Shown here: positions 1 to 64,000 of the stretch, one piece after another | Numbering within the stretch: position 1 is the stretch's first letter | Layout of the letters: each line of letters begins with the position of its first letter | Source: Candidatus Nomurabacteria bacterium | GTDB taxonomy: Bacteria > Patescibacteriota > Patescibacteriia > HK-STAS-PATE-3 | Assembly: GCA_023898465.1 (NCBI GenBank) | Contig: CP060223.1 | Coordinates: 736,001 to 800,000 of the forward strand | Reading direction: 5' to 3' | DNA: 64,000 nucleotides | Notes under the pieces: generated by a model | Databases searched by the model: none | What the model was told of the DNA's origin: nothing | Seen by the model: only the letters and a program-made list of their open reading frames with translations | Position numbers and translations under genes: made by a program

Positions 1-577
1 GAAAGGCTCCAAGCATGAAAGCTAGCTTCACATCACCAAGCCCCATTCCTACCTGCCCACTTGCCTTCTTATAGAACCAGCCGATCAGGTAGAAACTTAC
101 TCCTCCAGCCGCAGAGCCAGTGAGAGCTGGTACCAGGCCAATAGTCCAAGGTGAGAGCATCAATCCAAGTACAACTCCTCCCAAGCTGATTTCGTCGGGA
201 ATGATCCGCTCGCGCCAATCCGTGAAGAAGACAACGAGCAGACCAAAGAAAAACAGCCAGGCGGAAAACCTCGGTATCATGTCAGGAATGGCAACGTAGA
301 CCAGCAGGGCCAAGCCACCACCCAGCAGTTCAACCACAGGGTAGTGAAGCGAGATTGCTGACCGACAGTAGGCGCAACGCCCACGCAAAGCAATCCAGCT
401 CAAGACTGGAACGAGATGCCAGGATCGAAGACGTCGACCACAGCATGGCGCGTATGACCTTGGCGTGCATACGCTCTCCCTAGGAGGGAGGCGATGAATG
501 CACACATTAGCGAAACTGCCGAGCAAAGTGCCAACCATGAACACGAAGCTCGCAATCAGATACACACTTCCGTACAT
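1..577 (-). CDS. Prepilin peptidase (A24 family, PilD-like), N-terminal part; C-terminus runs off the window start
   Basis: Reverse-strand translation from the ATG at 577 (RBS GGGAGGAG 5 nt upstream). It gives MYGSVYLIASFVFMVGTLLGSFANVCIHRLP…CTPRSYAPCCGRRLRSWHLVPVLSWIALRGRCAYCR…MGLGDVKLAFMLGAF. The Cys-pair Zn motif, the LRGRC…C box and the G-x-G-D-x-K-L catalytic-region motif are classic for A24 peptidases. Not in the ORF track, probably because it is truncated by the window edge. Confidence 0.7.
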   Translation of the reverse strand, partial: MYGSVYLIASFVFMVGTLLGSFANVCIHRLPPRESVCTPRSYAPCCGRRLRSWHLVPVLSWIALRGRCAYCRSAISLHYPVVELLGGGLALLVYVAIPDMIPRFSAWLFFFGLLVVFFTDWRERIIPDEISLGGVVLGLMLSPWTIGLVPALTGSAAGGVSFYLIGWFYKKASGQVGMGLGDVKLAFMLGAF

Positions 578-686
578 GTCTCCTCCCTGAGTTTGTATTC
601 TCCCCTGGACACCCCTCTTGAGAGGTACCCGGGGAAGATCACGTCCACCGAAGCTTCATGCAAGGGTGGACGTGATCGCTGAGCGC

Positions 687-1097
687 TTACTCGCGCTGCG
701 GGGTCAGGACAAGGACGGACTCGCCATCCTTTCCATTGACCGTGATGCGATAGGAGGAGAAGAACTCGGCCGGATCGTAGTAGACCGCACCAGACTCCTT
801 CCCAGCCTTGTCGTAGGACCCGACGTCGTAGACCGCCGTACCTCCGAAGGGATTCCGGATACTACGCCTGGCGTTCGCCACCCCAGCGATGGAATCCGGA
901 TAGACTCCTCCGTTCGCTGTAGCCCAGTCATCGACCATGTCCTGCACTTCGTAGGCATTGGACTTGGCCGTCGACAGACGTGCCCTGTCCTGCAGCGCCA
1001 GGTAATTCGGGACGGCGATGAGCGCCAGGATCCCGATGATGACCACCACGATCATGAGCTCGATGAGGGTGAATCCCTCCTGATTCTTCCGAAGCAT
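687..1097 (-). CDS. Type IV pilin / pseudopilin-like protein (prepilin-type N-terminal cleavage/methylation domain)
   Basis: ORF 687..1163(-). An internal Met gives MLRKNQEG|FTLIELMIVVVIIGILA, the canonical G|F(T)LIE prepilin cleavage site followed by a hydrophobic helix. RBS GGAGGAAGTG precedes this ATG. Sits immediately upstream of the prepilin peptidase. Confidence 0.8.
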   Translation of the reverse strand: MLRKNQEGFTLIELMIVVVIIGILALIAVPNYLALQDRARLSTAKSNAYEVQDMVDDWATANGGVYPDSIAGVANARRSIRNPFGGTAVYDVGSYDKAGKESGAVYYDPAEFFSSYRITVNGKDGESVLVLTPQRE

Positions 1098-1140
1098 CAC
1101 TTCCTCCTCTCTGGCTTCACCGGCAGCCAGTTGCCGTTGT

Positions 1141-1230
1141 AGAGAATATTTTTCTCTCCGCAATCCTTATTCCCTTCCTCCCCTTTCAAAAGGGGAGGCT
1201 AGGTGGGGTTAAGAACTCTGGAGAGAGGAG
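1141..1230. repeat. Palindromic intergenic element, family A copy 1 (outer arms TCTCTCCGCAAT…CTCTGGAGAGAGG, inner perfect hairpin CTCCCCTTTcaaaAGGGGAG)
   Basis: Near-identical to 3612..3700. Lies directly 5' of the pilin start on the minus strand. Confidence 0.7.
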
Positions 1231-1581
1231 GAGGACAACCAAGGCAGAAGTGACACAAGGTCACAACCGCGAAGATCGACCCTCCTCCATGTGCTAGTGA
1301 CGCCCGCATTCGCGCCAAAGTTGGCGGGTGAGCAGACGGCGGTGATGCGTCAATCCGCATCGAGCTCGCAGCGCCCGACGACGCTGCCACTCGTGCAAAA
1401 AGAGTTCCACATGATGGAAAAATGATATGACACCCTCCATCACTTGAACTCCTGATTACAGAAGCAATACGCGCTCCGCGCCATCCATGTTACCCCGCTC
1501 AAGAAGAGCAAGAGACAAAAGAAGGCGGTGAGTGGCCCGATCGGAGTGGTCAGCGCTCCGAGCATGCCAAGCGATAGCAGT

Positions 1582-2211
1582 TCAGCAGCCACTGCCTGAA
1601 AAAGATATCGCATCCTTGCCTCCTAGGTTTCTGGTCCGATATGCACCGAACCAGACTACAACGTGACAGACCAGGCTGACGCCTGGATATACCAGAGCCG
1701 CGAAACCATCCGGCCAGGCAACAACACCTTGCAACGCATACGCCAGCACGCCCAAACTCCACGGCCACTGGCTCATGCGCTGAGTACGAGAGAAACTCAT
1801 CTTCGCTATAGGTACAAAGGAAGGGATCACCACCACCTGAGCGATGATGTTCTCTGCCTTTGGATTATGAGCAAGGGTTGCGTAACCCAGAGCTATCACA
1901 ACGCCAATTCCCATAGACATGTCCCACGCGTCGATCCTCGCAATCTGGCTGACTTGCTTCCACCCGAGCTTCACAATGTACGCAAGGGTGAAGAGCATGA
2001 TCAGGCTAATGCAGGCGACCTGCACATAGGTAAAGATGCGCGCGTAAAGTGACGTGAATTCCCGATAGGTAAGAAAATTCAACATCACCCACACAAACCA
2101 CATCCCGATGGTAACGGGATGCGGCACTTCGCCCTTGAAGATGGCTCGGAGATACGCGAAGTATGCTCCAGCCAAAGCCAAGGAAGCAAGAACCATACAT
2201 ACCGCTCCCAT
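1582..2211 (-). CDS. Hypothetical polytopic membrane protein
   Basis: 209-aa ORF with several hydrophobic helices. RBS GGAGGTATTC precedes the ATG. No recognisable family. Confidence 0.5.
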   Translation of the reverse strand: MGAVCMVLASLALAGAYFAYLRAIFKGEVPHPVTIGMWFVWVMLNFLTYREFTSLYARIFTYVQVACISLIMLFTLAYIVKLGWKQVSQIARIDAWDMSMGIGVVIALGYATLAHNPKAENIIAQVVVIPSFVPIAKMSFSRTQRMSQWPWSLGVLAYALQGVVAWPDGFAALVYPGVSLVCHVVVWFGAYRTRNLGGKDAISFSGSGC

Positions 2212-2282
2212 GAATACCTCCAGCTAAACGTGTTTTCTTCCTCCCTTGAATAACTAAACTCAATTTAGTAACTCAAGGGAGG

Positions 2283-2313
2283 CTCCGTCCATGTAGGTGT
2301 GACATGGACGGAG
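2283..2313. repeat. Perfect 12-bp inverted repeat CTCCGTCCATGT-(7)-ACATGGACGGAG
   Basis: Seen directly. Lies in the 5' region of the 1582..2211(-) gene. On the minus strand it is preceded by GGCGGCCGCC+T6, a terminator-like sequence. Confidence 0.6.
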
Positions 2314-2399
2314 CGGTACGGCCTTGAACCTTTCAAAAAAGGCGGCCGCCATCACTGCGCTGCGTATGTTTGGTGATGCAACGCTTTGTGACAAAGCTG

Positions 2400-2497
2400 T
2401 GGCAGATGCAGGATTCGAACCCAACGACTCGCGAAAGAGTCATCTGGTGAATCGGTTGTTAACCGACGGGACCACTCCCTGGTCACCAGCACCTGCC
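2400..2497 (-). ncRNA. tRNA-like structured element (7-bp acceptor-like stem GGCAGGT/ATCTGCC, GGGTTCGAATCC T-loop-like motif, several internal hairpins); not a canonical tRNA
   Basis: Minus-strand sequence GGCAGGTGCTGGTGACCAGGGAGTGGTCCCGTCGGTTAACAACCGATTCACCAGATGACTCTTTCGCGAGTCGTTGGGTTCGAATCCTGCATCTGCCA (98 nt). It has the T-loop consensus and a terminal acceptor-like pairing. It cannot be folded into a standard cloverleaf by hand. Confidence 0.3.
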
Positions 2498-2504
2498 AAT
2501 AAAG

Positions 2505-2555
2505 TATACACTCTCCGCAGTCCCGTACCTCACATGGTACGAGGCTCTGGAGAGA
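2505..2555. repeat. Palindromic intergenic element, family B copy 1 (arms CTCTCCGCAGTC…CTCTGGAGAG, inner hairpin CCGTACCtcacatGGTACGAG)
   Basis: Shares arms with family A but carries a different inner hairpin. Related copy at 3053..3112. Confidence 0.7.
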
Positions 2556-2594
2556 TCCGGAGCAAGTAACGTGTACTTACTCCGGAGAGAAAGG

Positions 2595-3014
2595 TCACAT
2601 GACGCGACCGAGCCTCGATCGAAGTCGTCCGAGCTGCGGCACAGTGAGAAGATCGTTCCGATGCTGAGAGCGTCGTCTCTCTTCTTCTGCACGACACCTC
2701 TCGGTCTCGCGCTTCTGTCGCTTGTCCGCTTCAGTCTTCCGCCACGCTTCCAGCGCGTGACGGAGCGTGTGGAGGACGTCGTACGCATCCTCCGGACGAT
2801 GCGATGCGCAATGTGGCTCGACCACTCCGTGCGTCTGACCTCGATGCGGGCAATACGCCTGCTTCGGACTGCAGGCTTGGCCGCACTGACGACAGACCAG
2901 ACTAGCCTCTTCCGGGTTCGCCAAGATCTTTTCGACCTCGGCTTCAGTGAAAGACCTCGGGACCATGTAGGACCCGGACTCGCTGAGAACCATCATCGAG
3001 ATTGAGAATGACAT
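2595..3014 (-). CDS. Hypothetical small Cys-rich protein (possible zinc-ribbon)
   Basis: 139-aa ORF with CRQCGQAC…CPH…C cysteine cluster and a basic C-terminus. RBS GAGGAGG precedes the ATG. Confidence 0.45.
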   Translation of the reverse strand: MSFSISMMVLSESGSYMVPRSFTEAEVEKILANPEEASLVCRQCGQACSPKQAYCPHRGQTHGVVEPHCASHRPEDAYDVLHTLRHALEAWRKTEADKRQKRETERCRAEEERRRSQHRNDLLTVPQLGRLRSRLGRVM

Positions 3015-3052
3015 CGTAGCCTCCTCACTGACTTCCGGCGTCAGCAGCCGCT

Positions 3053-3112
3053 TAGAGAAACCATTTCCTCTCCGCAGTCTCGTACCTCACATGGTACGAG
3101 GCTCTGGAGAGG
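3053..3112. repeat. Palindromic intergenic element, family B copy 2
   Basis: TAGAGAAACCATTTCCTCTCCGCAGTC + CTCGTACCtcacatGGTACGAG + GCTCTGGAGAGG. The left module is identical to that of A copy 2. Confidence 0.7.
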
Positions 3113-3157
3113 CCCCGAACTGTGGAAGCTCAGGGCGAAAATCGATTGGACTTGAGA

Positions 3158-3595
3158 CTAGGTTAGTCTCTCAACCGATTTCACGTACACCCAACCCTTC
3201 AATCGGCCTCGAACGTAAGATACGGTGACCTCACTTCCTTCAGCAACAGCATCGAAGAGCTGACGTTCTACAGAAACAGTATCTCGTCCTTCAGCAACAT
3301 CGACTGTCAGCTCCCACTTGTCGGAGTGGTGTACGCTTTGAGGCAGAGTCGTTTTTGTTGCCGCATTATAGACATACATAACGGTGACGTGTGCGGCCGT
3401 GAACGTCTTGTTAACAACGCGCCCTCGGCCCTCTTGAAGCGGTCGGAACCACGAGTCAATCGCCGTGAAGATGCCCCAACCCAGCGCAACGAGCACGATG
3501 AGCACGATGAGAAGTATGACTGCAGCTAGGAGTGACCCATAGGGCCAATCGTTCAAGAGCTCCATAAATCCCCTCATCATATCAGCCGAAAACAT
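3158..3595 (-). CDS. Hypothetical membrane-anchored protein (N-terminal TM helix, beta-rich C-terminal domain)
   Basis: 145-aa ORF. RBS AAAGGGAGGG precedes the ATG. Hydrophobic segment LLAAVILLIVLIVLVALGWGIF. Confidence 0.5.
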   Translation of the reverse strand: MFSADMMRGFMELLNDWPYGSLLAAVILLIVLIVLVALGWGIFTAIDSWFRPLQEGRGRVVNKTFTAAHVTVMYVYNAATKTTLPQSVHHSDKWELTVDVAEGRDTVSVERQLFDAVAEGSEVTVSYVRGRLKGWVYVKSVERLT

Positions 3596-3611
3596 ATCGC
3601 CCTCCCTTTGC

Positions 3612-3700
3612 TAGAGAAACCATTTCCTCTCCGCAGTCCTCATTCCCTTCCTCCCCTTTCAAAGGGGAGGCTAGGTGGGGTTAAGAACTCTGGAGAGAGG
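3612..3700. repeat. Palindromic intergenic element, family A copy 2
   Basis: TAGAGAAACCATTTCCTCTCCGCAGTCC…CTCCCCTTTcaaAGGGGAG…GTTAAGAACTCTGGAGAGAGG. Almost identical to 1141..1230. Confidence 0.7.
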
Positions 3701-3767
3701 AGGAGAAGGGCAGTCTTCTTCTCCAGTGTACTTGTCACCCGCTCTACTGCCTGCGGGAAAGAACTAG

Positions 3768-4217
3768 TCAGATGCACTCAGGGTGTGCACCGACATAACG
3801 CCCTTCCACTCCTATTGTAGAGACGTAATCTCCACAAATCTCCCCTCCACACATGACACAACCATGGGTAGCACATGGTTCCTTTTCTCGGGGTGTCCAG
3901 TCACAGGACCCCCCTCTTTCCTTGCCGCATGAGTAGCACGCGGCTACCCACTCGACAATTCCCTTGTGATCTTCAGGGGATTGGATGGGTACCTGGAATG
4001 ATATCCCCGTCAGATCCACACCACAGAATTTGCACTGTTTGTCATATACCGTCCCACGCCGAACTTCCAGTTCGGCTAGTCCGCGTTGATCCATCCCTGC
4101 CATTTCCCCTTTCCTTATGGTGGGGATATGATCGTTACAATATGCAACGTCATAAAGCAGGCCAGATGTGTAGTGAGTCGCGACCTGGTTACACGTATGA
4201 CAATGGATGGTCTTCAT
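3768..4217 (-). CDS. Hypothetical Cys-rich protein (multiple CxxC pairs)
   Basis: 149-aa ORF with about 16 Cys, including CHTC, CKFC, CYSC and CVMCGGEIC motifs. Confidence 0.45.
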   Translation of the reverse strand: MKTIHCHTCNQVATHYTSGLLYDVAYCNDHIPTIRKGEMAGMDQRGLAELEVRRGTVYDKQCKFCGVDLTGISFQVPIQSPEDHKGIVEWVAACYSCGKERGGSCDWTPREKEPCATHGCVMCGGEICGDYVSTIGVEGRYVGAHPECI

Positions 4218-5097
4218 TTCATCCTCCAGCGCCTAGAGCGCTTTTACCTGCCCCGCGGAGCAAGCGTATTTCAACTTCTTGGTGAAAGGAATCGTGCACG
4301 CGTACGTGCAGTATGTAGAATCCCCTTCCAGCGGGGCACAGCGCGCAAGGCACTATGGAGTCGCCACCATCGCTTGATGATGACCCTCCTCAAATCGTCC
4401 TCCGACTCAAACTTATTCGACAAGAATCAAGCGAGCTACAAAATTAACTTCATGAGAACGACTTAAGGAGAAATAGATTGTCAACGTTCACGAATCCTCA
4501 GCAACAATCTGGAGGCGAGTAACGAAATGTATCTTTGGACCGAGGCCCGATACACCCTACAGTTTCTCATGAAAGTAGTCAGTTTGCACCAACCGCGATC
4601 ATGTCCACTGGATGTCACTCCCCCTCCATATTGCTGCTGGAGATGAAAGAGGCAGACTTGAGGTATCGGTTTTCCACAATGCTGAGCAAAAGCCCAACAC
4701 CGTAGGATACCTCAAGTCCAACTCCTTCCTTTCCCGGAAGATCGGAGCGAGGTGGTCGCGGCCCTTCGCTCAAAATTTGCGTGACCGGCCAAATGCTCCC
4801 TCCGATGTTTCGGGAAAGTACTGCTAATAAAAATAGGCAGTAGACTGGGGATTTCGAGGAGACGACGAAACACGCAGTATACTGCCTTTTTACTCACCGT
4901 TTTTACGTAGGCAAAACCGGTGTCTCTCTCCTCGGATATTTATTTGGAATGAACCCCCTAAATCAGCGTAACAGCGGATAATACCATACCTAGCTATTCT
5001 TGTCAAGAGTTAAAGGTGCTAATATTAGCCAATTTAGCTAAAATTAGCCCATCCTTACATTATTCCCAGGTGGTAGAAGGAAGGGCTGGGGGTGGCG

Positions 5098-5937
5098 TCA
5101 GCACCGCCATAGCTCCTCACCTCGCACCTCAATGCACACATCCCCTTCTTCAATAGTTGAGAGTATCTGGGCACCGCGCTGCTCCACTCGCTCAAGCGTT
5201 TCAGGGCTAGGATGCCCAAATTGATTATCTAGGCCCGCGGAAACTATAACGATGCTGGGCTCTACCGCATCCAACCAAGCATCACTGGAGGAGGTTTTTG
5301 AGCCATGATGACCCAACTTCAATACATCAGCATGGAGTGGTAAACCAGACTCCAGCATTTCCTTTTCCTCATCAAAGTCGGCGTCGCCAGTCAATATGAA
5401 TGATTTCGCGCCAACATCTAAGCGAGTAACTACTGAATAGCGATTTTGATCGTCTGGCTCCTTTCCTCGCCAATCACCTTTAGGTGCGAGGACGGTCAGC
5501 TCCGCACCAGGCAAACTATAGCGTTGACCAGGCTGCGCATAGAGTATCGTTACCCCCTGATCAACTAAGAGCTGGAGAAACTCCTGATAGGCGGGCAAGT
5601 AATGTTCCACTCCGGTGAGTAAAACGCTTTGCACATGATAACGATGTAGCACCTCAACAAAGCCTGTCACATGATCAGCGTCAGGATGTGTCAGCACAAG
5701 CAGTTCAATAGTGCGGTCAAAATATGGTAAACGCTCACCTAGCCGCTCAACAACGGTCATGTCAGCTCCTGCATCAGTCAACACGTCAAAATGTTGTAGC
5801 GCTTGAATAAGTATCGCGTCTCCCTGTCCAATATCTAGAGTAGTCACTCGCACGAAATGCACCTGACGATATGACCAGACAACATATCCTGCCACGAAAA
5901 TACACAGCACAAATAAAATGAGTCGTATTCGCTTCAT
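5098..5937 (-). CDS. ComEC/Rec2-related metallo-beta-lactamase domain protein (C-terminal part of a split ComEC)
   Basis: LDIGQGDAILI…HPDADHVTG…LKLGHHGS MBL-fold motifs typical of the ComEC C-terminal domain. The start overlaps the upstream ORF by 4 nt (ATGA). Confidence 0.8.
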   Translation of the reverse strand: MKRIRLILFVLCIFVAGYVVWSYRQVHFVRVTTLDIGQGDAILIQALQHFDVLTDAGADMTVVERLGERLPYFDRTIELLVLTHPDADHVTGFVEVLHRYHVQSVLLTGVEHYLPAYQEFLQLLVDQGVTILYAQPGQRYSLPGAELTVLAPKGDWRGKEPDDQNRYSVVTRLDVGAKSFILTGDADFDEEKEMLESGLPLHADVLKLGHHGSKTSSSDAWLDAVEPSIVIVSAGLDNQFGHPSPETLERVEQRGAQILSTIEEGDVCIEVRGEELWRC

Positions 5938-7439
5938 GCCTGAGAAATTTTTAATGCTGCTCTTTGCCTCCTATCCAAATACCATACCCAGGCAAAAAGT
6001 CCGAAATAGAGAAGCAGCCACCAATATTGTCCTGTGGCAAAATGCAACAATGACCAATCCGGCAAAGCAAAAAATTCCACTACCATGATTACACCACGCA
6101 GTATGAGCCAGGTTGCCGCTCCAAATAGTATGCCAAGTGATAAAGAGAGCACGCTAAGTAAAAGCGCCGCCGTCCCGGCTGCCATGGCAAAAGGAATCAA
6201 GGGAAGGATGAGCACGTTCACAAATAAACTAACGAGAGACACTCGACCAAACACGCAGAGAATAAGTGGCAAGGTAAATAAGGAAGCGGCAATAGTGGCA
6301 GAGATGGTGCCCCGTATTTCAAAGCGCTCTGGCAAGAAATGCACCCAACGATCAACATGACCAGAAAGCAACATAAGTCCCAGGGTAGACCCAAAAGAGA
6401 GCTGAAAGCCCGCATCATCTAATAAGATGCGCGGGTTTACTAAAACCATACTTACCCCACTCAGCACGAGGGCATTTATCCCGCGACTCGGTCGACCTAC
6501 ATGTCCGGCAAAAGCGGCAATGCACCCCATAATACCTGCCCGCACAATCGACGCTTGGCCGCCCACAAAAATTACAAACAGCGAAATTGCTAAGAGGACA
6601 AACCAAAAGGCATGCCGGCGACCAATCGTTTTTATCGCCATCGACATGATGAGGTTTACAACAATGGTGATATTAAATCCTGACAGCGCAATGAGATGTG
6701 TCGTACCTGTCCGACCAAAGGCCTCTGTTAACCACTCAGGCAATCCGCGGCGCGCACCAACCAAGAGACCAGCCTCAAATGATGCTTCAGGCTCGGGTAG
6801 GATACGGGAGAGCTGCGCAGTCACCCACTCCCTCCCATCAATGAGCGCACCACTAAAACTCCAATGAGAGGATTGTACAAGATCGAAGTGGCGAGCACTG
6901 CAGGTTGTCGCAATTCCGGATAAGGCTAGATAACGATCATAGGCAAAATCCTCAATCGGCTCGGGATGACGCACAAAGCAGCTGAAGCTCACCTCATCAT
7001 TTAATCGAAAACGCGGATACAATAGCGCTCGCACTAAAATCTTTGCATCATTATTCTGTTCTGCACTTGTAATTTGATTATTAGAATTTGTTTTTTGTTT
7101 ATTGGTATTTGGAATTTGGGATTTGCTATTTGGGATTTCTATGGTGTACTTAATATGATCGCGGCGAATATCAGGCGCTGCTACAATCTGACCTTGCAGA
7201 CTAGTGTTCCCTTCAGGCAATTGAGCGAGCTCTGACACTACGGTTGCTCGCACTACACCAAGCGACAATCCAAAAAGACAAAGGAGCAACAGTGGTGCGC
7301 GCCGCCCTATAACGAAGATAATAAATACCCCGCAACAAAAAAGAAGCGGGTAAAGCAAAGGCAGAGAAATCCATCGGTAGAGACCTATACCGATGAGGAA
7401 AGAAATAAGTGTAGAGAGAAAAAGCTGGGAACGCGTCAT
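5934..7439 (-). CDS. comEC: ComEC/Rec2 competence membrane channel domain protein (N-terminal part of a split ComEC)
   Basis: 501-aa polytopic protein carrying a DUF4131-like N-terminus and a competence domain (…LIALSGFNITIV…). Contains an internal low-complexity N/Q/K-rich insert. Confidence 0.8.
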   Translation of the reverse strand: MTRSQLFLSTLISFLIGIGLYRWISLPLLYPLLFCCGVFIIFVIGRRAPLLLLCLFGLSLGVVRATVVSELAQLPEGNTSLQGQIVAAPDIRRDHIKYTIEIPNSKSQIPNTNKQKTNSNNQITSAEQNNDAKILVRALLYPRFRLNDEVSFSCFVRHPEPIEDFAYDRYLALSGIATTCSARHFDLVQSSHWSFSGALIDGREWVTAQLSRILPEPEASFEAGLLVGARRGLPEWLTEAFGRTGTTHLIALSGFNITIVVNLIMSMAIKTIGRRHAFWFVLLAISLFVIFVGGQASIVRAGIMGCIAAFAGHVGRPSRGINALVLSGVSMVLVNPRILLDDAGFQLSFGSTLGLMLLSGHVDRWVHFLPERFEIRGTISATIAASLFTLPLILCVFGRVSLVSLFVNVLILPLIPFAMAAGTAALLLSVLSLSLGILFGAATWLILRGVIMVVEFFALPDWSLLHFATGQYWWLLLYFGLFAWVWYLDRRQRAALKISQA

Positions 7440-7503
7440 ATCGCTGCGCCACCAACTTGTCCACTATGACTCTACGCTATGTGATGAAAAAAAGAAAGAC
7501 CTC

Positions 7504-7821
7504 TCAATGAGAGGTCTCCACGGCCTGAGAAGCAAGCACGTTCAAGCGCAAGTGACGCACCACCGCGCCGTAGGTAAAGCGCAGCCGAGTTCCCGAAGGA
7601 ACAAGAATCGAATCTCCTCGATTGATACGTGACCCATCGGCCACGAGGACGATCGGACCGGCCAGAGTCAGATTCCTCACTCGAATCTGATCACCCTCTA
7701 CCGAGAAGCTCACCTCCCTCGGAAGCTTCCCTCGGAGGATTTTGCCCTCCTCATCATCCTTACTCCTGAAGGAAACGATCTCGAGACCCTCGATTTCAGT
7801 AGCGCCCATGTAGCCCTCCAC
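7504..7821 (-). CDS. Hypothetical protein
   Basis: 105-aa ORF with no recognised motif. Visibly GC-richer than its neighbours. Confidence 0.35.
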   Translation of the reverse strand: MEGYMGATEIEGLEIVSFRSKDDEEGKILRGKLPREVSFSVEGDQIRVRNLTLAGPIVLVADGSRINRGDSILVPSGTRLRFTYGAVVRHLRLNVLASQAVETSH

Positions 7822-7936
7822 AGGTTGATAGAAAAGAGCAGCTACTCAGTATGTACCATGCGCAAAAGACTCCGTCAAATAAAGAAAGCCCCTCTACATC
7901 CTGCAAAGGGGCTGTACTTGCGGTGAGTGAACGAGG

Positions 7937-8179
7937 CTAGCGGACGACGCGGAAGAGAGTCTCGTCGACAGTGAAGTCCGTACCGTACGGTACCACCACG
8001 TGGCGCGTCGGCCAGACGGTCTCACGACCAACCCGGACGCCACCCACAGCGCTAGTGTTGTGCAACACCACCTGCTCATACCCACGGGAGCGGAGACTCA
8101 CCCCAATATCGTAATCGCCGACCTGGGGATCACGGGGGACCGGATGTGTCCTCATTCCATCAACACGCACAATCTGCAT
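7937..8179 (-). CDS. Hypothetical protein
   Basis: 80-aa ORF. GC-rich. No recognised motif. Confidence 0.35.
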   Translation of the reverse strand: MQIVRVDGMRTHPVPRDPQVGDYDIGVSLRSRGYEQVVLHNTSAVGGVRVGRETVWPTRHVVVPYGTDFTVDETLFRVVR

Positions 8180-8282
8180 GGTTTTTTCCTCCCAGCAGAA
8201 AAAAATTGGATGTCAAAAAACCGCAAGTAAGAAATACCATACGCCAAAAATACGGCTTTGTCAACGCCTAGCGCCGTGTTAA

Positions 8283-9366
8283 TTATATTACCGCACCCTC
8301 GCCTTTTAAATACGCTTCGATAAAGCCATCCAAATCACCATCGAGTACGGCTTGCGGATTATCTCCCTCGTGCTTAGTGCGATGATCTTTCACCATCTTA
8401 TAGGGATGCAACACATAAGAGCGAATTTGATTTCCCCATTCAGCTGAGTGAAATTCACCCCGAAGTTCTTTGCGCTTTTCCTCTTGTTCTTCCAGCCGCC
8501 TCATGTGCAATTTCTGCTTGAGAATCTTCATGGCTGTCTCTAGGTTCTGCTTTTGCGAACGCTCATTCTGACACTGCACAGTAATCTTGGTGGGTAAATG
8601 GACAATCCGTATAGCTGAATAGGTAGTGTTCACGCTCTGTCCACCATGACCTGAGGCCGTTGATGCCTCAATCTTCAAATCCTTTTCATCAATAACAATA
8701 TCAGGCAAGTCGCCAAAGTCCGGGATCACCTCAACAAGCGCAAATGAAGTATGACGCATCTTCTCGGCATCAAAAGGAGAAATGCGCACGAGGCGATGCA
8801 CACCTGCTTCGGCTTTGAGATAACCATAAGCATAGCGACCAAGCACTTCCATAGTAACACTCTTTATGCCCGCCTCACTACCTCGAGACTCATCAATCAC
8901 TTTCGCTGTCCAGCCCTTGCGTTCAAAATAACGCAGGTACATGCGCTTCAACATCTCAGCCCAATCCTGCGCATCAGTACCACCCGCTCCGGCATGAATA
9001 GCAAAGACGGCATCATTGGCATCGTACTCGCCACTAAGCATCATAGTAAATTCAAGCTGAGTAAAATCTTTCTCCAGCTTTTCGATTTGCGACTGCAGCT
9101 CTTCAGAGTCGCCAGTCTCTTGAGCTAGCTCATCTAGGGCTTGCGATTCTTCTTGCATTCGTTGCCAAAGCTCAACCTCTTTCTTAAGTTCGTCAAATTC
9201 ACGACTTGTCTTTGCCGCTGCCATATTGTCAGACCAGAAATCTGGCTGACTCATCTTATCTTCTAATTCCTTCAATAACTGCTGCTTTTGCGGCAGGTCA
9301 AAGAAACCCCCGTGAGGAGGCAATCTTTTGTGCGAGTTCGTGGATGCGTCCTTGAAGATCAGTCAT
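8283..9366 (-). CDS. prfB: Peptide chain release factor 2 with programmed +1 frameshift
   Basis: GGQ motif (ASGHGGQSVNT) and SPF motif (RISPFDAEK) identify RF2. The upstream short frame ATG(9366)…GGG TTT CTT TGA C ends at the classic CUU UGA C shift site with an SD-like GGGGG just before it. The +1 frame continues DLPQKQQLLKELE…, matching the listed ORF 8283..9323. Confidence 0.9.
9297..9303 (-). promoter_or_regulatory. RF2 autoregulatory +1 frameshift site CUU UGA C
   Basis: Seen in sequence. Preceded by AGGGGG (internal SD). Confidence 0.85.
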
Positions 9367-9616
9367 AAAACAAAAGTAACATACAAATTTGCTGAAAGCA
9401 ATTCTCGATACACTGATATGACTCCTGTTGCGCGCTGCTGCTGTCTCTGCATGAATAAACCGAGTAGTCAGCATTGATGTTCAGCAGCGCTTGATTCTTT
9501 TGCTTCTTTTCTGATCCCTGTCCCGAACGAAGTCATCGAGCCTGTTGTGATGACGATGTTGAGGGAAAGCAGAAAAGAAGTGTATGGACACCTCTCCGTT
9601 CACTAAGTACGATGCA

Positions 9617-10885
9617 CTATACTTCGCGCTCGCCTAAAGTGAGTTGAATAGTTTTTTCCTCACCATCATGCAATACCTTCAGACTAACAGTATCGCCTAC
9701 CTTATAGTCAATTAAGATATTTGTCAGCGTGGTATCCGAAGTAATTTTCTTGCCATCGAATTCCAGGATAATATCGTTTTCCTCTAGGCCAGCCTTATCT
9801 GCCGGACTGCCTGGGATAACCGCCAACTCGGAAGCATCACTTCCTCGAACGAGTAGAGCGCCATAATCAACTGAGAGATTGTTTTGCTCCTGCATATTGG
9901 CAGTGACTACCGTGTAGCGAATGCCTAGGTAAGGACGAACAATTTTCCCTTTTTCCTGCACGCTTTGCACATCCTGTTTAGCTGCATTAATTGGAATAGC
10001 AAAGCCAAGTGATTGACCCTCAGTAGAAACTGCGGTGTTCACGCCAATTACTTCACCGGAAATGTTCAGTAATGGACCGCCTGAGTTTCCTGAATTAATT
10101 GCCGCATCGGTCTGAATGGTGTCTTCAATCACTTCGGTTTGGCCGCTGCCATCACCTGCTTCAATAGTACGAGAGAGACCTGACACAATACCTTTCGTCA
10201 CTGTGTTTTGGAATCGACCTAAGGCGTTTCCAATTGCAATCACTGTTTCACCGATTTGCACGCTTTCTGAATCGCCCAGCTTCACTGCTGGTAAACCAGT
10301 TTTATCAATCTTCAAAATCGCCAAATCAAGACTTGGGTCTCGGGCTAAAACTTGTGCATCAACCCGCGTGCCATCATTCAGCACGACTGAGTAATCAATG
10401 GTCTCTAAATCTACTACATGCTTATTGGTAAGAATTAAACCATCGCTGGAAACAATAAAACCTGTACCACCGCGCACATCGCGCTTACCTTGTTGGGGCT
10501 GACTCGGCACCCCAATGCCAAATGGAGAGAAAAAATTTGAATCTTGAGAAATCTGACTAAAATCCTGCGTCCCAATGACGCTCACCACACTATCTTGCAC
10601 CTGATTCACTACATCAACCGTAGCTGAATCCTCGGCTACTTGCACCGTACGATTTTCAGTAATTGCTGAGCCTGAGGCATTTAAGCCAAAAAGTTTTTCA
10701 ATCCCACTGCCAAGTTGATTATTCACCGCCAACACGCCAAATACTGCTCCGGAAATAGCGCCGAGCACTAAACTAAACACGACCGCCATGATAAGTATGG
10801 AACGGAAAGCTTTTTTCTCGCTCTCGTGCATGGTCGGCTGAGAGGGTCTTACATTGTGATTTTCTTGTGGTGTGATATCCCCCAT
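9617..10885 (-). CDS. htrA: HtrA/DegP-family serine protease with C-terminal PDZ domain, N-terminal membrane anchor
   Basis: Catalytic triad context: TNKHVV (His), D, GNSGGPLLN (Ser). PDZ-like C-terminus. A terminator-like hairpin CCCAATGC…GTATTGGG+T5 lies downstream of the neighbouring gene. Confidence 0.85.
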   Translation of the reverse strand: MGDITPQENHNVRPSQPTMHESEKKAFRSILIMAVVFSLVLGAISGAVFGVLAVNNQLGSGIEKLFGLNASGSAITENRTVQVAEDSATVDVVNQVQDSVVSVIGTQDFSQISQDSNFFSPFGIGVPSQPQQGKRDVRGGTGFIVSSDGLILTNKHVVDLETIDYSVVLNDGTRVDAQVLARDPSLDLAILKIDKTGLPAVKLGDSESVQIGETVIAIGNALGRFQNTVTKGIVSGLSRTIEAGDGSGQTEVIEDTIQTDAAINSGNSGGPLLNISGEVIGVNTAVSTEGQSLGFAIPINAAKQDVQSVQEKGKIVRPYLGIRYTVVTANMQEQNNLSVDYGALLVRGSDASELAVIPGSPADKAGLEENDIILEFDGKKITSDTTLTNILIDYKVGDTVSLKVLHDGEEKTIQLTLGEREV

Positions 10886-11094
10886 AGCGTATACCCAGGG
10901 TACTGTTCATACCGTGCAGTGTCAAGTCAAAAAGCATCAGTATGGCAGGAAAAAATACCTGCTACGTATAGTACAGCAAGCCTCTCCCTTTTCTTTCATA
11001 AATGAAAAACCCAATACTTTTAAATATATAAGCATTGGGCTCATTCTTCTCAAACTGTGCTCATAAAATAACAAGCACATTGAGACACGACGCT

Positions 11095-11409
11095 CTAGCG
11101 AACTTGCCGGTTTTTTCTATTTCTCCGGCGACGCGAACGTCGAGAGCCCAGTGAAGTCAGTACCACCTCTTGGCAAGGGAATTCCTTAACAAATGGTGGC
11201 CAGTTCACTGGGAAGAACAAGGCTTGGTACCCATGACGGTCAATCAGCTCTTGCCGAAACCTCTCCTCGCAGACATACCACTTCCGTCTCAGCAAAATCC
11301 GACGATTTTCGTGATGTAGCTGTCCGAGTCTCTCTGCCTGCTTCCTGTCGTCAGCCACGATCGGCTGACTCATTCCGCACACTGGACATTGAGCCAGAAA
11401 GCGTTGCAT
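11095..11409 (-). CDS. Hypothetical small protein with CPVCG…C zinc-ribbon-like motif and Arg-rich C-terminus
   Basis: 104-aa ORF. Confidence 0.35.
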   Translation of the reverse strand: MQRFLAQCPVCGMSQPIVADDRKQAERLGQLHHENRRILLRRKWYVCEERFRQELIDRHGYQALFFPVNWPPFVKEFPCQEVVLTSLGSRRSRRRRNRKNRQVR

Positions 11410-11859
11410 CTCTCATCCTCCTTTCGAGGTCTTGGGTGGTAGTGACAAGGAACGAACAAAGCATAATAGACCATGAACACTATTTTGTCAATCCAAAACA
11501 AAAGGACCTGAGCTGTGCATCAAGTCCTTTGAAAGTCATCTTCATCTTCAAGCGTTTCCCGATCGCGACGTGACAGCCCCCGGAAGTGGACTATGTAGAA
11601 TGACCCGAGCAATATGGCAGCCAGCCCAAAGATCGAGCCAATGATCAAGGGAAGATGCATGCCTCCTCCTAGGGGATGATATCTCCGGCCCGCAGCTCCT
11701 CGAAGTCTTCCTCGGTTGGATCTGGAATTATGGGCATATCGTGGATACGCTCGAAACACTTGAGGCTCCACACAACAAGACCAATCACCACAGCAATGGA
11801 AAACACAAAGATTGCCAAGGTAATCCACAATACCTGCACTTTAACCTCCTCCGTCGCTG

Positions 11860-12747
11860 CTACGCAGCAACTAAGTCAGCCAGACTCACTAACTCATATC
11901 CCTGATCTCGAAGCTCAGTGATGATAGTTGGTAGTGCGTCCTCAGTTGAGATGCCCCCAACCTGTAAAAGGACAATTCCCCCATTAGCCGCCCGACTCAT
12001 CACCCGCGCTTCAATATCCGCTGCAGTGGCGCCGGCCTGCCAATCTAAACCGTCGACTGTCCAAGTAACCGGACAGTAACCAGCCGACATTACTATATCC
12101 GTCACAGTTTGGTCAACCGATCCAAATGGTGGCCGGAAAAAGGGCTTTGTTGTTAGGTTAGTAATCCCGCTAATTTCTTCATCCGCTGCTTCCAATTCTA
12201 ACAAGGCTTCATCCTCTGTTAAATCTTCAAAGTCGGGATGTGTGTCGCTCTGATTGTAAATGCGATATCCAGCATCGCTGATTTTTTGTACGACATCGGG
12301 ATTGTTACGAGCAAAGGTGCCGGTGAAAAAGAATGAGGCTGGCGCATTTGCCTCCTGCAAGACTTGTAAAATCTCATCAACATTTGCTCCATTGCCGCGT
12401 CCGCTGAAGGTAAGCGTCATTTTTTTCGCGCCGCCCAGTACCGAGATTACCCCGTCGCATTGCGTAGCTACATCAAAATCCTCTGCTACGGCCGGCGCCA
12501 CGCTTGTATTTGTATTCGCATCAGCATTTTCATTTGTCTCAGTATTCGTGTTTGTCACCTCAGCCAGCTGGGTAGTACTATTCTCTACTGCAGTGTCGGC
12601 CGAGTTGGTATCACCTTTGCCAAAGACCCTTTGGATAAGAACGACTACGATAATAAGCGCGACGACATACAAAATCCAGCGAAAAAGCTTCGCATTCGTG
12701 ACAGGCTTACGTTCTTGATAGCGGGCGTAGCGTTGATACGCCGGCAT
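11860..12747 (-). CDS. Polysaccharide deacetylase (NodB-homology) family protein, membrane-anchored; catalytic motifs look degenerate
   Basis: N-terminal TM helix and a T/N-rich linker. The NodB-like fold carries motif-1 TFSGRGNG (canonical is TFDDG) and motif-2 NQSDTHPD (canonical is H[ST]xxHP). Confidence 0.65.
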   Translation of the reverse strand: MPAYQRYARYQERKPVTNAKLFRWILYVVALIIVVVLIQRVFGKGDTNSADTAVENSTTQLAEVTNTNTETNENADANTNTSVAPAVAEDFDVATQCDGVISVLGGAKKMTLTFSGRGNGANVDEILQVLQEANAPASFFFTGTFARNNPDVVQKISDAGYRIYNQSDTHPDFEDLTEDEALLELEAADEEISGITNLTTKPFFRPPFGSVDQTVTDIVMSAGYCPVTWTVDGLDWQAGATAADIEARVMSRAANGGIVLLQVGGISTEDALPTIITELRDQGYELVSLADLVAA

Positions 12748-12760
12748 AAAGCGCTCCTAG

Positions 12761-13321
12761 TTAGGATTGAGGAACTTCCCTCCGTGCTTTCATTCTAACA
12801 AACCAGCGCACACTTTCAAAGCCGCCAAAAAGCACAGTGGTATAGAAAAGGTCACCTATCAAGGTATTGCGGAAAAATGGCAACGCCATGGTGTAAGACT
12901 GGATCAAGCCGCTAAAGGTGTGAGCGTACATGGTACCAAAGAACCAAACTGCCCAGTTGGTCACGAGATAAAAAACTATTGAGCCGAGCAGCGTGCCACC
13001 TGCAATGCTAAGCACGTTCTTCTTCTGTCGCACCCAGAGTCCAATAAGTCCAACAAAGGCAAAGCTCAGCCACGTGATAGGTGCGAGGGAATACCAGCCT
13101 GCCCCATGAAGACCCCAGGGCAAGGCTTCACGAAAAGCTGGCACAGACATCAATATGTCGCTCATCATCATAATACTCAAGGGCAAAATGACTGCCCAGG
13201 ACTTACGTAAATATACACCAGCAAATAGAGCAATGGCCGCAACTGGAGCCACGTTTAATGGGTGTGGGATGAGGCGTAGGAATACGCCGACGAAAAGGAG
13301 AATGTAGGGAAGAATTTGCAT
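12761..13321 (-). CDS. Hypothetical polytopic membrane protein (transporter substrate-binding-component-like topology)
   Basis: 186 aa with 5–6 hydrophobic helices. Confidence 0.45.
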   Translation of the reverse strand: MQILPYILLFVGVFLRLIPHPLNVAPVAAIALFAGVYLRKSWAVILPLSIMMMSDILMSVPAFREALPWGLHGAGWYSLAPITWLSFAFVGLIGLWVRQKKNVLSIAGGTLLGSIVFYLVTNWAVWFFGTMYAHTFSGLIQSYTMALPFFRNTLIGDLFYTTVLFGGFESVRWFVRMKARREVPQS

Positions 13322-13331
13322 AGTCAGGGAC

Positions 13332-13763
13332 TTACTTTAGCAGGCGCTTCTGCAATGCGTCAAATGCGGTAAGAGCTCGCTGTACTGTACTCATAAGTGG
13401 TAAATTCCCCGCCTCCGCAATAGTCACCCATCGATACTCGTCATGCTCGTCGCTTAAATGGACTTGCTGCTCTTCAGTGGTGCACCAGATATACATTCCA
13501 ACAATATGTCGTTTGAGGCCCTGGATTGTTGGCTCCCAAGCATCAATGGAAATTGGAATATCAACGCGAATATGCAAACCCGTTTCTTCCGCCACTTCCC
13601 GTTTTATGCCATCAAATGGTGATTCACCTAAGCCTAAACGGCCTCCAGGAACATCCCATTTACCAACATTTGTCGCTTCATCATATGCCCGCTCGCGAAG
13701 TAAAAGAATTTTATCTTTATGCGTAATGATCGCTTTTACCGCTACAAATTGTTCTTGGGGCAT
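13332..13763 (-). CDS. NUDIX hydrolase
   Basis: Nudix box GGRLGLGESPFDGIKREVAEETGL. Confidence 0.8.
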   Translation of the reverse strand: MPQEQFVAVKAIITHKDKILLLRERAYDEATNVGKWDVPGGRLGLGESPFDGIKREVAEETGLHIRVDIPISIDAWEPTIQGLKRHIVGMYIWCTTEEQQVHLSDEHDEYRWVTIAEAGNLPLMSTVQRALTAFDALQKRLLK

Positions 13764-13774
13764 AAACGTTTTCC

Positions 13775-14314
13775 TTAGTAGTCAATTCCCTTTTCGGCCA
13801 ACCTGCCTTCATCATAAGGATGTTTCACCTTACGCATGTCAGTCACCAGATCAGCCAACTTGTTAATACGAGGATAGTTGGTATGTCCGGTCAGCACTAA
13901 ATGCAGCGAGGGACGCTTGGCCTTCATAAGCTTAATAAGCGCCGTTTGAGAAAAGAGCTCTGACTCAATAGCTGAAATTGCTTCATCAAGAATTACCACA
14001 TCATAAGCATTTGAACGAACTGCTCGCATGGCCGCTTGAAGCGCCTGCTGCGCTGCTCGCTTATGGACGATGAAAGGTTTCGTATCGTTCAAAATTTTCA
14101 CAAAGCCTTTGCCAAGCACCCAAACATCAACGCCAAGCTTTTTGAGCATGGCGCGTTCACCCGAGGGCCAGCGCTCTTCTTTTACAAACTGGAGGAAGAA
14201 AACCCGCTTACCCCAACCACGAGCTCGGACAGCCACGCCAACCGCTGCAGTAGTTTTTCCTTTTCCCTTCCCAAGGTACAGGAGAGTGAGGCCTGAGGGT
14301 GTTTTTTTATCCAT
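13775..14314 (-). CDS. cobO: Cob(I)yrinic acid a,c-diamide / corrinoid adenosyltransferase (CobA/CobO/BtuR family)
   Basis: P-loop LYLGKGKGKTTAA. ILDE. C-terminal HPYDEGRLAEKGIDY, matching the BtuR C-terminus. Start taken at the internal Met (MDKKT…) of ORF 13775..14347. Confidence 0.75.
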   Translation of the reverse strand: MDKKTPSGLTLLYLGKGKGKTTAAVGVAVRARGWGKRVFFLQFVKEERWPSGERAMLKKLGVDVWVLGKGFVKILNDTKPFIVHKRAAQQALQAAMRAVRSNAYDVVILDEAISAIESELFSQTALIKLMKAKRPSLHLVLTGHTNYPRINKLADLVTDMRKVKHPYDEGRLAEKGIDY

Positions 14315-14372
14315 ACCAGAGCATCCCGCCCCATTGCTTATTAGCAATGGGGCGGGATTTTCAAGCTAGTGA

Positions 14373-17306
14373 TTAGGAGCAGCCGCTCGTATTACCGCAT
14401 TCCAGACACTTGTAGCAGGATGCGTTGCGAACCATGATAGCTCCGCAGAAATCGCAAGGCGGTGCGTCGGTTTGATTCTTGATCGTGCTCAGTTCAAGTT
14501 GAACTCCAGAAGTGGCGCTTTCTTTTTCCTCTACTTTTTCTTGCACCTTCTCTGCTACTGGAGCAGCGCTGGCGACTGGCTCGGCTTTCTGGACTGGAGC
14601 AGTTGAGGTCGCCTGCGCGGTCAGATCAGCATTGTGGAATTCAGCTGCCTCTTTTGAGGTCATGAACTTCAGGGCTAACCAGCGGAAAATGTAATCCATG
14701 ATCGACTTCACCATCGGGATCTGCTTGTTGCGTGTGAAGCCGGCTGGTTCAAAGCGAGAGTGCGTAAATTTGCTAATGAGCACCTTCAGCGGCACACCAT
14801 ACTGCAAGTTCAGGGAAATTGAAGTGGCAAAGGCGTCCATTACTCCAGAGAGTGTACTACCCTCTTTACTCATGGTGATGAAGAGCTCGCCTGGTTGTCC
14901 GTCAGGATAGAGACCAACCGTGATGTAACCCTCGTGCCCGGCAATATCAAACTTATGCGTGATAGATTGACGCTCGTCTGGTAGACGATGGCGGTAGGGC
15001 TTCGGGTCAGGTGAAACAACGGCTGCCGCGGTCTTCTCTTGCTTCTTACCATCCTCAGTCAAGGAAGTATTGAGCGGCTGCGTACGCTTTGATCCATCAC
15101 GGTAGATAGCTAAGGCCTTCAAGCCAAGCTTCCAACCCTGAATGTAGGCATCCATGATTTCTTCTACTGTGGAATCAGCTGGCATGTTGACGGTCTTAGA
15201 GATAGCACCAGAGATGAAAGGTTGTGCTGCGCCCATCATTTTTAAGTGACCCATGTGGTGAATGGAGCGTGTACCGTTTGCAGCTGGGAAAGCACAGTCA
15301 AACACGGCTAGATCTTCTTTCTTTACATGAGGAGCACCCTCGATTGTGTCATTGCTATCAATGAAGTCAGTGATAGCGGTAACCTGCTCTTTGGTATACC
15401 CCAGCCTATCCAAGGCCATTGGTACTGTGCGGTTGATAATCTTCATATATCCGCCACCAACCAGCTTCTTGTACTTCACCAAAGCAATATCAGGTTCAAT
15501 GCCGGTAGTATCACAGTCCATCATAAAAGCGATGGTTCCGGTCGGAGCTAATACGGAAACCTGGGCATTGCGGACACCATACTGGGTACCACGGGTAACT
15601 GCTTCGTCCCACACATTGCGAGAAGCTTCCCACATGTCGCTCGGGATCAAGGACTGCGTAATACCATCAACTGCTTCACGATGCTGACGTAATACACGGA
15701 GAGTGGAGTCTTTATTCGTTTCATAATCTGGGAAAGGCCCCATCTCTTTAGCAATCTCGGCTGATTGCGCATAGGCCTGACCAGTTAAGAGGGCAGTAAT
15801 AACTGCTGCGTAGGCTCGGCCTTCATCGCTGTCATATGGTAAGCCAAGTGACATCAAGAGGGCACCCAAGTTTGCGTAACCAATACCTAAAGTACGGTAG
15901 AGGTGACTGCGCGCAGCGATCCGCTCAGTTGGGTAGCTTGAGTTATCGACAATGATTTCCATGGCAGTGATCAACACCTTGATGGCATGGAGATACTTGG
16001 TGTAGTCAAAGCGACCATCCTGCGTCCGAAACTTCATCAGGTTGATAGATGCTAGGTTGCAGGCAGTGTCGTTCAAGAACATGTACTCGGAACATGGGTT
16101 GGAAGCATGGATACGGTCAGTGTTCAGACAGGTGTGCCAATTGTTGATGGTGGTGTCATATTGCAATCCCGGGTCACCACACTGATGGGTTGCTTCAGAA
16201 ATCATGCGCAGCACATCGCGAGCTTTGTACGTATCAACCACTGCATCATCTTTTACTGCCCGGGTCTGCCAATAGCCATCGCTCTCGACTGCTTTCATGA
16301 ATTCATCAGTAACGCGGACGCTGTGGTTAGCGTTTTGGAAATAGACTGAGGTATAGGCCTCGCCGTCAATTGCGCCATCATAACCTGCATCAATTAATGA
16401 CCAGGCTTTTCGCTCTTCTTTTGCCTTACTCCAGATAAATTCAACTACGTCTGGGTGTTCAACGTTCAAGATAACCATCTTAGCGGCTCGTCGCGTTTTT
16501 CCACCCGACTTGATCACGCCAGCAAAAGAGTCAAAGCCCTTCATGAAAGAAACCGGCCCTGAGGCTGTACCACCACCAGACAAGCGCTCTCGTGAAGAGC
16601 GAATTGGTGAAAGGTTGGAGCCAGCGCCAGATCCGAACTTGAAAATCATACCCTCGCTCTTTGCCAAGCTAAGGATAGAATCCATTGAATCTTCTACCGA
16701 GAGAATAAAACAGGCCGAGCACTGTGGATGAGTGTAATCATCCTGAGCTAAACCCACTTCCTGCTTCTCTTTTTGCCAATACCAGCGGCCAGCGCCGGAT
16801 CCCCGGTCATAGCGATGCACGCCACAGTTAAACCATACCGGGCTATTGAAGGTCATATACTGATGCACAATCAACCAGGTCAATTCATCGTAAAAAGTCT
16901 GTGCATCATCAGCTGTAGCAAAATAACCATCCGCCTGACCCCAGTCAGTGATGGTACGAGTGACACGATCAATTAACTGCTTGATGCTGGTCTCTCGCTG
17001 ACCCTTATCATTATCACCGTAAAAATATTTTGAGACAACGATGTTTGTAGCATTCTGTGTCCAAAAATTTGGAACCTCGACATCCTTTTGCTCAAAAACC
17101 ACTTTACCTTTTGAATCAGTAATCGCCGCGGTGCGTCGCTCCCATTGAATCTCATCAAAGGGTTGTACATTTCCACGTGAAAAAAAGCGCTGCCATCGCA
17201 AACCGAGGCCTCGCTTACCCTTCTGCTTAGTATCCATTAATTTTTCCAACAGAGCTTCTTTAGTGCTCTCGTGGACATGAGTATTCGACTGGGCAGAAGG
17301 CGGCAT
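14373..17306 (-). CDS. nrdJ: Adenosylcobalamin-dependent ribonucleotide reductase (class II, NrdJ) with C-terminal Cys4 zinc ribbon
   Basis: 977 aa. Active-site region NPCSEYMFLNDTACNLASINL. C-terminal CDFCG…CYKCLECG. Confidence 0.9.
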   Translation of the reverse strand: MPPSAQSNTHVHESTKEALLEKLMDTKQKGKRGLGLRWQRFFSRGNVQPFDEIQWERRTAAITDSKGKVVFEQKDVEVPNFWTQNATNIVVSKYFYGDNDKGQRETSIKQLIDRVTRTITDWGQADGYFATADDAQTFYDELTWLIVHQYMTFNSPVWFNCGVHRYDRGSGAGRWYWQKEKQEVGLAQDDYTHPQCSACFILSVEDSMDSILSLAKSEGMIFKFGSGAGSNLSPIRSSRERLSGGGTASGPVSFMKGFDSFAGVIKSGGKTRRAAKMVILNVEHPDVVEFIWSKAKEERKAWSLIDAGYDGAIDGEAYTSVYFQNANHSVRVTDEFMKAVESDGYWQTRAVKDDAVVDTYKARDVLRMISEATHQCGDPGLQYDTTINNWHTCLNTDRIHASNPCSEYMFLNDTACNLASINLMKFRTQDGRFDYTKYLHAIKVLITAMEIIVDNSSYPTERIAARSHLYRTLGIGYANLGALLMSLGLPYDSDEGRAYAAVITALLTGQAYAQSAEIAKEMGPFPDYETNKDSTLRVLRQHREAVDGITQSLIPSDMWEASRNVWDEAVTRGTQYGVRNAQVSVLAPTGTIAFMMDCDTTGIEPDIALVKYKKLVGGGYMKIINRTVPMALDRLGYTKEQVTAITDFIDSNDTIEGAPHVKKEDLAVFDCAFPAANGTRSIHHMGHLKMMGAAQPFISGAISKTVNMPADSTVEEIMDAYIQGWKLGLKALAIYRDGSKRTQPLNTSLTEDGKKQEKTAAAVVSPDPKPYRHRLPDERQSITHKFDIAGHEGYITVGLYPDGQPGELFITMSKEGSTLSGVMDAFATSISLNLQYGVPLKVLISKFTHSRFEPAGFTRNKQIPMVKSIMDYIFRWLALKFMTSKEAAEFHNADLTAQATSTAPVQKAEPVASAAPVAEKVQEKVEEKESATSGVQLELSTIKNQTDAPPCDFCGAIMVRNASCYKCLECGNTSGCS

Positions 17307-17346
17307 GGGAATATCCTTTCTGTAATGGTTAATGAGGAAAGTAGCG

Positions 17347-17850
17347 TTATGAGCGGCGACGTTTTTTTACAGTTCGCCGGACTGTTTTTGTACGGAGGAG
17401 AGCTTGCAGTTCGCGTTGGAAAGTCTCAGCGTCTTTGAAAGACCGGTAGACGGAAGCAAATCGGATGTAGGCAACCGGATCAATCTTCTTAAGGTGACGC
17501 ATGATGACTTCGCCAATATCCTTTGACTTCACCTCTTGAGCACTCTTGCGACCACTTAGCTTCTGAATGTCGCGCTCGATTCGACTGAGCAGCTGAGTAA
17601 ACTCTTCAGTAGTCGTAGGTCGCTTCTCAAGTGCCTTGCGTAACCCTTGCTCCATTTTTTCACGTAGGTAGGGTTCCCGGCGTCCATCTCTTTTTAAGAT
17701 GGTGACATTGAGGAGCTCTACTTCTTCATAGGTGGTGAAGCGGAAGGTGCAGCGAGTACATTCGCGACGACGTCGGATGGCAAAGCCATCGGTGACGAGG
17801 CGTGAATCAGTAACCTTGCTATCCGCGTGATGGCAAACCGGACATTTCAT
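17347..17850 (-). CDS. nrdR: Transcriptional repressor NrdR (zinc ribbon + ATP-cone)
   Basis: MKCPVCHHADSKVTDSR…CTRC zinc ribbon followed by an ATP-cone. Confidence 0.9.
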   Translation of the reverse strand: MKCPVCHHADSKVTDSRLVTDGFAIRRRRECTRCTFRFTTYEEVELLNVTILKRDGRREPYLREKMEQGLRKALEKRPTTTEEFTQLLSRIERDIQKLSGRKSAQEVKSKDIGEVIMRHLKKIDPVAYIRFASVYRSFKDAETFQRELQALLRTKTVRRTVKKRRRS

Positions 17851-18072
17851 ACCGTTAGCAACTCTTCAGGCTCCATGAGGAGAAGCCTATCCAAGTTATT
17901 CAGATAATGCATCGACAGGGATTAGCCTGTCGACTTGATACACCATCCTGAAGAAAGGACGGTGCGTAGAGCAATAAGTTGTAAGGTTTTTTGGAGGCTT
18001 TCTTGAGACGAAAACAGGCCACTGCCATATCGCGTACTTGTGCTGGCTGGTGCCCGTGTTGCCCCCGTTGCT

Positions 18073-18125
18073 ACAATATCTAGTAGTGCTAGGTGTAATT
18101 TTACTACAAGATATAGTCTTGTCAA
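18073..18125 (-). promoter_or_regulatory. Sigma-70-like promoter (minus strand TTGACA-16-TAAAAT) with two NrdR-box-like palindromes
   Basis: Minus strand reads TTGACAagactatatcttgtagTAAAAT. Box B ACAAGATATAGTCTTGT (18106..18122) lies within the spacer. Box A ACAATATCTAGTAGTG (18073..18088) lies just downstream of the predicted TSS. Both resemble the NrdR-box consensus acaCwAtATaTwGtgt. The promoter sits about 230 nt upstream of nrdR. Confidence 0.55.
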
Positions 18126-18223
18126 CCCACAAAACACTAGGAATTTGTGAGTTAAGGGGATTGGAACGGCGCAAAGCACCTCGCCACGCTGAGCGTGACG
18201 TCCCCCTACTCTATCAAGATGTC

Positions 18224-19435
18224 CTAGAGCATTTTCTTTCGGATGAAGGCTGGGATTTCCAGCTCCTCTTCCTCTTTTGTTTTCTCTGTACCGCTATCAC
18301 TGACTGGTCGCGATACCTCTGGAGTAATACGCTTCGGTTTTGGGGCTGGCTCCTCGCGCTTGAAGTCCATTTCCGGCTCATCATCCATAAACGAGGTGCT
18401 GTGCTTTGGCTCGTCTTGGGCAATTGGCGAGATAGTAGGCATCTTTTTCATCACTGGGCGCTTCCCATCCTTACCAAAGCCAGTCGCGATAACCGTAATC
18501 TTAATTTCATCACCAAGTGATTGATCAATCACAGAGCCAAAGATAACCTTAGCGTTTGCATCAGCAGAACTGGTAATAACTTTAGCCGCCTCATTGACTT
18601 CGTACATGGATAACTTCTCGCCACCAGAGATGGTGAAGAGGATGCCATGTGCGCCATCGATAGAAAGCTCGAGCAAAGGAGAATCAATGGCCGCCTTAGC
18701 TGCTTCAGTAGCACGATTTTCGCCAGTGGAGCGACCAATACCCATCAGTGCGGTACCAGCATTTTGCATAATCGCCTTCACGTCAGCAAAGTCGACGTTG
18801 ATAAGACCTGGAACGGTAATCAATTCAGCGATACCCTGCACGCCCTGACGCAACACATCATCAACGATTGCGAAAGATTCCAGTAAGGAAGTTTTCTTAT
18901 CAATAATTTGTAAGAGTCGATCATTAGGAATAGTAATGATGGTGTCTACTCGATCAGCTAATTCGCTGTGTCCGCTCTCGGCAATTGAATTACGCTGCGC
19001 ACCTTCAAAACTAAATGGCTTCGTAACAACAGCTACTGTTAAAGCGCCAACGTCCTTGGCGATTTCAGCAATCACTGGGGCAGCACCAGTACCAGTGCCT
19101 CCGCCCAAACCACAGGTGATGAAAACCATATCAGAGCCTTTTAAGAGGTCGTGAATTTCATCCTGACTCTCTTCAGCGGCTTTGCGGCCCACATCGGGAT
19201 CCATACCAGCGCCTAAACCACGAGTGGTGGCTTTACCAATATGCACCTTAGTTGAAGCTGAATTATGGTGAAGGGCTTGCGCGTCAGTATTTACGGCAAT
19301 AAACTCGATGCCACGAATATGCGCATCGATCATGCGGTTGACTGCTGATCCACCGGATCCCCCGACTCCGATGACCTTTATTTTCGCGAATGTTTCAACT
19401 GGCGGCTTTACTTCTGTTGGTGATTGTTTAGGCAT
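18224..19435 (-). CDS. ftsZ: Cell division protein FtsZ
   Basis: Tubulin signature [11 protein letters not shown]-terminal conserved peptide EIPAFIRKK. Confidence 0.95.
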
Positions 19436-19520
19436 GATGCGAACAATTGAAGCTAATCCTTCGTGCTGATAGTGTAGCGACCAAAGCGGTCTTCTGTCAA
19501 TCTAAGCGTTAGGGAAAAAT

Positions 19521-20759
19521 CTAGGGTAAAAATGACTTCAGCCAATCCTTCACTTTTCCAGTAGCATCTCGGACTGAATGAAGCTTATTCAAGGAAAGTC
19601 GAGGGCCAGTATCAAGACCAGCTCCCCAGGCTAATAAGCCAATTGCCGTGGTATAAGTGGGCTCTTGCACCTTATCTATGGCCGTAACCACATTTGTTGG
19701 CATACCAACGCTGGCAGGCAAACGAAATTGTTTTTTAGCAACATCCACTAGTCCTGGCAGTTTTGCTCCACCGCCAGTTAAGACGATCCCGGCTGGCAAG
19801 CGACCAGAGCGGTCAATTGACTGTAACTCTTTATCAACCATGGAAAAAATTTCCTCAGTGCGAGCTTCCAGAATTTCGGCGACGTGTCGTCGTGAAACCG
19901 TAGCATTATCGCCTCCCTCGTAATCGCTCAGAGTTATCTCTTCGCGCTTCTGCACTTCATCAGGGATCGCGCTGCCATGTTCGAGTTTAATCTTCTCTGC
20001 GACATCGATAGAGGTGCGTAAGCCAATCGCAATGTCATTGGTCAGATGATTTCCACCAACCGGTAATACCTTGGTATGCAGGACGTCGCCTTCCTCAAAA
20101 ACAACTAAGGAGGTGGTACTAGCACCAATATTCACTAAAGCCACACCTAATTCCCGCTGACGCTTTGATAGCGTCGCTTCAGCACAGGCGAGAATCCCGA
20201 GCACCAAGTCATCAACATGAATACCCGTGCGATACACACATTTGGTGAGGTTCTTAATTTGAGAGGAGAGACCCTGAATAATCTGCACGTCTACTTCTAA
20301 GCGCAGGCCAGTCATACCGACCGGATCCTTCACTCCCTCTTGATTATCTACAGTAAACAAACGAGGAATAACGTGGAGAGTTTCATAATTCGGCGGAGTG
20401 GCAACAGCCTGCGCTGCGTCAACAACTCGCTCCACATCATCATCTTTTATTTCTCCATCAGCTTTTGCCACAGCCACCACACCATGACTATCCTGGGAGG
20501 TGATGTGCGTACCTGTCATGCCCACGATAGCTTGCTCGATTGGCAAGCCGGACATACGTTCTGCTCGCTCTAAGGCAGTGGAAATTGAGGTAACCGCATC
20601 TTCGATACTGGTGATCGAACCTTTGCTAATACCTTCGGACGGGCTTTCAGCAGCGCCCAGTATTTGTAATGAATGATCAGCCGGATTTCGTTGGCCAACC
20701 ACAACCCGGATCATGTGTGATCCGATATCCAGGCCTGTAAATACCACATCTTTTGCCAT
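19521..20759 (-). CDS. ftsA: Cell division protein FtsA
   Basis: Actin-like ATPase fold. Sits immediately upstream of ftsZ. Confidence 0.9.
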   Translation of the reverse strand: MAKDVVFTGLDIGSHMIRVVVGQRNPADHSLQILGAAESPSEGISKGSITSIEDAVTSISTALERAERMSGLPIEQAIVGMTGTHITSQDSHGVVAVAKADGEIKDDDVERVVDAAQAVATPPNYETLHVIPRLFTVDNQEGVKDPVGMTGLRLEVDVQIIQGLSSQIKNLTKCVYRTGIHVDDLVLGILACAEATLSKRQRELGVALVNIGASTTSLVVFEEGDVLHTKVLPVGGNHLTNDIAIGLRTSIDVAEKIKLEHGSAIPDEVQKREEITLSDYEGGDNATVSRRHVAEILEARTEEIFSMVDKELQSIDRSGRLPAGIVLTGGGAKLPGLVDVAKKQFRLPASVGMPTNVVTAIDKVQEPTYTTAIGLLAWGAGLDTGPRLSLNKLHSVRDATGKVKDWLKSFLP

Positions 20760-20776
20760 ACCTGCTATTCCTTAAA

Positions 20777-21154
20777 CTAGGTGTTAAATAAAGAAATGAC
20801 GTGAGGGAGAACAATGAGCGCCACGATGAGCAATCCTACGAAAGAAGCAATCAGGACTGCTCCAGCCATAATGTCCTTAATCATTTGGACATAGGTATGG
20901 ATGCGGGGCTCAACAATATCAGTTAACTTTTCAAATGCGCTATTCAGTAACTCGAGAATCAGGATAAGCGCACATATTAAGAGCAACGTAATTATTTCCC
21001 AAGTCTGCAAAGGGAAAATAATGATGAAGAGAATGACGATAGCCACTGCGCCGGTCAGCACTCGGAAATTTTGTTCCTGCTGCCAAGTGGTTCGCAAACC
21101 TCTGATTGCGTAGCGGAAACTTTTGCGCAAAAGAGAGAAACTGAGAAAGCTCAT
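20777..21154 (-). CDS. dgkA: Diacylglycerol/undecaprenol kinase (DgkA family)
   Basis: 125-aa three-TM protein with the DgkA signature region (…ELLNSAFE…). Confidence 0.8.
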   Translation of the reverse strand: MSFLSFSLLRKSFRYAIRGLRTTWQQEQNFRVLTGAVAIVILFIIIFPLQTWEIITLLLICALILILELLNSAFEKLTDIVEPRIHTYVQMIKDIMAGAVLIASFVGLLIVALIVLPHVISLFNT

Positions 21155-21603
21155 GACCGTGCTTTTGTGAGATAGTCTTTCACTTTATCCTCCCAAGCGC
21201 GCATTATGCGTCGCTCCCCTACTTTGTGATGATCGTGTCCGAGCAAATGCAGATAACCATGGATAAGCAGATCGCGTAACTCCTCTTTAACCGGTCGTTT
21301 CCGTCGATCTGCCTGACGTTGCATTTGATCAGGCGCAATAATCAGCTCGCCAAAAGGGAAATCATCTGAGGAAGCATCCTGGTCACCCTCCATAGTATAC
21401 GTGAAAGAGAGCACATCCGTCACGCGATCAATTTTCCGGTAGCGCTTATTGAGGCGCCGTACTTCTTGATCAGGGAGGAAGGTAACTACAACAGAGTGTT
21501 CCGAATCTTTGGTTTCAGTTAGCTTAGCAGCTGCTTGGATTACTTGGCGAATCCAAGTGGTTGAAAGGTGCGCGGGGGTCTGATTAACAACAGTAATACG
21601 CAT
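21151..21603 (-). CDS. ybeY: rRNA maturation endoribonuclease YbeY
   Basis: HGYLHLLGHDH zinc-binding motif. Confidence 0.85.
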   Translation of the reverse strand: MRITVVNQTPAHLSTTWIRQVIQAAAKLTETKDSEHSVVVTFLPDQEVRRLNKRYRKIDRVTDVLSFTYTMEGDQDASSDDFPFGELIIAPDQMQRQADRRKRPVKEELRDLLIHGYLHLLGHDHHKVGERRIMRAWEDKVKDYLTKARS

Positions 21604-21606
21604 CAG

Positions 21607-22743
21607 CTAGGACGAAGAGCTCGTCAAGCGGAAGCTCTGATACATCATATCAAAAGTCGTCTGGAAATTGAGTGCTGTCAGTTGGCTTACCGCGTAATGA
21701 ATCACGTAAATCTTATCAGCTTTTCCTAAGTACACATCCTCACCAGTCGGGCTCTTTACGCCTTCTAGACCATTCACCACCACATCCTCCAAATCACTGG
21801 AGCTCACGCCTGTATTTAGGGAAAGATAGTAATTTCGGGCGCTTAGCTTTGTTGGGTTATCCTCAACAATAACCTGGATAGTCTCACCAGTTGGATTCGT
21901 AGGCAAAAACTGCACAGTACGGCTATTTTGATCAGTAGCCGAAGCAACCCATTGGGTTGGATAGAGCATAGTGTAGTTAAAGCTGGTGTTGGTAAAGCTT
22001 CGCACTAAGCCTGTGGTATCTAAACGACCGATTCCGCGTGGATTGTAGCCGAGATAGACCTCACCAACGATTTCTGAGGCGCTGTTGACGCGCTTTCCGT
22101 CAATGAAGCCATCTCCATCAGTATCAGGTTGTGTGGCTTCGGTGCCATAGAGCTGCTCTTCCACATCGGTTAAACCATCATCATCGCTATCTAGGGTTGA
22201 TGGCAAAGGTTCAGTTCGAGTGCCCGTGGTATTCGTATTTGTCGTCGTATTTGTATTCGCGCTGTTCGTGTTGGTGGACGTATTGGTATTTTGATTCGTT
22301 ACCACACTATTCGTGTTCTGATTACTTACCGTGTTGGTATTTTGATTAGACACAGTATTCGTATTTCCATTCTCATTCCCATTCGTCACGTTCGCGTTAT
22401 TGGTATTCTGCGAAGCATTACTATTTGCTGAGGTGTTTGTGTTGCTGGTATTGAGATTAAGCTGGAAATTAGCCGCGTTTACGGTATTAGCATTGTCGTC
22501 AGCCGGAGACTGTACAAGGAAATAAACTGCCGCCGCAGCGCCTCCGCCGAGCAGTAAAGTAACCATAATGACAATCCAAAGCATGCGGTTTGGCTTGCCT
22601 GGTCGGCCTTTTTTCGCTTCTGGGTCCAAAAAACGATCCGGCATTACGTGGATATCATCGAAGTGCACCTTGGGGTTCTCGTTTGTATTTACCCCCGGTG
22701 TATTTTTTGGCTGTTGATCTTTGGAGTGATCTCTACCGAACAT
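21607..22743 (-). CDS. Membrane-anchored secreted protein with N/T-rich low-complexity linker and thrombospondin-type-3-like Ca-binding repeats
   Basis: N-terminal TM (LWIVIMVTLLLGGGAAAAVYFLV). Long NxNT repeats. DSDDDGLTDVEE…DTDGDGFIDGKR motifs. Confidence 0.5.
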   Translation of the reverse strand: MFGRDHSKDQQPKNTPGVNTNENPKVHFDDIHVMPDRFLDPEAKKGRPGKPNRMLWIVIMVTLLLGGGAAAAVYFLVQSPADDNANTVNAANFQLNLNTSNTNTSANSNASQNTNNANVTNGNENGNTNTVSNQNTNTVSNQNTNSVVTNQNTNTSTNTNSANTNTTTNTNTTGTRTEPLPSTLDSDDDGLTDVEEQLYGTEATQPDTDGDGFIDGKRVNSASEIVGEVYLGYNPRGIGRLDTTGLVRSFTNTSFNYTMLYPTQWVASATDQNSRTVQFLPTNPTGETIQVIVEDNPTKLSARNYYLSLNTGVSSSDLEDVVVNGLEGVKSPTGEDVYLGKADKIYVIHYAVSQLTALNFQTTFDMMYQSFRLTSSSS

Positions 22744-22751
22744 GACAAGCG

Positions 22752-23252
22752 TTATTGATTGACGTTGAGATTCGCGCGCGAGTTTTGAAAGTCGAGCAAC
22801 GAACCAGGTCCATTTGGATTAAAACGGTCTTTTACTTCTTCACCATCGAGAAATCCGTCACGGTCTGTATCGGCGACCAGCGGATCTGTCTGATATACCT
22901 CGACTTCTTCTCGATCGAATAAGAAATCAGAATCAGTGTCCACTCGAGTTGGGTCTGTGCCCAGCTCAGCCTCTTCGGCATCAGTAAGTCCATCCCCATC
23001 AGTGTCAGTCTCATCAGGATTTTGATCTGCTCCAGAACGTAATGACAGAGCATTTGTATTTGCACTGCTATTCGTGGTGCTATTGTTTACGCCGTTTTCT
23101 GTAGTGCTCTGTTTTGGCCAGTAGCGAAGAGCGAGGAGGACGATGATAAGAAGAGCAAGACTGACTATGAGTATACGAAGAATCAGCCCTTTTGACAATG
23201 CTCGAGATGGCTGAGATGAACTCATTTGTTGTTCAGGCGCTTCTTGGGGCAT
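22752..23252 (-). CDS. Membrane-anchored protein with thrombospondin-type-3-like DxDxDG repeats
   Basis: TM helix followed by N/S/T-rich linker. DTDGDGLTDAEE, DTDSDFLFDREE and DTDRDGFLDGEE repeats. Confidence 0.5.
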   Translation of the reverse strand: MPQEAPEQQMSSSQPSRALSKGLILRILIVSLALLIIVLLALRYWPKQSTTENGVNNSTTNSSANTNALSLRSGADQNPDETDTDGDGLTDAEEAELGTDPTRVDTDSDFLFDREEVEVYQTDPLVADTDRDGFLDGEEVKDRFNPNGPGSLLDFQNSRANLNVNQ

Positions 23253-23255
23253 AAC

Positions 23256-26200
23256 TTATGGTCTCTGATAATTAAAGCATGAGCAGCTGGAATTTCCTAG
23301 CGTATCAAAACTGCAAGGGTCGCCCAGTGGAGCTCCGGTCCACTTCCCTGGTCCGTCATACTCCATTTCAGCATACAGGGAGTAATTATTTGCCTCTTTA
23401 CACACGCCAGATCCGCCGCAGTCAGCATTAGATCGACAGGCAACACCACTTCCCTCGCATACTCGACTGGAGATGTAGGCGTAAATATTTGAACCGTTAG
23501 GGTCGCAGTAGAAGGTCTTGGTAGGCTCATTCCAGCAGGTTGTTTGCTCGTAGCCAGCCGGACAGGATCCAAATTGGTTGAGTGGATCAACACTCATACT
23601 ACGGCCAAGTGCATTACCCAAAGTGCTTTGCCAAGAAGGCCACTTAGAAGTACTCATGCCGAGGAGGAAGCTACCAGCTTCAAGGGATGGATAATGGCCA
23701 TTACTGGTGAAGTACTTTTCTAAACCAATGCTGGTATCCTGCAGATCTGCCAGGCGCTTGGTGTCTCGAATAATTTTTGCCTTATTCTCCGGGCCAATAC
23801 TTCCATTGGTATTCATTTTAATACGATTCAACATTTGCTGAAAAATATTGCGAGTGGCATCGTTTGCTCCATCGTTATAAGAAAGCACAAAAATGTGCGG
23901 TACCAATGAAGGAATCGCGTCAAATAAGTTGGTGCCAGCTAAGTAGACAGTCCGCCCATCTCGTAAGGCCTGATAACCATCTATAGTAGTCGATGATGGA
24001 GTGCTCGTAGCAAATGGGAACTGACGACGGTACCATTCTAGCGGTGACAAACCTTCGGAGTTTTGATATACCCGCACGCCAATGGCATCAATAGCATTCG
24101 AATCTGCTTCTTTAAACAAATACTGCTTCTGTACGTCTCCGGTCTGTCCTTTGATAACCTGCAAGTCAAAATTCGGCAACGTACTGTCATTATCACGACA
24201 ATACCCTAGGTGGAAATGATAGTCCTCACACCCTCCGCCCAGACTACAATTTCCCGCACTATCATCAAAATTCCATGCATCTGCACATCGGAAATAATCC
24301 ACTAAGGCCGAGCCGCGTTTCTCAGTGCCATCAGTGCTAACAGAGGCGGTGGCGGAAATAACGGCTTGGCCATTTTCTGCACCGGTCTTTGCTACATTCG
24401 TCGCACTTCCATCCGGCAGCTCCTGAGGATCAGTTAAGGTCGCTACCGTCGTAGTATCAATATCCCAGGACCAATCCCATTCATAGACGCCTGGAATCTC
24501 ATTTATCGGCCCTGAATCACTGCGTGGAGTAGCAGTAAAGAGCTGCTCCTGTCCCTCGGTATCAGCATTCCAAAGCGCTGGAGTGATATCCACGCCGGTT
24601 AATGCGCACACGCTGTCACTATCCACGCTAGTAAAGACCCAGGAGTAATTTGGCATGAGTACGCCGTCTGCACCTCGCAAGCCGTTCAATTCCGTACGAT
24701 ACGCAGTGTTCTTTAAGAGCAGACCAGGGTTCACCCGCAGCTGCGTGGCACTCTTTGCCGTAAAGGTAATGGGGACGCTATTGCCTACGCATCCGCCTGT
24801 TGTACAAACACCTGAAGCACACTCAGTACCCTCCGAACATGCCTCACCTTCACTAAGGCCTCCATCTACGGTCACAATCACCGTATCTGTGGTCATCGTG
24901 CTGACGTCCATAGCCTGGGCAAAATTGGCTTCGATGCTGGTATTGCGACACACGTCAGTATCGCCTGGATTTGGTCGGGTGCTGCTCACACTTGGTTGCG
25001 GCGCACAGCAGCCGGAATTTGCACAGCCATTCCCTACTGAACAATCACTATCAGCCACACAAACCTGACAACTTGGTGCGGTAATGGTGAAAGGGAAAGC
25101 ATTGCTGTCCCCGGCAGCCTTATGCACCACAGTATTCACTGTACCAGTAGGCAGGCCAAGCGGCACTAACACGTCGATTAACGCATCCACCCAGCCATTA
25201 AAGACACTCACATCAATACCTGAGAAACGGACGGCATCGCTTGCTTCTTGTGTGCCAAAATTTTGACCAATAATTTTTACCGGCTGTGCCTCTTGGCCGC
25301 TGTTTGGTTGCAAGGCACAAATGCCAGGTAGGATATTGCTGTTTACATCAAAGTCAGGAAGTATGGGCTCGCCCGTCGCGGCGTCATTAGTGCTATCACT
25401 TACCCCGTCTAAGCCACGCACAACGGTGATCGGACCATCAACTGCATCATCACCAGCTGGTGTGTTTCGATTTGGCACCTCGCTCGCCACAATCACGTTG
25501 TTCCGCCACAGCGCAGGAGGATTTGGACAAATATCACTATTAGCCCACAGGCCTTCTTTATCGCTTGAGTAGCGTACCTGACTATTGCCAACGCAAGTAC
25601 CACCCGGACAATCATTGTAGGTAGTGGTACAGCTAGCACCGTCATTATCACCACCAGAGCAGGTACCTGCCACATAGGATCCGAAATAACAACCATTGAT
25701 GGTTAACCAAGTGCCAATATCTCCACCGTTTGGGCTATAACCAGTGATAACTGGAGTACAGCGATGTTCTGCATTGTTACAGGTGCTTCCTCCACAGAGG
25801 CCGCCCTGCGTACAGTCAGTTGTTTCGTCACACCAGAGGAAATCAATGGTGAGATCGGAAGTATCATATTTACCGCTCCATGAACCCCGCACAGTAGCGT
25901 AGTCAGGAGCAGGTGGAAGTGTTGTTTCTTGTACGGCATGTACCGTAGCTACATCGTCACTAGTATCAGAGTCTGTGGCAAAGTCAGCGTCACCGCTTGG
26001 ACTAACTGTCCAGGTCCAAGGCGTCCCATCAGTATCAATCTGCTGGCCTCCAGCATCACATTGATCAGGGGAAGCATAGGCTTTGCCATAGAAATTTCGT
26101 TCACCATCCTCAACAGTGATGAGCTGGCTAGGAGGCGTCACGGTAACGTGGTCAACCGCGCAAGAGCTTGGGTCATCTTTTGTTCTGAAAGTCCACTGAT

Positions 26201-28850
26201 AAGCTGGAGAGCCAAGGTAGGTCGTATTGGTATTCCCGATTTCCTCTCCACTTGATCCTAATACTCCACCGGGGCCGCCAATTAAGAGTGCAGCATACCA
26301 CTGACTAATCTGCAGTGAACCAACTGGATCAAACTCCAGGCGATCGGTGGCTGCATCATAGGTAATCCCCTCCACGCCGACATTGCCAGTAAAGCTGGTA
26401 CAACTGGCATCTGAGCACTTACGCAAAAGTATAGTGCTGGTAGTCAAAGTGCTCGCATTAATATCGATGCTCGAAGGGCCAAAAGTATTGTGCAGCACCA
26501 CGTTCGGACAAACTGCCTGGCAAGTAGGCCAAGGGTCGGTAACAAAAATTTGATTCGGTGGATAATCCTGTACCGTAAACGGGACTGGGTTTGAATCATT
26601 ATCACTCGCGTCAGTCACATAGACTGGGTGGGTGTTACTCGCTGCACCGCTCGGCACTTGTGACATGGCTGACGTATCAGACCAGCTGGAAATCGTAGCG
26701 GGCTGTCCGTTGTAATAAGTTACCCCGCCGGTAGCTGAACCAAAGCGGACACCGCGTGCCTCAACAGTCTGACCTCGATATCCGCTGCTTGGACTCATCG
26801 AAGCAAGGCAAGGACCCTGAGCGGCCGTATCAGAGTTTACTGAAAAAGCGATATTCGTATTTGATTCCTGCGTACCATAGGCCCCGTCGTCGTAATCAAT
26901 GGTTACCTGTGTGTACACCGAATTACCATTGCTGTAATCCTCAGGAATCGTCGTGACAATGTAGTTTGGTGCAGCTGGGTCATTGAGGCGCGGCGAAGTA
27001 TTGGTCGGCGGCGGAAAAGCCGGGTCAGTATCAAAGTCAGGATCACGCGGCTGAGCACTATGCGTATCAGTGCCAGTGAAACAACTTCCATAAATAGTCA
27101 CGCATTGCCCAGGTGGACCGTTGTTTGGATTTATGGCTGCTACAAAAGGCACACAGGTACAATTTTCTGCATCAGTGACACTGAAATTCCAATTACCTGC
27201 CAGAGTATTTCCATCGCCATCGATTTCTCGATCAGTGGTGATGCGGACATTGAAGTCAGAATTCTGACTCAGGTCATTATTCGGATCAAATTGGTATACC
27301 TTGAAACCGGCATTTGGCGAGCCTGGATTTGGATCAATGATGCGGAAGACGCCGCCCAAGCCAGCCACTTCGTAATCTGGCCCTGGCATTGAGGAGGGAG
27401 CCGGCATGGTTGCACTCATATCTACACCCGGTGTGGCAGGATTATCAATCTCGATAGTTACTGAGTAATCCCACATCGATAGGGTGAAGACTGTAGTAAT
27501 ATTTGTGCTTGGGCAAACATTTCCGCCCTGTGGGTCATAGGCAGCAATACCAGCCGTCAAATCATTGGTTTGGAATTCCCACACTTCGGGCGGTTGTAAG
27601 CCGTTTCCACACAGATCTTCTACGTTTTGTACCGTGATGCGATACCAAGTGAAAGACTCCAACATGGCGCCGTCAGTGAATCGAATATCTACCCGATTAT
27701 CTCCACCTGAGCTAACAACAAGGGAGTCACTGGAGACTGTTCCAATCACTGCGCCACCCTCTCCATCAAGCTGCTGGAGATCAAAAATGCCTGGAATAGG
27801 ATGACTATCAACATCAGCCAAGGAGCTAATATCAATTGCCTCACTAAACCAAATCGAGAGTAAAGGATCGCGTGGTACGTTTCGATCTGGATATCCTGGC
27901 TCAGCACTGATCACCGGGTAAGCTGAACTAACGCTAGGCACCGTCTCATCAACTACATCATTGGTAGTGAAATTCCAGCGATAATGATCACCCGCATCAA
28001 CACAGCCACCGTCAGCGGTACAGTTCGTTAAGCTCAAACCGCCAGTGCTCTCTAAGGTTTTTGGAATGAATAACGTGTAATCAGCAAATGAGTCAAAAAG
28101 CTCATCTGGATGCTTAAAGGTGAGGCTCTTATCTGATGAAGTGAAGATACCAGACACCTCAGCTCCCCCACCGGCATGTTCAAGCTTCAATGGATTGGTC
28201 GCGTCATTCACTGCCGCCTCCACCGTTGCCGAATCAACATTTAAATTGAAACGCGGCATCACTCGACTGCAACGATTCACGTTTTGAGAATTGTCCGGCC
28301 CATCATGCGCAGTTAAAATTTCATTCACGGTAAATTGACTACTTGGCAGCATACAAAGGGGTGATGGGTCAGGTACATTACACTGCGTCCCAGACGCATC
28401 ACAAAGCAGACAAACTCCGCATGGTAAACCCGGATCACACGAATAGGTGTCGCCATTGGTGACATTACTTACCGTGTTGATGACAAAGGTAACAATGGCC
28501 CAGGAAATGAGAATAATAACGAGACCAACTGCCGCGCTGATGATAATCTGTTTTGCTTTATCAACCTTGTCGGCATTTCCACCAGCCGTCATCCAAATAT
28601 ACCCACCGTAGATAACAAAAACTACCGCTACCAGGGCCATAATACCGAGAGCCCAACGGATGATATTTATGATAACGTCTTTGAGATCAGCCGTACCCAG
28701 ACCGATTGAGCTGCCGATGTTTTCTATGGTAAAAGCTGTCGACTGTGCAGCCGCCGGTGCAGGATGAAAAGCTACACTAAGGGCGAGTAAGATACCCCCA
28801 GTAAAAATAACCCCTGTAATGATTCCGAGTAATAGTCGTTTCACAAGCAT
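23256..28850 (-). CDS. Giant (1864 aa) Cys-rich cell-surface protein; N-terminal two-TM hairpin resembling T4SS-pilin (VirB2/TrbC-like) fold, followed by Ig-like/beta-rich repeats and Cys-rich modules
   Basis: N-terminus has two hydrophobic helices separated by MTAGGNADKVDKAKQ. The body carries many repeated C-x-S/T-G-x-C modules and a single uninterrupted frame. Its size and composition are typical of CPR giant surface proteins. Confidence 0.65.
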   Translation of the reverse strand: MLVKRLLLGIITGVIFTGGILLALSVAFHPAPAAAQSTAFTIENIGSSIGLGTADLKDVIINIIRWALGIMALVAVVFVIYGGYIWMTAGGNADKVDKAKQIIISAAVGLVIILISWAIVTFVINTVSNVTNGDTYSCDPGLPCGVCLLCDASGTQCNVPDPSPLCMLPSSQFTVNEILTAHDGPDNSQNVNRCSRVMPRFNLNVDSATVEAAVNDATNPLKLEHAGGGAEVSGIFTSSDKSLTFKHPDELFDSFADYTLFIPKTLESTGGLSLTNCTADGGCVDAGDHYRWNFTTNDVVDETVPSVSSAYPVISAEPGYPDRNVPRDPLLSIWFSEAIDISSLADVDSHPIPGIFDLQQLDGEGGAVIGTVSSDSLVVSSGGDNRVDIRFTDGAMLESFTWYRITVQNVEDLCGNGLQPPEVWEFQTNDLTAGIAAYDPQGGNVCPSTNITTVFTLSMWDYSVTIEIDNPATPGVDMSATMPAPSSMPGPDYEVAGLGGVFRIIDPNPGSPNAGFKVYQFDPNNDLSQNSDFNVRITTDREIDGDGNTLAGNWNFSVTDAENCTCVPFVAAINPNNGPPGQCVTIYGSCFTGTDTHSAQPRDPDFDTDPAFPPPTNTSPRLNDPAAPNYIVTTIPEDYSNGNSVYTQVTIDYDDGAYGTQESNTNIAFSVNSDTAAQGPCLASMSPSSGYRGQTVEARGVRFGSATGGVTYYNGQPATISSWSDTSAMSQVPSGAASNTHPVYVTDASDNDSNPVPFTVQDYPPNQIFVTDPWPTCQAVCPNVVLHNTFGPSSIDINASTLTTSTILLRKCSDASCTSFTGNVGVEGITYDAATDRLEFDPVGSLQISQWYAALLIGGPGGVLGSSGEEIGNTNTTYLGSPAYQWTFRTKDDPSSCAVDHVTVTPPSQLITVEDGERNFYGKAYASPDQCDAGGQQIDTDGTPWTWTVSPSGDADFATDSDTSDDVATVHAVQETTLPPAPDYATVRGSWSGKYDTSDLTIDFLWCDETTDCTQGGLCGGSTCNNAEHRCTPVITGYSPNGGDIGTWLTINGCYFGSYVAGTCSGGDNDGASCTTTYNDCPGGTCVGNSQVRYSSDKEGLWANSDICPNPPALWRNNVIVASEVPNRNTPAGDDAVDGPITVVRGLDGVSDSTNDAATGEPILPDFDVNSNILPGICALQPNSGQEAQPVKIIGQNFGTQEASDAVRFSGIDVSVFNGWVDALIDVLVPLGLPTGTVNTVVHKAAGDSNAFPFTITAPSCQVCVADSDCSVGNGCANSGCCAPQPSVSSTRPNPGDTDVCRNTSIEANFAQAMDVSTMTTDTVIVTVDGGLSEGEACSEGTECASGVCTTGGCVGNSVPITFTAKSATQLRVNPGLLLKNTAYRTELNGLRGADGVLMPNYSWVFTSVDSDSVCALTGVDITPALWNADTEGQEQLFTATPRSDSGPINEIPGVYEWDWSWDIDTTTVATLTDPQELPDGSATNVAKTGAENGQAVISATASVSTDGTEKRGSALVDYFRCADAWNFDDSAGNCSLGGGCEDYHFHLGYCRDNDSTLPNFDLQVIKGQTGDVQKQYLFKEADSNAIDAIGVRVYQNSEGLSPLEWYRRQFPFATSTPSSTTIDGYQALRDGRTVYLAGTNLFDAIPSLVPHIFVLSYNDGANDATRNIFQQMLNRIKMNTNGSIGPENKAKIIRDTKRLADLQDTSIGLEKYFTSNGHYPSLEAGSFLLGMSTSKWPSWQSTLGNALGRSMSVDPLNQFGSCPAGYEQTTCWNEPTKTFYCDPNGSNIYAYISSRVCEGSGVACRSNADCGGSGVCKEANNYSLYAEMEYDGPGKWTGAPLGDPCSFDTLGNSSCSCFNYQRP

Positions 28851-28872
28851 GGAAAGAAACGACGCGAAGTGC

Positions 28873-29322
28873 TCAGCCGCTTAATTGCGACTTCACTATG
28901 GCTTGCACGGTCGCGCCATCAGCCTGACCTTTCGTTTTTGGCATAACTGCTGCCATTACCTTTCCCATATCCCCTAGGGAGCTAGCCCCTGTCTCAATAA
29001 TGGCTTCTTGGACGAACTTGGTAATATCTGCTTCAGACATTTGGGCTGGTAAATACTTCCCAATTGCCTCATATTCTGCCTTTTCTTGCTCTGCCAGCTC
29101 TGTTCGGCCGGCTTTGCTATACATATCCATAGCTTCTTTGCGCCGTTTCTGTTCGCGTTTCAGGACCTTCAAAACTTCTTCATCATCCAAAACCTCTTTT
29201 TTCAAGTCAATTTCTTCATTTTTCATGACTGATTTCAGATAGCGCAAAACCGCCACGGCGGTCTTGTCGCTAGAGACAAATGCTTTTTTATAGTCCTCTT
29301 CGATTGTCTGTTGGAGTCCCAT
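28873..29322 (-). CDS. GatB/YqeY domain-containing protein
   Basis: 149 aa matching the YqeY-like architecture (…LREQKRRKEAMDMYSKAGR…). Confidence 0.8.
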   Translation of the reverse strand: MGLQQTIEEDYKKAFVSSDKTAVAVLRYLKSVMKNEEIDLKKEVLDDEEVLKVLKREQKRRKEAMDMYSKAGRTELAEQEKAEYEAIGKYLPAQMSEADITKFVQEAIIETGASSLGDMGKVMAAVMPKTKGQADGATVQAIVKSQLSG

Positions 29323-29326
29323 TCAG

Positions 29327-29608
29327 CTATGTTCTTACTGAGGGTAAACGCGGTCCACTTGGTCGGCCGCCCTTGCGCTTCCGTCGATCCAATTCAGGAA
29401 GCTTTCCCATTTTACGAAGGAGCTCATTTCGATCCTTGATTTCTTTGCGTCGAATTGCGCTCTCACGAATTGCCCGCTTACTGCGAGGCGCTTCGTAATA
29501 TCTTCCTTTTTTTGCTCTTATGAGTAAGCCGCTTTGTTGGACTCGTTTGGTGAAGCGTCTGAGCAAGCTTTCAGTAGACTCACCGTCTTTCTTCTTTACT
29601 TCTACCAC
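29327..29608 (-). CDS. rpsU: 30S ribosomal protein S21 (with basic C-terminal extension)
   Basis: ESLLRRFTKRVQQSGLLIRAKKGRYYE matches the S21 core. Confidence 0.8.
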   Translation of the reverse strand: MVEVKKKDGESTESLLRRFTKRVQQSGLLIRAKKGRYYEAPRSKRAIRESAIRRKEIKDRNELLRKMGKLPELDRRKRKGGRPSGPRLPSVRT

Positions 29609-29757
29609 CGAGATAATTCACCTCCTTACTGAGATGCCCTGTCCGATAGACAGGCCTACGCGCAAACACGCGTACCGAACTTTTAAAGTAAAAAAAATAT
29701 ACCACTTTCTATGGGCCTATGTCAAATGGAAATATACCGCCCTAGATGGGACTTTAG

Positions 29758-30099
29758 CTAGGTAATCCCGGCTACCCGCTCCCCACCAAGTAGGTGAATA
29801 TGGAGATGAGGGACTGACTGGCCACCATCCTGACCCACATTCATGACAACTTTATAACCCGACTCTGCAATTCCCTCTTTGGCAGCTGTACGGCGTAATA
29901 CATCGAGAAGCTTCCCTAGTAAGGCGTCTTGTCCATCACCTAATGTTGCGAGACTCTCAATATGCGTCTTGGGAATAGCGAGAATGTGAATGCGCGCCTT
30001 TGGATAGACATCACGAATAACCATGAGCTCATCATCTTGATAAAGTGCCTCGCTTGGTAGCTCGCCTTGTACGATCTTACAGAAGATACAATCGCTCAT
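29758..30099 (-). CDS. HIT-family (histidine triad) hydrolase
   Basis: HLHIHLLGG histidine-triad motif. Confidence 0.85.
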   Translation of the reverse strand: MSDCIFCKIVQGELPSEALYQDDELMVIRDVYPKARIHILAIPKTHIESLATLGDGQDALLGKLLDVLRRTAAKEGIAESGYKVVMNVGQDGGQSVPHLHIHLLGGERVAGIT

Positions 30100-30112
30100 C
30101 TTCTTCCTAAGC

Positions 30113-31540
30113 TTATAAATCGAGCTTCTGTTGCGCTTCTGAAACGCCTGATTCCTCTTCCATTTTTGCTACAACCTCTGGATCAGCTGCTTGGAGTTGT
30201 TGTGACTTACCTCGTTGCAGGCGCTTCACCACTTCATTTACAATTTTCTGCATATCTACCACTTCCTGAATGCCGTTTTCCATATCACGGATGAGAATTG
30301 TTCCATCCATCATCTCTTTTTGGCCAAGAATCAGTGTATATTTTGCATTCACGCGATTGGCTGCTTCTAACTGAGGTTTAATGCCGTCTTTGCTTAAACT
30401 CTCAGCCACTCGGACGCCCTGAGCTGACAATTCGCCAAAAAGTTTAATGGAAAGTTTACGGGCTGGGTCACCTAATTGTGCCAAAAATACATCGGCATCT
30501 GGCAATGCTTGCGCTTGAACGCCTTGTTCATGCAATCGATTAATCAGACGCTCAATCCCGCAAGCCGCACCCACGGCTGGCGTGGCTCGTCCGCCAATTT
30601 GTTCAATTAGACCGTCATAACGACCGCCACCACCGAGCTCAATCACTCGATCATCCCCTTCTGAGAGAACTGGTAGGAACTCAAAAGCTGTTTTGGAGTA
30701 GTAATCCAATCCTCGTACAATTCGTGGATCAAGCGTATACGGAATTTCTAACTCATCAAGGTATTCCAGCACTGACACAAAGTGCTCCCGGCTTTCTGTA
30801 TTCAAGTGATCTACGGTTTGTGGCGCTGTTTCAGCTAGAGTGCGGCATCCTGTCTGTTTGCAGTCCAATAAGCGGAGGGGATTCTTTTGCATACGACGCA
30901 AACAGTCTTCACATAGCTCACTCTTGTGGGACTTATAGTAGTCCAATAAGGCTTTTTCATACGCTGCCCGACTTTCCTTATCACCTAAGCTGTTCATATG
31001 CACGTTCACCGGCACTTGCAAACGTCGAAACACCTCATAAGTCATCGAAATTATCTGAGCGTCAACAACAGGGTGCGCATCGCCGATCGCCTCAAAGCCA
31101 AATTGAAAAAACTGACGATAACGACCAGCCTGTGGCCTATCATGTCGAAAAAATGACTCAATATAAAAGACTTTTACCGGCTGCGGCTGATTTAACATCC
31201 CATGTTCAAGGTAGGCCCGAGCCACGCCAGCCGTCCCCTCAGGCCGTAAGGCTAGGGATTCGTTGCTACGGTCAGTGAAGGTGTACATTTCCTTTTCCAA
31301 TACATCAGTCTCTTTGCCGATAGTACGATTAAACAAAGCTGCTGGTTCCAGCACCGGGGTTTCAATCTGCTCATAACGATATTCCATTGCCACCTGACGC
31401 ACTGTTTCCTCAACTAAACGCCAATAACCCTGTTCACTCGGCAGAATGTCCTTCATACCACGAACGAGCGTTGGGGTTTTTGGCTGATTGCTTCGCTTCG
31501 GGGCTGCTTGTTCAGCTGTATCTTTTACTTCTTTGCTCAT
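30113..31540 (-). CDS. hisS: Histidine--tRNA ligase
   Basis: Class II aaRS motifs (GMKDILP, LRPEGTAGVARAY) and a C-terminal anticodon-binding domain. Confidence 0.9.
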   Translation of the reverse strand: MSKEVKDTAEQAAPKRSNQPKTPTLVRGMKDILPSEQGYWRLVEETVRQVAMEYRYEQIETPVLEPAALFNRTIGKETDVLEKEMYTFTDRSNESLALRPEGTAGVARAYLEHGMLNQPQPVKVFYIESFFRHDRPQAGRYRQFFQFGFEAIGDAHPVVDAQIISMTYEVFRRLQVPVNVHMNSLGDKESRAAYEKALLDYYKSHKSELCEDCLRRMQKNPLRLLDCKQTGCRTLAETAPQTVDHLNTESREHFVSVLEYLDELEIPYTLDPRIVRGLDYYSKTAFEFLPVLSEGDDRVIELGGGGRYDGLIEQIGGRATPAVGAACGIERLINRLHEQGVQAQALPDADVFLAQLGDPARKLSIKLFGELSAQGVRVAESLSKDGIKPQLEAANRVNAKYTLILGQKEMMDGTILIRDMENGIQEVVDMQKIVNEVVKRLQRGKSQQLQAADPEVVAKMEEESGVSEAQQKLDL

Positions 31541-32157
31541 TGGTTTGCTCCTGTGTCTACTACCGTATCATTACGAGAAAAATGGGTAAGTTTATCAAAA
31601 GGCCAAGCCCGAACCCAGATTCGACCAACGATCGAGTCTCCGGAAATAGGCCCAAATATACGCGAATCCAAACTTGATGGTCGATTATCGCCCATCACAA
31701 AGTATTCATTATCACTCAGGGTGACATCCTCGGTGCCATTGGTATAGATACTCTCAGGCAAATAAATAGATTCATCAAGGGTCATGCCATCCGGGTGCTC
31801 ACTATTAATGATTTGAATTGTGCCGTGTTGCAATTTTACTTCTTCGTTCGGCAATCCAATAATCCGTTTAATATAGAATTCAGACTCCTGTCGTGGATTA
31901 TGAAAGACCACTACTTCACCACGTCGCGGCTCAGAGATGCGATAACTCAACTCATCAATAATAAGGTATTCATTATCATGAAAATTCGGCTCCATCGAGG
32001 CGCCCTTCACATAAAAAGGCTGCATGAGAAAATAGCGAACCGGTACGATAATCGCCAAGGCGATAATCACTACTTTTAACAGCTCGACAAAAAATAAGCC
32101 GGCTGAAGTGGCAAATCCCGGAACTATCTTATCTTCACGACCAGCCATATCTGCCAT
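31537..32157 (-). CDS. lepB: Signal peptidase I (S26 family)
   Basis: GASMEPNF (catalytic Ser) and GDNRPSSLDSR motifs. The listed ORF start at 32313 overlaps the tRNA-Val gene. Start taken at the internal Met (MADMAGRED…) with RBS AGGAAA. An alternative start is at 32232. Confidence 0.8.
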   Translation of the reverse strand: MADMAGREDKIVPGFATSAGLFFVELLKVVIIALAIIVPVRYFLMQPFYVKGASMEPNFHDNEYLIIDELSYRISEPRRGEVVVFHNPRQESEFYIKRIIGLPNEEVKLQHGTIQIINSEHPDGMTLDESIYLPESIYTNGTEDVTLSDNEYFVMGDNRPSSLDSRIFGPISGDSIVGRIWVRAWPFDKLTHFSRNDTVVDTGANQ

Positions 32158-32282
32158 TTTCCTAGTTCCAACTGGTTGTAATGATTTATCGTCCTTGGAA
32201 TTTTTTGTAGACCGATATTCTGTTTTTGGCATAAGGCCGTTTTTGAAAAAATAGAAAGCGAATGAAGAAAAATTTCCTGGTG

Positions 32283-32356
32283 GACGATGGAGGAGTCGAA
32301 CCTCCGACCTCACGAATGTGAATCGTGCGCTCTAACCAACTGAGCTAATCGTCCAT
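32283..32356 (-). tRNA. tRNA-Val (anticodon CAC)
   Basis: Manual cloverleaf: GGACGAT/ATCGTCC acceptor, GCTC/GAGC D-stem, anticodon arm CACGA-TTCACAT-TCGTG, TTCGACT T-loop. Confidence 0.8.
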
Positions 32357-32503
32357 AGCAGACCTACGCCACAGAATCATCCGAGAAAACCGGCCATTTT
32401 CGTGAAAATCGAGTGCACAATACCACACAAAAGGGGCTGATTCAAGCTGGGACTAGGCAGACGCACCTGCTTTTGCCATACTGACTCCATAGCAACTTTT
32501 CTT

Positions 32504-33175
32504 ATGGAAGCATTTGCCGCGTTTGACGCCTTTCTCCTTATTCTATGGATTCTCCTCCTGAGCCAAGGCCGGCTTAGGTCGATGCTCTTACTATCCAGCC
32601 TATTGAGCATTCCGCTTGTGGTACTCGCCACGCTTTTGCAGCCTGACTACTATGATCCACCTGCTTTTACCTCGGCGCCAATTGATATCGAGCGGTTGAT
32701 ATTTCTCTTCTTAGCTGGAGGAATTGCTGCCACGATATACCCAGCCATGAGTCGACAGTATTTTCTACCGATTAGCAATGGCCGAAATATGTGGCCGGAA
32801 CGAGTTTTTGTCCCACTGGGAATTATCACGATAATTCTTTTGCCGCCCGTCCTCTTCCACTGGAGCGCTATGCACGCATTAGTACTCGGTGAAGTTGTAG
32901 GCGTCTTGCTGGTTATCTGGATTGGCCGTGACCTGCGGAATATCATGCTTGGCTCTGCATTATTAAGCGGCCTAGGCTATTTCTTGCTGCTAAAGCTCTG
33001 GTCGCTCCTCTTCCCTGATGTCCTGGAGCTTTGGAACCCCGAAGCGTTTTGGGGCATTCACGTATTGAACGTACCTCTCGGAGAGCTCGTACTGGCGCTA
33101 CTCTTTGGCGCACTCTGGGGACCCCTGGTCGCGTTAATCTTTCACCGACACCTCACCCGTCAAACGCAACCGTAA
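32504..33175 (+). CDS. Hypothetical polytopic membrane protein
   Basis: 223 aa with 6–7 hydrophobic helices. No recognised motif. Confidence 0.45.
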   Translation: MEAFAAFDAFLLILWILLLSQGRLRSMLLLSSLLSIPLVVLATLLQPDYYDPPAFTSAPIDIERLIFLFLAGGIAATIYPAMSRQYFLPISNGRNMWPERVFVPLGIITIILLPPVLFHWSAMHALVLGEVVGVLLVIWIGRDLRNIMLGSALLSGLGYFLLLKLWSLLFPDVLELWNPEAFWGIHVLNVPLGELVLALLFGALWGPLVALIFHRHLTRQTQP

Positions 33176-33222
33176 CGCAGATGGCTGCGTCACGGCTACG
33201 GGGATATTCAACGTACACTCAA

Positions 33223-33780
33223 CTATAGCTCGCTAGCTGGTCCACGGCCACGGGGGTGTCCAAAGCCATGACCCATACTATCGTCTGCTTGATGAGCGGC
33301 ACGCATTTTTTCGTGTAGCTCGACATGGCTAATGCCATATTGGTCGAGCAATTCAGGAAAGCTCTTGCTCTCCAGCTCTGTTTGGAGCTCATCCACACTG
33401 ATGCCGAGGATGTCGGCTTTTGTCTGCAACATGGATTGATAACGAGTTTGTGTCTCGCTTACCCGCTGGTTAATTTCATCCTCACTCAAGCCCTGCTCGC
33501 TGAGACGCGTTCGCAGTTGCTCAAGCATCTTGGCGTGAAATTCCTCTTGGGTAAGACCTTGCTCCTCCACGATATCGCGGAGATCTTTTGTCTCTAACTC
33601 GGATCGAAGCGCATCTGCGTCGAGACCGAGGATCTCTGCGGTGTCGTCAACTTGTTGCCCACCCTTGCCCATGCCAAAGAGGCCATGAGCTGAAGCGATA
33701 TTGCTTACCAGCGCAGTTGCGCCGATAATGCCCATAACCGCTACGGTGGCAAAGAGTACTTTGTGCTGCATTGTAGTCAC
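33223..33780 (-). CDS. Secreted repeat protein with LTXXQ motif (Spy/CpxP-like periplasmic chaperone family), putative
   Basis: Signal peptide/TM followed by two internal repeats (…LGLDADALRSELE…GLTQEEFHAKMLEQL… / …LGISVDELQTELE…). An LTQEE motif is present. Confidence 0.5.
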   Translation of the reverse strand: MTTMQHKVLFATVAVMGIIGATALVSNIASAHGLFGMGKGGQQVDDTAEILGLDADALRSELETKDLRDIVEEQGLTQEEFHAKMLEQLRTRLSEQGLSEDEINQRVSETQTRYQSMLQTKADILGISVDELQTELESKSFPELLDQYGISHVELHEKMRAAHQADDSMGHGFGHPRGRGPASEL

Positions 33781-33834
33781 CTCCTCAGGTTTAATGTGTC
33801 TGTCATTACTACAATGCAGGGAGGGATTTTCTTT

Positions 33835-34554
33835 CTAGTACGCGTTTTCGCGATAATAATGATAGACTCGCGGCTGACGTCCAGGTAAGCTCACGTGCAG
33901 TATTTCATCAGCGTTATAGCTGCTCGCGTCAATCCGATCGCCTAACACCTGTGCCCACTCACCAACCCGAATTGGCACATCAGGCCGAATCAAGGTGTCG
34001 TTGGCATAGTAGATAACAAAGTCATTTCCATTTGGCGCTACCAGGAGAAAACCAGGGTCACTTACCTCGACAATTTTTCCTGATACCCAGCTATCGCCTG
34101 AGTAACGCTCATGCATTATCGGCTCTAGGAAGCGAATACCACGCGCTGAATCTGGCACGCCAGCTTGATCAAGTAAAACAGCAAAGAGCGTGACGCCGCC
34201 GACCATGCCAACCGCTACCCATAGAAAGGTGTGCTTGTAAGAAAACTCGTACTTGCGCATCAGCCAAATACCTAGAGTGATACCAACTACTGCGACGAAA
34301 ATTGGGATCCACGGCACGTTCTCGATAAATGGACCAATACCGCCGTGACCAAGGTAGCTCAAAGGCTGGTGCACGCGTAATCGATAGAGCACCACGCTGA
34401 AGAAGAAGAGCGTCAGCGCCATACTAGCCAATAATCCAACGCTCAGCGCTATACCACCTATGATGAAATAGGCCTTCGGGCGCATCTGGAGTTTTTGCTC
34501 CTTAATCTCCTGTGTAATTTGTTCAGCCAGTGACGGCTTGGGTTTCTCGTTCAT
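33835..34554 (-). CDS. Putative anti-sigma factor (membrane protein encoded directly downstream of, and overlapping, the ECF sigma gene)
   Basis: 239 aa with a cytoplasmic N-terminus and 3–4 TM helices. Overlaps the sigma gene by 32 nt. Confidence 0.45.
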   Translation of the reverse strand: MNEKPKPSLAEQITQEIKEQKLQMRPKAYFIIGGIALSVGLLASMALTLFFFSVVLYRLRVHQPLSYLGHGGIGPFIENVPWIPIFVAVVGITLGIWLMRKYEFSYKHTFLWVAVGMVGGVTLFAVLLDQAGVPDSARGIRFLEPIMHERYSGDSWVSGKIVEVSDPGFLLVAPNGNDFVIYYANDTLIRPDVPIRVGEWAQVLGDRIDASSYNADEILHVSLPGRQPRVYHYYRENAY

Positions 34555-35095
34555 ACAAAGTTTTGAGTAACTTTTTACCCCGGTTAATACGCGTCCCCAC
34601 TGTCCCGATCGGAATGTGGAGCACGTCGCGAATTTCTTCGTATACTAAATCTTGAAAGTAGAAAAGGATGAGCGGCTCTCGATATTTAATATCCAACTTA
34701 TCGAGGCATCGCTCAAGCATGCGACGAATTTCTTTGCGCTCAAATTTTTCCTGGGCGCTCTCTTTGGTATCCGGCACCACATGCACTTCCGGCGTTTCAT
34801 CAATCGACACTTCTCGTTTGTGTTTTTTCAATTCATTCATGGCCTCATTATGCACGATGCGATATATCCAGCTAGAAAACTTTTTCTTCACTTGGAAACC
34901 TTGTAAGTTTACAAAGGCCTTGATAAAAGCCGATTGCAAAACGTCCTCCGCCCTATCCGGATCTTTCACCAGAGTGAGCGCATAACGTCGCAAGCGCTCT
35001 TCATATCGCTCTACTACAAAACGGTAGAGTTCTTGATCGCGTTCGCGAACCTGGACAACAAGCTCTTCATCGCTCAATTCGGCTGGGTCTGGCAT
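34523..35095 (-). CDS. ECF-type RNA polymerase sigma factor (sigma-70 regions 2 and 4)
   Basis: Region 2 …LVKDPDRAEDVLQSAFIKAF…; region 4 HTH …REPLILFYFQDLVYEEIRDVLHIPIGTVGTRINRGKKLL. Confidence 0.85.
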   Translation of the reverse strand: MPDPAELSDEELVVQVRERDQELYRFVVERYEERLRRYALTLVKDPDRAEDVLQSAFIKAFVNLQGFQVKKKFSSWIYRIVHNEAMNELKKHKREVSIDETPEVHVVPDTKESAQEKFERKEIRRMLERCLDKLDIKYREPLILFYFQDLVYEEIRDVLHIPIGTVGTRINRGKKLLKTLYERETQAVTG

Positions 35096-35217
35096 ACGGT
35101 ATATATACTACACTAAAAGGCGATTTTTTATTTCAAAGCCTATTTGACACTCCAAAAAATGGGCAGTAGAGTGGACAAGCGATTCCACCACATCTAGCCG
35201 AAAGTAAGGAGGGCAAG

Positions 35218-35523
35218 ATGTCCTTGGTCGTTGTAACACATGATGGTAGCCTGCCATGCAACCGTGGAGGCACGGGTAGGCGTGTTGGCTACTTCTCGCC
35301 TGAATCGCGGATGTATTTCCCTCTGACCGGGGGCAGTGTCTACATCCCGATTCCTCCGCCACCGCCCAAACCTCCAAACTACTTCGAACTTCCGAGAACC
35401 ACCTGGCGTGACCGCTGCATCGAGTGTAATGGTCACACGAGCTGGAAGAGGAAGAAACTCGAAGGCGGCGTGCGTGAGGTCAAGGTCTGCGAAGAGTGTG
35501 GCAAGCTGATGCGTCCGTACTAG
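35218..35523 (+). CDS. Hypothetical small protein with C-terminal CxxC…CxxC zinc ribbon and poly-Pro tract
   Basis: 101-aa ORF. Followed by a strong rho-independent terminator. Confidence 0.4.
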   Translation: MSLVVVTHDGSLPCNRGGTGRRVGYFSPESRMYFPLTGGSVYIPIPPPPPKPPNYFELPRTTWRDRCIECNGHTSWKRKKLEGGVREVKVCEECGKLMRPY

Positions 35524-35533
35524 AGCGTCCGTG

Positions 35534-35569
35534 GACCGCTTCTCAATCTGAGAGGCGGTCTTTTTTCTT
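35534..35569 (+). terminator. Rho-independent terminator (GACCGCTTCTCAatcTGAGAGGCGGTC + T6CTT)
   Basis: Seen directly. A TTGACA -35-like hexamer follows immediately. Confidence 0.75.
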
Positions 35570-35642
35570 GACAGTGCAGCGTATTGTCGTTAAGGTGCTG
35601 GGTCGGAAACTGGACATTCACAAACGCAATGAAGGAGGGACT

Positions 35643-36035
35643 GTGTCATACGATCCAAACGCTTTTTTCCCGCCCTACATGAATTCGACCAACGAGGGTA
35701 ACCAGCATAGCGCCGGCATGCACGTGGTCGGGCTGCAGTTCTTCTTGGACGGCCTGATCATCGGCGGCAAGATCAACGCGCCACTCATCCCGATCACCGG
35801 AATGACTGACGAGGCCACGGCGAACGCGGTGAAAGCGCTCCAGCGCGAGCTCGGCATGAGCGACGTTGATGGCAACTTCGGCCAGGGTACCAGGGAAGCC
35901 CTGCTCCGTGCCACCAGCTTCAACTTCAACACGATCCCTGGATCGATCCGTACCATCCAGGGAATCTGGATCGACCCGGACGGAAATCTCAAGCCTTGGC
36001 CCCTGGCGTTCACCGACGATCTGCCCGGCGACTAG
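35643..36035 (+). CDS. Small peptidoglycan-binding-domain (PG_binding_1-like) protein
   Basis: Start taken at GTG 35643 (RBS AAGGAGGG), downstream of the terminator that lies inside the listed ORF 35496..36035. Motif AVKALQRELGMSDVDGNFGQGTREALL. Confidence 0.55.
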   Translation: MSYDPNAFFPPYMNSTNEGNQHSAGMHVVGLQFFLDGLIIGGKINAPLIPITGMTDEATANAVKALQRELGMSDVDGNFGQGTREALLRATSFNFNTIPGSIRTIQGIWIDPDGNLKPWPLAFTDDLPGD

Positions 36036-36047
36036 GACCCACCCGCG

Positions 36048-36084
36048 CCGCCTCTTCTTTCACGGAGAGGCGGTCTTTTCTTTT
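36048..36084 (+). terminator. Rho-independent terminator (CCGCCTCTtctttcacggAGAGGCGG + TCTTTTCTTTT)
   Basis: Seen directly. Its right arm and downstream ~45 bp are near-duplicates of the 35534 module. Confidence 0.75.
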
Positions 36085-36111
36085 GACCTCGCAGCATCTT
36101 GGATGTATGTT
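36083..36111 (+). promoter_or_regulatory. Sigma-70-like promoter TTGACC-17-TATGTT upstream of the transposase gene
   Basis: Seen in sequence. About 36 nt upstream of the TTG start. Confidence 0.5.
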
Positions 36112-36146
36112 ACACACAGACAAAGGTGGCGCCTTAGGGTTACCTT

Positions 36147-36722
36147 TTGACCCAGCGCAGAATTTATCAAAACACATACCCATACCATCTCACCACGGTA
36201 ACGAAAAACCGACGGTGGGCATTTCGAGATGTGAAACTAGCATGGAAATTGCACCAGGCAATTCTTGGCGCGTGTTTTGTTAAAGGTTACACCGCGCTGG
36301 CATTTTGCATATTACCGGACCATATACATTTGTTGGTTTGGAAGCATATCCCAGCGCGGGTAGGAGAACCCACGCTGGGCCTGGATGAAATACAAACACA
36401 ATTATTATTCCCCGAAGCCCAGCGCGCGTTCTCTAACGTGCGCGATAACAACCATGATGACATTTCATACTTAATGAAATCAATAAAAGGCACCTTTGCT
36501 CGATCAATTTCCTCCGGCCCCATCTGGCAACCCAGCTTCAATTCCCGCATCGTCGACTCTGATCAACGCCTCTACAACACACTGCAGTATATTCAATATA
36601 ATTATCGTAAACATAAACTACCCGCACACTATGGCCAAGCACCATATACCTTTCTTAATATCCCAAAAAGCATTTACAACATTGACCAAAACCGGTTTTT
36701 CTCGTACGATGGCAGAGATTGA
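36147..36722 (+). CDS. IS200/IS605-family HuH Y1 transposase-like protein, solitary (RayT/TnpA-REP-like)
   Basis: TTG start. YHLTTVTKNRR and ILPDHIHLLV (HuH) motifs are typical of Y1 transposases. No accompanying tnpB or IS ends are evident. Confidence 0.7.
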   Translation: MTQRRIYQNTYPYHLTTVTKNRRWAFRDVKLAWKLHQAILGACFVKGYTALAFCILPDHIHLLVWKHIPARVGEPTLGLDEIQTQLLFPEAQRAFSNVRDNNHDDISYLMKSIKGTFARSISSGPIWQPSFNSRIVDSDQRLYNTLQYIQYNYRKHKLPAHYGQAPYTFLNIPKSIYNIDQNRFFSYDGRD

Positions 36723-38303
36723 TTGGACTTATGTATGCCGGCACCTCGCGCCAAAAAGACCACAAAGAAAAACCCGCCAAAGCAAGCGTCTGAAAAAATA
36801 GCAGAGGCTCAAATTATCATACCTGAGGCATCACCAGCGATAGAGATACCCAAGACTGCAACTCCACACTTCTTTGGATGGAAATTTTTTGTTGTGCTGG
36901 GAATTATCACTGGACTTTCCATGGGCTTTGCTACTTTTTCACGTGTCATTGATCCTCCAAATACCAATGGCGCAGTCGGCACCGAGCAACTCTCCCTACT
37001 CCAACACATTAATCAGCTGGTGGAGAATCAAAACAGACCTTTGCAAGGTGAGTCACGCGACCGGGTGAATATCCTCCTGCTGGGTATTGGCGGCGAAGGA
37101 CACGAGGGCGCCCTTTTAGCCGATACTATCATCCTGGCCAGTCTCCAACCCTCAACTGGAAAAATTGCACTGCTCTCTATCCCTCGTGACTTCTATGTTC
37201 CTATCCCGGGATATGATTGGCGCAAAATTAACAACGCAAATGCTTTTGGAGAAGTAGACGACTACCCGGGCGGTGGTGAACGCTTAACCGCTGATGTGCT
37301 CGAAGATATCTTAGATGTTGATATTCCTTATACTGCGAGAATCGATTTCAACGGCTTCATTCAAATGGTGGATAATCTCGGCGGCATAAGTGTTGATGTG
37401 GAAAAAGGCTTTGTCGACACACGATACCCAACCGAGAACTATGGGTATCAAACCATTCGCTTCGATGCCGGTCGTCAGACCATGGACGGCGAAACTGCAT
37501 TGAAGTTTGTCCGTTCGCGTAAAAGCACTTCTGACTTTGATCGATCGCGACGCCAACAACTCGTTTTACTTGCCCTCCGACAAAAGGCCCTCAACTTCGG
37601 CACTCTGATAAACCCTAGCCGCATATCGGACGTCCTCGGCAGTCTTTCAAGCAATGCACACACAAATATGGAACTATGGGAAATCCTGCGTCTCGCTGAA
37701 CTGGTTGAAGACGCTGACACCACAAACATAATCAATGTCATCCTGGATAGCAGCGCCGACAGTCCGCTTATGGATGATCGCACAACTGTTGACAATGCCT
37801 ACATCGTCCGACCAAGAAAAGGTTGGGATGACTGGTCAGAGCTCCAAGATATTGCCAACAACATCTTTCAACGGGAGGGTGAAGCACAACCCTTAACTGC
37901 TTCCGTGGTCGTACAAAACGGCACTCGTACCGTGGGTCTGGCCAGTGAAACTGCAGACATACTGGAGAGCTACGGACTCGAGGTTATCGATATCGGGAAC
38001 ACAAGCGTCCGTGGTTATACGCAAACCTATATTTATGATATTAGTAATGGTGAAAAGGCTATGGCATTAGCAGCACTGAGACAGGCCCTACCTTTTGCTC
38101 ATGTGTACTCTAAGACCCCGCTCTATCTCAACCCCGACGCACTACTGACCACAGACCTCAGCGGCCGAATTACCGAGATAGCAGTCGAATTACAACAAGA
38201 AACCCATCCTGACTTTGTCGTTATCCTAGGCGACGATACTGATCCTGATGTACTCTTATCTCACAGCAAGACAAGTAGCTCCTCACTGATAACCAGTCGA
38301 TAG
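36723..38303 (+). CDS. LytR-CpsA-Psr (LCP) family cell-envelope phosphotransferase
   Basis: TM anchor followed by the LCP domain (…LLLGIGGEGHEGALLADTIILASL…LSIPRDFYVPIPGY…) and a LytR_C-like C-terminus. Confidence 0.85.
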   Translation: MDLCMPAPRAKKTTKKNPPKQASEKIAEAQIIIPEASPAIEIPKTATPHFFGWKFFVVLGIITGLSMGFATFSRVIDPPNTNGAVGTEQLSLLQHINQLVENQNRPLQGESRDRVNILLLGIGGEGHEGALLADTIILASLQPSTGKIALLSIPRDFYVPIPGYDWRKINNANAFGEVDDYPGGGERLTADVLEDILDVDIPYTARIDFNGFIQMVDNLGGISVDVEKGFVDTRYPTENYGYQTIRFDAGRQTMDGETALKFVRSRKSTSDFDRSRRQQLVLLALRQKALNFGTLINPSRISDVLGSLSSNAHTNMELWEILRLAELVEDADTTNIINVILDSSADSPLMDDRTTVDNAYIVRPRKGWDDWSELQDIANNIFQREGEAQPLTASVVVQNGTRTVGLASETADILESYGLEVIDIGNTSVRGYTQTYIYDISNGEKAMALAALRQALPFAHVYSKTPLYLNPDALLTTDLSGRITEIAVELQQETHPDFVVILGDDTDPDVLLSHSKTSSSSLITSR

Positions 38304-38305
38304 TC

Positions 38306-39640
38306 ATGGCACAACAAATCAACGTCACCATCATTGGCAGAACCAATGTTGGCAAGTCCCGTCTCTTTAATCGTCTCACAGAATCGCGAGGTGCTATTGT
38401 GGCACCTGAATCAGGCACTACTCGGGATATGAATGCGAAAGAAATCGAGTGGCGAGACACACGCTTCAATTTAATCGATACAGGTGGATGGACTATTAAC
38501 GAGGATGACGAAATTTCTACTGCAATACGCAAGCGAACTGAGCGAGCAGTCCGCGAAGCAAAGCTGCTGCTCTTTGTCGTTGATGGACGGGCTGACCTAA
38601 CACATGAGGATCTCCAATTTGCAGCCTGGATACGGAAACAGAAAAAACCTTGTCTGCTGGTAGTGAATAAGATCGAAAGCACACCGGCGGAACGACGCAT
38701 CCCAACCGAAATTCATCGCCTCGGACTTGGCTCTGCCTATGCAGTATCAGCTGCCAATGGACGCGGCAGCGGTGATCTGCTCGATGTTATTGTTGAGAAG
38801 CTAGGCGGCGCTAGTGCGCAAACAAAAGATCCAGGTTTAAGGATCGCCTTTATCGGGAGACCAAACGTTGGGAAATCCTCTCTCATGAACGCCATCCTGA
38901 ACGATGACCGCGTCTTAGTCAGTCCACAACCTTTTACTACCCGCGACGCTATTTCCGTTCCTTTCACCTGGAAAGAGAAAAAATTCACCCTGGTGGATAC
39001 TGCTGGATTACGTCGCCGCGTCCGCGTGCCACGCAAAAGTTTAGAAGCTGAAGGAGCTGATATCAGTCGCCAAACTATGCATGCTGTCGATGTATTGGTG
39101 CTCGTGCTCGACCTTAGTGAGCGTATTAGCGCCCAAGACCGTACGCTCATAGTTGAAGCGATGAAGGCTGTCCCAGCTATGGTCATCGCTGCAAATAAAT
39201 GGGACTTGGTGACTGAAAAAGACGCAACCACGCTCTTTACTATGGAAAAAGATATTCGCAGCCATCTCAGCTTTGTCCACTGGGCACCGATTGTATTTGT
39301 TTCTGCATTTGAAAAAACACGCGTAGCAAACCTGCTTGAAAAAGCCCAAAGCGCCTGGCACAACGCACAACGCAAACTTTCTGATAACGAATTAGAAGCG
39401 TTCCGAGATCAACTCATCCGCCGTCATCCCCCCACGAAAGGAAAGGGCGCTCGACGTCCACGCATCAGAGTAATTACGCAAATACGTACCGCTCCGCCAC
39501 ACTTTGATATCACCATAGGACCAAAGGAGGATTTACATCCTAACTATCTCGCTTTTGTTGAACGCATGCTTCGAGAACGCTATGATTTTGAAGGCAGCGC
39601 TATTCACCTCTCTATCCGTAAACCAAAGATTAACCGATGA
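38306..39640 (+). CDS. der: Ribosome-biogenesis GTPase Der (EngA), tandem GTPase domains + KH-like domain
   Basis: Two G1 motifs GRTNVGKS and GRPNVGKS. The stop overlaps the pth start (ATGA). Confidence 0.9.
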   Translation: MAQQINVTIIGRTNVGKSRLFNRLTESRGAIVAPESGTTRDMNAKEIEWRDTRFNLIDTGGWTINEDDEISTAIRKRTERAVREAKLLLFVVDGRADLTHEDLQFAAWIRKQKKPCLLVVNKIESTPAERRIPTEIHRLGLGSAYAVSAANGRGSGDLLDVIVEKLGGASAQTKDPGLRIAFIGRPNVGKSSLMNAILNDDRVLVSPQPFTTRDAISVPFTWKEKKFTLVDTAGLRRRVRVPRKSLEAEGADISRQTMHAVDVLVLVLDLSERISAQDRTLIVEAMKAVPAMVIAANKWDLVTEKDATTLFTMEKDIRSHLSFVHWAPIVFVSAFEKTRVANLLEKAQSAWHNAQRKLSDNELEAFRDQLIRRHPPTKGKGARRPRIRVITQIRTAPPHFDITIGPKEDLHPNYLAFVERMLRERYDFEGSAIHLSIRKPKINR

Positions 39641-40167
39641 AATGCATTGTTGGACTAGGTAACCCTGGCACGAAATATGACGACACCCGCCATAACCTGG
39701 GCTTCGCACTGGTTGACGCAATTGTTGAGCACCTTGAGTTAGCGCCTTTTCAAGAGCAGAGTAAATTTAAAGCTGAGATGACCCGCAATGATGATCCTAT
39801 CCATCATTGGTTTTTCATGAAGCCACAAACCTACATGAATAACTCTGGTGAGGCAGTTGGTGAGTTTGTCCGATTCTATAAACTTCCGCTCAATGATTTA
39901 CTGGTTATTCACGATGATCTTGATTTACCTTTCGGTGAAATAAAGCATGTTGTTGATCGCGGACCGGCTGGACATAATGGAGTACAATCAATCATCGATG
40001 TTGTGGGCTCACAAGCTTTTCATCGTATCCGCATCGGCATTGGATCAAACAAGGAACTAGGCATTCCCTCTGAGGACTACGTTCTGCAAAAATTCAACAC
40101 TGAGGAAAAGCAAAAAATCTCCGAGCTACTCGAGCCTGTCCTCAACATCATTCTGAACTGGGCCTAA
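39637..40167 (+). CDS. pth: Peptidyl-tRNA hydrolase
   Basis: MKCIVGLGNPGTKYDDTRHNLGF N-terminal signature. Confidence 0.9.
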   Translation: MKCIVGLGNPGTKYDDTRHNLGFALVDAIVEHLELAPFQEQSKFKAEMTRNDDPIHHWFFMKPQTYMNNSGEAVGEFVRFYKLPLNDLLVIHDDLDLPFGEIKHVVDRGPAGHNGVQSIIDVVGSQAFHRIRIGIGSNKELGIPSEDYVLQKFNTEEKQKISELLEPVLNIILNWA

Positions 40168-40351
40168 AGAAAAAACGCCAGTGTCAGTTTTCCTACGAGT
40201 GCGGGGCTTCACACTCTTTTTTGTAGTACTTACCAACACTGGCGTTGCAGGTCCGGAGGGTCGTCCGGACAGAGAAGGACATCGGCCGCGCTTGGCGAGA
40301 AGGAAGCGAGCTTCAATGCGAGTCTCACTCAAGCAACGACCGACGTCCATG

Positions 40352-40423
40352 TGCCGTGGGAGGGATTCGAACCCCCAACCTTCAGATTACGAGTCAGATG
40401 CTCTACCACTGAGCTACCACGGC
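40352..40423 (-). tRNA. tRNA-Thr (anticodon CGU)
   Basis: Manual cloverleaf GCCGTGG…CCACGGC-A. Anticodon arm TCTGA-CTCGTAA-TCTGA has one U·U pair. Confidence 0.7.
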
Positions 40424-40579
40424 AGCTGTGTTGCGGGTCCTCAGGGCCTGCATGCTCTTCCCAGCGTACTGGACACTTTGGGCTGCAACACAACTTTTTA
40501 AGGACAGGCCGGGAAAATCCCGGGGGTGTTTATCTATGCACCTCTCGGTGAACTGATGGTATTTCACCTGTCCAAGATG

Positions 40580-40650
40580 AGCGGGAGACGGGATTTGAAC
40601 CCGCGACCTTCCGCCAGAGGCGGCTGCTCTGCCAACTGAGCTACGCCCGC
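40580..40650 (-). tRNA. tRNA-like gene with non-canonical anticodon arm (isotype undetermined; possible pseudogene)
   Basis: Acceptor GCGGGCG/CTCCCGC has one mismatch. D and T arms are canonical. Between them CCGCC-TCT-GGCGG forms a perfect 5-bp stem with only a 3-nt loop, so no 7-nt anticodon loop can be drawn. Confidence 0.45.
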
Positions 40651-40796
40651 AAAAAAGAACGGACTAAGAATGTAGCGTATCCCCAAAAAGCTGTCAACCC
40701 TGTACCAGGCTTGGTGCGAGGTCAACCCTATCGTTCGCGAACTACGGAATCAAGAAAAAGGGAGATGCCATCAATGATGAACATCTCCCGAAGATT

Positions 40797-40868
40797 TGGT
40801 ACCTCCTGGAATCGAACCAGGGTAACCCGATTTTCAGTCGAGCACTCTACCAACTGAGTTAAGGTACC
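40797..40868 (-). tRNA. tRNA-Phe (anticodon GAA)
   Basis: GGTACCT acceptor. Anticodon arm CTCGA-CTGAAAA-TCGGG. T-loop TTCGATT. Confidence 0.8.
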
Positions 40869-40956
40869 GCTAGAGCGTGGCGGAAAGGCGAAGGACTTTC
40901 ACCAACTCACTGATCAAGACCAGCGTGTCCTCGGGGACGCCTTTCCAGAACAGATG

Positions 40957-41028
40957 AGGCGGGTCAAGGATTTGAACCTCGGAATCGCGGATTTGAAGAC
41001 CGCTGCCTTACCACTTGGCTAACCCGCC
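40957..41028 (-). tRNA. tRNA with UCA anticodon, tRNA-Cys-like body (candidate UGA-reading tRNA)
   Basis: GGCGGGT/ACCCGCC acceptor with discriminator U73. Anticodon arm GCGGT-CTTCAAA-TCCGC gives U33, anticodon 34-36 = UCA, A37. Short variable loop, 72 nt. The acceptor, discriminator and anticodon stem closely resemble bacterial tRNA-Cys (GCA), with G34 changed to U. Confidence 0.55.
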
Positions 41029-41050
41029 TTTCAACCTATAAGTTAGAGAG

Positions 41051-41124
41051 GCGCCCTGGAAGGAATTGAACCTCCGACATCTGGGTCCATAGCCCAGCGC
41101 TCTTCCGACTGAGCTACAGGGCAC
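41051..41124 (-). tRNA. tRNA-His-like (extra 5' G-1 opposite C73); anticodon reads AUG by manual fold, atypical
   Basis: G-1 + TGCCCTG acceptor with C73. D-arm GCTC-AGTCGGAA-GAGC. Anticodon arm CTGGG-CTATGGA-CCCAG. Body resembles tRNA-His, but position 34 is A rather than G. Confidence 0.45.
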
Positions 41125-41133
41125 AACAAACGG

Positions 41134-41206
41134 TAGCGCAAGCAGGATTCAAACCTACGTTTCCACACAGAGAATGTGGCGACCTAAACCACTAGTCGAT
41201 TGCGCC
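41134..41206 (-). tRNA. tRNA, anticodon CUC by manual fold (Glu-like), atypical U37
   Basis: GGCGCAA/TTGCGCT acceptor (G1·U72). Anticodon arm CCACA-TTCTCTG-TGTGG. T-loop TTTGAAT. Confidence 0.45.
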
Positions 41207-41311
41207 GGCAAATAGATTGCGACAGACCCTCTTCCGAGAGAGTGACGGCTCATCCTGCTATGAAAGAGGCCATCACAAAATGGTAAGCAATGTACTACAC
41301 CTGATCTAATG

Positions 41312-41386
41312 CGGCGCTGACAGGATTTGAACCTGCGAAACACTCGGCTGACCGCCGAGCTGCCTTAACCACTAGACTACAGCGCC
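41312..41386 (-). tRNA. tRNA-Asp-like (anticodon GUC), with 6-bp anticodon stem and G33
   Basis: GGCGCTG/CAGCGCC acceptor. Anticodon arm GCTCGG-CGGTCAG-CCGAGT. 75 nt. Confidence 0.5.
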
Positions 41387-41470
41387 AAAAAAAGAGCTGT
41401 CCGATGGTACCCCGGAAAATTACTTATGTCAAGAAACCCCGCCTCATCATTTGACAAGGCGGGGTAACTA

Positions 41471-42118
41471 TCAATTCAGCGAGAAACGGAAGGGAATGAC
41501 TGTCCAGACGGCCACCGCCCTATCACGCTGCTTCGCCGGACTAAAGAGCCACTGGAGTGCCGCAGCACATGCTGACTGATTCATCGACTCGAGCACCTCA
41601 CTCTGCACCACACTCGCTGCATCAACCGCACCGGTCTCGGTAATATGCACGCGCACCATCACCAAACCTTCCGCACCAGCCTGACGAGCCAAGTCAGGAT
41701 AGACCGGAGCTACCCGATGAATGACCTGTGGCGCTGTATCATAGGCCACAAAAGTCTCGGGTATTCCACTGTCCTGTCCGCTCATCACAATTGGCGGAGC
41801 AAAGGGATCGTAGGTCGTAGGAGCCAGCGTTTCTTCCAGACTGGCCATCTCGCTGATCTCAGCCTCAGCCGGCAAGTCAGGTCGCTGCACTTCTTGCGGC
41901 GGAGGTGGAACCACGAAGTCCTCCATGAACTCCACCGCGGTCATCACGCGCTCATGCAACTGATAAGGATGCGGGACATAGGGCGGCGAAAACCTGGCGA
42001 GCAAGAACAAGAGGGCAGTTGCTACCAGAAAACTCCAGCCTATGTCACGCCAGTAGTGCTGCTTCAGTAGGTAATGCTCTGAGGCACGGAAGCTTTCCAA
42101 TCCGATCACAAAGCACAC
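41471..42118 (-). CDS. TonB C-terminal-domain protein (N-terminal TM anchor, Pro-rich spacer)
   Basis: TM helix, then PPPPQEVQRPDLPAE spacer, then C-terminal …PVYPDLARQAGAEGLVMVRVHITETGAV…, a TonB_C-like motif. Confidence 0.55.
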   Translation of the reverse strand: MCFVIGLESFRASEHYLLKQHYWRDIGWSFLVATALLFLLARFSPPYVPHPYQLHERVMTAVEFMEDFVVPPPPQEVQRPDLPAEAEISEMASLEETLAPTTYDPFAPPIVMSGQDSGIPETFVAYDTAPQVIHRVAPVYPDLARQAGAEGLVMVRVHITETGAVDAASVVQSEVLESMNQSACAAALQWLFSPAKQRDRAVAVWTVIPFRFSLN

Positions 42119-42466
42119 TCCTTCTCAACCCCGGGAGGTGTATGTAGCTGCAAAGAACTGACCAGAGCTAGGGAGGCTGATGCACAGCTGCCATGCATCC
42201 GATACAGTTATCTCTAGTGTACCCTATTCGGGAATAAAGAAAAAACTCGGCCACACAGCGTCGCCGGCAAGTGGAAAGCAATAGCTGATAAACAGTACTA
42301 CCTTCACTTGAAGCTACTTGGTTTGCATAGGAGGGGTCGCATTCCGTTCGCAACTTACCGACGACGCCATACTGCCGAGCATAGCGAAGCCACTTTCACT
42401 ACCATGAACGTAACGGGAAAAAATAGCATGCATTTCCCACTTTGTCAAGGGTGAAAGGAGAAGATA

Positions 42467-42495
42467 TTGCGCATTTTTACTATTCGCGCTATACT
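42467..42495 (+). promoter_or_regulatory. Sigma-70-like promoter TTGCGC-17-TATACT upstream of mfd
   Basis: Seen in sequence. Lies inside the 5' end of the listed ORF 42442.., which argues for a downstream start. Confidence 0.5.
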
Positions 42496-42555
42496 AGATT
42501 TGCACTGCACAGTTGTTGCACATGCCTTTGTCTATTTCTTGGTGAGTACGTCGCT

Positions 42556-45500
42556 TTGACCCCTCCATCTCGACAAGCCCCGGATATTTCCGGGCGTATT
42601 TCGCAGGAGAGCCATATTGAGCTCTCTGGACTTACGAATAATTCAGCCAAAGCCTGGCTCATACTCCATATGCTCCCGAAAATAAAGGAGCATGGGACGC
42701 TTTTGTGGTTGGTGCGAAATGTTCGAGAAGCTGAAGAACTCTTTCATCAACTGCGCTTCTGGTCCGACACACTCAAGGTGCCGGTGAAGCTGACCGACCT
42801 CCAGCCAAATAACTTGGCTGCCCTGCAAGCAATGCGTAATACTGAGCCAGGAATTACCGTTGCCGCTATTCCCCTCCTTCACGAACCATTTCCCTCACCG
42901 ACTATTTTTGAACGAGCCACTCGTAATTTTGTTGTCGGACAAGAATGTGAATTAGTCCCCCTCCTCTCTCACCTTGCTTCAATCGGATATGAAAGTGATG
43001 CCCAGGCTTCAACGCCCGGTACTTTTGCGCGTCGAGGAGGCATTATTGATATCTATGCTCCGCATTGGGAACAGCCCTACCGGATTGAATTAGAGGGAAG
43101 CGCCATTTCTTCGATTCGCCCCCTGAATAGTAAAACAAAGCGCCTCGGCGCAGAGGTGACGAACGTAAAAGTGCTCCCCATCGAACTAAAAAATACAGCG
43201 ATGAGCGCTACAATTTTTGACTATCTTTCACGCGCACACACGCTCGTAGTCATGTCCGACCCTGAGGGTTTGGCTGAATTAGACCACGATTGGAAAACCA
43301 TAGAAGAACGATTTAAATCATTTCATCAACTTAGCTTCCATACCTTTGGCACGCGGGGCTCAGTCAATTTCGATTTCCAGTCGCCCAAACTTTATCACGG
43401 CTTACTCGATCAGCTAGGCCAAGACCTCAAAGCATGGAAGACTGAAAAATACGACGTCACTTTCATTACCACAAAAGCGAGTGAACTAAAAAAATACTGC
43501 ACGGCCAAGAAGCTCCCTCTACCAAACTTTCTTACTCCACCACCCGGCTATCGTATCTACGGCTGGATGAGTAAAGATGAAGGGAGAGTTGTCCTGACTG
43601 ACAACGATATTTACGGTGAAGAAAAAGATGAGGCGCCGAGCTCTGACTATTCGCGAGTGAGCGCATCAGCCTTTGTGGCCGAATTACGCCCGGGCGACTT
43701 TGTCGTGCACATGGATCATGGTATTGGACGCTTCACTGGCATGACGACGAATAAGATCGATGGCATTGCGAAAGAATATTTTGTACTCGAGTATGCCGAG
43801 GGCGACAAGCTCTTTGTGCCCGTCGATGCTGCAGAAAAAATTTCCAAATACTTCGGCTTAGCGCAACCAAAACTCCACCGCCTCTCTGGCAGCAACTGGT
43901 ATCAAGTTACTCACAAAATTCGCGAGGAAGCTTCAAAGATTGCTCAAGAACTTCTGCGGCTCTATGCTAAACGCGATACTACCGCCGCCGCTGCTTTTGT
44001 GCAGGACACCGCAGAAGAAAAAGCACTGGCTGAATCTTTCCCCTACGAATTAACTCCTGATCAAGCTCGGGTGATTAAAGAAGTAAGCGCCGACATGGAA
44101 AAAACGACTCCAATGGATCGACTGGTTTGCGGAGACGTGGGTTTTGGTAAAACTGAAGTGGCAGTCCGAGCAGCTATGCGGGCTGTCATGAACGGGAAGC
44201 AGGTAGCTGTGCTATCACCTACGACTATTCTGACCCAGCAGCACTTCGACACCTTCCGCAATCGTCTAGAGCACTTTAATGTTAAGGTGGAGCTTCTTTC
44301 ACGATTCCGATCAGAGAGCGAACAGGATCGCGTCATTCAAAAACTGCACACTCGGGACGTCGACATCATTATTGGCACCCATCGCCTCTTATCAGATGAT
44401 ATTAAATTCCGTGATCTCGGCCTCATTATTATTGATGAAGAACAGCGCTTTGGTGTAGCGCATAAGGAAAAACTTAAGGAACTACGAACTCAAGCGCATA
44501 TTCTCACCCTGTCCGCTACTCCAATCCCTCGTACACTCAACTTTGCCCTTTCTGGCTTACGCGACATCAGCGTTATTGAAACGCCGCCAGAGGGTCGCCT
44601 GCCAATTGAGACGCTTGTGAAGCCCTACGATGATAAGCTGGTCAAAGAGGCTATTATGCGCGAGCTCGATCGAGGAGGTCAGGCCTATTACCTCTATAAT
44701 AATGTCGAGACTATTGAGCTAGCAGCCAAACGCCTTGGTCGATTAATCCCGAAAGCCAAGATTGGCATCGCCCACGGTCAAATGGCAGAGGACGTGCTTT
44801 CAAAAGCCATGTCTGAATTTGATAATAAGAAGACAAACATTCTTGTTTGCTCAACGATTATTGAAAGTGGTCTAGACCTACCAAATGTGAACACCTTGAT
44901 TGTTGATAATGCACCGAAGTTCGGACTAGCGCAGCTCTACCAGCTCCGTGGTCGAGTCGGCCGTAGCAAGCGACAAGCCTATGCGTATTTCCTCTATCAT
45001 GCGGAGAAGTTAAATGATGCAGCTCGCAAACGCCTGCAGGCTCTACTAGAAGCAAAAGAGCTTGGCTCTGGTTTCCAAATTGCCTTACGTGACTTGGAAA
45101 TTCGTGGTACTGGAAATCTCCTGGGTCGCGAACAGCACGGTAAGGTTGCGGCTATCGGATTAGCCCTCTATACCCGACTACTCTCGCAAGCTATAGAAGA
45201 ACAAAAGAGTGGTGTTACCCAAAAGCCACTCCGTGAAGTGCAAATTGATCTGCCAGTGGAGATTGGCATTCCAAAACAGCTTGTGCCAAGCGAGCCAAAG
45301 CGCTTAAAACTCTATCAACAGCTAGCCGGATTAACGACTGAGAAAGATTTAGACCTATTCATGCAAAAAGAATTCCGCGGAGTAGACCTGCCTGACCCAC
45401 TGCAAAATCTTTACGAGGTGCTACGGATTAAAATTCGCGCCCAACACACTGACCTGACCCACTGCACCGCCTCGAAGCTCTCAGTCGACGGTACACCACG

Positions 45501-45717
45501 TGAACGCATCATCCTCAAATTTGCAAGTAAGGTTTCTGGCGACACGATGAGGTTATTAGAAAGCATTGTGCCAGGCTGGAACTTCATGGGCGACCAAGCA
45601 AAGATCGATAAGAGCGCTCTGGGTGCAAAGTGGCTCCATACCTTGCAACGCATTGTAGAAAAACTGCGACTGCCTGATGAAGCGCCAGCGCCGGTAGCAG
45701 ATCATAGTCAAAAGTAA
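42556..45717 (+). CDS. mfd: Transcription-repair coupling factor Mfd
   Basis: UvrB-like N-terminus (…LSGLTNNSAKAWLIL…). Helicase motifs CGDVGFGKTEVA and DEEQRFGV. TRG motif region. Start placed at in-frame TTG 42556, downstream of the predicted promoter. The listed ORF starts at 42442. Confidence 0.85.
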   Translation: MTPPSRQAPDISGRISQESHIELSGLTNNSAKAWLILHMLPKIKEHGTLLWLVRNVREAEELFHQLRFWSDTLKVPVKLTDLQPNNLAALQAMRNTEPGITVAAIPLLHEPFPSPTIFERATRNFVVGQECELVPLLSHLASIGYESDAQASTPGTFARRGGIIDIYAPHWEQPYRIELEGSAISSIRPLNSKTKRLGAEVTNVKVLPIELKNTAMSATIFDYLSRAHTLVVMSDPEGLAELDHDWKTIEERFKSFHQLSFHTFGTRGSVNFDFQSPKLYHGLLDQLGQDLKAWKTEKYDVTFITTKASELKKYCTAKKLPLPNFLTPPPGYRIYGWMSKDEGRVVLTDNDIYGEEKDEAPSSDYSRVSASAFVAELRPGDFVVHMDHGIGRFTGMTTNKIDGIAKEYFVLEYAEGDKLFVPVDAAEKISKYFGLAQPKLHRLSGSNWYQVTHKIREEASKIAQELLRLYAKRDTTAAAAFVQDTAEEKALAESFPYELTPDQARVIKEVSADMEKTTPMDRLVCGDVGFGKTEVAVRAAMRAVMNGKQVAVLSPTTILTQQHFDTFRNRLEHFNVKVELLSRFRSESEQDRVIQKLHTRDVDIIIGTHRLLSDDIKFRDLGLIIIDEEQRFGVAHKEKLKELRTQAHILTLSATPIPRTLNFALSGLRDISVIETPPEGRLPIETLVKPYDDKLVKEAIMRELDRGGQAYYLYNNVETIELAAKRLGRLIPKAKIGIAHGQMAEDVLSKAMSEFDNKKTNILVCSTIIESGLDLPNVNTLIVDNAPKFGLAQLYQLRGRVGRSKRQAYAYFLYHAEKLNDAARKRLQALLEAKELGSGFQIALRDLEIRGTGNLLGREQHGKVAAIGLALYTRLLSQAIEEQKSGVTQKPLREVQIDLPVEIGIPKQLVPSEPKRLKLYQQLAGLTTEKDLDLFMQKEFRGVDLPDPLQNLYEVLRIKIRAQHTDLTHCTASKLSVDGTPRERIILKFASKVSGDTMRLLESIVPGWNFMGDQAKIDKSALGAKWLHTLQRIVEKLRLPDEAPAPVADHSQK

Positions 45718-45795
45718 TTTCAATAAAACGAAAAACACGATATACTTCTCCATGAGAGGAGTTATTTCGATTTTAAGGAAGTTGCAAGGGGGAAA

Positions 45796-47211
45796 ATGAA
45801 AACATATCCAAAGCTCACTACAAAAATATTGCCACCGGCGCCACCTTTGCGAAAAGCGCTCGGTGTTGGCGTTGTCGTAATGGGTCTGGCCATCGGCACG
45901 GGCGAGCTCATCCTCTGGCCGCATCTCGTTACCAAGTACGGCTTACATTTACTATGGATGGCCCTGCTCGGCATTAGCTTCCAGTATTTTATTAACCAAG
46001 AAGTTGCCCGGCATGCCCTAGCTACCGGAGAAGGTTTTTTCTTATCCTCTGCTCGTGTTTTGAAATGGACGGTATGGTTTTGGTTAGCCTCAGCCATACT
46101 CCTCTACATATGGCCGGGCTGGGCCAGCGCTATCGGCACTATGCTGGCTGAACTTTTTGGCTTCGGGGGCCATCTCGCCTGGTCATGGATCGCACTTGGC
46201 TTTGTCCTTGTGCTCACCTTTAGCGGGCGAGCTGCCTACACCATGCTAGAGCGATCACTCAAGATTACTGTGCCAAGCTTTTTTATTTTACTCGTTGTCA
46301 TCAGCGTCATTAATCTCAGCGGAAAAGATTTAGCTGATGGCCTGGTTGGCTTATTAAGCTTTGGTAAAATGTCCAGTGGCGTGGATACGAATGTCCTCTT
46401 AAGCGCTGTCGTATTTGCCGGCGCTGGTGGCATGTTAAACTTGGCCGTCTCGCTCTGGTATCGCGATAAGCAGTTTGGCATGGCAAAATATGGCGGCCGC
46501 ATAGAAAACCCAGTCACAGGTAAAACAGAGGCTGTCGCCGCAGCTGGACATACTTTTGCCATGAATAAAACCAACTTAAAGCGTTGGGAGGATTGGATGC
46601 GCTTTGTCAGAGTTGACCAAGGAGTTATCTTCTGGCTGCTGGGACTCATTACACTCTTCCTACTGAGCCTCAATGCCTACGTCGTACTTAAACCCCAGGG
46701 CATTATACCCGAGGGCTTGGACGTCGCTATTGCGCAAGCCAACATCTTTGGTGAGAAATGGGGCGCCTTTGGCTATAACCTCTTTCTCGTCATGGCAACC
46801 CTGATGCTCTTCTCAGTCATGTGGACGGTCATTGACGCATTAACTCGCATGGTCAGTACTATCCTGTACGAAAATGCCCACATCGGACCCTATCAACAGA
46901 AGCTCCAATGGTTAAAAAAAGTTTCCCTCAGCAAATTTTATTACACAACCATCGTCCTCGTTGTTATTTCCGGCGCAGCCTTGTTACCGCTTGAACAGCC
47001 TCTGACTTTGCTTGTTATCTCCGCGGTCCTTGGAGGACTCACCATGGCAGTGTATACGCCACTCCTTATCTATTTGAATAACGCCCGACTGCCAAAGGCG
47101 CTCCGACCGAGCTGGCCAACCAATGTGGTTATGGTAGGCATCTCCGCCTTCTTTATCTACTTTGCTATTCGCGTCATCATCGAGCAGTTTCACGTATTGA
47201 CCGGGCTATAG
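45796..47211 (+). CDS. Polytopic membrane transporter, Nramp-superfamily-like (putative divalent metal transporter)
   Basis: 471 aa, about 11 TM helices. TM1 region GLAIGTGELILWP is reminiscent of the Nramp DPGN region. Assignment tentative. Confidence 0.45.
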   Translation: MKTYPKLTTKILPPAPPLRKALGVGVVVMGLAIGTGELILWPHLVTKYGLHLLWMALLGISFQYFINQEVARHALATGEGFFLSSARVLKWTVWFWLASAILLYIWPGWASAIGTMLAELFGFGGHLAWSWIALGFVLVLTFSGRAAYTMLERSLKITVPSFFILLVVISVINLSGKDLADGLVGLLSFGKMSSGVDTNVLLSAVVFAGAGGMLNLAVSLWYRDKQFGMAKYGGRIENPVTGKTEAVAAAGHTFAMNKTNLKRWEDWMRFVRVDQGVIFWLLGLITLFLLSLNAYVVLKPQGIIPEGLDVAIAQANIFGEKWGAFGYNLFLVMATLMLFSVMWTVIDALTRMVSTILYENAHIGPYQQKLQWLKKVSLSKFYYTTIVLVVISGAALLPLEQPLTLLVISAVLGGLTMAVYTPLLIYLNNARLPKALRPSWPTNVVMVGISAFFIYFAIRVIIEQFHVLTGL

Positions 47212-47279
47212 GCTTTTGATAGGATTTGCGTAGTGGCGATCAATCTGGAGCGCCACATCTTTGTTATGTGGCACATACT

Positions 47280-48380
47280 ATGCCACCTCATTTTTCAATT
47301 GAAGAAAAAAGCTACTGGATCGCCTGGTCGCACATAGGCAATGTCGGGCCCCACACTGCCCAGGCTTTACGTACCCATTTTGGCAATCTACAAAAGGCCT
47401 GGCAGGCCCCAGACGATGCGCTCGCCCAATTAGGTATCAGCCCTAAAGCACTTCGTTATCTCCTCAAACGCCGTCGAGAAATAGATGTTGAGCACTGCGT
47501 GAGAAACTTAGCAAGATTTGATATCCAAGCACTTTGTATACCTGAGCCAGATTATCCTGAGCTCCTACGACAAAGCCCCGGCGCACCCTATGTCTTGTAT
47601 GTGAAAGGCAAATTGGCAATGTTACCGAGTATTGCCATCGTTGGCACGCGTACTATGTCACGCTATGGGAAAATAGTCACCCAGGACTTTAGTCGCCGAT
47701 TGGCCAGCGCCGGATGCAGTATTGTGTCGGGTCTTGCCCTCGGGGTAGATGCCTGCGCCCATCAAGCCGCCTATGAGGCAAATGGACATACAGTAGCTGT
47801 TTTTGGATCAGGCCTTGATGGAATATATCCCAGCGCAAATTTTCATCTTGCTGAGCAAATCCTGGCGCATGGAGGAGCTTGGATTTCAGAATTTCCACCT
47901 GGCACCCTAGTACAGGCCAGGAACTTTCCTCAACGAAACCGTATTATCGCCGGCTTAAGCCTAGCAACTATTGTCATAGAGGCTGGCGAAAAATCAGGCG
48001 CACTTATCACAGCCCGAGCTGCCCTCGAAGCAAACCGGGAGGTGTTTGCTGTACCAGGGCAAATTACCAGCCCTCAATCACTCGGGACAAATAGACTTAT
48101 TCAAGAAGGGGCGACGCCTCTTTTACAAGCTGCGGAAATTCTACAAAACCTCCAGTTGAAACCACTTTCCTCTCCAGCAAATTCGCCTCTCCCGCCTGTT
48201 AATCTGAGCTCAGAAGAGGCGGATATATTAGCCTGTTTCCAGAGTGAAGCACTGCATTTGGACCAGCTCATCGAGCGAAGTAAAATGCCTAGCCAGCGAG
48301 TATTACAGCTCTGTGCTCAGCTCGAATTAAAAGGCTGCATTAGAGCAGTTGATGGCGGTCAATACCTACTCCAGCGATGA
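47280..48380 (+). CDS. dprA: DNA processing protein DprA (Smf)
   Basis: Rossmann-like DprA core (…IVSGLALGVDACAHQAAYEANGHTVAVFGSGLDGIYP…) and a C-terminal winged-helix-like region. Start taken at the internal Met MPPHFSIEEK. Confidence 0.85.
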   Translation: MPPHFSIEEKSYWIAWSHIGNVGPHTAQALRTHFGNLQKAWQAPDDALAQLGISPKALRYLLKRRREIDVEHCVRNLARFDIQALCIPEPDYPELLRQSPGAPYVLYVKGKLAMLPSIAIVGTRTMSRYGKIVTQDFSRRLASAGCSIVSGLALGVDACAHQAAYEANGHTVAVFGSGLDGIYPSANFHLAEQILAHGGAWISEFPPGTLVQARNFPQRNRIIAGLSLATIVIEAGEKSGALITARAALEANREVFAVPGQITSPQSLGTNRLIQEGATPLLQAAEILQNLQLKPLSSPANSPLPPVNLSSEEADILACFQSEALHLDQLIERSKMPSQRVLQLCAQLELKGCIRAVDGGQYLLQR

Positions 48381-48457
48381 AATTTTCTTGACCAGGACTT
48401 GACGAGATGCCACGCAAGCTGGTACAAGACCAGTTGTACTTTAAGTAAAGTGAACTC

Positions 48458-50944
48458 ATGGCCAAGCAACTTATCATTGTTGAGTCGCCGACCAAGGCAA
48501 AAACTATTGCCAGATTCCTCGGCAAAGATTACACCATCCGATCATCGAACGGACATGTTCGTGACTTACCGAAAAGCACTCTCGGTGTTGATGTCGATGA
48601 TGATTTTTCTCCCAGCTACGTCATTCCAACCAAAAGCAAGAAGCAAGTTGCTGAACTGAAGAAACTAGCTAAAGAGGCTGATGTCATCTATTTCGCAACT
48701 GATGAAGATCGCGAAGGTGAAGCTATCTCTTGGCATTTGGCTCAGCTACTCAAGCCAACAAAAGCTGAACTTAAGCGCATTACATTCCACGAAATTACCA
48801 AAGAGGCAATTGAAGCAGCCCTACAAAACCCTCGCACAATTGATGAAAACTTAGTTGATGCCCAGCAAGCCCGTCGCGTTTTAGACCGACTGGTGGGCTA
48901 TGAATTATCCCCTCTGCTTTGGAAAAAAATCGCCTACGGGCTGTCAGCCGGCCGAGTCCAATCCGTCGCGGTTGATTTAATTGTGCAACGTGAATTAGAG
49001 CGCATGCGTTTTGTTTCTGGTGCCTATTGGGATCTGCAAGCTCGGCTACAAAAAGACCAACAGAATTTCGATGCCAAACTGACCGCGCTTGATGGGCAAC
49101 GCATCGCGAATGGTAAAGACTTCTCTGAACAAACAGGGAAGCTCAAAGAAAAAAGTGACGCCATCTTAATTGACGCGAAACGAGCCAAAGAGCTCCAGGG
49201 CGATCTACAAGATGCTGAATGGAAAGTAAGTGATGTACAAGAAAAACCTCAGCAAGCTCATCCAGCCCCTCCTTTTATTACATCGAGTCTGCAGCAAGAA
49301 GCCAACCGTAAGCTGGGTCTGTCTTCACGGGACACTATGCGAATCGCTCAGCGTCTCTATGAAGAGGGTTTAATCACCTACATGCGTACCGACTCTCCTA
49401 ACCTCTCGCAGCAAGGTATTGCCGGTGCACGTGAGGCTGTTGAGCAAGGTTTTGGCAAAGAATTTCTCTCAGCCGCTCCACGTCAGTACAAGGCGAAAAG
49501 TCGCGGCGCCCAAGAAGCTCATGAAGCAATCCGGCCAGCCGGTGCACATTTCCGCTCACCTGATGCAGCAGGCTTAAGTGGTCGAGAAAAAGACCTCTAC
49601 GCCCTGATCTGGAAACGCACCTTAGCCACCCAGATGGCTGAAGCTAAGAAGCTTATCATGACTGTGAAGATTCAAGCCAAGCAGGCTGAATTCACGGCAA
49701 CAGGGACAACTATCCTCTTCCCTGGATTCTTAAAAGTATATGCCGACGGCGCAAAAGCAGATATTTTGCAGGACACCCTTTTGCCAAAGCTGAGCGTTGG
49801 CGATATTGCGAGCTTAGAAGAGTTAACACCTGAAGAGCATACTACCAAGCCACCGGCCCGTTTCAATGATGCGACCTTGGTAAAAACCTTAGAGCAAAAT
49901 GGCGTCGGCCGCCCTTCCACCTATGCTTCTATCATCAGTACTATTATTGACCGTAACTACGTCAGAAGGATTGGCAACGCCCTAGCTCCTACCTTTACCG
50001 CTTTTGCTGTTACCCAACTCCTCACCAAGCATTTCGCCCACCTGGTCGATACCAACTTCACTTCCAAAATGGAAGAGGAACTCGATCAAATCGCCGAGGG
50101 GAAACTTTCCTGGAAGCCTTATATTAAAAATTTCTACTCAGGTGAGGAGCATTTTCATCAACAGGTTGAAGAACAAGAGGATAAGATTGATCCAAATAAA
50201 TCTCGCAGTTTTACCCTGCCTCATCTCCCAAATGTAGAAATCCGCGTGGGACGTTATGGTCCCTATATTGTCAGTGAGAGTGGTAATGGCGATGATGATA
50301 CTCATGCGTCTATCCCAGAAGATCTGGCTCCAGCTGACTTAAGCGAAGAGCAAGTTCAGGAATTACTTGAGGTGCAGAAGAATGGACCAAAGCCAATGGG
50401 GCAGTACCCGGAAACTGGTGAACCAATCTACGTGTTAACTGGCCGATTCGGTCCCTATCTCCAGGTCGGTGAAAAAACTGATGAAAATCCAAAGCCTCGT
50501 CGCGCCTCTATTCCGCGAGGAGTGAATCCGAACGAGTTAAGCATGGAAGACGCCCTAAAATATCTCAGCCTACCTCGGACGCTTGGCGCTCATCCTGAAA
50601 GTGGTAAGGATGTCGTTGCTAATGTAGGCCGATTTGGCCCCTATATTGTCCATGACGGCGATTTTCGCTCCCTGACTAAGGATGATGACGTTTATACGGT
50701 CAGCTTAGCTCGAGCGCTTGAATTACTGGCTCAGGAGAAAAAAGGACGACGAGGTGCCAAGGAGCTTAAAAAACTTGGAGAACATCCAAAAGATAAAAAG
50801 CCTGTCACTTTGCTCGAAGGTCGCTACGGCCCATACCTCAAGCATGGCCGGACAAATGCTTCATTGCCAAAAGACATAAAAGTAGAAGAGCTCACTCTGG
50901 AAAAAGCTGTCGAGATTCTCGCTGAAAAGAAAAAGAAGAAGTAG
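48458..50944 (+). CDS. topA: DNA topoisomerase I
   Basis: Toprim N-terminus MAKQLIIVESPTKAKTIARFLG…, catalytic Tyr region, four C-terminal GR(F/Y)GPY(I/L) repeats. Confidence 0.95.
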   Translation: MAKQLIIVESPTKAKTIARFLGKDYTIRSSNGHVRDLPKSTLGVDVDDDFSPSYVIPTKSKKQVAELKKLAKEADVIYFATDEDREGEAISWHLAQLLKPTKAELKRITFHEITKEAIEAALQNPRTIDENLVDAQQARRVLDRLVGYELSPLLWKKIAYGLSAGRVQSVAVDLIVQRELERMRFVSGAYWDLQARLQKDQQNFDAKLTALDGQRIANGKDFSEQTGKLKEKSDAILIDAKRAKELQGDLQDAEWKVSDVQEKPQQAHPAPPFITSSLQQEANRKLGLSSRDTMRIAQRLYEEGLITYMRTDSPNLSQQGIAGAREAVEQGFGKEFLSAAPRQYKAKSRGAQEAHEAIRPAGAHFRSPDAAGLSGREKDLYALIWKRTLATQMAEAKKLIMTVKIQAKQAEFTATGTTILFPGFLKVYADGAKADILQDTLLPKLSVGDIASLEELTPEEHTTKPPARFNDATLVKTLEQNGVGRPSTYASIISTIIDRNYVRRIGNALAPTFTAFAVTQLLTKHFAHLVDTNFTSKMEEELDQIAEGKLSWKPYIKNFYSGEEHFHQQVEEQEDKIDPNKSRSFTLPHLPNVEIRVGRYGPYIVSESGNGDDDTHASIPEDLAPADLSEEQVQELLEVQKNGPKPMGQYPETGEPIYVLTGRFGPYLQVGEKTDENPKPRRASIPRGVNPNELSMEDALKYLSLPRTLGAHPESGKDVVANVGRFGPYIVHDGDFRSLTKDDDVYTVSLARALELLAQEKKGRRGAKELKKLGEHPKDKKPVTLLEGRYGPYLKHGRTNASLPKDIKVEELTLEKAVEILAEKKKKK

Positions 50945-50983
50945 CTATTCTCGGCTCCGACCTCCTCATGCTACTATGCCGGC

Positions 50984-52477
50984 ATGAAAAGGAGCACAAA
51001 GAACCTGCGTAAAGTTGATGATGGCTCAGTCAACACCTGGTCGGCTGATGATTTTGTACGTGCTATCCAAGCCTATGATGCCCAGGCTGATGTTGATATT
51101 GTCCGCCTGGCGTATGAATATGCTGAACAAGCCCACCAGGGACAAATGCGAAAAAACGGTGAGCCGCATTTCACTCACTGCATTGCCACGGCCGCTCGAC
51201 TAACTCACCTCCACCTCGACCCCATCACCATCTCGGCAGCTTTACTGCACGATGTGGTAGAGGATACTCCAATAACGGAAGAACAGCTGAAAAAGGATTT
51301 TGGCGCGGAAATTACCAAGCTGGTGATGAGCGTCACAAAATTAGGTAAGATCAAATATCGCGGCATGGAGCGCTATGTAGAAAATATCCGCCGCATGTTT
51401 GTAGCCATGGCTGAAGACGTTCGGGTGATTCTGATTAAGCTCTCAGATCGTATCCATAACCTCAGTACGCTCTCAGCTCTACCTCGGGAGAAACAACTCC
51501 GCATTGCCACTGAGTCGCTGGAAATTTATGCAGCCATTGCCAACCGTCTAGGTATAGGTGAGTTTCGTGGTCAGATTGAAGATTTGGCTTTTCGCTATGT
51601 TCACCCGGATGAGTATATTCGTATCGAAGCACTCTTTCGCGAACACTATCCTCATGCAGAAAAATTTCTGCTCAGCGCCCAACATACCATAGCGAAGGAA
51701 TTCGCTGATGCTGGCATAGTAATCGTGTCCTGCCACGGCCGTAAGAAACACCTCTACAGTCTTTGGAAGAAATTACAGCGACCAGAGCTAAACGGTGATA
51801 TTCATCAAATTAATGATTTAATTGCCCTCCGCATTATCGTTAAAGACGTGCCGAGTTGCTACATGGCGCTGGGAAAAATTCATGAACTTTGGAAACCGAT
51901 TAAAGGTAAGATCAAAGACTACATTGCTCAGCCCAAACCAAACGGTTACCAATCACTACATACCACAGTTTTTGGACCGCATGGCAGGATTATTGAAATA
52001 CAAATTCGCGATACAGTGATGCACGAATTTGCCGAATATGGTATTGCTGCGCATTGGCATTATAGCGAATCAGGTAAACCAAAGGGTGTTTCACAAGTAC
52101 CGAAACGCATGACCAATTGGATGCAAGCACTCACGCAATGGAAAAAAGAGTTTGCCAAAGACCAGGAGTATTTGGAAAGTCTAAAAGTTGACGTGTTTAA
52201 AAATCAAATCTACGTCTTTACACCCGAGGGTGACGTAGTTGAGTTACCTGAAGATGCGACACCGGTTGATTTTGCCTACCGGGTTCATACTGATGTGGGA
52301 AATCAATGCTCGGGAGCAAGAGTGAATGAAAAAATCGTGGCTTTGGATACCCCACTTCGCAGTGGTGATGTTGTGGAGATACTAAAGGAAAAAAAACGAA
52401 AACGCCCGAACCGAGACTGGTTAGACTTTGTGAAAACGCACAGCGCTAAAGAACAGATCCGAAAGGCAACCCGGTAG
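50984..52477 (+). CDS. RelA/SpoT-homolog (p)ppGpp synthetase/hydrolase (HD + synthetase + TGS; no ACT domain)
   Basis: HD motif HFTHCIATAARL…HDVVEDT. Synthetase region GRKKHLYSLWKKL…DLIALRIIV. TGS VFTPEGDVVELPEDATPVDFAYRVH. Confidence 0.9.
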   Translation: MKRSTKNLRKVDDGSVNTWSADDFVRAIQAYDAQADVDIVRLAYEYAEQAHQGQMRKNGEPHFTHCIATAARLTHLHLDPITISAALLHDVVEDTPITEEQLKKDFGAEITKLVMSVTKLGKIKYRGMERYVENIRRMFVAMAEDVRVILIKLSDRIHNLSTLSALPREKQLRIATESLEIYAAIANRLGIGEFRGQIEDLAFRYVHPDEYIRIEALFREHYPHAEKFLLSAQHTIAKEFADAGIVIVSCHGRKKHLYSLWKKLQRPELNGDIHQINDLIALRIIVKDVPSCYMALGKIHELWKPIKGKIKDYIAQPKPNGYQSLHTTVFGPHGRIIEIQIRDTVMHEFAEYGIAAHWHYSESGKPKGVSQVPKRMTNWMQALTQWKKEFAKDQEYLESLKVDVFKNQIYVFTPEGDVVELPEDATPVDFAYRVHTDVGNQCSGARVNEKIVALDTPLRSGDVVEILKEKKRKRPNRDWLDFVKTHSAKEQIRKATR

Positions 52478-52482
52478 TAACT

Positions 52483-53253
52483 TTACACTGCCTTTAGAAA
52501 AACCCGGTGCAATGTTGTGTTGTTGCTAGAGAGTATATAGCTCTCTGCATCACTTTTTGGCTTTTTCCCTTTCAGATCAGTAATCTTTGCCCCGGCTTCT
52601 CGAGCAATTAACAAACCTGCAAAGTAATCATAGTATTCATTGCCATACTGCACTACCGCCTCGATTCGGCCACTAGCTAATAAACAATAATCCAGTGCGG
52701 GTGACCAATTATTCACTATGCGACTAACGTCCAAATGGAATAGTTTATTGTATTGCCGAGCAACCCTTCGTCGATCGGTTGTATAGCCACAGGTGTATAC
52801 AATCGAGGCTCTTTCAATCTCATTCACCTTATTAACTCGGAGTCTTACTCCATTGCAAAAAGCGCCCTTTCCTAGCTCAGCGTAGTAAGTCTTCTGAAGC
52901 GAAGAATGATGCACCGCTCCGGCAATAACCTTACCTCGATAGGTTAAAGCGATTGATACAGAGAAGTATGGGATGCCCATAACAAAATTTCTCGTACCAT
53001 CCAAAGGGTCGATGACAAAACCATAGTCACTCTTATTATCCAGCTGTGTTTCTTCCTCGGCTGTAATGCTGTAACGAGGAAAGTGTTTGCGCAAATACTT
53101 CACTACTGCTCGCTCTGACTCTATGTCAGCTCGCGTCTGTAAATCAGAGGCGATAGTTTTTTGCTTGGTAGCTAATTGAGTGCCAAAGTATTTACGATGT
53201 ATACGTCCACCGAGTTCAGCGGCCCGGATAATGTGTCGTATACGGGTAGTCAT
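52483..53253 (-). CDS. Inositol monophosphatase family protein
   Basis: DPLDGTRNF metal-binding motif and C-terminal DYFAG…A(R)EAGA region. Confidence 0.8.
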   Translation of the reverse strand: MTTRIRHIIRAAELGGRIHRKYFGTQLATKQKTIASDLQTRADIESERAVVKYLRKHFPRYSITAEEETQLDNKSDYGFVIDPLDGTRNFVMGIPYFSVSIALTYRGKVIAGAVHHSSLQKTYYAELGKGAFCNGVRLRVNKVNEIERASIVYTCGYTTDRRRVARQYNKLFHLDVSRIVNNWSPALDYCLLASGRIEAVVQYGNEYYDYFAGLLIAREAGAKITDLKGKKPKSDAESYILSSNNTTLHRVFLKAV

Positions 53254-55529
53254 TATTCCTCGTCATTGCCACTACCCTGCAATTCGCTCAGCAGGCTCTG
53301 CGCATCAACATTCTCCGGATCAAGCTGCAGGGCAGTGTTTACCTGCGAAAGCGCGCTCTCAGTCTCATCGATTGCCTGATAAGCCTGGGCAAGAGCGAGT
53401 CGGACCTGCACGTTTCGCGGCGTGATATTTACAACAGTCGTCAGTAATTGAATTGCCTTATTGTAGTCACCATTTAAGCCTTCGTGGCGGGCCAGCTCAA
53501 AAAGCACATCTGGATCATTTGGATAATCCATAGCTAAGGTACGTAACATATCACGGGCCAATGCTTCATTGCCCAGTAATTCATGTGTTAAGGCGAGATG
53601 ATAGCGAGTGTCTAAATCACCTGGCGCTAAATCAAGCGCTTTTGTTAGATGGGTATATGCCGATTGAAGCAGCGCATCAGCTTGCCCGGCCGTGCTTTCA
53701 TCTTTAGCGAGCTGCTGTGAGCTGACTAACTCGAGCTTCGCCCAGTTACGATAGTGCTTCACGTTATTTGGCTCAATGGCAATAAGCGCTTCAAGCATGT
53801 CTTGCTCAGCTAAGGGGCTAGTACCGGCTAAGAGTCGGATAGCTGGAATATAACGAAGTGCCTGCTCATATACCACTGGGTTTTTAGGATCCAGGGAAAT
53901 AGCCTGCTCAATCGGATCAACTGCTGACAAAGCCAGCTGTTTCTGCAATGTTTGATCCTCGCTTAGCTGAGCACTTACAAGGGCATGCTCGGCAGAATCA
54001 AGGCGATACGTTGCTCGCCAAGGATCCAATGAAATGGCGTGATCAATCGTAGCCTGCACGCTTTGCAATGGTTCGGTGTTGAGGATGGCTGTTCGCGCTT
54101 GCGTAATGTAGACGCTTCCAAACCATACGCGCAGCTGACCATACCAAAGTCCAACAAAGAGAAGTAGGGAAAATGCCACAACGCCCCGAAGAAACTTATT
54201 CGATGGCTGGGCAGTTTTTTCTTTACCATACATTCCCAGGATGCCGATACTCAACCAAAGGGAAAGCGAAACAAGCATGGAGCCTGGGGTGAAGAAGATA
54301 ATCAAAAGGTTCAAGAGGAAAAACCAAATTGCCAAGCTTTGAAAATCGCCCTGTTTCTTTTTTTGATCAAGTATGGTCCCACTGCTCTGCCAAACTAAAC
54401 GAGCTAAAAGCCACAGGAAAAGCAATCCTCCGAGAATCCCTGTGCCAGCAAAAACCTGCAGCCAATAGTTATCCGGTCGACTGAAACGAACATCAGCGTA
54501 GGAGCTGGTATTCAAATCAATTGGCCGATAAGAAACTAAATCATAATAAAAAGTGGAAGGCCCACTACCGAGAATCGGCTGACTGCTCAGCGTCGACAGA
54601 CTGACTCGAGCTGAACTGCTTGCGGGCATGGTAATATCGACACCATAACTTTTGCCAGAATACTTACTGACTGACAAACTGAGCAAAAGAATCCCCACCA
54701 ACATGGCAGCGATAATCCACGCATCGGCAAAAGGACGCTGCTTCAATACCACCCGTGTCAGAAGTAAAAGCACCACACCCGCTACGATGCAGAGGGCTGC
54801 TAGGTAGACATCCACAAAAAGCAAAACGAGCAAGTGAATAGACATCACCAGGCTGAGCAGTACGCGTGAAATCGCGTGTGAGGTATTGCGCCACAGCTGC
54901 CAGGCCAAGAAGAATTGAAGTACACTCAGTAAAGCGAGTACGCCGGGTGAACCAGCTAATGGATGAAACGCTTCGGGTATACCGGTGCCAGGGAAAAGTG
55001 GTACTCCGGCGAGGTGAATAAAGCTTAAGAGACTGGCTAGCGCACCGGAAGTAAGGAATAAGCTCAGATAAAAACGTCCGCACGACTCGTCAGTGGTCTG
55101 ACGCAACAGAAACGCGAAGAGGATGAAGTAGAAACTAGCCAATGCGGTATCGCTTTGCGTCCCTGACATGCCGAAGAGACTAACATAAGGCTGCACGGAA
55201 AAAATGGTGCTCAATAGTAGCGCTAAGGCAAAGAGCCCTAAACTCAGACTTAACCAATCAAAACGACCTTGCCACTGCTGCGCACGCAATGACCAGAGCA
55301 ACCAAGCAATCATAGCAACTGAGACTCCGAGTGCGAGGAGTATCATTTTTGGCAACTCCCAAAAGTCAGAAAAGCCGCTGTAGTAGATAAGCGGCAAGAA
55401 GAAAATAACTGCCCCCAGAGCTGTCCGAATGGTCAGCAGATAAGATGAAGTATGTGACTTACGTGGTGATAGTCGTGATGATGTTCTCAAGTTCTTCATC
55501 TGAATAAAAATCAATGGTAATGCTGCCAC
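53253..55529 (-). CDS. O-antigen ligase/polymerase-like (Wzy_C) membrane protein with C-terminal TPR repeats
   Basis: N-terminal ~10 TM helices with a large periplasmic loop, then ~300-aa TPR-like repeats. Start codon uncertain (GTG 55529 or ATG 55499). Overlaps the parB 3' end. Confidence 0.6.
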   Translation of the reverse strand: MAALPLIFIQMKNLRTSSRLSPRKSHTSSYLLTIRTALGAVIFFLPLIYYSGFSDFWELPKMILLALGVSVAMIAWLLWSLRAQQWQGRFDWLSLSLGLFALALLLSTIFSVQPYVSLFGMSGTQSDTALASFYFILFAFLLRQTTDESCGRFYLSLFLTSGALASLLSFIHLAGVPLFPGTGIPEAFHPLAGSPGVLALLSVLQFFLAWQLWRNTSHAISRVLLSLVMSIHLLVLLFVDVYLAALCIVAGVVLLLLTRVVLKQRPFADAWIIAAMLVGILLLSLSVSKYSGKSYGVDITMPASSSARVSLSTLSSQPILGSGPSTFYYDLVSYRPIDLNTSSYADVRFSRPDNYWLQVFAGTGILGGLLFLWLLARLVWQSSGTILDQKKKQGDFQSLAIWFFLLNLLIIFFTPGSMLVSLSLWLSIGILGMYGKEKTAQPSNKFLRGVVAFSLLLFVGLWYGQLRVWFGSVYITQARTAILNTEPLQSVQATIDHAISLDPWRATYRLDSAEHALVSAQLSEDQTLQKQLALSAVDPIEQAISLDPKNPVVYEQALRYIPAIRLLAGTSPLAEQDMLEALIAIEPNNVKHYRNWAKLELVSSQQLAKDESTAGQADALLQSAYTHLTKALDLAPGDLDTRYHLALTHELLGNEALARDMLRTLAMDYPNDPDVLFELARHEGLNGDYNKAIQLLTTVVNITPRNVQVRLALAQAYQAIDETESALSQVNTALQLDPENVDAQSLLSELQGSGNDEE

Positions 55530-56331
55530 GTCCTTTGCGACGAGTGATGCGGACTTTGGTATTTAATGCGCTGCGTAGACTATCCTCTAGCGCGGCGATT
55601 TCGGGATTACGAGCCTGCGCCGCTGCTCCATGTGAAGAATGACTGCGACGCAGATCTTCGCCTCCTCGGACTGTTAAATCTTTCTTCATAATCGACTGCC
55701 AGAGCTTAATCTGCTCTGTCGGATCAACTTCACTTAAGATAACCTTCGCGTGACTCATCGTAATAGCGCCGTCACGCAAACTCTTCTGTACTTCGACCGG
55801 CAGATTAAGCAAGCGAAGGATATTGGCTACTGTCGCGCGCTTCTTCCCAACCCGACGCGCTACTTCCTCTTGAGTTAATGCAAATTCATCGATCAAGGCG
55901 CGATACGCCTCAGCCTCTTCGATTGGCGAAAGGTCTTTACGTTGAATATTTTCAATCAAGGCTAATTCTAGCTTTGACTGGGCTGAAGCGGTACGGACAA
56001 TAGCCGGCACAGTAGCGAATTCCAAAGTGCGAGCTGCCCGAAATCGCCGCTCGCCTGCTACCAATTCATAGCTGCCACTAGAAAGCTTTGTCACAATGAG
56101 TGGCTGGAGTATGCCATGTGCTTTGATTGAGGCAATTAAATCTTCTTGGGCTTGATAATCAAAATGCTGCCGAGGCTGATGTGGATTAGCCACGATTTGC
56201 TCGACTGGAATTTTTTCTACCCGCTCTCCATCAGTCGGTAAAGAGCGTAGGGCGGGATTCACTCCTGGGTTTTGGGTACCAGGCTTCGGAATCAATGCGG
56301 AAAGACCGCGACCAAGGACAGGTTCACTCAT
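55459..56331 (-). CDS. parB: Chromosome partitioning protein ParB
   Basis: ParB box GERRFRAA, HTH, N-terminal LGRGLSALIP. Confidence 0.9.
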   Translation of the reverse strand: MSEPVLGRGLSALIPKPGTQNPGVNPALRSLPTDGERVEKIPVEQIVANPHQPRQHFDYQAQEDLIASIKAHGILQPLIVTKLSSGSYELVAGERRFRAARTLEFATVPAIVRTASAQSKLELALIENIQRKDLSPIEEAEAYRALIDEFALTQEEVARRVGKKRATVANILRLLNLPVEVQKSLRDGAITMSHAKVILSEVDPTEQIKLWQSIMKKDLTVRGGEDLRRSHSSHGAAAQARNPEIAALEDSLRSALNTKVRITRRKGRGSITIDFYSDEELENIITTITT

Positions 56332-57104
56332 GTATGATGTGGGCTTAATACTTCGCGAGCAAGGCGACTATAGGCTCGAGCACCGCGCGAATCAGGATCA
56401 TGTTTCAAAATAGGACGTCCATGCGATGGCGCTTCGGCTAAATGCACATTACGTGGGATAACGGTGCGGAAAATACGATTTGGGAAATAGCGATAAAGCT
56501 CTTGAAGCACTGCATCAGAAAGTTTGTATCGACTGTCGTACATGGTAAGGACTGCGCCAAGCACTTCTACGTTCGGTTGAATGCTTTCTTTCACTAGTTG
56601 AATAGTCTCCAGTAACTGACTCAAGCCCTCTAAAGCCAAATACTCACACTGCACCGGGATAAGCACCTCGCGGGCTGCGGTTAAGCCGTTAATGGTCAAC
56701 ATGCCGAGCGAAGGAGGGTTATCAATAAGTACGTAGTCGTATTGCTCGGCAATCTCGGGAATAGCACGATCGAGTTGACCTTCTCGACCATCCATATTTA
56801 CCAATTCAACATTGGCTCCAGCTAAGGAAACTGTCGCGGGGGCGATATGATAACGATCATGCGCAGTTGGTTGAATTATCTCTGAGAGCGCCGCCGCTCC
56901 AAGCAAGGTCTCGTACACACCGCGCTCTAACTCACGATGCTTAATACCTAAACCACTTGTTGCATTGGCCTGCGGATCAAGATCAATTAAAAGTACACGA
57001 GCACCATAATGGGCAAGATAGGCACCCAGGTTAATTGCGGTTGTGGTTTTTCCAACCCCGCCTTTCTGATTTACGATAGAAATAATTCGCGCCATAGCGT
57101 GCAA
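56328..57104 (-). CDS. parA: Chromosome partitioning ATPase ParA (Soj)
   Basis: Deviant Walker A KGGVGKTTTAINL. Confidence 0.9.
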   Translation of the reverse strand: MHAMARIISIVNQKGGVGKTTTAINLGAYLAHYGARVLLIDLDPQANATSGLGIKHRELERGVYETLLGAAALSEIIQPTAHDRYHIAPATVSLAGANVELVNMDGREGQLDRAIPEIAEQYDYVLIDNPPSLGMLTINGLTAAREVLIPVQCEYLALEGLSQLLETIQLVKESIQPNVEVLGAVLTMYDSRYKLSDAVLQELYRYFPNRIFRTVIPRNVHLAEAPSHGRPILKHDPDSRGARAYSRLAREVLSPHHT

Positions 57105-57196
57105 TTACGGCGACTAGTATACCACAAAATAACCAAAAAACGAAGGCGCTCGTTGACATATCATGAGAACTTCTTTACCATTGGCATGTTTCACAC

Positions 57197-57283
57197 GCCG
57201 CGGTGGCGGAACTGGCAGACGCACAGGACTCAAAATCCTGCGAGCGCAAGCTCATGAGAGTTCGATTCTCTCCCGCGGCACCA
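57197..57283 (+). tRNA. tRNA-Leu (anticodon CAA), type II with long variable arm, encoded CCA
   Basis: GCCGCGG acceptor. Anticodon arm CAGGA-CTCAAAA-TCCTG. Variable arm CGAGCGCAAGCTCAT. 3' CCA. Confidence 0.8.
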
Positions 57284-57313
57284 AAAAACCGCCTCGTAGG
57301 CGGCTTTCTGCTT
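57284..57313. terminator. Bidirectional rho-independent terminator (A6-CCGCCTCGTAGGCGG-CTTTCTGCTT)
   Basis: Seen directly. Lies between the convergent tRNA-Leu (+) and the 57327..57572 (-) gene. Confidence 0.7.
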
Positions 57314-57326
57314 GTCTGGCTTATAG

Positions 57327-57572
57327 TTAACCGGATGACTCGGCAGCATCCAGGGCCTTAAGAGCATCCACGCCCTCTTCTAACACGCTTAGGTATTGAT
57401 TATTTAAACGCGTCATCACCTGTAAGTAAAGACGTGCATAGGTGACATGTTCCTTGCCTCGTTCAGCTGGATCTTTCGTATCAGTAAAATAATCATCCAG
57501 CATCTTTTTAGCCTCAGGCCACTTTTCAGCTTTCATGAGCTCTTCTAATTTGTCGAGGTTTACTGTGCTCAT
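57327..57572 (-). CDS. Hypothetical small protein
   Basis: 81-aa ORF. Start overlaps the upstream gene stop (ATGA). Confidence 0.4.
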   Translation of the reverse strand: MSTVNLDKLEELMKAEKWPEAKKMLDDYFTDTKDPAERGKEHVTYARLYLQVMTRLNNQYLSVLEEGVDALKALDAAESSG

Positions 57573-58711
57573 TTGGTGTTCTCTATTTGAGTAATATACA
57601 TGGAAATAATCGCCCGCTTACCTGGACGGACATTCTTAGCAATGTCGCGAAGGGATTCGATCAAGAATGTACGGGCTTCTCCTGGACGACGTAAACCTAC
57701 CTTGGGATCTTTAAAAATCTTATCCATTTTCTTGGCAAAGGCGTCATAGCGATTTACTTCGCGGATTGAGCGTTCGAGGGTATCGGCAACTTTTGTCTCT
57801 ATGCGAAGCTGCAACTCTTCTTCAAAGTCATCTTCACTCAATTCAACTGTTTTAGAACCATCACCAGACTCATATTCCACGTGATAGGTAAAGTCGGATA
57901 AATAATCAGTGCCTTGCTGCTCACTGAGCGTACGAAGTTGCGCTAAATACTCTAACGCCTTCTGCGTGCCAGTCTCCGACTCATCTGAGCCGAGTTGTTG
58001 TAATTTTTCTTGCGCAAGTTCACGCGCTCGTTCCATAATCGCCCGAGCAGGCTCTATAGCGTCCCAGATATCCTGTCGTATCTTTTGCACTTCTCGCAGC
58101 TCACCAAGAGGACCAAGTATCCTCTCTACTTTACGCAACTCTTTATCATAATCTTTTTCAACATTATGACGGGTAGCTAATTCTTCTTGAGCTATCTTCT
58201 GGTCTTCGCTAGGCTTAATAAAACGTCCAATAATAAACCAACGCTGTTTGCCTTGCTTTGCCGCTTCTTTGAGCAGCTTTTCTTTCTCTCGTAATTTTCT
58301 CTCACCGCCATGCTCGGCCAGCAGCGTTTCTACCTCTAGCTCCCTTTCCTCAATCATCTCCTTACTCTCTCTATACTGGCGAGCTTCATTCTGAATAGTA
58401 GCAAGTGCTTCTGGATTCTCGCGAACTTCTCGTTGGATATATTCATCAATTGCCGCAAACTCGGCGTCATCCATCTGAATATCAAGCTGCTTAGCTATCT
58501 CTTCCTTAAAAAGCTTTTTAATTTCAGGCCCTACGCTCTGAGCTAATTCAAATGCCTCATGTCGCTCCGCTAGCTGCTCAGGCCCTAAAGCATCGAAATC
58601 GAGGTCATCATCATAGCTATCTAAAAATTCAACGAACTTTGGATCGTTGAGATATTGCTCTGGACTGCCCCCCGCCTCGCGTGACATGTCGGAAAAATGT
58701 CCTTCACGCAT
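57569..58711 (-). CDS. Hypothetical acidic coiled-coil-rich protein
   Basis: 380 aa, E/K/L-rich. No recognised catalytic motif. Confidence 0.5.
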   Translation of the reverse strand: MREGHFSDMSREAGGSPEQYLNDPKFVEFLDSYDDDLDFDALGPEQLAERHEAFELAQSVGPEIKKLFKEEIAKQLDIQMDDAEFAAIDEYIQREVRENPEALATIQNEARQYRESKEMIEERELEVETLLAEHGGERKLREKEKLLKEAAKQGKQRWFIIGRFIKPSEDQKIAQEELATRHNVEKDYDKELRKVERILGPLGELREVQKIRQDIWDAIEPARAIMERARELAQEKLQQLGSDESETGTQKALEYLAQLRTLSEQQGTDYLSDFTYHVEYESGDGSKTVELSEDDFEEELQLRIETKVADTLERSIREVNRYDAFAKKMDKIFKDPKVGLRRPGEARTFLIESLRDIAKNVRPGKRAIISMYITQIENTK

Positions 58712-58808
58712 ATCAAAAAGCTAATTAACTGTTAGTGTTTTTGTATTTACATTGGTAGTATAGCAAAAAAATTGCTTTTTAGCAAGATTGTCGACTATTT
58801 ATTTATCC

Positions 58809-58841
58809 TTGACTTGACTTTATGCTGAGAATCCGTAGTAT
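58809..58841 (+). promoter_or_regulatory. Sigma-70-like promoter TTGACT-16-TAGTAT driving the tRNA-Met gene
   Basis: TTGACTTGACT followed by TAGTAT. The predicted TSS coincides with the mature tRNA 5' end. Confidence 0.55.
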
Positions 58842-58846
58842 GCACC

Positions 58847-58921
58847 TGCGGGGTGGAGCAATGGTAGCTCGGCGGGCTCATAATCCGCAGGTTGAGGGTT
58901 CAAGTCCCTCCCCCGCAACCA
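58847..58921 (+). tRNA. tRNA-Met (CAU), initiator-like (A11:U24, GGG in anticodon stem)
   Basis: TGCGGGG/CCCCGCA acceptor. Anticodon arm GCGGG-CTCATAA-TCCGC. 3' CCA encoded. Confidence 0.7.
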
Positions 58922-59133
58922 AGCGTCATCAAGTCCTTCATCCTACGTATTCCGACAAGTCGGACTACTTCGGATTACGGCCGTGTGCCGCTTTTCAGAC
59001 TCGCACTTAACCAAAAGGCCCAAGTGCTCGTCTGTGGAGATGCTTGAAAAGCTTCGAGAGACGGTATACACTGCTCATGCTTCATATTTATCGAACTGAA
59101 GAGCTGCGAAAAGTAAAAATGTAATTACGACGT

Positions 59134-59210
59134 GCCGGGGTAGCTCAGTTGGTTAGAGCGGAGGACTCATAAGCCTCAGGTCGGCGGTTCGATCCCGCCC
59201 CCCGGTACCA
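59134..59210 (+). tRNA. tRNA with CAU anticodon, elongator-type (Met or Ile2/lysidine)
   Basis: GCCGGGG acceptor. GCTC/GAGC D-stem (Y11:R24). Anticodon arm GAGGA-CTCATAA-GCCTC. CCA encoded. Confidence 0.7.
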
Positions 59211-59260
59211 AAAAAATGCCCACTGCTACCTACTGAGTAGTTTTAGATATTCTCATTAAT

Positions 59261-59740
59261 TTAACTTTCCCCAATTTCGCTTTTTCCTAACCAAGCGTCA
59301 ATCGTCCACTTCCATGATTTACGCCATACAAGGAAAATAGACAATACAATCAAACCTAAATCCTTTAAGAGCGCTTCAGTCGGTGTCGCTCCGATCGAGA
59401 AAGTACCAAAGCAACCACAATCGATGTCTGTGTTCCCTCGAGCAATATTAATACTAATGGCAATGATAAAGCTCAAGAGCATAAGCGTGAGCGCTCCAGC
59501 CGCCCATCGACGCCAAAATCCAGCCAACACAAAGAGACCGCCCAATAACTCAATCCACGGCGTCACCAATGCGAATATACTTACCATACCCTCGGGAAGT
59601 AATTCGTAGGTGCGAATCGCTGCCTCAAATTCCTCCACTGGCGCCATGAGCTTCCCAAGCGCGGCGTAAACAAAGATTCCACCGACCAGCAAGCGAGCAA
59701 GCCATTCTAAGGCAATCAGCCAGCGCTTAGTTGTTGGCAT
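59261..59740 (-). CDS. DoxX/MauE-family membrane protein with CGCFG motif (putative thiol-oxidoreductase partner)
   Basis: Four TM helices and a …IDCGCFGTF… motif characteristic of MauE/DoxX-like proteins. Start taken at the internal Met to avoid overlap with the downstream DsbA. Confidence 0.6.
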   Translation of the reverse strand: MPTTKRWLIALEWLARLLVGGIFVYAALGKLMAPVEEFEAAIRTYELLPEGMVSIFALVTPWIELLGGLFVLAGFWRRWAAGALTLMLLSFIIAISINIARGNTDIDCGCFGTFSIGATPTEALLKDLGLIVLSIFLVWRKSWKWTIDAWLGKSEIGES

Positions 59741-60527
59741 TGACCTCGGATTGGTCAGTCGATGCAGTAGCGTCCGCTTCGGCAATTGCGGCATCGATCA
59801 CGGACTTCCAATTATCAGTGGTCATACCACCGACACGTCGCTCTCCATTGATGAAGAAGGTAGGAGTAGAATTTACCTTACGAGCATTACCTTCCCCAAT
59901 ATCAGTATTTACCGCTTCTTTTTGCTCGGTATTATCTATACAGCTTTGAAAAGCTTCGGAATCAATCCCAAGGTCAGAAGCGTACTGCACAAAAGTGTCA
60001 GTAACGGTGGAGCCGCTTAATACTGACCAGCTCGCTTGCTCCTCAAAAAGTTTATCGTGATACTCCCAGAACTTACCTTGCGCGAATGCACATTGTGCCG
60101 CCTCTGCAGCTGCTCGTGCATTTTTGTGAATGGTAGTTAAGGGATAATCATTGTACACAAAGCGCACATCATTTGGATATGCCGCCAACACTTCAGGGAG
60201 ATTTGTATCTGCTGCCTTACAGGCTGGACACTGGAAATCTGAGTACTCTTCAATTAAGACCTTTGCGGTTTCAGGACCTCGGCTTGGGTCGTTATCGTTT
60301 GAGAAATCACCTGCTGTACTTGTATTGTCACTACCCTGGAAAGCCCAAATACCTCCTCCAACAACCACTACAAGAATGATGACAGTCCAAATAAGCTTTT
60401 TCATACGGGCTGACTGGGCACCTTTTTCTCGGTTTGCCATTTTTTCTTGGCGTCGTAATTCTCGTCGCTGTTTTTTGGTTAGCTGCTGTTCTGTATTATC
60501 GTTCATAGCTTTGTAGAAAAGTATCAA
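59727..60527 (-). CDS. DsbA-like thioredoxin-fold thiol:disulfide oxidoreductase, membrane-anchored (paralog 1)
   Basis: TM anchor. CxxC active site FQCPACK. C-terminal cis-Pro region …TPTFFING…. Confidence 0.7.
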   Translation of the reverse strand: MILFYKAMNDNTEQQLTKKQRRELRRQEKMANREKGAQSARMKKLIWTVIILVVVVGGGIWAFQGSDNTSTAGDFSNDNDPSRGPETAKVLIEEYSDFQCPACKAADTNLPEVLAAYPNDVRFVYNDYPLTTIHKNARAAAEAAQCAFAQGKFWEYHDKLFEEQASWSVLSGSTVTDTFVQYASDLGIDSEAFQSCIDNTEQKEAVNTDIGEGNARKVNSTPTFFINGERRVGGMTTDNWKSVIDAAIAEADATASTDQSEVNANN

Positions 60528-61170
60528 GTAGTCCTAAATCCCAGGTTAAAGTTTGCTCGCTTTGTCCGGGGATGGCAATAGTCAATTGTAAGGTTTTTGG
60601 ATTCACTTTATCGATATCCAATCCTTCTTCACTTGTCCGGGCAAAGGCTACTAAGCCAATACGTTGATTGACTTCAGAGGCTGGCAAGAGCACTGAGTTA
60701 GCCTCTGACCACTGCTGCACGGGATATACATTACCCTCATCATCACTTAAGCTAACAATTTCCTCAGGATCAAATTCAGAAAGTTCATCATCTGAACTAG
60801 CTAAGGTGAGGTAGAAGACGATTGTATCAGTATTTGGCTTCAGGATGGCTAAACGATCAGCAACTTCACCCTGATGCCCTGATTTGGTGGGAAGCGCCTC
60901 TAATGCACTAGCCAGCTCTGGGAAAAAATAGCTCGCTTCTACCAATATCTTTGCATTCGTATCACCACTCCGCCAGCCAGCATCAAAGTAATCAGTAAAG
61001 ACGCCTTCGGGGGAAGTATCGCTTGAGGTATTACTAAGGAGTGTAGTGTCGCTAATAGAACTCGATCCATGCGGCCAACTTAGCCACACTCCGAAGATAA
61101 TTACCACAATACCAAAAGCCCAGAACCACACGGGCAAACTGGGCTTTGGTGTAACTTTCTTACGTGGCAT
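60496..61170 (-). CDS. Hypothetical exported protein with N-terminal TM anchor (DUF4352-like beta-sandwich, tentative)
   Basis: 224 aa with a signal-anchor and S/T-rich linker. Confidence 0.45.
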   Translation of the reverse strand: MPRKKVTPKPSLPVWFWAFGIVVIIFGVWLSWPHGSSSISDTTLLSNTSSDTSPEGVFTDYFDAGWRSGDTNAKILVEASYFFPELASALEALPTKSGHQGEVADRLAILKPNTDTIVFYLTLASSDDELSEFDPEEIVSLSDDEGNVYPVQQWSEANSVLLPASEVNQRIGLVAFARTSEEGLDIDKVNPKTLQLTIAIPGQSEQTLTWDLGLLDTFLQSYER

Positions 61171-61184
61171 GCTGCCGAATCGTT

Positions 61185-61967
61185 CTAGAGTAACTGGTCA
61201 ATAACTGATTTGAAGCTGGCGTACGGAAGTGCGCCGCTAATCAATTGACCAGTAGTGACATCGTCACCCTGTAAGACAAAGGTGGCCGGAGTACCAGACA
61301 CACCAGCGAGTTCTCCTTCACTCATATCAGCCTGTACATCATCATCATACTTCTTGCTCTGGTAGCAATCATTAAACTTATCAACGTTTAGTCCGAGATC
61401 GCTCGCTACCTGACTGTAATAGGAGTCGCTCATTGAAGACTGCGTTGCGAATATCTTATCGCCAAACTCCCAAAACTTATCTTGCTCAGCAGCACATTCA
61501 GAAGCATTTGCCGCTGGTAGCGCTTGAGGGTGAATCGAAGTGAGTGGGAAATGTCGATACACTAGAGAAACAGTGTCAGGATTCTCATCAATAATTCGCT
61601 GCAAGGTTGGGTGAAGGTTGCTGCAGTATGGGCACTGGAAATCAGAGAACTCTACCAGTACTACTTTTGCTTTAGAAGGGTCAGCGCCAAGGTAATGATC
61701 ATCCTTGGTTGGCTTGCTAATAGCCGATGCGTTGCCGGTCGGGGCTGCAGCTGCAGAGGTGTTTGTATTTGCTGCGGCCACTGTATCGGTTCCCTTTACT
61801 GTTGCAGTTGAAGCGCCACCGCCAAACATAATAAAGCCCAGCGCAGTAAGTGCTACGCCAACAAAAAGACCCAACATAAATGTGGTCTTGGGAGGTGCAT
61901 CGAGGATGCCGGCTGGACGTGAGCCTTCACCCGATGGCACGTTACGAACTACTGGAGATGGTGTCAT
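61185..61967 (-). CDS. DsbA-like thiol:disulfide oxidoreductase, membrane-anchored (paralog 2)
   Basis: FQCPYCSNLHP CxxC motif. …TPATFVLQG…. Confidence 0.7.
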   Translation of the reverse strand: MTPSPVVRNVPSGEGSRPAGILDAPPKTTFMLGLFVGVALTALGFIMFGGGASTATVKGTDTVAAANTNTSAAAAPTGNASAISKPTKDDHYLGADPSKAKVVLVEFSDFQCPYCSNLHPTLQRIIDENPDTVSLVYRHFPLTSIHPQALPAANASECAAEQDKFWEFGDKIFATQSSMSDSYYSQVASDLGLNVDKFNDCYQSKKYDDDVQADMSEGELAGVSGTPATFVLQGDDVTTGQLISGALPYASFKSVIDQLL

Positions 61968-62043
61968 GTGCTCGAGAATTTAAGAAAAAAATGAAATGCC
62001 TAAGTGATGGATAGTATACGAATTTTGAGCCCGTATTGTCAAT

Positions 62044-62772
62044 TTACTCTAACAACCCTTCTATCAACTGCTGAAAAGTGGCAAAAGGTAGGGCCCCTTC
62101 AATTTTTCTTCCGTTTACAAAAAACGTAGGCGTGCCACGAACCCCTAAATCCAAGCCGTCGGAAAAATCGTCCAAAATTTCATTCTCATATTTGCCACTA
62201 GTTATACAACTCGTAAACTCATCTTCTTTCACTCCGGCTAATCTAGCCCAAGCCAGGATATTTTCCTGCGTCATTTCGTCTTGTCCAATAAACATACGAT
62301 CATGGAGCGACCAATATTGATTTGAGCCTTGTTCCCAAGCACACTGCCCTGCTTCAGCCGCAAATAACGCGAGTGGATGAGCCTCAGTAACTGGGTAATC
62401 ACGAAAGACAAAACGAATTTGCCCACTGTAGGTATTCATAAGCTGACGTACGGTTGGAAACACCTCCTTACAATAGGGGCATTGGTAATCTCCAAACTCA
62501 ACAATAGTTACTGCAGCATCAGCAGGACCGAGTGATGGATCATTTTCACCGACCAGTTGAGCATCGAGATTGCTATTTGTGTTTACTCCCTGATTTTGCT
62601 GGGTATTAAACGTAAAACTACTGGTATCGCTAGTGATAACCTTTTGCAAGGAATGAATAGTAAGCCCGACGTATCCGCCACTCAAAATAATGAAAAGCGC
62701 GCCAAGACCAAGTACCCATGGTTTCATATACCAAGGGCGACTTTTTTGTACATACGATGGCACGTCTTGCAT
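62044..62772 (-). CDS. DsbA-like thiol:disulfide oxidoreductase, membrane-anchored (paralog 3)
   Basis: YQCPYCKEVFP CxxC motif. …TPTFFVNG…. Confidence 0.7.
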   Translation of the reverse strand: MQDVPSYVQKSRPWYMKPWVLGLGALFIILSGGYVGLTIHSLQKVITSDTSSFTFNTQQNQGVNTNSNLDAQLVGENDPSLGPADAAVTIVEFGDYQCPYCKEVFPTVRQLMNTYSGQIRFVFRDYPVTEAHPLALFAAEAGQCAWEQGSNQYWSLHDRMFIGQDEMTQENILAWARLAGVKEDEFTSCITSGKYENEILDDFSDGLDLGVRGTPTFFVNGRKIEGALPFATFQQLIEGLLE

Positions 62773-62870
62773 GGGACTTCATCGTAGCAGAAAAAGCGCT
62801 ATGTAGCGAGAAAGTGAAACAACGGAAATTCACCTGCTACTTGCGCACTTGATGCTTGAATTTTCAGCGC

Positions 62871-64000
62871 CTACACAATAAGCAGTATCGAGATCGTGTA
62901 CATCAAGAGCAGAGAGTAGACAACAGTTGGATGATGCTGCACTCGGAATCGAATAAATACCATCAATGCGAGCGCAATGGTTAAGAAAATGAGGAAGGCA
63001 ACAAAGAAGCGCTGCGAGTATAAGACGATTTGAATAAGCGTGTCAGGAGTGATCAGACGGCTTGGCTCCAAAACCATTCGACCGAAGAATTCCGTAGTGA
63101 TAAGTGGAGCCTCGGTAATATTTTGCGCTGCGTCCTGCGCAATAACTGAAATAGCGCTATCAGCTTGAGCACTACCTCGTGTATCAATTTGACCGTAATA
63201 TCCGTCAACGCTCGGTTGGAGATTCGCTTCGATTCCTCCATAGCGAACTACTACATGCTCTGGGTCATTGGTGACTGTTGCAAAGACATCATAACCAGTC
63301 CGCGGTTCCCAGGATGGTAAGACGACAGATCGATCAAGGGCAATAAGTGGAGACTGGGTATCAATGGAAATAGTTACCGGCTCGGTGCTGCCACTCTCAA
63401 GTTGTGAGTCCGGATCAACCGCATAGGCAATTAAACTATGTGAACCGTCAAGCAAGGGCTCAGTCACATCACCTTCGTATTTACCCTCGGCATCAGCCTT
63501 TACCTCAAGTACCACTGTTTCACCATCTTGCACCTTTACGACAGCATTAGGACTGGTCACTCCGGCCACTCTCGGCTGCGCCACATTTAACAAGCTTTCC
63601 GGTTTTGGAAAAGCAATAGTCGGAGTAATTGGTGGCTCGGCCTTTACTACTGGCTGAGGTGTCGGCGTGCTAGGTGTAGTAGGAGTGCTGGGTTGTTGTA
63701 TGCTTGGTGTGCTTGAGGATTGCGAAGTTGCAGGTGCGGGCTCCGGTGCTGCGGCTACTTCTACCTGCAAAGGCGCGCCAAACATCTGTGCAACCACAAT
63801 AGTCTGTACACCATTTACTTCACCAGTGGAAACCGCAATACCAATCTCAGTGTAATTTGCATTCATGATATTTTTACGGTGCGAAGGACTTGCTAACCAG
63901 GCATCAACCAGCGTTTCGGCCGTTGAAAAATCCTTAGCTAAATTCTCACCAGCAAATTTATATGAATACCCTGCTCGCTTAAACCAGTCCCACGGGGTCA
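62871..64000 (-). CDS. CAP/SCP (PR-1-like) domain protein with P/T-rich linker, Ig-like region and C-terminal TM anchor; N-terminus runs off the window end
   Basis: The frame continues upstream of the listed Met as …SPSHRKNIMNANYTEIGIAVS…, the conserved CAP C-terminal motif (HR.NIL……Y.EIG). Partial gene. Confidence 0.55.
   Translation of the reverse strand, partial: TPWDWFKRAGYSYKFAGENLAKDFSTAETLVDAWLASPSHRKNIMNANYTEIGIAVSTGEVNGVQTIVVAQMFGAPLQVEVAAAPEPAPATSQSSSTPSIQQPSTPTTPSTPTPQPVVKAEPPITPTIAFPKPESLLNVAQPRVAGVTSPNAVVKVQDGETVVLEVKADAEGKYEGDVTEPLLDGSHSLIAYAVDPDSQLESGSTEPVTISIDTQSPLIALDRSVVLPSWEPRTGYDVFATVTNDPEHVVVRYGGIEANLQPSVDGYYGQIDTRGSAQADSAISVIAQDAAQNITEAPLITTEFFGRMVLEPSRLITPDTLIQIVLYSQRFFVAFLIFLTIALALMVFIRFRVQHHPTVVYSLLLMYTISILLIV

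What the first reader, a model, noticed from the sequence alone, without database searches (positions are those of the whole stretch)
13775..18125. nrdR–nrdJ–cobO operon with NrdR-box-like palindromes embedded in its promoter
The repressor gene nrdR, an adenosylcobalamin-dependent class II RNR and a corrinoid adenosyltransferase (BtuR/CobO) are co-oriented with 20-40 nt gaps. Linking the cofactor-activating enzyme to its sole AdoCbl-dependent client is logical for an organism that salvages cobalamin. Upstream, the minus strand carries TTGACA-16-TAAAAT. One 17-bp palindrome ACAAGATATAGTCTTGT sits in the spacer, and a second NrdR-box-like site ACAATATCTAGTAGTG sits 33 bp further on, after the TSS. 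This is the textbook layout for NrdR repression.
Basis: partly seen in the sequence, partly recalled or inferred. Interest (0 to 1): 0.55.

Follow-up and report, generated by a model that had tools for sequence, protein, structure and literature searches.

The report
NrdR-repressed B12 ribonucleotide reductase operon
This is an ordinary but cleanly preserved example of a bacterial switch: the repressor NrdR sits on its own promoter and shuts off the vitamin-B12-dependent enzyme that makes DNA building blocks, here in a tiny-genome (Patescibacteria) bacterium that also carries B12-handling genes next door.

Summary
nrdR, a class II (B12-dependent) nrdJ and a CobA/CobO-type adenosyltransferase gene lie head to tail on the minus strand. 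They follow an 11/12 sigma-70 promoter, TTGACA-16-TAAAAT.

By the published core pattern, the true NrdR boxes are AGACTATATCTTGTAG (18119-18104) and CTACTAGATATTGTAG (18086-18071). The linker is 17 bp.

A matrix built only from validated E. coli and Streptomyces boxes ranks these two sites first and second of all 16-mers in the 64 kb. Their pair score is 29.3 bits. The best pair in 200 random sequences averaged 14.2±2.3 bits.

The layout -35 / box 1 / -10 / 10-11 nt / box 2 recurs in seven related Patescibacteria genomes. It is the only conserved block of the intergenic region.

This is a new member of the known Streptomyces-type autoregulated nrdRJ operon.

The co-directional cluster continues into a Nudix gene and a DUF6580 membrane protein. 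The predicted fold of DUF6580 is closest to the cobalamin transporter BtuM. In relatives, DUF6580 follows a cobalamin riboswitch and a transcobalamin-like DUF4430 gene. Both are missing from this window.

The parts
18120..18125 (-). -35 hexamer TTGACA
   Evidence: Promoter scan, 11 of 12 matches. Invariant cTTGAC in the alignment of five genomes and present in L084-L086.
18104..18119 (-). NrdR box 1, AGACTATATCTTGTAG. It fills the whole 16-nt spacer between -35 and -10.
   Evidence: Matches the published core C.[AT].[AT][AT].[AT].G. Scores 14.8 bits with the E. coli/S. coelicolor PWM, the best 16-mer in the 64 kb. Orthologous box at the same position in L001, L002, L003, L007, L084, L085 and L086.
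18098..18103 (-). -10 hexamer TAAAAT. It forms the first 6 nt of the 17-bp linker between the boxes.
   Evidence: TAnnnT is conserved in relatives.
18071..18086 (-). NrdR box 2, CTACTAGATATTGTAG. It lies about +6 to +21 relative to the inferred transcription start.
   Evidence: Core regex match with a 17-bp linker. Scores 14.4 bits, the second-best 16-mer in the window. Conserved in relatives.
17851..18070 (-). 220-nt 5' leader of nrdR, function unknown
   Evidence: MFE -80.2 kcal/mol, z -3.6 against shuffles. No Rfam match at E<=10. Length and sequence are not conserved, and L007 has only 15 nt here. No covariation.
17347..17850 (-). nrdR, the repressor (167 aa)
   Evidence: PF22811 Zn ribbon plus PF03477 ATP-cone. 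TIGR00244 at 180 bits against a cut-off of 125. Full-length match to solved E. coli and S. coelicolor NrdR. D15, R17, R26-R29 and R37 are present.
14373..17306 (-). nrdJ, class II adenosylcobalamin-dependent ribonucleotide reductase (977 aa)
   Evidence: PF02867, PF08471 and TSCPD. NF005122 at 1460 bits against a cut-off of 859. A GAAAGGA Shine-Dalgarno lies 8 nt upstream and is conserved in L001 and L002.
14323..14358 (-). 16-bp GC-rich hairpin between nrdJ and cobO, with no U tract
   Evidence: Sequence and RNAfold, -37.2 kcal/mol for the 75-nt intergenic segment. It covers the TTG at 14347 and the G-rich stretch upstream of the ATG at 14314. L002 has a comparably strong hairpin after nrdJ.
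13775..14314 (-). cobO/btuR-like ATP:corrinoid adenosyltransferase (179 aa from the ATG at 14314; the ORF listing gave an alternative TTG start at 14347)
   Evidence: PF02572 at E 4e-53. Full-length match to Salmonella CobA 1g5r/4hut at E 1e-24, with the P-loop GKGKGKTT. Below the NCBIfam equivalog cut-offs. Conserved after nrdJ in L001, L002, L007 and L164.
13332..13763 (-). Nudix hydrolase (143 aa), 11 nt after cobO
   Evidence: PF00293. Only weak, below-cut-off NCBIfam matches to pyrimidine (d)NTP and MutT-type diphosphatases. Present at this position in L001, L164 and L165 but not in L002 or L007.
12761..13321 (-). DUF6580 membrane protein (186 aa), a candidate corrinoid transporter with an ECF S-component / BtuM-like fold
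11860..12747 (-). Polysaccharide deacetylase gene, the last tightly spaced gene of the co-directional cluster
   Evidence: PF01522. Follows DUF6580 in L001, L002, L007, L164 and L165.
11501..11530 (-). First terminator-like hairpin with a T-rich tail downstream of the cluster
   Evidence: 11-bp stem followed by TGTTTTGG. An 11/12 promoter-like site follows at 11491-11463.

Best explanation
The region holds a negatively autoregulated nrdR-nrdJ operon of the Streptomyces nrdRJ type, in a Patescibacteria genome.

How it most likely works. A strong sigma-70-type promoter (TTGACA-16-TAAAAT) drives nrdR, nrdJ and probably the genes after them. Two 16-bp NrdR boxes flank the -10 hexamer. Box 1 fills the spacer between -35 and -10. 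Box 2 begins 11 nt after the -10. The box centres are 33 bp apart, about three helical turns.

By analogy with the solved S. coelicolor and E. coli complexes, an NrdR tetramer loaded with ATP and dATP would bind both boxes through paired Zn-ribbons. It would kink the DNA and exclude RNA polymerase. When dATP is low, ATP-only oligomers would not bind and the operon would be transcribed. dNTP status would therefore control both the only RNR seen in the window and the repressor itself.

Downstream genes supply the RNR cofactor: a CobA/CobO-type adenosyltransferase that makes adenosylcobalamin, and a BtuM-like DUF6580 membrane protein that is probably a corrinoid importer.

Shown here: gene identities, the promoter and box sequences, their statistical rarity, and their conservation.

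Inferred: NrdR binding and its nucleotide dependence, the transcription start site, how far the transcript runs, and the functions of CobO and DUF6580.
For: Gene identities.

Boxes match the published core and fall in the allowed linker range of 14-17 bp (PMC13584703, PMC12051234).

An independent PWM from E. coli and S. coelicolor boxes ranks the two sites first and second in 64 kb. The pair sum is 29.3 bits, and none of 200 random sequences reached it.

The same design, cTTGACA-box1-TAnnnT-(10-11 nt)-box2, occurs in L001, L002, L003, L007, L084, L085 and L086. It is the only conserved block of the ftsZ-nrdR intergenic region.

Among the 30 closest genome loci, six of the seven in which nrdR is followed by an RNR gene (nrdJ or nrdD) have a pair of at least 22 bits upstream. 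The seventh, L006, has only 346 nt of upstream DNA. None of the other 23 scores above 15 bits.

NrdR keeps the DNA-specificity residues D15 and R17 and the RRRR motif.

nrdR-nrdJ-cobO-...-DUF6580 synteny is conserved in L001, L002 and L007, and the cobO-to-deacetylase part in L164.
Against: There are no experimental data: no transcription start site, no binding assay, no transcript map.

The 17-bp linker is at the upper edge of the common 15-16 bp range, although in vitro all four tested NrdRs bound 17-bp spacers well (PMC12051234).

Box 1 has C and box 2 has A at weakly conserved position 10, and neither has the aca/tgt flanks of the older consensus.

A 220-nt leader of unknown role lies between the operator and nrdR.

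A 16-bp hairpin between nrdJ and cobO could end or process the transcript.

Internal promoter-like sites exist at 13363-13334 and 12819-12792.

The CobO-like protein scores below the NCBIfam equivalog cut-offs. It has Lys where Salmonella CobA has W93.
Confidence: 0.85

Rival explanations
1. The two palindromic sites are chance AT-rich near-palindromes in a promoter, or the operator of some other regulator, and NrdR acts elsewhere.
For: The loose published regex gives 10 pairs in the 64 kb, so a regex hit alone is weak.
Against: With a PWM from unrelated phyla, the two sites are the two best 16-mers in the window. The pair lies about 6.5 sd above the random maximum. Box positions and the C4/G13 core are conserved in seven relatives while flanking DNA diverges. 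Strong pairs track nrdR-RNR operons: six of seven such loci have one, and none of 23 other loci does.
Confidence: 0.04
2. Only nrdR-nrdJ form the NrdR-controlled transcript. cobO and the genes after it are separate units that sit nearby because of co-directional gene packing in a small genome. Their expression is set by the nrdJ-cobO hairpin and by internal promoters.
For: A 16-bp GC-rich hairpin lies directly after nrdJ. Every ORF of at least 120 aa without a larger overlapping ORF between 8.3 and 28.8 kb is on the minus strand, so co-orientation alone says little. In relatives, a cobalamin riboswitch separates cobO from DUF4430-DUF6580, which implies separate control of the transporter genes there. 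Promoter-like sites occur at 13363-13334 and 12819-12792.
Against: The hairpin has no U tract. Gaps are short (58, 11, 10 and 13 nt). No site of 10/12 or better lies between 18098 and 12819. cobO follows nrdJ in L001, L002 and L007, directly in the first two. The first terminator-like hairpin with a T tail is at 11530-11501.
Confidence: 0.3
3. The long structured leader carries a second, unknown cis-regulatory element, such as an attenuator or riboswitch. In that case NrdR is only one of two controls on the operon.
For: The leader folds better than shuffled versions (z -3.6). Leaders of 100-450 nt recur in L001-L004 and L084-L086. A short hairpin followed by TTTTCG is shared with L001 and L084.
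Against: No Rfam family matches at E<=10. Sequence and length are not conserved, and L007 has a 15-nt leader. RNAalifold on five leaders finds 5 pairs with no compensatory change.
Confidence: 0.15

Closest known systems
[quoted passage not shown]
   Same: nrdR sits directly upstream of and co-oriented with a class II nrdJ. Two 16-bp NrdR boxes about three helical turns apart overlap the promoter and transcription start region upstream of nrdR, which implies autoregulation. NrdR has the same Zn-ribbon plus ATP-cone architecture, with D15, R17 and RRRR.
   Different: The linker is 17 bp, not 15. Box 1 exactly fills the -35/-10 spacer. A 220-nt leader follows. The cluster continues into cobO, Nudix and a BtuM-like membrane protein. 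The host is a Patescibacteria genome, with ftsZ immediately upstream.
E. coli NrdR sites at nrdAB, nrdHIEF and nrdDG (PMC12176259, PMC13584703)
   Same: The same box core (C4, A6, A8, T9, T11, G13) and the same paired-box requirement. The window's boxes score highest with a PWM that includes these sites.
   Different: In E. coli, nrdR is not in an RNR operon and linkers are 15-16 bp. The RNR classes are I and III, not II.
BtuM of Thiobacillus denitrificans, a solitary ECF S-component-type cobalamin transporter (PMC6072759; PDB 8ovv)
   Different: There is no detectable sequence similarity (phmmer against PDB finds nothing). It has no cysteine at all, whereas the BtuM family has an invariant cobalt-ligating Cys80. 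In most genomes it is paired with a DUF4430 (transcobalamin-like) protein.
Salmonella enterica CobA (BtuR/CobO family ATP:co(I)rrinoid adenosyltransferase; PDB 1g5r, 4hut)
   Same: Full-length alignment at E 1e-24, with the P-loop GxGKGKTT, F91 and the C-terminal GIDY conserved.
   Different: W93 is Lys in this protein, and that position is R, K and G in L001, L002 and L007. The score is below the NCBIfam equivalog cut-offs. The gene is linked to nrdJ, not to cob or cbi biosynthesis genes.

Membership tests
NrdR operator (pair of NrdR boxes) | Each box matches the conserved core: C4, A/T6, A/T8, A/T9, A/T11, G13, with 8 bp between C and G | tested here: met
   Both boxes match C.[AT].[AT][AT].[AT].G. 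The pattern is from PMC13584703.
NrdR operator (pair of NrdR boxes) | Two boxes separated by a linker of 14-17 bp (or 24-27 bp) | tested here: met
   17-bp linker, 33 bp centre to centre. The closest relatives have 17 bp (L001-L003, L084-L086), and L007 has 16 bp.
NrdR operator (pair of NrdR boxes) | PWM score above the chance level | tested here: met
   14.8 and 14.4 bits, ranks 1 and 2 in 64 kb. Pair sum 29.3 bits against a random maximum of 14.2±2.3 bits; none of 200 random sequences reached it.
NrdR operator (pair of NrdR boxes) | Located upstream of an RNR operon and overlapping the RNA polymerase binding site | tested here: met
   Box 1 lies between -35 and -10 and box 2 lies just after the -10. 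The transcription start itself is only inferred.
NrdR operator (pair of NrdR boxes) | Conserved at orthologous promoters | tested here: met
   Seven related genomes share the layout. Strong pairs are absent from 23 loci where nrdR is not followed by an RNR gene.
NrdR operator (pair of NrdR boxes) | Binds NrdR in an ATP plus dATP-dependent manner | not testable with these tools
   Needs MST or EMSA with purified protein.
NrdR repressor | N-terminal Zn-ribbon plus ATP-cone, above the curated family threshold | tested here: met
   PF22811 and PF03477. TIGR00244 at 180.3 bits against a cut-off of 124.65. Matches PDB NrdR chains at E about 1e-38.
NrdR repressor | DNA-contact residues D15, R17, R26-R29 and R37 | tested here: met
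   The sequence [38 protein letters not shown] has all of them. Their roles are described in PMC9110341.
Class II (NrdJ) ribonucleotide reductase | RNR barrel plus the class II N-terminal domain, above the curated equivalog threshold | tested here: met
   PF02867 and PF08471. NF005122 at 1459.7 bits against a cut-off of 859, and TIGR02504 at 580 bits against 400.
CobA/CobO/BtuR ATP:corrinoid adenosyltransferase | Family profile match with the P-loop | tested here: met
   PF02572 at 180.5 bits against a cut-off of 25.7. Full-length alignment to Salmonella CobA, with GKGKGKTT.
CobA/CobO/BtuR ATP:corrinoid adenosyltransferase | Equivalog-level score and the corrinoid-pocket residues F91 and W93 | tested here: inconclusive
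   NF004637 scores 150.6 bits against a cut-off of 185, and TIGR00708 scores 141.2 against 167.75. F91 is conserved and W93 is Lys. The role of F91 and W93 is recalled from the literature, not checked here.
BtuM cobalamin transporter family (for the DUF6580 gene) | ECF S-component fold closest to BtuM | tested here: met
   [not shown]
BtuM cobalamin transporter family (for the DUF6580 gene) | Invariant cobalt-ligating cysteine (Cys80 in BtuM of T. denitrificans) | tested here: not met
   The 186-aa protein contains no cysteine. No Cys is among the invariant columns of 49 homologues. The requirement is stated in PMC6072759. It should therefore not be filed as BtuM.
Cobalamin riboswitch control (in this window) | Rfam Cobalamin or AdoCbl aptamer upstream of the B12-related genes | tested here: not met
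   None in the 64 kb at gathering score. None in the nrdR leader at E<=10. Present in relatives L002, L007 and L081, and just below threshold in L001.

The most novel reading that the evidence does not exclude
DUF6580, a cysteine-less protein with a BtuM-like S-component fold, may form an uncharacterised corrinoid uptake system together with DUF4430, a transcobalamin-type binding domain. The pair is widespread in Patescibacteria. In this clade it is attached to nrdJ-cobO as a 'B12-dependent dNTP supply' module.

In the window's sublineage the cobalamin riboswitch and DUF4430 have been lost. The transporter gene now follows cobO-nudix directly and may be read from the NrdR-controlled promoter. 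That would be a shift from cofactor-sensing control to product-sensing (dATP) control.
Probability: 0.35. Interest if true: 0.55.

Novelty: new member of a known kind. Interest (0 to 1): 0.3.

Why it matters
The finding adds little to what is known about NrdR. It shows that the mechanism worked out in Streptomyces and E. coli applies essentially unchanged in Patescibacteria, with the box core, paired boxes about three turns apart, promoter occlusion and the key protein residues all preserved. It also gives a clean, conserved operator with a 17-bp linker that could be used to test NrdR spacing rules.

The more useful by-product is a testable prediction for two domains of unknown function. DUF6580 and DUF4430 are probably involved in corrinoid uptake in small-genome bacteria that depend on a B12-requiring RNR for all DNA synthesis. 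If that is right, external B12 supply would be a growth-limiting dependency of these organisms.

Tried and rejected
1. A cobalamin or other known riboswitch in the 220-nt nrdR leader. Rfam finds nothing at E<=10 apart from a 16-bit DUF805b match at 18203-18239, in the ftsZ stop/tail region. Nothing in the whole window reaches gathering score except tRNAs.

2. A conserved leader RNA structure. The window leader folds well (z -3.6). The leaders of relatives differ in length and sequence, and RNAalifold on five of them gives 5 pairs with no covariation.

3. A second NrdR site in the window. The next-best pair, at 5784-5841 with a 26-bp linker, scores 19.1 bits. It lies inside the CDS at 5098-5937 and within the range of random maxima, so it was rejected as chance.

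4. Sequence-level identification of DUF6580. phmmer against PDB gave only noise and NCBIfam gave no hit. No paper in the library mentions DUF6580. Only fold comparison was informative.

5. A DUF4430 gene anywhere in the window. tblastn with three relatives' proteins found nothing below E 0.77.

6. A riboswitch remnant in the 112-nt Nudix-DUF6580 gap of the closest relative, L164. None was found.

7. Cobalamin riboswitches next to DUF6580 in five further loci (L167-L171). None reached gathering score, so the riboswitch link rests on 3-4 of 11 loci.

Full report
WHAT IS THERE

On the minus strand the window carries, in order:
- ftsZ, 19435-18224.
- A 373-nt intergenic region.
- nrdR, 17850-17347.
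- nrdJ, 17306-14373.
- A CobA/CobO/BtuR-family gene, 14314 (or 14347) to 13775.
- A Nudix gene, 13763-13332.
- A DUF6580 membrane protein gene, 13321-12761.
- A polysaccharide deacetylase gene, 12747-11860.

The identities are firm. NrdR has the Zn-ribbon and ATP-cone domains and exceeds the TIGR00244 cut-off. NrdJ exceeds the NF005122 and TIGR02504 cut-offs and has the class II N-terminal domain. The CobO-like protein matches PF02572 at E 4e-53 and aligns over its full length with Salmonella CobA.

An identical DUF6580 protein is recorded in NCBI from a MAG labelled 'Candidatus Nomurabacteria bacterium'. Its locus tags begin H6760_ and its contig is 1,082,586 bp. The closest NrdR relatives are Patescibacteria MAGs.

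THE PROMOTER AND THE BOXES

TTGACA (18125-18120), 16 nt, TAAAAT (18103-18098) matches 11 of 12 consensus positions. Only five sites this good occur in the window, all on the gene-bearing minus strand. About one is expected by chance.

The Sjöberg laboratory defines a box pair by the core C.[AT].[AT][AT].[AT].G, which covers positions 4-13 of a 16-bp box. Six positions are conserved: C4, A6, A8, T9, T11 and G13. Linkers are 14-17 or 24-27 bp (PMC13584703; PMC12051234).

Applied here, the pattern gives:
- Box 1, AGACTATATCTTGTAG (18119-18104), which is exactly the 16-nt promoter spacer.
- Box 2, CTACTAGATATTGTAG (18086-18071).
- A 17-bp linker made of the -10 hexamer plus 11 nt, and 33 bp between box centres.

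It borrows the ACA of the -35 hexamer.

IS IT MORE THAN CHANCE?

The regex alone is permissive, with 10 pairs in 64 kb. I therefore built a symmetrised PWM from the nine experimentally bound E. coli and S. coelicolor boxes in Table 1 of PMC13584703 that have the usual 8-bp C-G spacing. No sequence from this lineage went into it.

The two sites score 14.8 and 14.4 bits. They are the best and second-best of all 16-mers in the window. Their pair sum is 29.3 bits. The maximum pair sum in 200 Markov-1 random 64-kb sequences averaged 14.2±2.3 bits, with a highest value of 22.2, and none reached the observed value.

The next-best pair is at 5784-5841, scores 19.1 bits and has a 26-bp linker. It lies inside a coding sequence and within the random range.

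PHYLOGENETIC FOOTPRINT

Scans of genome and metagenome collections with NrdR returned 160 loci.

In the closest relatives that also have nrdR followed by nrdJ, the intergenic region has diverged except for one block: cTTGACA, box 1, TAnnnT, 10-11 nt, box 2. Examples:
- L001: cTTGACA GTCCCATATATTGTGG TAAGCT ... ACACTAGATATGGGGG
- L002: cTTGACA GTACTATATCTGGTAG TATACT ... GTACTAGATATGGTAG
- L003: cTTGACA ACACTATATGTAGTGG TATAAT ... ACACTATATCTAGTAG
- L085: cTTGACA GTCCCATATCTTGTAG TAAAAT ... ATACTAGATATAGTAG

The linker is 17 bp in the window, L001-L003 and L084-L086, and 16 bp in L007.

Among the 30 closest genome loci, seven have nrdR followed by an RNR gene. That gene is nrdJ in L001, L002, L003 and L007, and nrdD-nrdG in L004, L006 and L008. 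Six of the seven have a pair of 22-38 bits upstream of nrdR. The seventh, L006, has only 346 nt of upstream DNA on its contig. None of the other 23 loci scores above 15 bits. The boxes therefore track the RNR operon, as expected for NrdR.

Placing box 1 directly after TTGAC also recurs in distant nrdR promoters, L110-L162. The layout is common, not special to this lineage.

THE REPRESSOR

The NrdR sequence keeps D15 and R17, the two residues shown to give sequence specificity. It also keeps the backbone-contacting R26-R29 and R37.

E. coli and S. coelicolor NrdR each bind the other's boxes. Recognition of these near-consensus boxes by this protein is a safe inference, but it remains an inference.

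MECHANISM

By analogy with the cryo-EM structures (PMC9110341), the ATP plus dATP-loaded tetramer would bind both boxes. It would kink the DNA at each central AT step and occlude the -35/-10 spacer and the start site. ATP-only oligomers would not bind.

Because nrdR is the first gene, the circuit is negatively autoregulated, as in the S. coelicolor nrdRJ operon.

The 17-bp linker is at the edge of the common range. It was bound well by all four NrdRs tested in vitro.

EXTENT OF THE OPERON

The gaps are 40 nt (nrdR-nrdJ), 58 nt (nrdJ-cobO, taking the ATG at 14314), and then 11, 10 and 13 nt. The first hairpin with a T-rich tail is at 11530-11501, after the deacetylase gene. An 11/12 promoter follows it.

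Between nrdJ and cobO there is a 16-bp GC-rich hairpin at 14358-14323, with no U tract. It contains the TTG that the ORF finder used as the cobO start, and the G-rich stretch ahead of the ATG at 14314. It could stabilise the upstream message, attenuate transcription or mask the cobO ribosome-binding site. L002 has a comparable hairpin.

Every ORF of at least 120 aa without a larger overlapping ORF between 8.3 and 28.8 kb is on the minus strand. Co-orientation alone is therefore weak evidence. Conserved synteny is better evidence: nrdR-nrdJ-cobO-...-DUF6580-deacetylase in L001, L002 and L007, and cobO-nudix-DUF6580-deacetylase in L164.

THE B12 SIDE

The CobO-like protein has the P-loop and F91 of Salmonella CobA, but Lys in place of W93. 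It scores below the NCBIfam equivalog cut-offs. It is a divergent family member, and its activity is inferred.

For DUF6580, three lines of evidence point to corrinoid transport.
- Neighbours. In 10 of 11 DUF6580 loci outside the window's sublineage, the adjacent gene carries DUF4430. This is the C-terminal domain type of transcobalamins (PMC4350170). Large proteins with faint or weak SQHop_cyclase_C (terpene-cyclase family) matches, and in one locus also a faint DUF4430 match, occur beside DUF6580 in L081, L167 and L170.
- Riboswitches. A cobalamin riboswitch precedes DUF4430-DUF6580 in L002 (36.2 bits), L007 (32.2 bits) and L081 (AdoCbl, 51.5 bits). L001 has one just below threshold at 30.9 bits.

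DUF6580 is not a BtuM family member. It has no sequence similarity to BtuM. It also lacks the invariant cobalt-ligating cysteine, and in fact has no cysteine at all.

The window and its closest relative L164 lack both the riboswitch and DUF4430. Here the transporter gene follows Nudix after 10 nt.

Whether nrdJ is the only B12 client, and whether the organism lacks B12 synthesis, cannot be decided from 64 kb.

UNEXPLAINED

A 220-nt leader separates box 2 from the nrdR start codon, which has no visible Shine-Dalgarno sequence. The leader folds better than shuffled versions (z -3.6) and matches no Rfam family. Its length varies from 15 to 448 nt among relatives, and it shows no covariation.

VERDICT

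This is a new member of a well-described regulatory design and is not surprising to a specialist. The B12-uptake prediction for DUF6580 and DUF4430 is the only part with some novelty.

Noticed in passing
[not shown]
   Followed up: partly
L002 10178-10315, L007 10554-10754, L081 2918-3036, L001 11005-11120: Cobalamin/AdoCbl riboswitches lie directly upstream of DUF4430-DUF6580 in relatives (36.2, 32.2 and 51.5 bits; L001 scores 30.9, just below threshold). The window and its nearest relative L164 lack both the riboswitch and DUF4430, so about 1.2 kb present in L001 is missing here.
   Followed up: yes
window 14323-14358 (-): 16-bp GC-rich hairpin (CCCGCCCCATTGC / GCAATGGGGCGGG core) between the nrdJ stop and the cobO ATG, without a U tract. 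It overlaps the alternative TTG start and the putative cobO ribosome-binding site. L002 has a similar hairpin after nrdJ.
   Followed up: partly
window 17851-18070 (-): Long, well-folding (z -3.6) 5' leader of nrdR with no Rfam match and no visible Shine-Dalgarno. A hairpin followed by TTTTCG near 18020-18009 is shared with L001 and L084. Leader length ranges from 15 to 448 nt in relatives, and no covariation was found.
   Followed up: partly
window 18224-19435 (-) and loci L001-L029: ftsZ lies upstream of nrdR on the same strand in 23 of the 29 closest genome loci. It is directly adjacent (gap under 600 nt) in 18. This is a conserved ftsZ-nrdR neighbourhood in Patescibacteria, whether or not an RNR gene follows nrdR.
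   Followed up: no
window 5784-5841: Second-best NrdR-box-like pair in the window (19.1 bits, 26-bp linker), inside the CDS at 5098-5937 that follows a ComEC-like membrane protein gene. It is within the range of random maxima and is judged to be chance.
   Followed up: yes
window 13775-14314 (-): The CobO-like protein has Lys at the position of Salmonella CobA W93 (R, K and G in L001, L002 and L007). It scores below the NCBIfam equivalog cut-offs, so this is a divergent adenosyltransferase subfamily linked to nrdJ.
   Followed up: partly
L008 6467-9751; L004 6605-8686; L006 884-2881: Sister lineages carry nrdR-nrdD-nrdG (class III RNR) in place of nrdR-nrdJ, with the same kind of NrdR box pair upstream of nrdR in L004 and L008. 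The L008 NrdD contains an intein. In L004 the boxes lie downstream of the -10 hexamer, not in the spacer, and are followed by a 448-nt leader.
   Followed up: partly
window 62042, 29725, 18125, 11491, 5006 (all -): All five promoter-like sites matching at least 11 of 12 positions are on the minus strand, against about one expected by chance. The sigma-70 consensus therefore appears to be used in this genome.
   Followed up: no
window 40352-41386 (-) and 57197-59207 (+): tRNA genes cluster in two places: seven on the minus strand within about 1 kb and three on the plus strand. One further tRNA lies at 32281-32354.
   Followed up: no

Follow-up and report, generated by a model that had tools for sequence, protein, structure and literature searches.

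A giant protein with a pilin-family N-terminus and two TSP3-repeat proteins form a conserved gene block in Patescibacteria

A locus of Candidatus Nomurabacteria encodes, side by side, a Cys-rich protein of 1,864 residues (the giant) and two small TSP3-repeat proteins, TSP3a and TSP3b. Do these proteins form one cell-surface apparatus, and does the pilin-like N-terminus of the giant tie them to a T4SS? We addressed these questions in a 64-kb stretch of a ~1.08-Mb contig (the window) and in homologous loci.

Gene order and conservation of the block

The three ORFs lie exactly where an earlier, sequence-only reading had placed them, tightly packed on the minus strand with gaps of 3 and 8 nt (Table 1), and are embedded in a cluster of core ribosomal and cell-division genes (rpsU...ftsZ). 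Neighboring gaps amount to 4 nt (rpsU to yqeY), 22 nt (yqeY to giant), 3 nt (TSP3b to ybeY), -4 nt (ybeY to dgkA) and 17 nt (dgkA to ftsA). Gene spacing suggests that the genes of the trio are co-transcribed, and the block is apparently expressed constitutively from the rpsU promoter region.

Table 1. Coordinates of the genes, domains and motifs of the locus
Feature	Residues	Positions in window	Strand	Basis or remark
Predicted upstream operon partners and promoter-like site		28873..29725	-	spacing, consensus match, synteny
Promoter-like site		29696-29725	-	region's best; 11/12 match, extended TG; consensus match only
rpsU		29327-29608	-	predicted upstream operon partner of giant
yqeY		28873-29322	-	predicted upstream operon partner, between rpsU and giant
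Giant protein gene		23256-28850	-	1864 aa, Cys-rich
Giant, Sec-type signal peptide ending ...PAPAAA/QS	1-35	28746..28850	-	hydropathy, AF2, junction conservation
Giant, mature N-terminal peptide FTIENIGSSIGLGTADLK, TM1, loop WMTAGGNADKVDKAKQ, TM2	36-125	28476..28745	-	VirB2-like 'T4SS_pilin' module
Giant, extracellular stalk	126-1555	24186..28475	-	Pfam whole-protein and segment scans, Cys clusters
Giant, Big_5 (PF13205)	~186-296, 301-428, 1285-1407		-	Pfam scans
Giant, TIG (PF01833)	~568-596 (partial), 680-759, ~1181-1254		-	Pfam scans
Giant, PsbP/Mog1/LpqN-like alpha/beta domain	~1556-1685	23796..24185	-	structural match
Giant, pilin/pseudopilin-head-like domain	~1686-1864	23259..23795	-	long helix and beta-sheet, without hydrophobic alpha1-N
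TSP3a		22752..23252	-	166-aa single-pass membrane protein
TSP3a, TM	~17-47		-	hydropathy; short N/S/T-rich linker follows
TSP3a, three TSP3 repeats	83-139	22836-23006	-	HMM, motifs
TSP3b		21607..22743	-	378-aa single-pass membrane protein
TSP3b, cytoplasmic motif IHVMPDRF	31-38	22630-22653	-	motif
TSP3b, TM	~53-78		-	single-pass
TSP3b, N/T-rich linker	83-178		-	composition
TSP3b, two TSP3 repeats	185-218	22090-22191	-	motif
TSP3b, C-terminal PsbP-like domain	~235-378	21610-22041	-	profile comparisons
Predicted downstream operon partners		20777..21603	-	ybeY and dgkA, then ftsA, ftsZ
ybeY		21151-21603	-	downstream of TSP3b
dgkA		20777-21154	-	downstream of ybeY, before ftsA

Synteny was assessed in 45 species-level genomes of ABY1 and Paceibacteria lineages and in 6 further loci. 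Across the 45 genomes the genes hardly ever depart from the order rpsU-yqeY-giant-TSP3-TSP3/PsbP-ybeY-dgkA-ftsA-ftsZ. Downstream of the giant there are always two or three genes for single-pass TSP3 proteins, and the last protein has a PsbP-like domain; this TSP3b gene is present in 30 of 31 loci, yqeY lies upstream in 27 of 28, and ybeY/dgkA and ftsA lie downstream in 29 and 28 of 30 loci, respectively. A small TSP3 orthologue follows the giant in most scanned loci, none being recognizable at L015, L019, L034 and L042. One lineage has mreC-PBP2 as neighbors, and in one lineage glycosyltransferase/Wzy genes are found downstream instead. Given the near-invariant gene order, we regard the block as a vertically inherited core module and not as a mobile T4SS island. 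Moreover, because TSP3 genes follow the giant in 31 of 31 loci with visible downstream sequence, with gaps of only a few nucleotides, the trio that had been proposed as a unit is indeed a real functional unit.

Architecture of the giant protein and its partners

The N-terminus of the giant had been described as two TM helices in the manner of VirB2/TrbC-type pilins. Both helices are present, but a third hydrophobic segment, belonging to a cleavable signal peptide, precedes them (hydropathy segments 2-32, 56-91 and 96-131; AF2 helices 2-27, 56-87 and 93-131, with a low-confidence linker after the first). The A-x-A/AQ junction is kept in 54 homologues, and the signal peptide is probably cleaved. 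The two subsequent helices are joined by a short basic loop, TAGGNADKVDKAKQ, as in the PF18895 (T4SS_pilin) layout, and the PF18895 annotation anticipated from the sequence was obtained: residues 56-123 match profile positions 5-71 of 71 with 35.6 bits (curated Pfam cutoff 26.6; E 9.9e-9). Precomputed PF18895 calls exist for 54 of 54 homologues, an NCBIfam Mycoplasma ICE pilin-like model also matches with a score below its cutoff, and matches to the profile number 81,798 among representative proteins. On a family-derived profile the 131-aa stand-alone pilin P0118, a complete gene, scores as high as the N-termini of the giants. Membership of this module in the 'T4SS pilin' family is thus supported at the sequence level. 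The narrower likeness to VirB2/TrbC fared less well: PF04956 (VirB2/TrbC/TraA) yielded no Pfam match to the giant at E<=0.1, and a profile of 22 N-termini retrieved no pilin from the PDB (E<=10), the solved VirB2/TraA subunits of T-, F- and N-pili included. AF2 models helices 56-87 and 93-131 as a hairpin (pLDDT 86-93) whose fold comparison does not discriminate pilins. Residues 36-125 are the most conserved part of the giant (mean pairwise identity 0.72 and 0.64), the loop motif WMTAGGN..K..KAK and the pre-TM peptide being strongly conserved among homologues.

The N-terminal layout of the giant, with signal peptide, TM hairpin and basic loop, is also that of the VirB2-like pilins of Patescibacteria (PF18895, a Patescibacteria/Mollicutes family). 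However, these pilins are stand-alone subunits of ~100-130 aa, usually arrayed near virB4, whereas here the module occupies only the first ~125 residues, is continued by a 1,730-residue ectodomain, and is encoded by orthologues located in the rpsU...ftsZ housekeeping cluster and not next to virB4.

The beta-rich repeats noticed earlier in the remainder of the protein were identified by HMM as Big_5 and TIG Ig-like domains. A whole-protein Pfam scan recovered both above threshold (Big_5, 100.8 bits, three stretches; TIG, 54.4 bits, two stretches), and segment scans recovered three of each. The stalk thus contains at least six HMM-supported Ig-like domains, besides about five more domain-sized beta-rich segments and six of the seven Cys-rich clusters of the giant. 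At least four modules of the type C-x-S/T-G-x-C-x-x-GG-C had been presumed, but a single exact copy was found (1344-1354). Among the 60 cysteines, 45 are conserved in at least 15 of 16 orthologues, and orthologue comparison indicates that four-Cys cassettes are gained or lost as units. The Ig-like domains are probably braced by disulfide knots. Three DsbA-like paralogs are encoded at 59727-62772 of the window, as had been noted, and are consistent with an extracellular disulfide-rich protein. The architecture is the same in 54 full-length homologues.

The C-terminus forms a confidently modelled two-domain module. Its first domain matches PsbP-family structures, and the same fold, typified by cyanobacterial PsbP (2xb3), M. 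tuberculosis LpqN (6e5d) and BT_1490 (3hlz), is found in the C-terminal domain of TSP3b; sequence scores against this family are below Pfam cutoffs. With moderate support, the second domain resembles the head of type IV pilins or T2SS pseudopilins (GspG/PulG/EpsG; T2SSG, PF08334), with a four-Cys cassette inserted at residues 1798-1817; Foldseek did not recover this likeness. Unlike those proteins it lacks a class III signal peptide and a hydrophobic alpha1-N, and no hydrophobic segment is found near residue ~1686. Since the domain is internal, behind the PsbP-like domain, and without alpha1-N, pilin-style polymerization can be dismissed. Its stand-alone relatives bear ordinary signal peptides. 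Both distal domains are moderately conserved and not hypervariable, which is compatible with a conserved partner or a structural role no less than with host adhesion. The sequence-only reading had noticed neither the two-domain module, nor the PsbP-like domain common to the giant and TSP3b, nor the synteny across the phylum.

TSP3a contains two exact copies and one degenerate copy of the motif D-x-D-x-D-G-x-x-D-x-x-E and matches TSP3_bac (PF18884) with 45.9 bits (cutoff 25). TSP3b contains two copies, recognized by motif only, as Pfam TSP3_bac gave no match at E<=0.1. The view of both as membrane-anchored proteins with calcium-binding repeats therefore holds for the motifs but has no Pfam counterpart in TSP3b; calcium binding itself is predicted. 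The N/T-rich linker was correctly recognized, that of TSP3b consisting of 71% N+T+S, and the cytoplasmic motif of TSP3b is kept in 25 of 32 orthologues. PsbP_2 matches the C-terminal domain in four of seven orthologues (best E 3.7e-5), and this domain aligns with PDB 2xb3 PsbP (E 0.0045) and with the C-terminal profile of the giant (hhalign 97.3%, E 2.2e-11). As judged by profile comparison, the PsbP-like domains of the giant and TSP3b are homologous. CglD/MtsD of Myxococcus, among the TSP3-repeat proteins of envelope and adhesion, have the same type of repeat, over which weak NCBIfam matches occur far below the cutoffs (27.5 vs 400 bits). By contrast, the proteins described here are small and single-pass, have an N/T-rich linker and, in TSP3b, a PsbP-like domain, and lack a VWA domain and a lipoprotein anchor.

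Possible functions of the trio

We propose as the most likely function, giving it about an even chance, that the trio is a conserved, constitutively expressed, membrane-anchored cell-surface fibre complex of Patescibacteria, which may act as an adhesin or in attachment. Sec export and signal-peptidase cleavage would leave the hairpin of the giant in the cytoplasmic membrane, with the Lys-rich loop facing the cytoplasm and both termini facing outward. The ectodomain of ~1,730 residues, oxidized by the DsbA paralogs, would pass through the wall and project over tens of nanometres. The TSP3 partners would bind Ca2+, associate with the giant, possibly via the paralogous PsbP-like domains, and link the assembly to a cytoplasmic partner via the MPxxF tail motif, while the distal module would touch a conserved ligand, located either on a different cell or surface or on the envelope or pili of the cell itself. 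No T4SS genes would be required in cis, and the complex may co-assemble with other pilin-module proteins. In favor of this reading are the domain assignments and topology, the shared architecture of the homologues, the C-terminal model, the PsbP-like domain common to the giant and TSP3b, the synteny, the gene packing with the promoter-like site, the conserved cysteines with the DsbA-like genes, and the cytoplasmic motif. In cultured Paceibacteria, moreover, proteins with a T4SS-pilin domain rank among the secreted proteins of highest expression (PMC10936435). Moderately conserved distal domains are unusual for a host-specific adhesin, the pilin module is conserved beyond the apparent need of a passive anchor, and Foldseek does not reproduce the pilin-head assignment; all this speaks against a fibre complex.

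Alternatively, though we consider it rather unlikely, a chromosomal T4SS encoded elsewhere might extract the giant and polymerize it with small PF18895 pilins, so that the giant is a minor or tip subunit. A conjugative-type pilus would then display a 1,700-residue ectodomain and supply the adhesin missing from Patescibacteria T4SS surveys. The score of the module above the PF18895 threshold, the equal scoring of P0118 and the high conservation of mature peptide and hairpin argue for this model, as do the loci of Uhrbacteria and Komeilibacteria, where a true 123-aa pilin and pilin+Ig proteins of 510-650 aa lie directly upstream of the giant and form a size-graded local pilin array with it. The VirB2-like pilin array in the T4SS locus of Southlakia epibionticum is essential (PMC10633639; PMC12102498), and 'no adhesins such as PrgB' are reported. 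VirB4 occurs in 2,417 of 3,035 assemblies, and three genomes with the orthologous block are listed as VirB4-positive. A 2025 survey gives a pilin near virB4 in only 1,135 of 1,948 assemblies. However, neither T4SS machinery (VirB4/VirB6-type genes) nor a second pilin module was present among the proteins scanned in the 64-kb window, the conserved neighbors of the block are housekeeping genes and not virB4, no sequence similarity links the module to solved VirB2/TraA pilins, and the hairpin fold does not discriminate. No pilus has yet been demonstrated for any Patescibacteria T4SS, and we know of no VirB2-type pilin with a 1,700-residue C-terminal extension.

It is improbable, in our estimation, that the trio serves the cell's own envelope architecture or growth and has no role in host contact, as a wall-spanning spacer or surface-layer part coupled to FtsA/FtsZ or MreC/PBP2 via the TSP3 cytoplasmic tails. 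Such a scaffold would be compatible with the near-invariant place beside ybeY-dgkA-ftsA-ftsZ (or mreC-PBP2), the apparent constitutive expression, the conserved, non-diversifying distal domains, the conserved cytoplasmic motifs, and the service of PsbP/LpqN-like domains in envelope biogenesis of other bacteria, as given in structure descriptions. Yet the rpsU/yqeY/ybeY/dgkA synteny is an ancient housekeeping arrangement from which a common function need not follow, and one lineage has glycosyltransferases/Wzy downstream. In addition, an Ig-like stalk with a distal binding module is typical of adhesins, and homology to known division or S-layer proteins is lacking. That three independent surface proteins merely lie side by side, the giant having a generic two-helix anchor that matches a low-complexity Pfam model, is very improbable because of the synteny kept in 30-31 of 31 loci of distant lineages, and is further contradicted by the conserved loop motif and pre-TM peptide, the matches of two independent curated pilin models and the homologous domain common to the giant and TSP3b.

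Relation to known systems

Modular type IV pilins such as PilB/PilC of Streptococcus sanguinis carry a functional module grafted onto the pilin module. The giant resembles them in concept, as its pilin module continues into a large, putatively adhesive or binding part that a filament would display. However, they belong to another superfamily and possess the type IV alpha1-N helix, whereas the giant has a VirB2-like hairpin, its filament incorporation is only putative, and only a head domain, at its C-terminal end, is type IV-like. A long Ig-like stalk with a distal non-Ig module is also found in SiiE, Bap/RTX-type adhesins and the Mobiluncus giant adhesin, whose stalks are stabilized by cross-links or calcium (PMC6272769, PMC10619420). 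These proteins are T1SS-exported or sortase-anchored; by contrast, the giant is predicted to use Sec export and an N-terminal pilin-like hairpin anchor, it would rely on disulfide knots, and calcium-binding repeats are located on separate partner proteins.

Being conserved across many CPR lineages, the trio is a good candidate for a CPR cell-surface contact apparatus. All its building blocks are known domain families, while the architecture and the conserved gene block appear to be undescribed in the literature searched. The PsbP/Mog1/LpqN fold stands here in a new context, at the far end of a giant surface protein and in a membrane protein with TSP3 repeats.

Architecture of the giant and its partners

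The three genes placed at 21607–28850 by a sequence-only reading were found at these positions, all on the minus strand. They encode the giant, a cysteine-rich protein identical to NCBI USN53265.1 (named there [quoted passage not shown], on a contig of about 1.08 Mb, which places the organism in the Patescibacteria/CPR), and two membrane proteins with thrombospondin type 3 repeats, TSP3a and TSP3b. The T4SS-pilin-like N-terminus proposed for the giant was borne out by Pfam, with PF18895 matching residues 56–123 at 35.6 bits (curated cutoff 26.6); an NCBIfam model for the "pilin-like conjugal transfer protein" of a Mycoplasma ICE matches the same residues, but under its cutoff. AlphaFold models residues 56–131 as a helical hairpin (pLDDT 86–93). 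Both transmembrane helices of the initial description are present, whereas the cleavable-looking signal peptide preceding them had been overlooked. Among the 54 homologues recovered (1,068–3,235 aa; all with PF18895, nearly all with Big_5), every one has the same N-terminus, consisting of a signal peptide ending in A-Q, the peptide "..IEDIGSxIGLGTADLK", TM1, the loop "WMTAGGNxxKVxKAKK", and TM2.

A whole-protein Pfam scan detected Big_5 in three stretches of the giant and TIG in two. Segment scans, which yielded the domain boundaries tabulated below, left about five further domain-sized, beta-rich segments without a Pfam call. The cysteine-rich modules noted earlier correspond to seven clusters, with 60 cysteines in the whole protein, although the motif quoted for them occurs in exact form only once and not at least four times. 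Across the 16 closest orthologues, 45 of the 60 cysteines are shared by 15 or more. Three four-cysteine cassettes occur as all-or-none units (in 10, 6 and 2 of 16 orthologues), which matches the expectation for inserted two-disulfide knots. The three DsbA paralogs mentioned in the same reading are DsbA-like genes at 59.7–62.8 kb, and the cysteine pattern fits both these genes and an oxidised extracellular protein.

At its distal end the giant carries a PsbP-like domain followed by a putative head of the type IV pilin/T2SS pseudopilin kind. Because small secreted proteins composed only of a signal peptide and this pair exist in other genomes, the pair represents a self-contained module. Stand-alone secreted proteins with a signal peptide and the same pair are encoded at the scanned loci L026 (7923–8759), L029 (5224–6006), L052 (7202–7939), L039 (1461–6602) and L037 (9548–12253), some of them lengthened by repeats of a Cys-rich "CGDG" or an FN3-like type. 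Mean conservation along the giant peaks at 0.72 in the mature N-terminal peptide and is 0.64 in the hairpin; the distal pair holds a middle position (0.42–0.46), and most of the stalk has the lowest values (0.31–0.38 in all but three segments).

The description of TSP3a and TSP3b as membrane-anchored proteins with calcium-binding-type repeats and N/T-rich linkers holds: each has a single N-terminal transmembrane segment, both contain D-x-D-x-D-G-x-x-D-x-x-E motifs, and both have linkers rich in N, S and T, which make up 71% of the TSP3b linker. TSP3a passes the TSP3_bac model (45.9 bits; cutoff 25). The C-terminal ~145 residues of TSP3b and its orthologues are PsbP-like (PsbP_2 match in four of seven, best E-value 3.7e-5), with cyanobacterial PsbP (2xb3, E-value 0.0045) as the best PDB match of the family's domain, and are homologous to the internal PsbP-like domain of the giant (hhalign probability 97.3%, E-value 2.2e-11, 133 columns). 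A predicted cytoplasmic motif, [IV][HY][TV]MP[EDAS][KR]F, is shared by 25 of 32 TSP3b orthologues (L009–L051), with near-variants in most others, and the middle TSP3 proteins of three-gene loci have a different one, "EDIF". Both motifs suggest intracellular binding partners.

Features of the giant and its partners (nucleotide positions in the window; residue numbers where indicated)
Feature	Position	Strand	Description
Giant	23256–28850	-	ORF, 1,864 aa
TSP3a	22752–23252	-	ORF, 166 aa
TSP3b	21607–22743	-	ORF, 378 aa
IHVMPDRF in TSP3b	22630–22653 (residues 31–38)	-	Match to [IV][HY][TV]MP[EDAS][KR]F
Big_5 in giant	residues ~186–296, 301–428, 1285–1407		Pfam segment scans
TIG in giant	residues ~568–596 (partial), 680–759, ~1181–1254		Pfam segment scans

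Genomic position of the block

From rpsU through ftsA the intergenic gaps in the window measure −4 to 22 nt, and the region's best promoter-like site, as a consensus match only, lies just upstream of rpsU. Six homologue loci were compared (35–57% identity to the giant; more distant ones 34–37% over about 41% of the query). In all six, two or three TSP3 genes come after the giant, and in five yqeY directly precedes it, the sixth (encoding P0049) having a gene for a 572-aa Big_5 protein there. A scan of one genome per species gave 45 loci from Kerfeld-, Uhr- and Komeilibacteria (ABY1), Paceibacter, and the Parcubacteria group. Counting the 40 loci whose giant has 1,000 aa or more, and for each gene only those with the relevant flank visible, a TSP3 gene lies downstream of the giant in 31 of 31, a PsbP-like TSP3 gene in 30 of 31, ybeY/dgkA in 29 of 30, ftsA in 28 of 30, and yqeY upstream in 27 of 28. 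This near-invariant synteny marks the block of giant and TSP3 genes as a vertically inherited core feature and not a mobile T4SS island; it is inserted into the ancient rpsU-yqeY…ybeY-dgkA string.

No T4SS families and no second pilin module were found among the window proteins scanned. Uhrbacteria and Komeilibacteria encode extra pilin-module proteins between yqeY and the giant, namely a genuine 123-aa pilin and pilin+Big_5/Ig proteins of 510–650 aa (L034 885–3206; L042 889–3207; also upstream of the giant in L043, L044, L045, L048, L050 and L051). Together these genes form a size-graded local pilin array far from any visible T4SS gene. A Peptidase_S26 (signal peptidase I) gene at 31537–32313 (minus strand) belongs to the same conserved string, lepB-hisS-HIT-rpsU-yqeY-giant. 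LepB-like peptidases process the TrbC pilin in RP4; the gene in this string probably encodes just a housekeeping enzyme.

The pilin module and candidate functions

With a profile of the giants' N-termini, a threshold of E ≤ 1e-3 gave 81,798 representative proteins, and E ≤ 1e-10 gave 29,949. The matches comprise small pilins (some of the "small" ones being giants cut off at contig ends), tandem multi-copy proteins, and many proteins of 500–3,568 aa in which a single copy stands at the N-terminus. Besides forming small pilins, the PF18895 module heads many large surface proteins, so that "VirB2" counts obtained with this HMM include such giants. Many matches have 2–17 tandem modules per ORF (P0055–P0068, P0115, P0127 and others), with 17 matched stretches in the 1,775-aa P0059; such ORFs may be fused pilin arrays or polyproteins.

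PF18895 pilins are known as VirB2-like components of the widespread Patescibacteria T4SS. A T4SS survey reports VirB4 in 2,417 of 3,035 Patescibacteria assemblies, usually near dnaA, and notes that "no adhesins such as PrgB were detected"; three genomes bearing the orthologous block are listed as VirB4-positive. The pilin array of Southlakia is essential (PMC10633639; PMC12102498), and in cultured Paceibacteria, proteins with a T4SS-pilin domain rank among the secreted proteins of highest expression (PMC10936435). We found no mention of giant pilin fusions or of the block embedded between rpsU and ftsZ in the literature searched. None of the domain types is new, and databases already list the protein, generically named. 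Novelty appears to lie in the combination of a pilin-module anchor, an Ig stalk and a tip made of PsbP-like domain and pilin head, in the obligate partnership with TSP3/PsbP proteins and in the conserved placement within the core genome.

Based on domain architecture, topology signals, conserved cysteines, the common PsbP-like domain, the cytoplasmic motif and the near-invariant gene order, we propose with moderate confidence that the block encodes a constitutively expressed surface fibre complex. The giant would be exported via Sec and its signal peptide cleaved, the hairpin would anchor it in the membrane with the Lys-rich loop inside, and the disulfide-stapled Ig-like stalk would project through the wall. 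The distal PsbP-like/pilin-head-like module may then bind a conserved ligand, and the Ca2+-binding TSP3 partners would associate with the giant and link it to the cytoplasm. In its way of working, the giant would be most like giant Ig-repeat adhesins, from which it differs in export and anchoring and by having the calcium-binding repeats on separate partner proteins. The block is a concrete candidate for host contact, conserved across ABY1 and Paceibacteria lineages. It bears on host contact in most CPR/Patescibacteria, a few cultured Saccharibacteria excepted, and on the function of the widespread relaxase-less Patescibacteria T4SS with VirB2-like pilins. If the pilin module only anchors, the block would be a well-characterised but fairly ordinary surface-protein operon.

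The lack of a hypervariable tip argues against a fast-evolving host-specific adhesin, and a pilin module conserved to such a high degree speaks for a role beyond anchoring; two alternatives to the fibre complex therefore stay in play. The conservation of the module favours the giant being a genuine "modular VirB2-type pilin" carried on a T4SS pilus, which we consider rather unlikely. By score and topology the giant belongs to the PF18895 family, but without the usual small size and T4SS linkage, and Pfam and PDB profile searches detected no link between its module and canonical VirB2/TraA pilins. In the full version of this model, itself unlikely, the chromosomal Patescibacteria T4SS would build a pilus from small PF18895 pilins, with the giant and mid-sized pilin+Ig proteins as adhesin-bearing subunits, the PsbP-like domain and type IV-pilin-like head as tip, and the TSP3/PsbP partners coupling the base to the cytoplasm. 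If true, a modular pilin would account for the retention across CPR of a relaxase-less T4SS with pilins and provide its "missing" adhesin. The tip's modest variability also speaks for an envelope- or division-linked scaffold, an improbable reading in our view. Set beside the gene order at the scanned loci, a chance juxtaposition of the three proteins is very improbable.

Other features of the window and of database records

A well-formed 73-nt tRNA with anticodon UCA, which reads UGA, is located at 40956–41028 (minus strand) within a tRNA cluster (40351–41386). ARAGORN labels it "SeC", for which it is too short; it may be a UGA-suppressor or Trp(UCA)-type tRNA. The genetic code looks standard since TGA ends 14 of 49 predicted window genes, and the tRNA is irrelevant to the giant, whose stop codon is TAA. 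A 99-nt tRNA-Val(AAC) called by ARAGORN at 2399–2497 (minus strand), on which the Rfam tRNA model is silent at gathering score, could be either a false positive or a tRNA with an intron. A 215-aa protein (41471–42118, minus strand) contains a TonB_C domain (63.5 bits); the bacterium is presumed to be without an outer membrane.

The three DsbA/Thioredoxin_4 paralogs stand in a row at 59727–62772 (minus strand), broken by a gene for a 224-aa protein without Pfam match and followed by one for a Big_13 Ig-like protein (62871–63866, minus strand); this run resembles a gene cluster for making disulfides outside the cytoplasm. Many contigs with clear Patescibacteria genes are titled "uncultured Gammaproteobacteria bacterium" (L009, L012, L014, L017–L021, L024, L033, L036–L038, L046, L048 and L053; an example is CAZBLW010000001.1, encoding P0026), and these assemblies seem to be taxonomically mislabelled.

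Follow-up and report, generated by a model that had tools for sequence, protein, structure and literature searches.

A RAYT-type transposase of Patescibacteria whose gene probably carries its cognate palindromes as a selected in-frame inverted pair

The TnpA-Y1 family of transposases has been split into 12 subclasses (Quentin, Siguier, Chandler & Fichant 2018, PMC6006769), and in-frame REPs inside tnpA-REP genes were described for one of them, subclass 2.4 (Quentin et al. 2018, PMC6006769). The REPs of this subclass form a variable insertion at beta3:alphaC, some with a 'double foot', and the insert was interpreted as peripheral, with little consequence for the protein (PMC6006769). In-frame intragenic REPs also occur in unrelated genes (Di Nocera et al. 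2013, PMC3733652). Group 4 RAYTs have few REP-like repeats, with about 14 occurrences per genome of flanking 16-mers (Bertels et al. 2017, PMC5581495). Because of the description for subclass 2.4 (PMC6006769), in-gene REPs as such are already known. RAYTs persist as single-copy, vertically inherited genes. A literature search combining RAYT or TnpAREP with CPR terms returned no paper treating both among its top results.

We analyzed a 64-kb stretch (the window) of a 1.08-Mb contig from Candidatus Nomurabacteria bacterium. The original prediction had described a solitary 191-aa Y1 transposase there, with HuH and catalytic Tyr motifs, no tnpB, no obvious insertion sequence ends, and a suggested kinship to domesticated RayT homologs. 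The 191-aa ORF (36147..36722, + strand; TTG start, TGA stop at 36720-22) matched Y1_Tnp (Pfam PF01797) with E 3.8e-10 and 40.4 bits, against a cut-off of 23, and an NCBI entry titled 'MAG: transposase [Candidatus Nomurabacteria bacterium]' matches its protein at 100% identity. The HuH motif is encoded by codons H59-I60-H61 (36321..36329, +), as seen in the sequence and in an alignment of 48 homologs, and the catalytic Tyr motif, Y148-I-Q-Y-N152, was located by alignment at 36588..36602 (+; Tyr codon 36588-90). Residues H61, K114, Y148, and N152 were invariant across the 48 homologs, with H59, W127, and Q128 near-invariant. A search of all six frames of the window with the family HMM found one copy of the gene. 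The kilobase holding it has a GC fraction of 0.47, equal to the window background, and the upstream kilobase has 0.54. The ORF at 36147-36722 is real and intact, and the enzyme it encodes, of RAYT type and from a CPR clade, is genuine and probably active.

Profile searches, structure comparison, and motifs were then used to place the protein within the Y1 enzymes. The REP_Tyr_transpos model (NCBIfam NF047646) scored 64 bits (E 1.3e-17), versus 25 bits (E 1.7e-5) for transpos_IS200 (NF033573). The 64 bits are under the curated equivalog cut-off of 80 bits for REP_Tyr_transpos because an in-frame insert, described below, splits the match into two stretches; genes pushed under the cut-off in this way are consequently labelled only 'transposase'. 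All 48 family members matched the RAYT model NF047646, the best with E 7e-34. A PDB sequence search gave one notable match, E. coli TnpA-REP (4ER8), in which HuH, IWQP, and YIxxN were aligned and YIYINP lay opposite YIQYN of the ORF. In the AlphaFold2 (AF2) model, mean pLDDT was 83 and exceeded 90 in the core. 4ER8 was again the top match by Foldseek (E 1.7e-9, target-normalised TM-score 0.71), followed at ranks 2-30 by ISDra2, IS608, and IS200 transposases with TM-scores of about 0.6, and matches down to E 3e-4 were exclusively Y1 transposases. The HuH motif and Tyr, the AF2 core, and these Foldseek matches place the protein in the Y1 HuH superfamily. Its Tyr motif carries the class-2 Asn (Y---N), versus the Gln of IS200 (Y---Q); the class-2 signature Y---NP reads YIQYNY in the ORF protein, with Pro replaced by Y, F, or H clade-wide.

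We considered whether the gene could instead derive from an IS200/IS605 insertion sequence with decayed ends, as a remnant or a solo tnpA. The Y---N motif speaks against this reading, and the RAYT profile and the 4ER8 fold outscore their IS200 counterparts, even though Pfam names Y1_Tnp 'IS200 like' and the weaker NCBIfam IS200 match (E 1.7e-5) does exist. No tnpB was present among the genes adjoining the transposase in the window or in five relatives examined, and no IS end hairpins were found flanking it by terminator scoring of the flanks and by a covariance model of the palindromes, R1, introduced below. One Kerfeldbacteria MAG holds three paralogs with identities of 69% and 30%, and such divergence within one genome is RAYT-like and unlike that of IS copies. 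Low copy number, divergent paralogs, and a lack of tnpB, as expected of RAYTs, characterize the ORF and its relatives, and none of the IS200/IS605 hallmarks (Y---Q, end hairpins, multiple identical copies, tnpB) was found for the ORF within the window. The gene neighbors vary between most relatives, as a mobile remnant would allow, but synteny with a sigma factor gene is kept in three genomes. We rejected the IS200 remnant on the Y---N motif and the better scores of the RAYT profile and 4ER8 fold, and regard it as very improbable. The ORF encodes a REP-associated tyrosine transposase of the RAYT/TnpA-REP type, in class 2 of the TnpA-Y1 family; the predicted kinship, solitary state, and missing ends all held up.

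The family is small. A phmmer search of 1.84 billion representative proteins returned only 292 matches at E <= 1e-3. Related loci were sought in GTDB species genomes with a 13-sequence alignment, and L-numbers denote loci of relatives. The close-relative loci, L003-L025, were nearly all labelled Patescibacteria/Kerfeldbacteria or were unclassified ('bacterium', 'uncultured bacterium'); three were binned as 'Gammaproteobacteria'. Distant relatives (from Anaerolineae, Dehalococcoidia, Peribacteria, and others) carry canonical PDH[IVL]H, WQ, and YIHYNP motifs. By these assignments, the clade occurs almost only in Patescibacteria (CPR).

In the window, the transposase gene lies between an upstream gene with a PG_binding_1 domain and a downstream gene for an LCP protein with LytR_cpsA_psr and LytR_C domains. 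The LCP start had been predicted to adjoin the transposase stop, and a possible TTG start is indeed found at 36723, with an in-frame ATG at 36735 as an alternative. The predicted terminator-promoter module upstream was also recovered. Terminator scoring identified an intrinsic-terminator-like hairpin of the upstream gene (36047..36074, +), which marks a unit boundary and has no R1 match, and it is followed by a promoter-like site for the transposase gene, TTGACC-17-TATGTT (36083..36111, +), whose TTGAC has an equivalent in L005. This hairpin and another at 35533-35561 belong to two 'hairpin modules' that form a 51-nt direct repeat, 75% identical; both have intrinsic-terminator scores and T-runs, and each is followed by TTGAC. 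In L005, an equal terminator-promoter module (GACCGCTTCTTCTTGCAAGGAGCGGTCTTTTCTTGAC) stands ahead of the orthologous gene. The window locus has an additional PG_binding_1 gene with the second module copy, so the duplication is best explained by an insertion that brought or duplicated the terminator-promoter unit.

An ECF sigma-70 gene lies divergently upstream in the window, L005, and L001 (61% and 74% identity), and a small zinc-ribbon ORF is common to the window and L005 (36% identity). Elsewhere in the clade the gene neighbors differ. This pattern suggests that the locus, comprising the ECF sigma factor, the small zinc-ribbon gene, and the RAYT gene, was inherited vertically in the window lineage, and that the RAYT gene, although it changed place in the more distant past, has a stable position in this lineage.

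Residues 67-105 of the protein (36345..36461, +) form an in-frame insert that separates the HuH strand from the next helix. AF2 placed it between strand 59-66 and helix 106-120 and modeled it as a loop of low confidence (pLDDT about 52-54). Compared to E. coli TnpA-REP, the insert amounts to about 37 additional residues directly after the HuH strand; it is absent from that protein and from insert-less relatives, and since such family members exist, the insert is dispensable for the fold. Both anchor motifs could be located in 87 representative proteins, 58 with the insert and 29 with none.

Two GC-rich, REP-like palindromes lie within the insert, neither of which had been noticed in the original prediction. 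Palindrome 1, CCCAGCGCGGGT-AGGAGA-ACCCACGCTGGG (36350..36379, - strand; R1, 33.8 bits), encodes PARVGEPTLG, and palindrome 2, GCGCGCGTT-CTCT-AACGTGCGC (36422..36443, + strand; R1, 33.9 bits), encodes AQRAFSNVR. The R1 match of palindrome 2 is on the - strand of the model orientation, with the foot CCCAG at 36418. The two palindromes are inverted relative to each other and are read in two different frames. Across the family, with peptide-word regexes composed post hoc on data already seen, the insert peptides of 58/87 representatives were words from all three reading frames of one palindrome: QRALEKARC and QRGLSSPRC (frame a), ARVGEPTLG and ERVSVPAMG (frame b), and AATESRARG (frame c). GC-rich palindromes were present inside the gene, 1-4 each and about 200-330 nt into it, at 22/25 close-relative loci, with stems of 9-16 bp and loops of mostly 4 nt. 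In the window gene, folding of the insert beat all 200 shuffles when treated as DNA (z = -3.6). These observations suggest that the insert is a DNA-level rather than a protein-level feature.

To describe the palindrome family, 44 hairpins were oriented by their loops and aligned without gaps; R1 denotes the covariance model for the palindromes of the clade. The loop reads NGAR and is closed by a T-A pair, and the lower stem reads GCGC. In the upper stem, the bases covary freely: 135 cells were changed on both sides, versus about 50 in shuffles, although the percentage paired in this count is partly built in because the hairpins had been pre-selected as hairpins. The covariation score was 0.57, versus at most 0.15 in slid controls. 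The foot is asymmetric, with T on one side in 40/44 hairpins and, as its partner, A in 24/44 and C in 17/44. The element in the opposite orientation therefore begins 5'-C[C/A]NAG-CGC, with the A of C[C/A]NAG present in 40/44 hairpins and the G in 35/44. The clade palindromes do not carry the canonical GT[AG]G foot tetranucleotide, and GTAG double-foot copies were seen in L011 only. As judged from this alignment, the C[C/A]NAG foot is the analogue of the GT[AG]G foot in canonical REPs.

A census with R1 showed where palindromes of this type occur. Over the whole 64-kb window, with filters off, R1 detected both in-gene hairpins only; the remainder scored at most 11 bits with E > 1, giving 0 extragenic copies in 64 kb of the contig. 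In 336 kb around close relatives, there were 41 in-gene versus 12 extragenic sites at E <= 0.01, and extragenic matches of at least 25 bits in the flanks of relatives numbered 9 in 322 kb. In 865 kb around distant relatives, one match of at least 25 bits lay away from the RAYT gene, and weaker matches flanked distant RAYT genes in L035, L036, L027, and L029. Where a gene had at least two in-gene matches, the orientation was + then - in 17/18 cases, so that the in-gene pair is an inverted, REPIN-like doublet.

Extragenic copies were found at most 100 nt from the gene in five loci: upstream in L002 (47 nt, identical to its own in-gene copy), L013 (17 nt), and L018 (86 nt), and downstream in L004 (27 nt) and L016 (37 nt). 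Copies kilobases away from the gene were found in L015, L018, L019, L022, and L011. We also scanned metagenomes for the window-type palindrome with the pattern CAGCGCGGGT..ACCCRCGCTG. Outside RAYT-like ORFs lay 76/77 occurrences, mostly unrelated GC-rich palindromes, and the informative subset consisted of loci next to RAYT genes (L084, L092, L120, L149, L155). L092 provided an additional in-gene example. In L120, L149, and L084/L155, RAYT-like ORFs of about 145-150 aa that lack the insert have a palindrome on both sides, which is the classic REPtron layout. As regards a REPtron association, the window showed an in-gene pair with no flanking copies, and some relatives showed flanking copies.

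The original prediction had named other candidate substrates in the window, namely a family of palindromic elements at 1141-3710 and the hairpin modules at 35534-36111. The palindromic family does exist (elements at 1150, 2511, 3068, and 3623, nested hairpins in a GC-rich island, each a short way upstream of a small gene on the minus strand), and the modules are duplicated as described above. Mobilization of either set by the enzyme would be in keeping with their repeated, structured nature and with the 64 kb that they share with the gene, but the best R1 score among them was at most 11 bits (E > 1), and they are devoid of the C[C/A]NAG-GCGC foot. A distance of 32 kb separates the 1141-3710 elements from the gene, each sits upstream of a small gene of its own, and none matched R1 or an Rfam family; Rfam detected only tRNAs in the window and only chance miRNA-like hairpin matches in the 1000-3900 stretch. 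The modules, with their T-runs and -35 boxes and with one copy kept in L005 as terminator plus promoter, are terminators followed by promoter elements, and we rejected them as REPs on these grounds and for want of an R1 match. A role as substrates, the part of the prediction that did not survive, is so improbable for both sets that we give it almost no weight.

The inner stems of the aligned hairpins indicated on which strand the palindromes may act. In one orientation, the mismatches were of the A.C type 15 times and of the G.T type once, and this 15:1 bias points to one defined folding strand per hairpin, maintained via G.T wobbles. In palindrome 1, the top strand has a C.A mismatch where the bottom strand forms a G.T wobble. 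We infer from this pattern that the working strand would be the bottom, non-coding strand for palindrome 1 and the top strand for palindrome 2. Mismatches biased by strand in this way favor single-stranded DNA over mRNA as the acting form.

IS200 tnpA is controlled by mRNA structure. By that precedent, the hairpins could act in the mRNA and control the transposase through translation or stability, and the insert does fold strongly as RNA (-44.6 kcal/mol, z = -3.8, ahead of all 200 shuffles). However, the favored folding strand of palindrome 1 is the non-coding one, absent from the mRNA, and palindromes also occur outside genes and on both sides of insert-less relatives. Regulation through mRNA only was rejected because of this non-coding-strand folding and the extragenic copies, and we consider action in the mRNA distinctly unlikely. 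The single-stranded DNA form remains our preferred reading of the strand bias.

Conservation of the palindromes was assessed by comparing the window gene with its counterparts in L001 and L003, which encode proteins sharing 55-61% identity with the query. Palindrome 1 showed 87-90% DNA identity, and 80-90% at third positions, versus 55-70% and 36-47%, respectively, in the gene core, and 31-64% and 17-67% in the spacer between the palindromes. No other stretch of the gene's DNA is as well conserved in the three genomes. In palindrome 2, as compared with L001 and L003, pairing is kept by compensatory changes (CGCGTT/AACGTG, CACGTT/AACGTG, and CGTCTT/AAGACG). Both patterns suggest that the in-gene palindromes are under nucleotide-level constraint.

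These values bear on a simpler account, in which the palindromes are neutral passengers, REP copies tolerated in a permissive surface loop and of no use to the gene, as has been proposed for subclass 2.4 (PMC6006769). Neutral copies would not be expected to exceed the core so clearly in overall and third-position identity, to keep the + then - orientation in 17/18 cases, to preserve stem pairing through compensatory changes, or to show mismatches biased 15:1 by strand. The insert nonetheless sits in a low-confidence peripheral loop, insert-less relatives retain all motifs, and in-frame intragenic REPs are found in unrelated genes (PMC3733652); for subclass 2.4, little effect on protein activity was suggested (PMC6006769). 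Weighing both sides, we think it unlikely that the palindromes are mere passengers.

Our preferred explanation, which we hold to be probable, is that this is a CPR-clade RAYT whose coding sequence contains the cognate palindromes as a selected, in-frame inverted pair. On the model of E. coli TnpA-REP, the single-domain HuH nuclease would bind the GC-rich hairpin in single-stranded DNA, and the strand would be cut and rejoined beside the hairpin foot by means of Y148 and a metal held by H59/H61. The cognate palindromes would be housed in a loop at the protein surface that joins the HuH strand to the helix after it, with one palindrome facing each DNA strand, and the pair may be kept by nucleotide-level selection so that gene and recognition site stay physically linked. 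The gene itself would be driven by its own promoter downstream of the upstream terminator. Family, motifs, fold, the in-gene palindromes with their conservation, orientation, and strand bias, the REPtron layouts of relatives, and synteny are observed, whereas we infer that single-stranded DNA is bound and cleaved and that transposition or regulation may follow.

A stronger proposal, and one that we regard as doubtful, is that the in-ORF REP pair is the main or even the only palindrome copy in streamlined CPR genomes and serves as an obligatory cis element. If so, the locus would be a minimal RAYT-REPIN unit, with enzyme and single-stranded DNA site fused in one vertically inherited locus. During replication, the enzyme would then target its own gene, perhaps to limit itself or to seed new copies, and the clade would offer a test case for the benefit of RAYTs to their hosts with almost no REPIN population. 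Independently of that proposal, the clade extends RAYT-REP systems to Patescibacteria and provides a compact case of in-gene palindromes that are more conserved than the surrounding coding sequence and show strand bias.

Compared with known systems, the ORF shares with IS200/IS605 TnpA (IS608, ISDra2, IS200) the Y1 HuH fold, and its hairpin-single-stranded DNA chemistry is predicted to be alike. It differs in lacking the Y---Q of IS200 enzymes, and the subterminal left- and right-end hairpins, the frequent tnpB, and the many near-identical copies of those elements have no counterpart at the ORF. With E. coli TnpA-REP (4ER8), it has in common aligned HuH, WQP, and YIxxN motifs, and each is encoded by a single-copy gene that stands alone and has GC-rich palindromes associated with it. 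However, sequence identity is only 17%, the E. coli gene has no in-gene insert, and the GTAG-reading residues E100, H101, and R104 are not conserved in the ORF; E. coli REPs are GTAG-footed, flank the gene, and number hundreds of copies. The Rickettsia RPEs and intragenic REPs (PMC3733652) are likewise in-frame palindromes, adding 10-30 loop residues, but in our clade the host gene is the cognate transposase itself, and site, pairing, and orientation are conserved throughout.

A close likeness is also seen to subclass 2.4, which equals RAYT Group 4 of Bertels et al. Both have the defining in-gene REPs, with an insert of variable length, here between strand 59-66 and helix 106-120, as well as long 'double-foot' REP palindromes, a median protein length of about 194 aa, low copy number, divergent paralogs, and, as far as the scanned loci of the clade show, few REP copies per genome. 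The W motif, WQ, is the sole key motif in agreement. The HuH motif is PDHIH in the ORF and NH[IFV]H in subclass 2.4, the Tyr motif is YIQYNY rather than YIxNNP, and the foot is C[C/A]NAG in the clade and GT[AG]G in 2.4; the hosts are Patescibacteria here and Cyanobacteria or Bacteroidetes there. Four points go modestly beyond the literature: an in-gene palindrome conserved more strongly than the coding sequence, a pair of fixed orientation, mismatches biased by strand, and the extension to Patescibacteria. With subclass 2.4 compared by its published motifs and features, the clade is an additional member, possibly a separate subclass, of a known kind of RAYT.

The gene encoding the REP-associated tyrosine transposase (RAYT) lies in a conserved gene order, in which a minus-strand ECF sigma-70 gene is followed by a small plus-strand zinc-ribbon ORF, a terminator-promoter module and RAYT itself. 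This sigma-to-RAYT locus spans 34523-36146 in the window and was also found in two close relatives, L005 (8839-10000) and L001 (1-384). The window carries an additional PG_binding_1 gene at about 35496-36035, accompanied by a second copy of the terminator-promoter module, and both lie within a kilobase of 0.54 GC. Because the extra gene comes with its own module copy, the window has what the original prediction described as duplicated hairpin modules.

The final ~20 residues of RAYT (aa 172-191) are missing in homologs and have low pLDDT. The 3' end of the RAYT ORF, which is not conserved, holds a promoter-like site, TTGACC-17-TACGAT (36682-36710, plus strand), directly 5' of the LCP gene.

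Elsewhere in the window, seven closely packed tRNA genes occupy 40351-41386 on the minus strand: Thr-cgt, Arg-tct, Phe-gaa, a 73-nt tRNA with a UGA-reading tca anticodon that ARAGORN labelled SeC, His-atg, Glu-ctc and Asp-gtc. GC content around the array is 0.53-0.55, compared to about 0.47-0.49, and the array may have been acquired as an island or may be a tRNA cluster of phage origin. ARAGORN also called a 99-nt tRNA-Val(aac) at 2399-2497 on the minus strand. The Rfam tRNA model did not match there, and the sole Rfam match was a weak tRNA-Sec (22 bits, E 0.3); the ARAGORN call may be spurious, or the tRNA may be an atypical one with an intron.

The GC-rich island at 1-4000 contains four copies of a nested hairpin (1150-1233, 2511-2561, 3068-3118 and 3623-3705) with the layout CTCTCCGCAGTC-[inner hairpin]-CTCTGGAGAG. 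Every copy sits directly 5' of a small minus-strand gene, one of which is a pilin-like ORF (687-1163). The nested hairpins matched neither an Rfam family nor the REP covariance model built from hairpins of the RAYT clade, and they look like 5' leader or inter-cistronic elements that these genes share.

In the close relative L011, extragenic palindromes at 2435-2464 and 13571-13600 carry the canonical GTAG foot on both sides (CGTAGCGCGG..CCGCGCTACG). A further L011 palindrome, located within its RAYT gene (10215-10300), has arms GCGCGGGCT and AGCCCGCGC about 55 nt apart and looks like a hairpin interrupted by a nested insertion. Beyond the CPR (Patescibacteria) clade, the CPR palindrome model gives weak hits on the flanks of distant RAYT-like genes from Dehalococcoidia and Anaerolineae (L035 9946-10481, L036 1368-1903, L027 9919-9952 and L029 2958-2991), which suggests that the hairpin architecture of GCGC stem and NGAR loop is shared well outside that clade.
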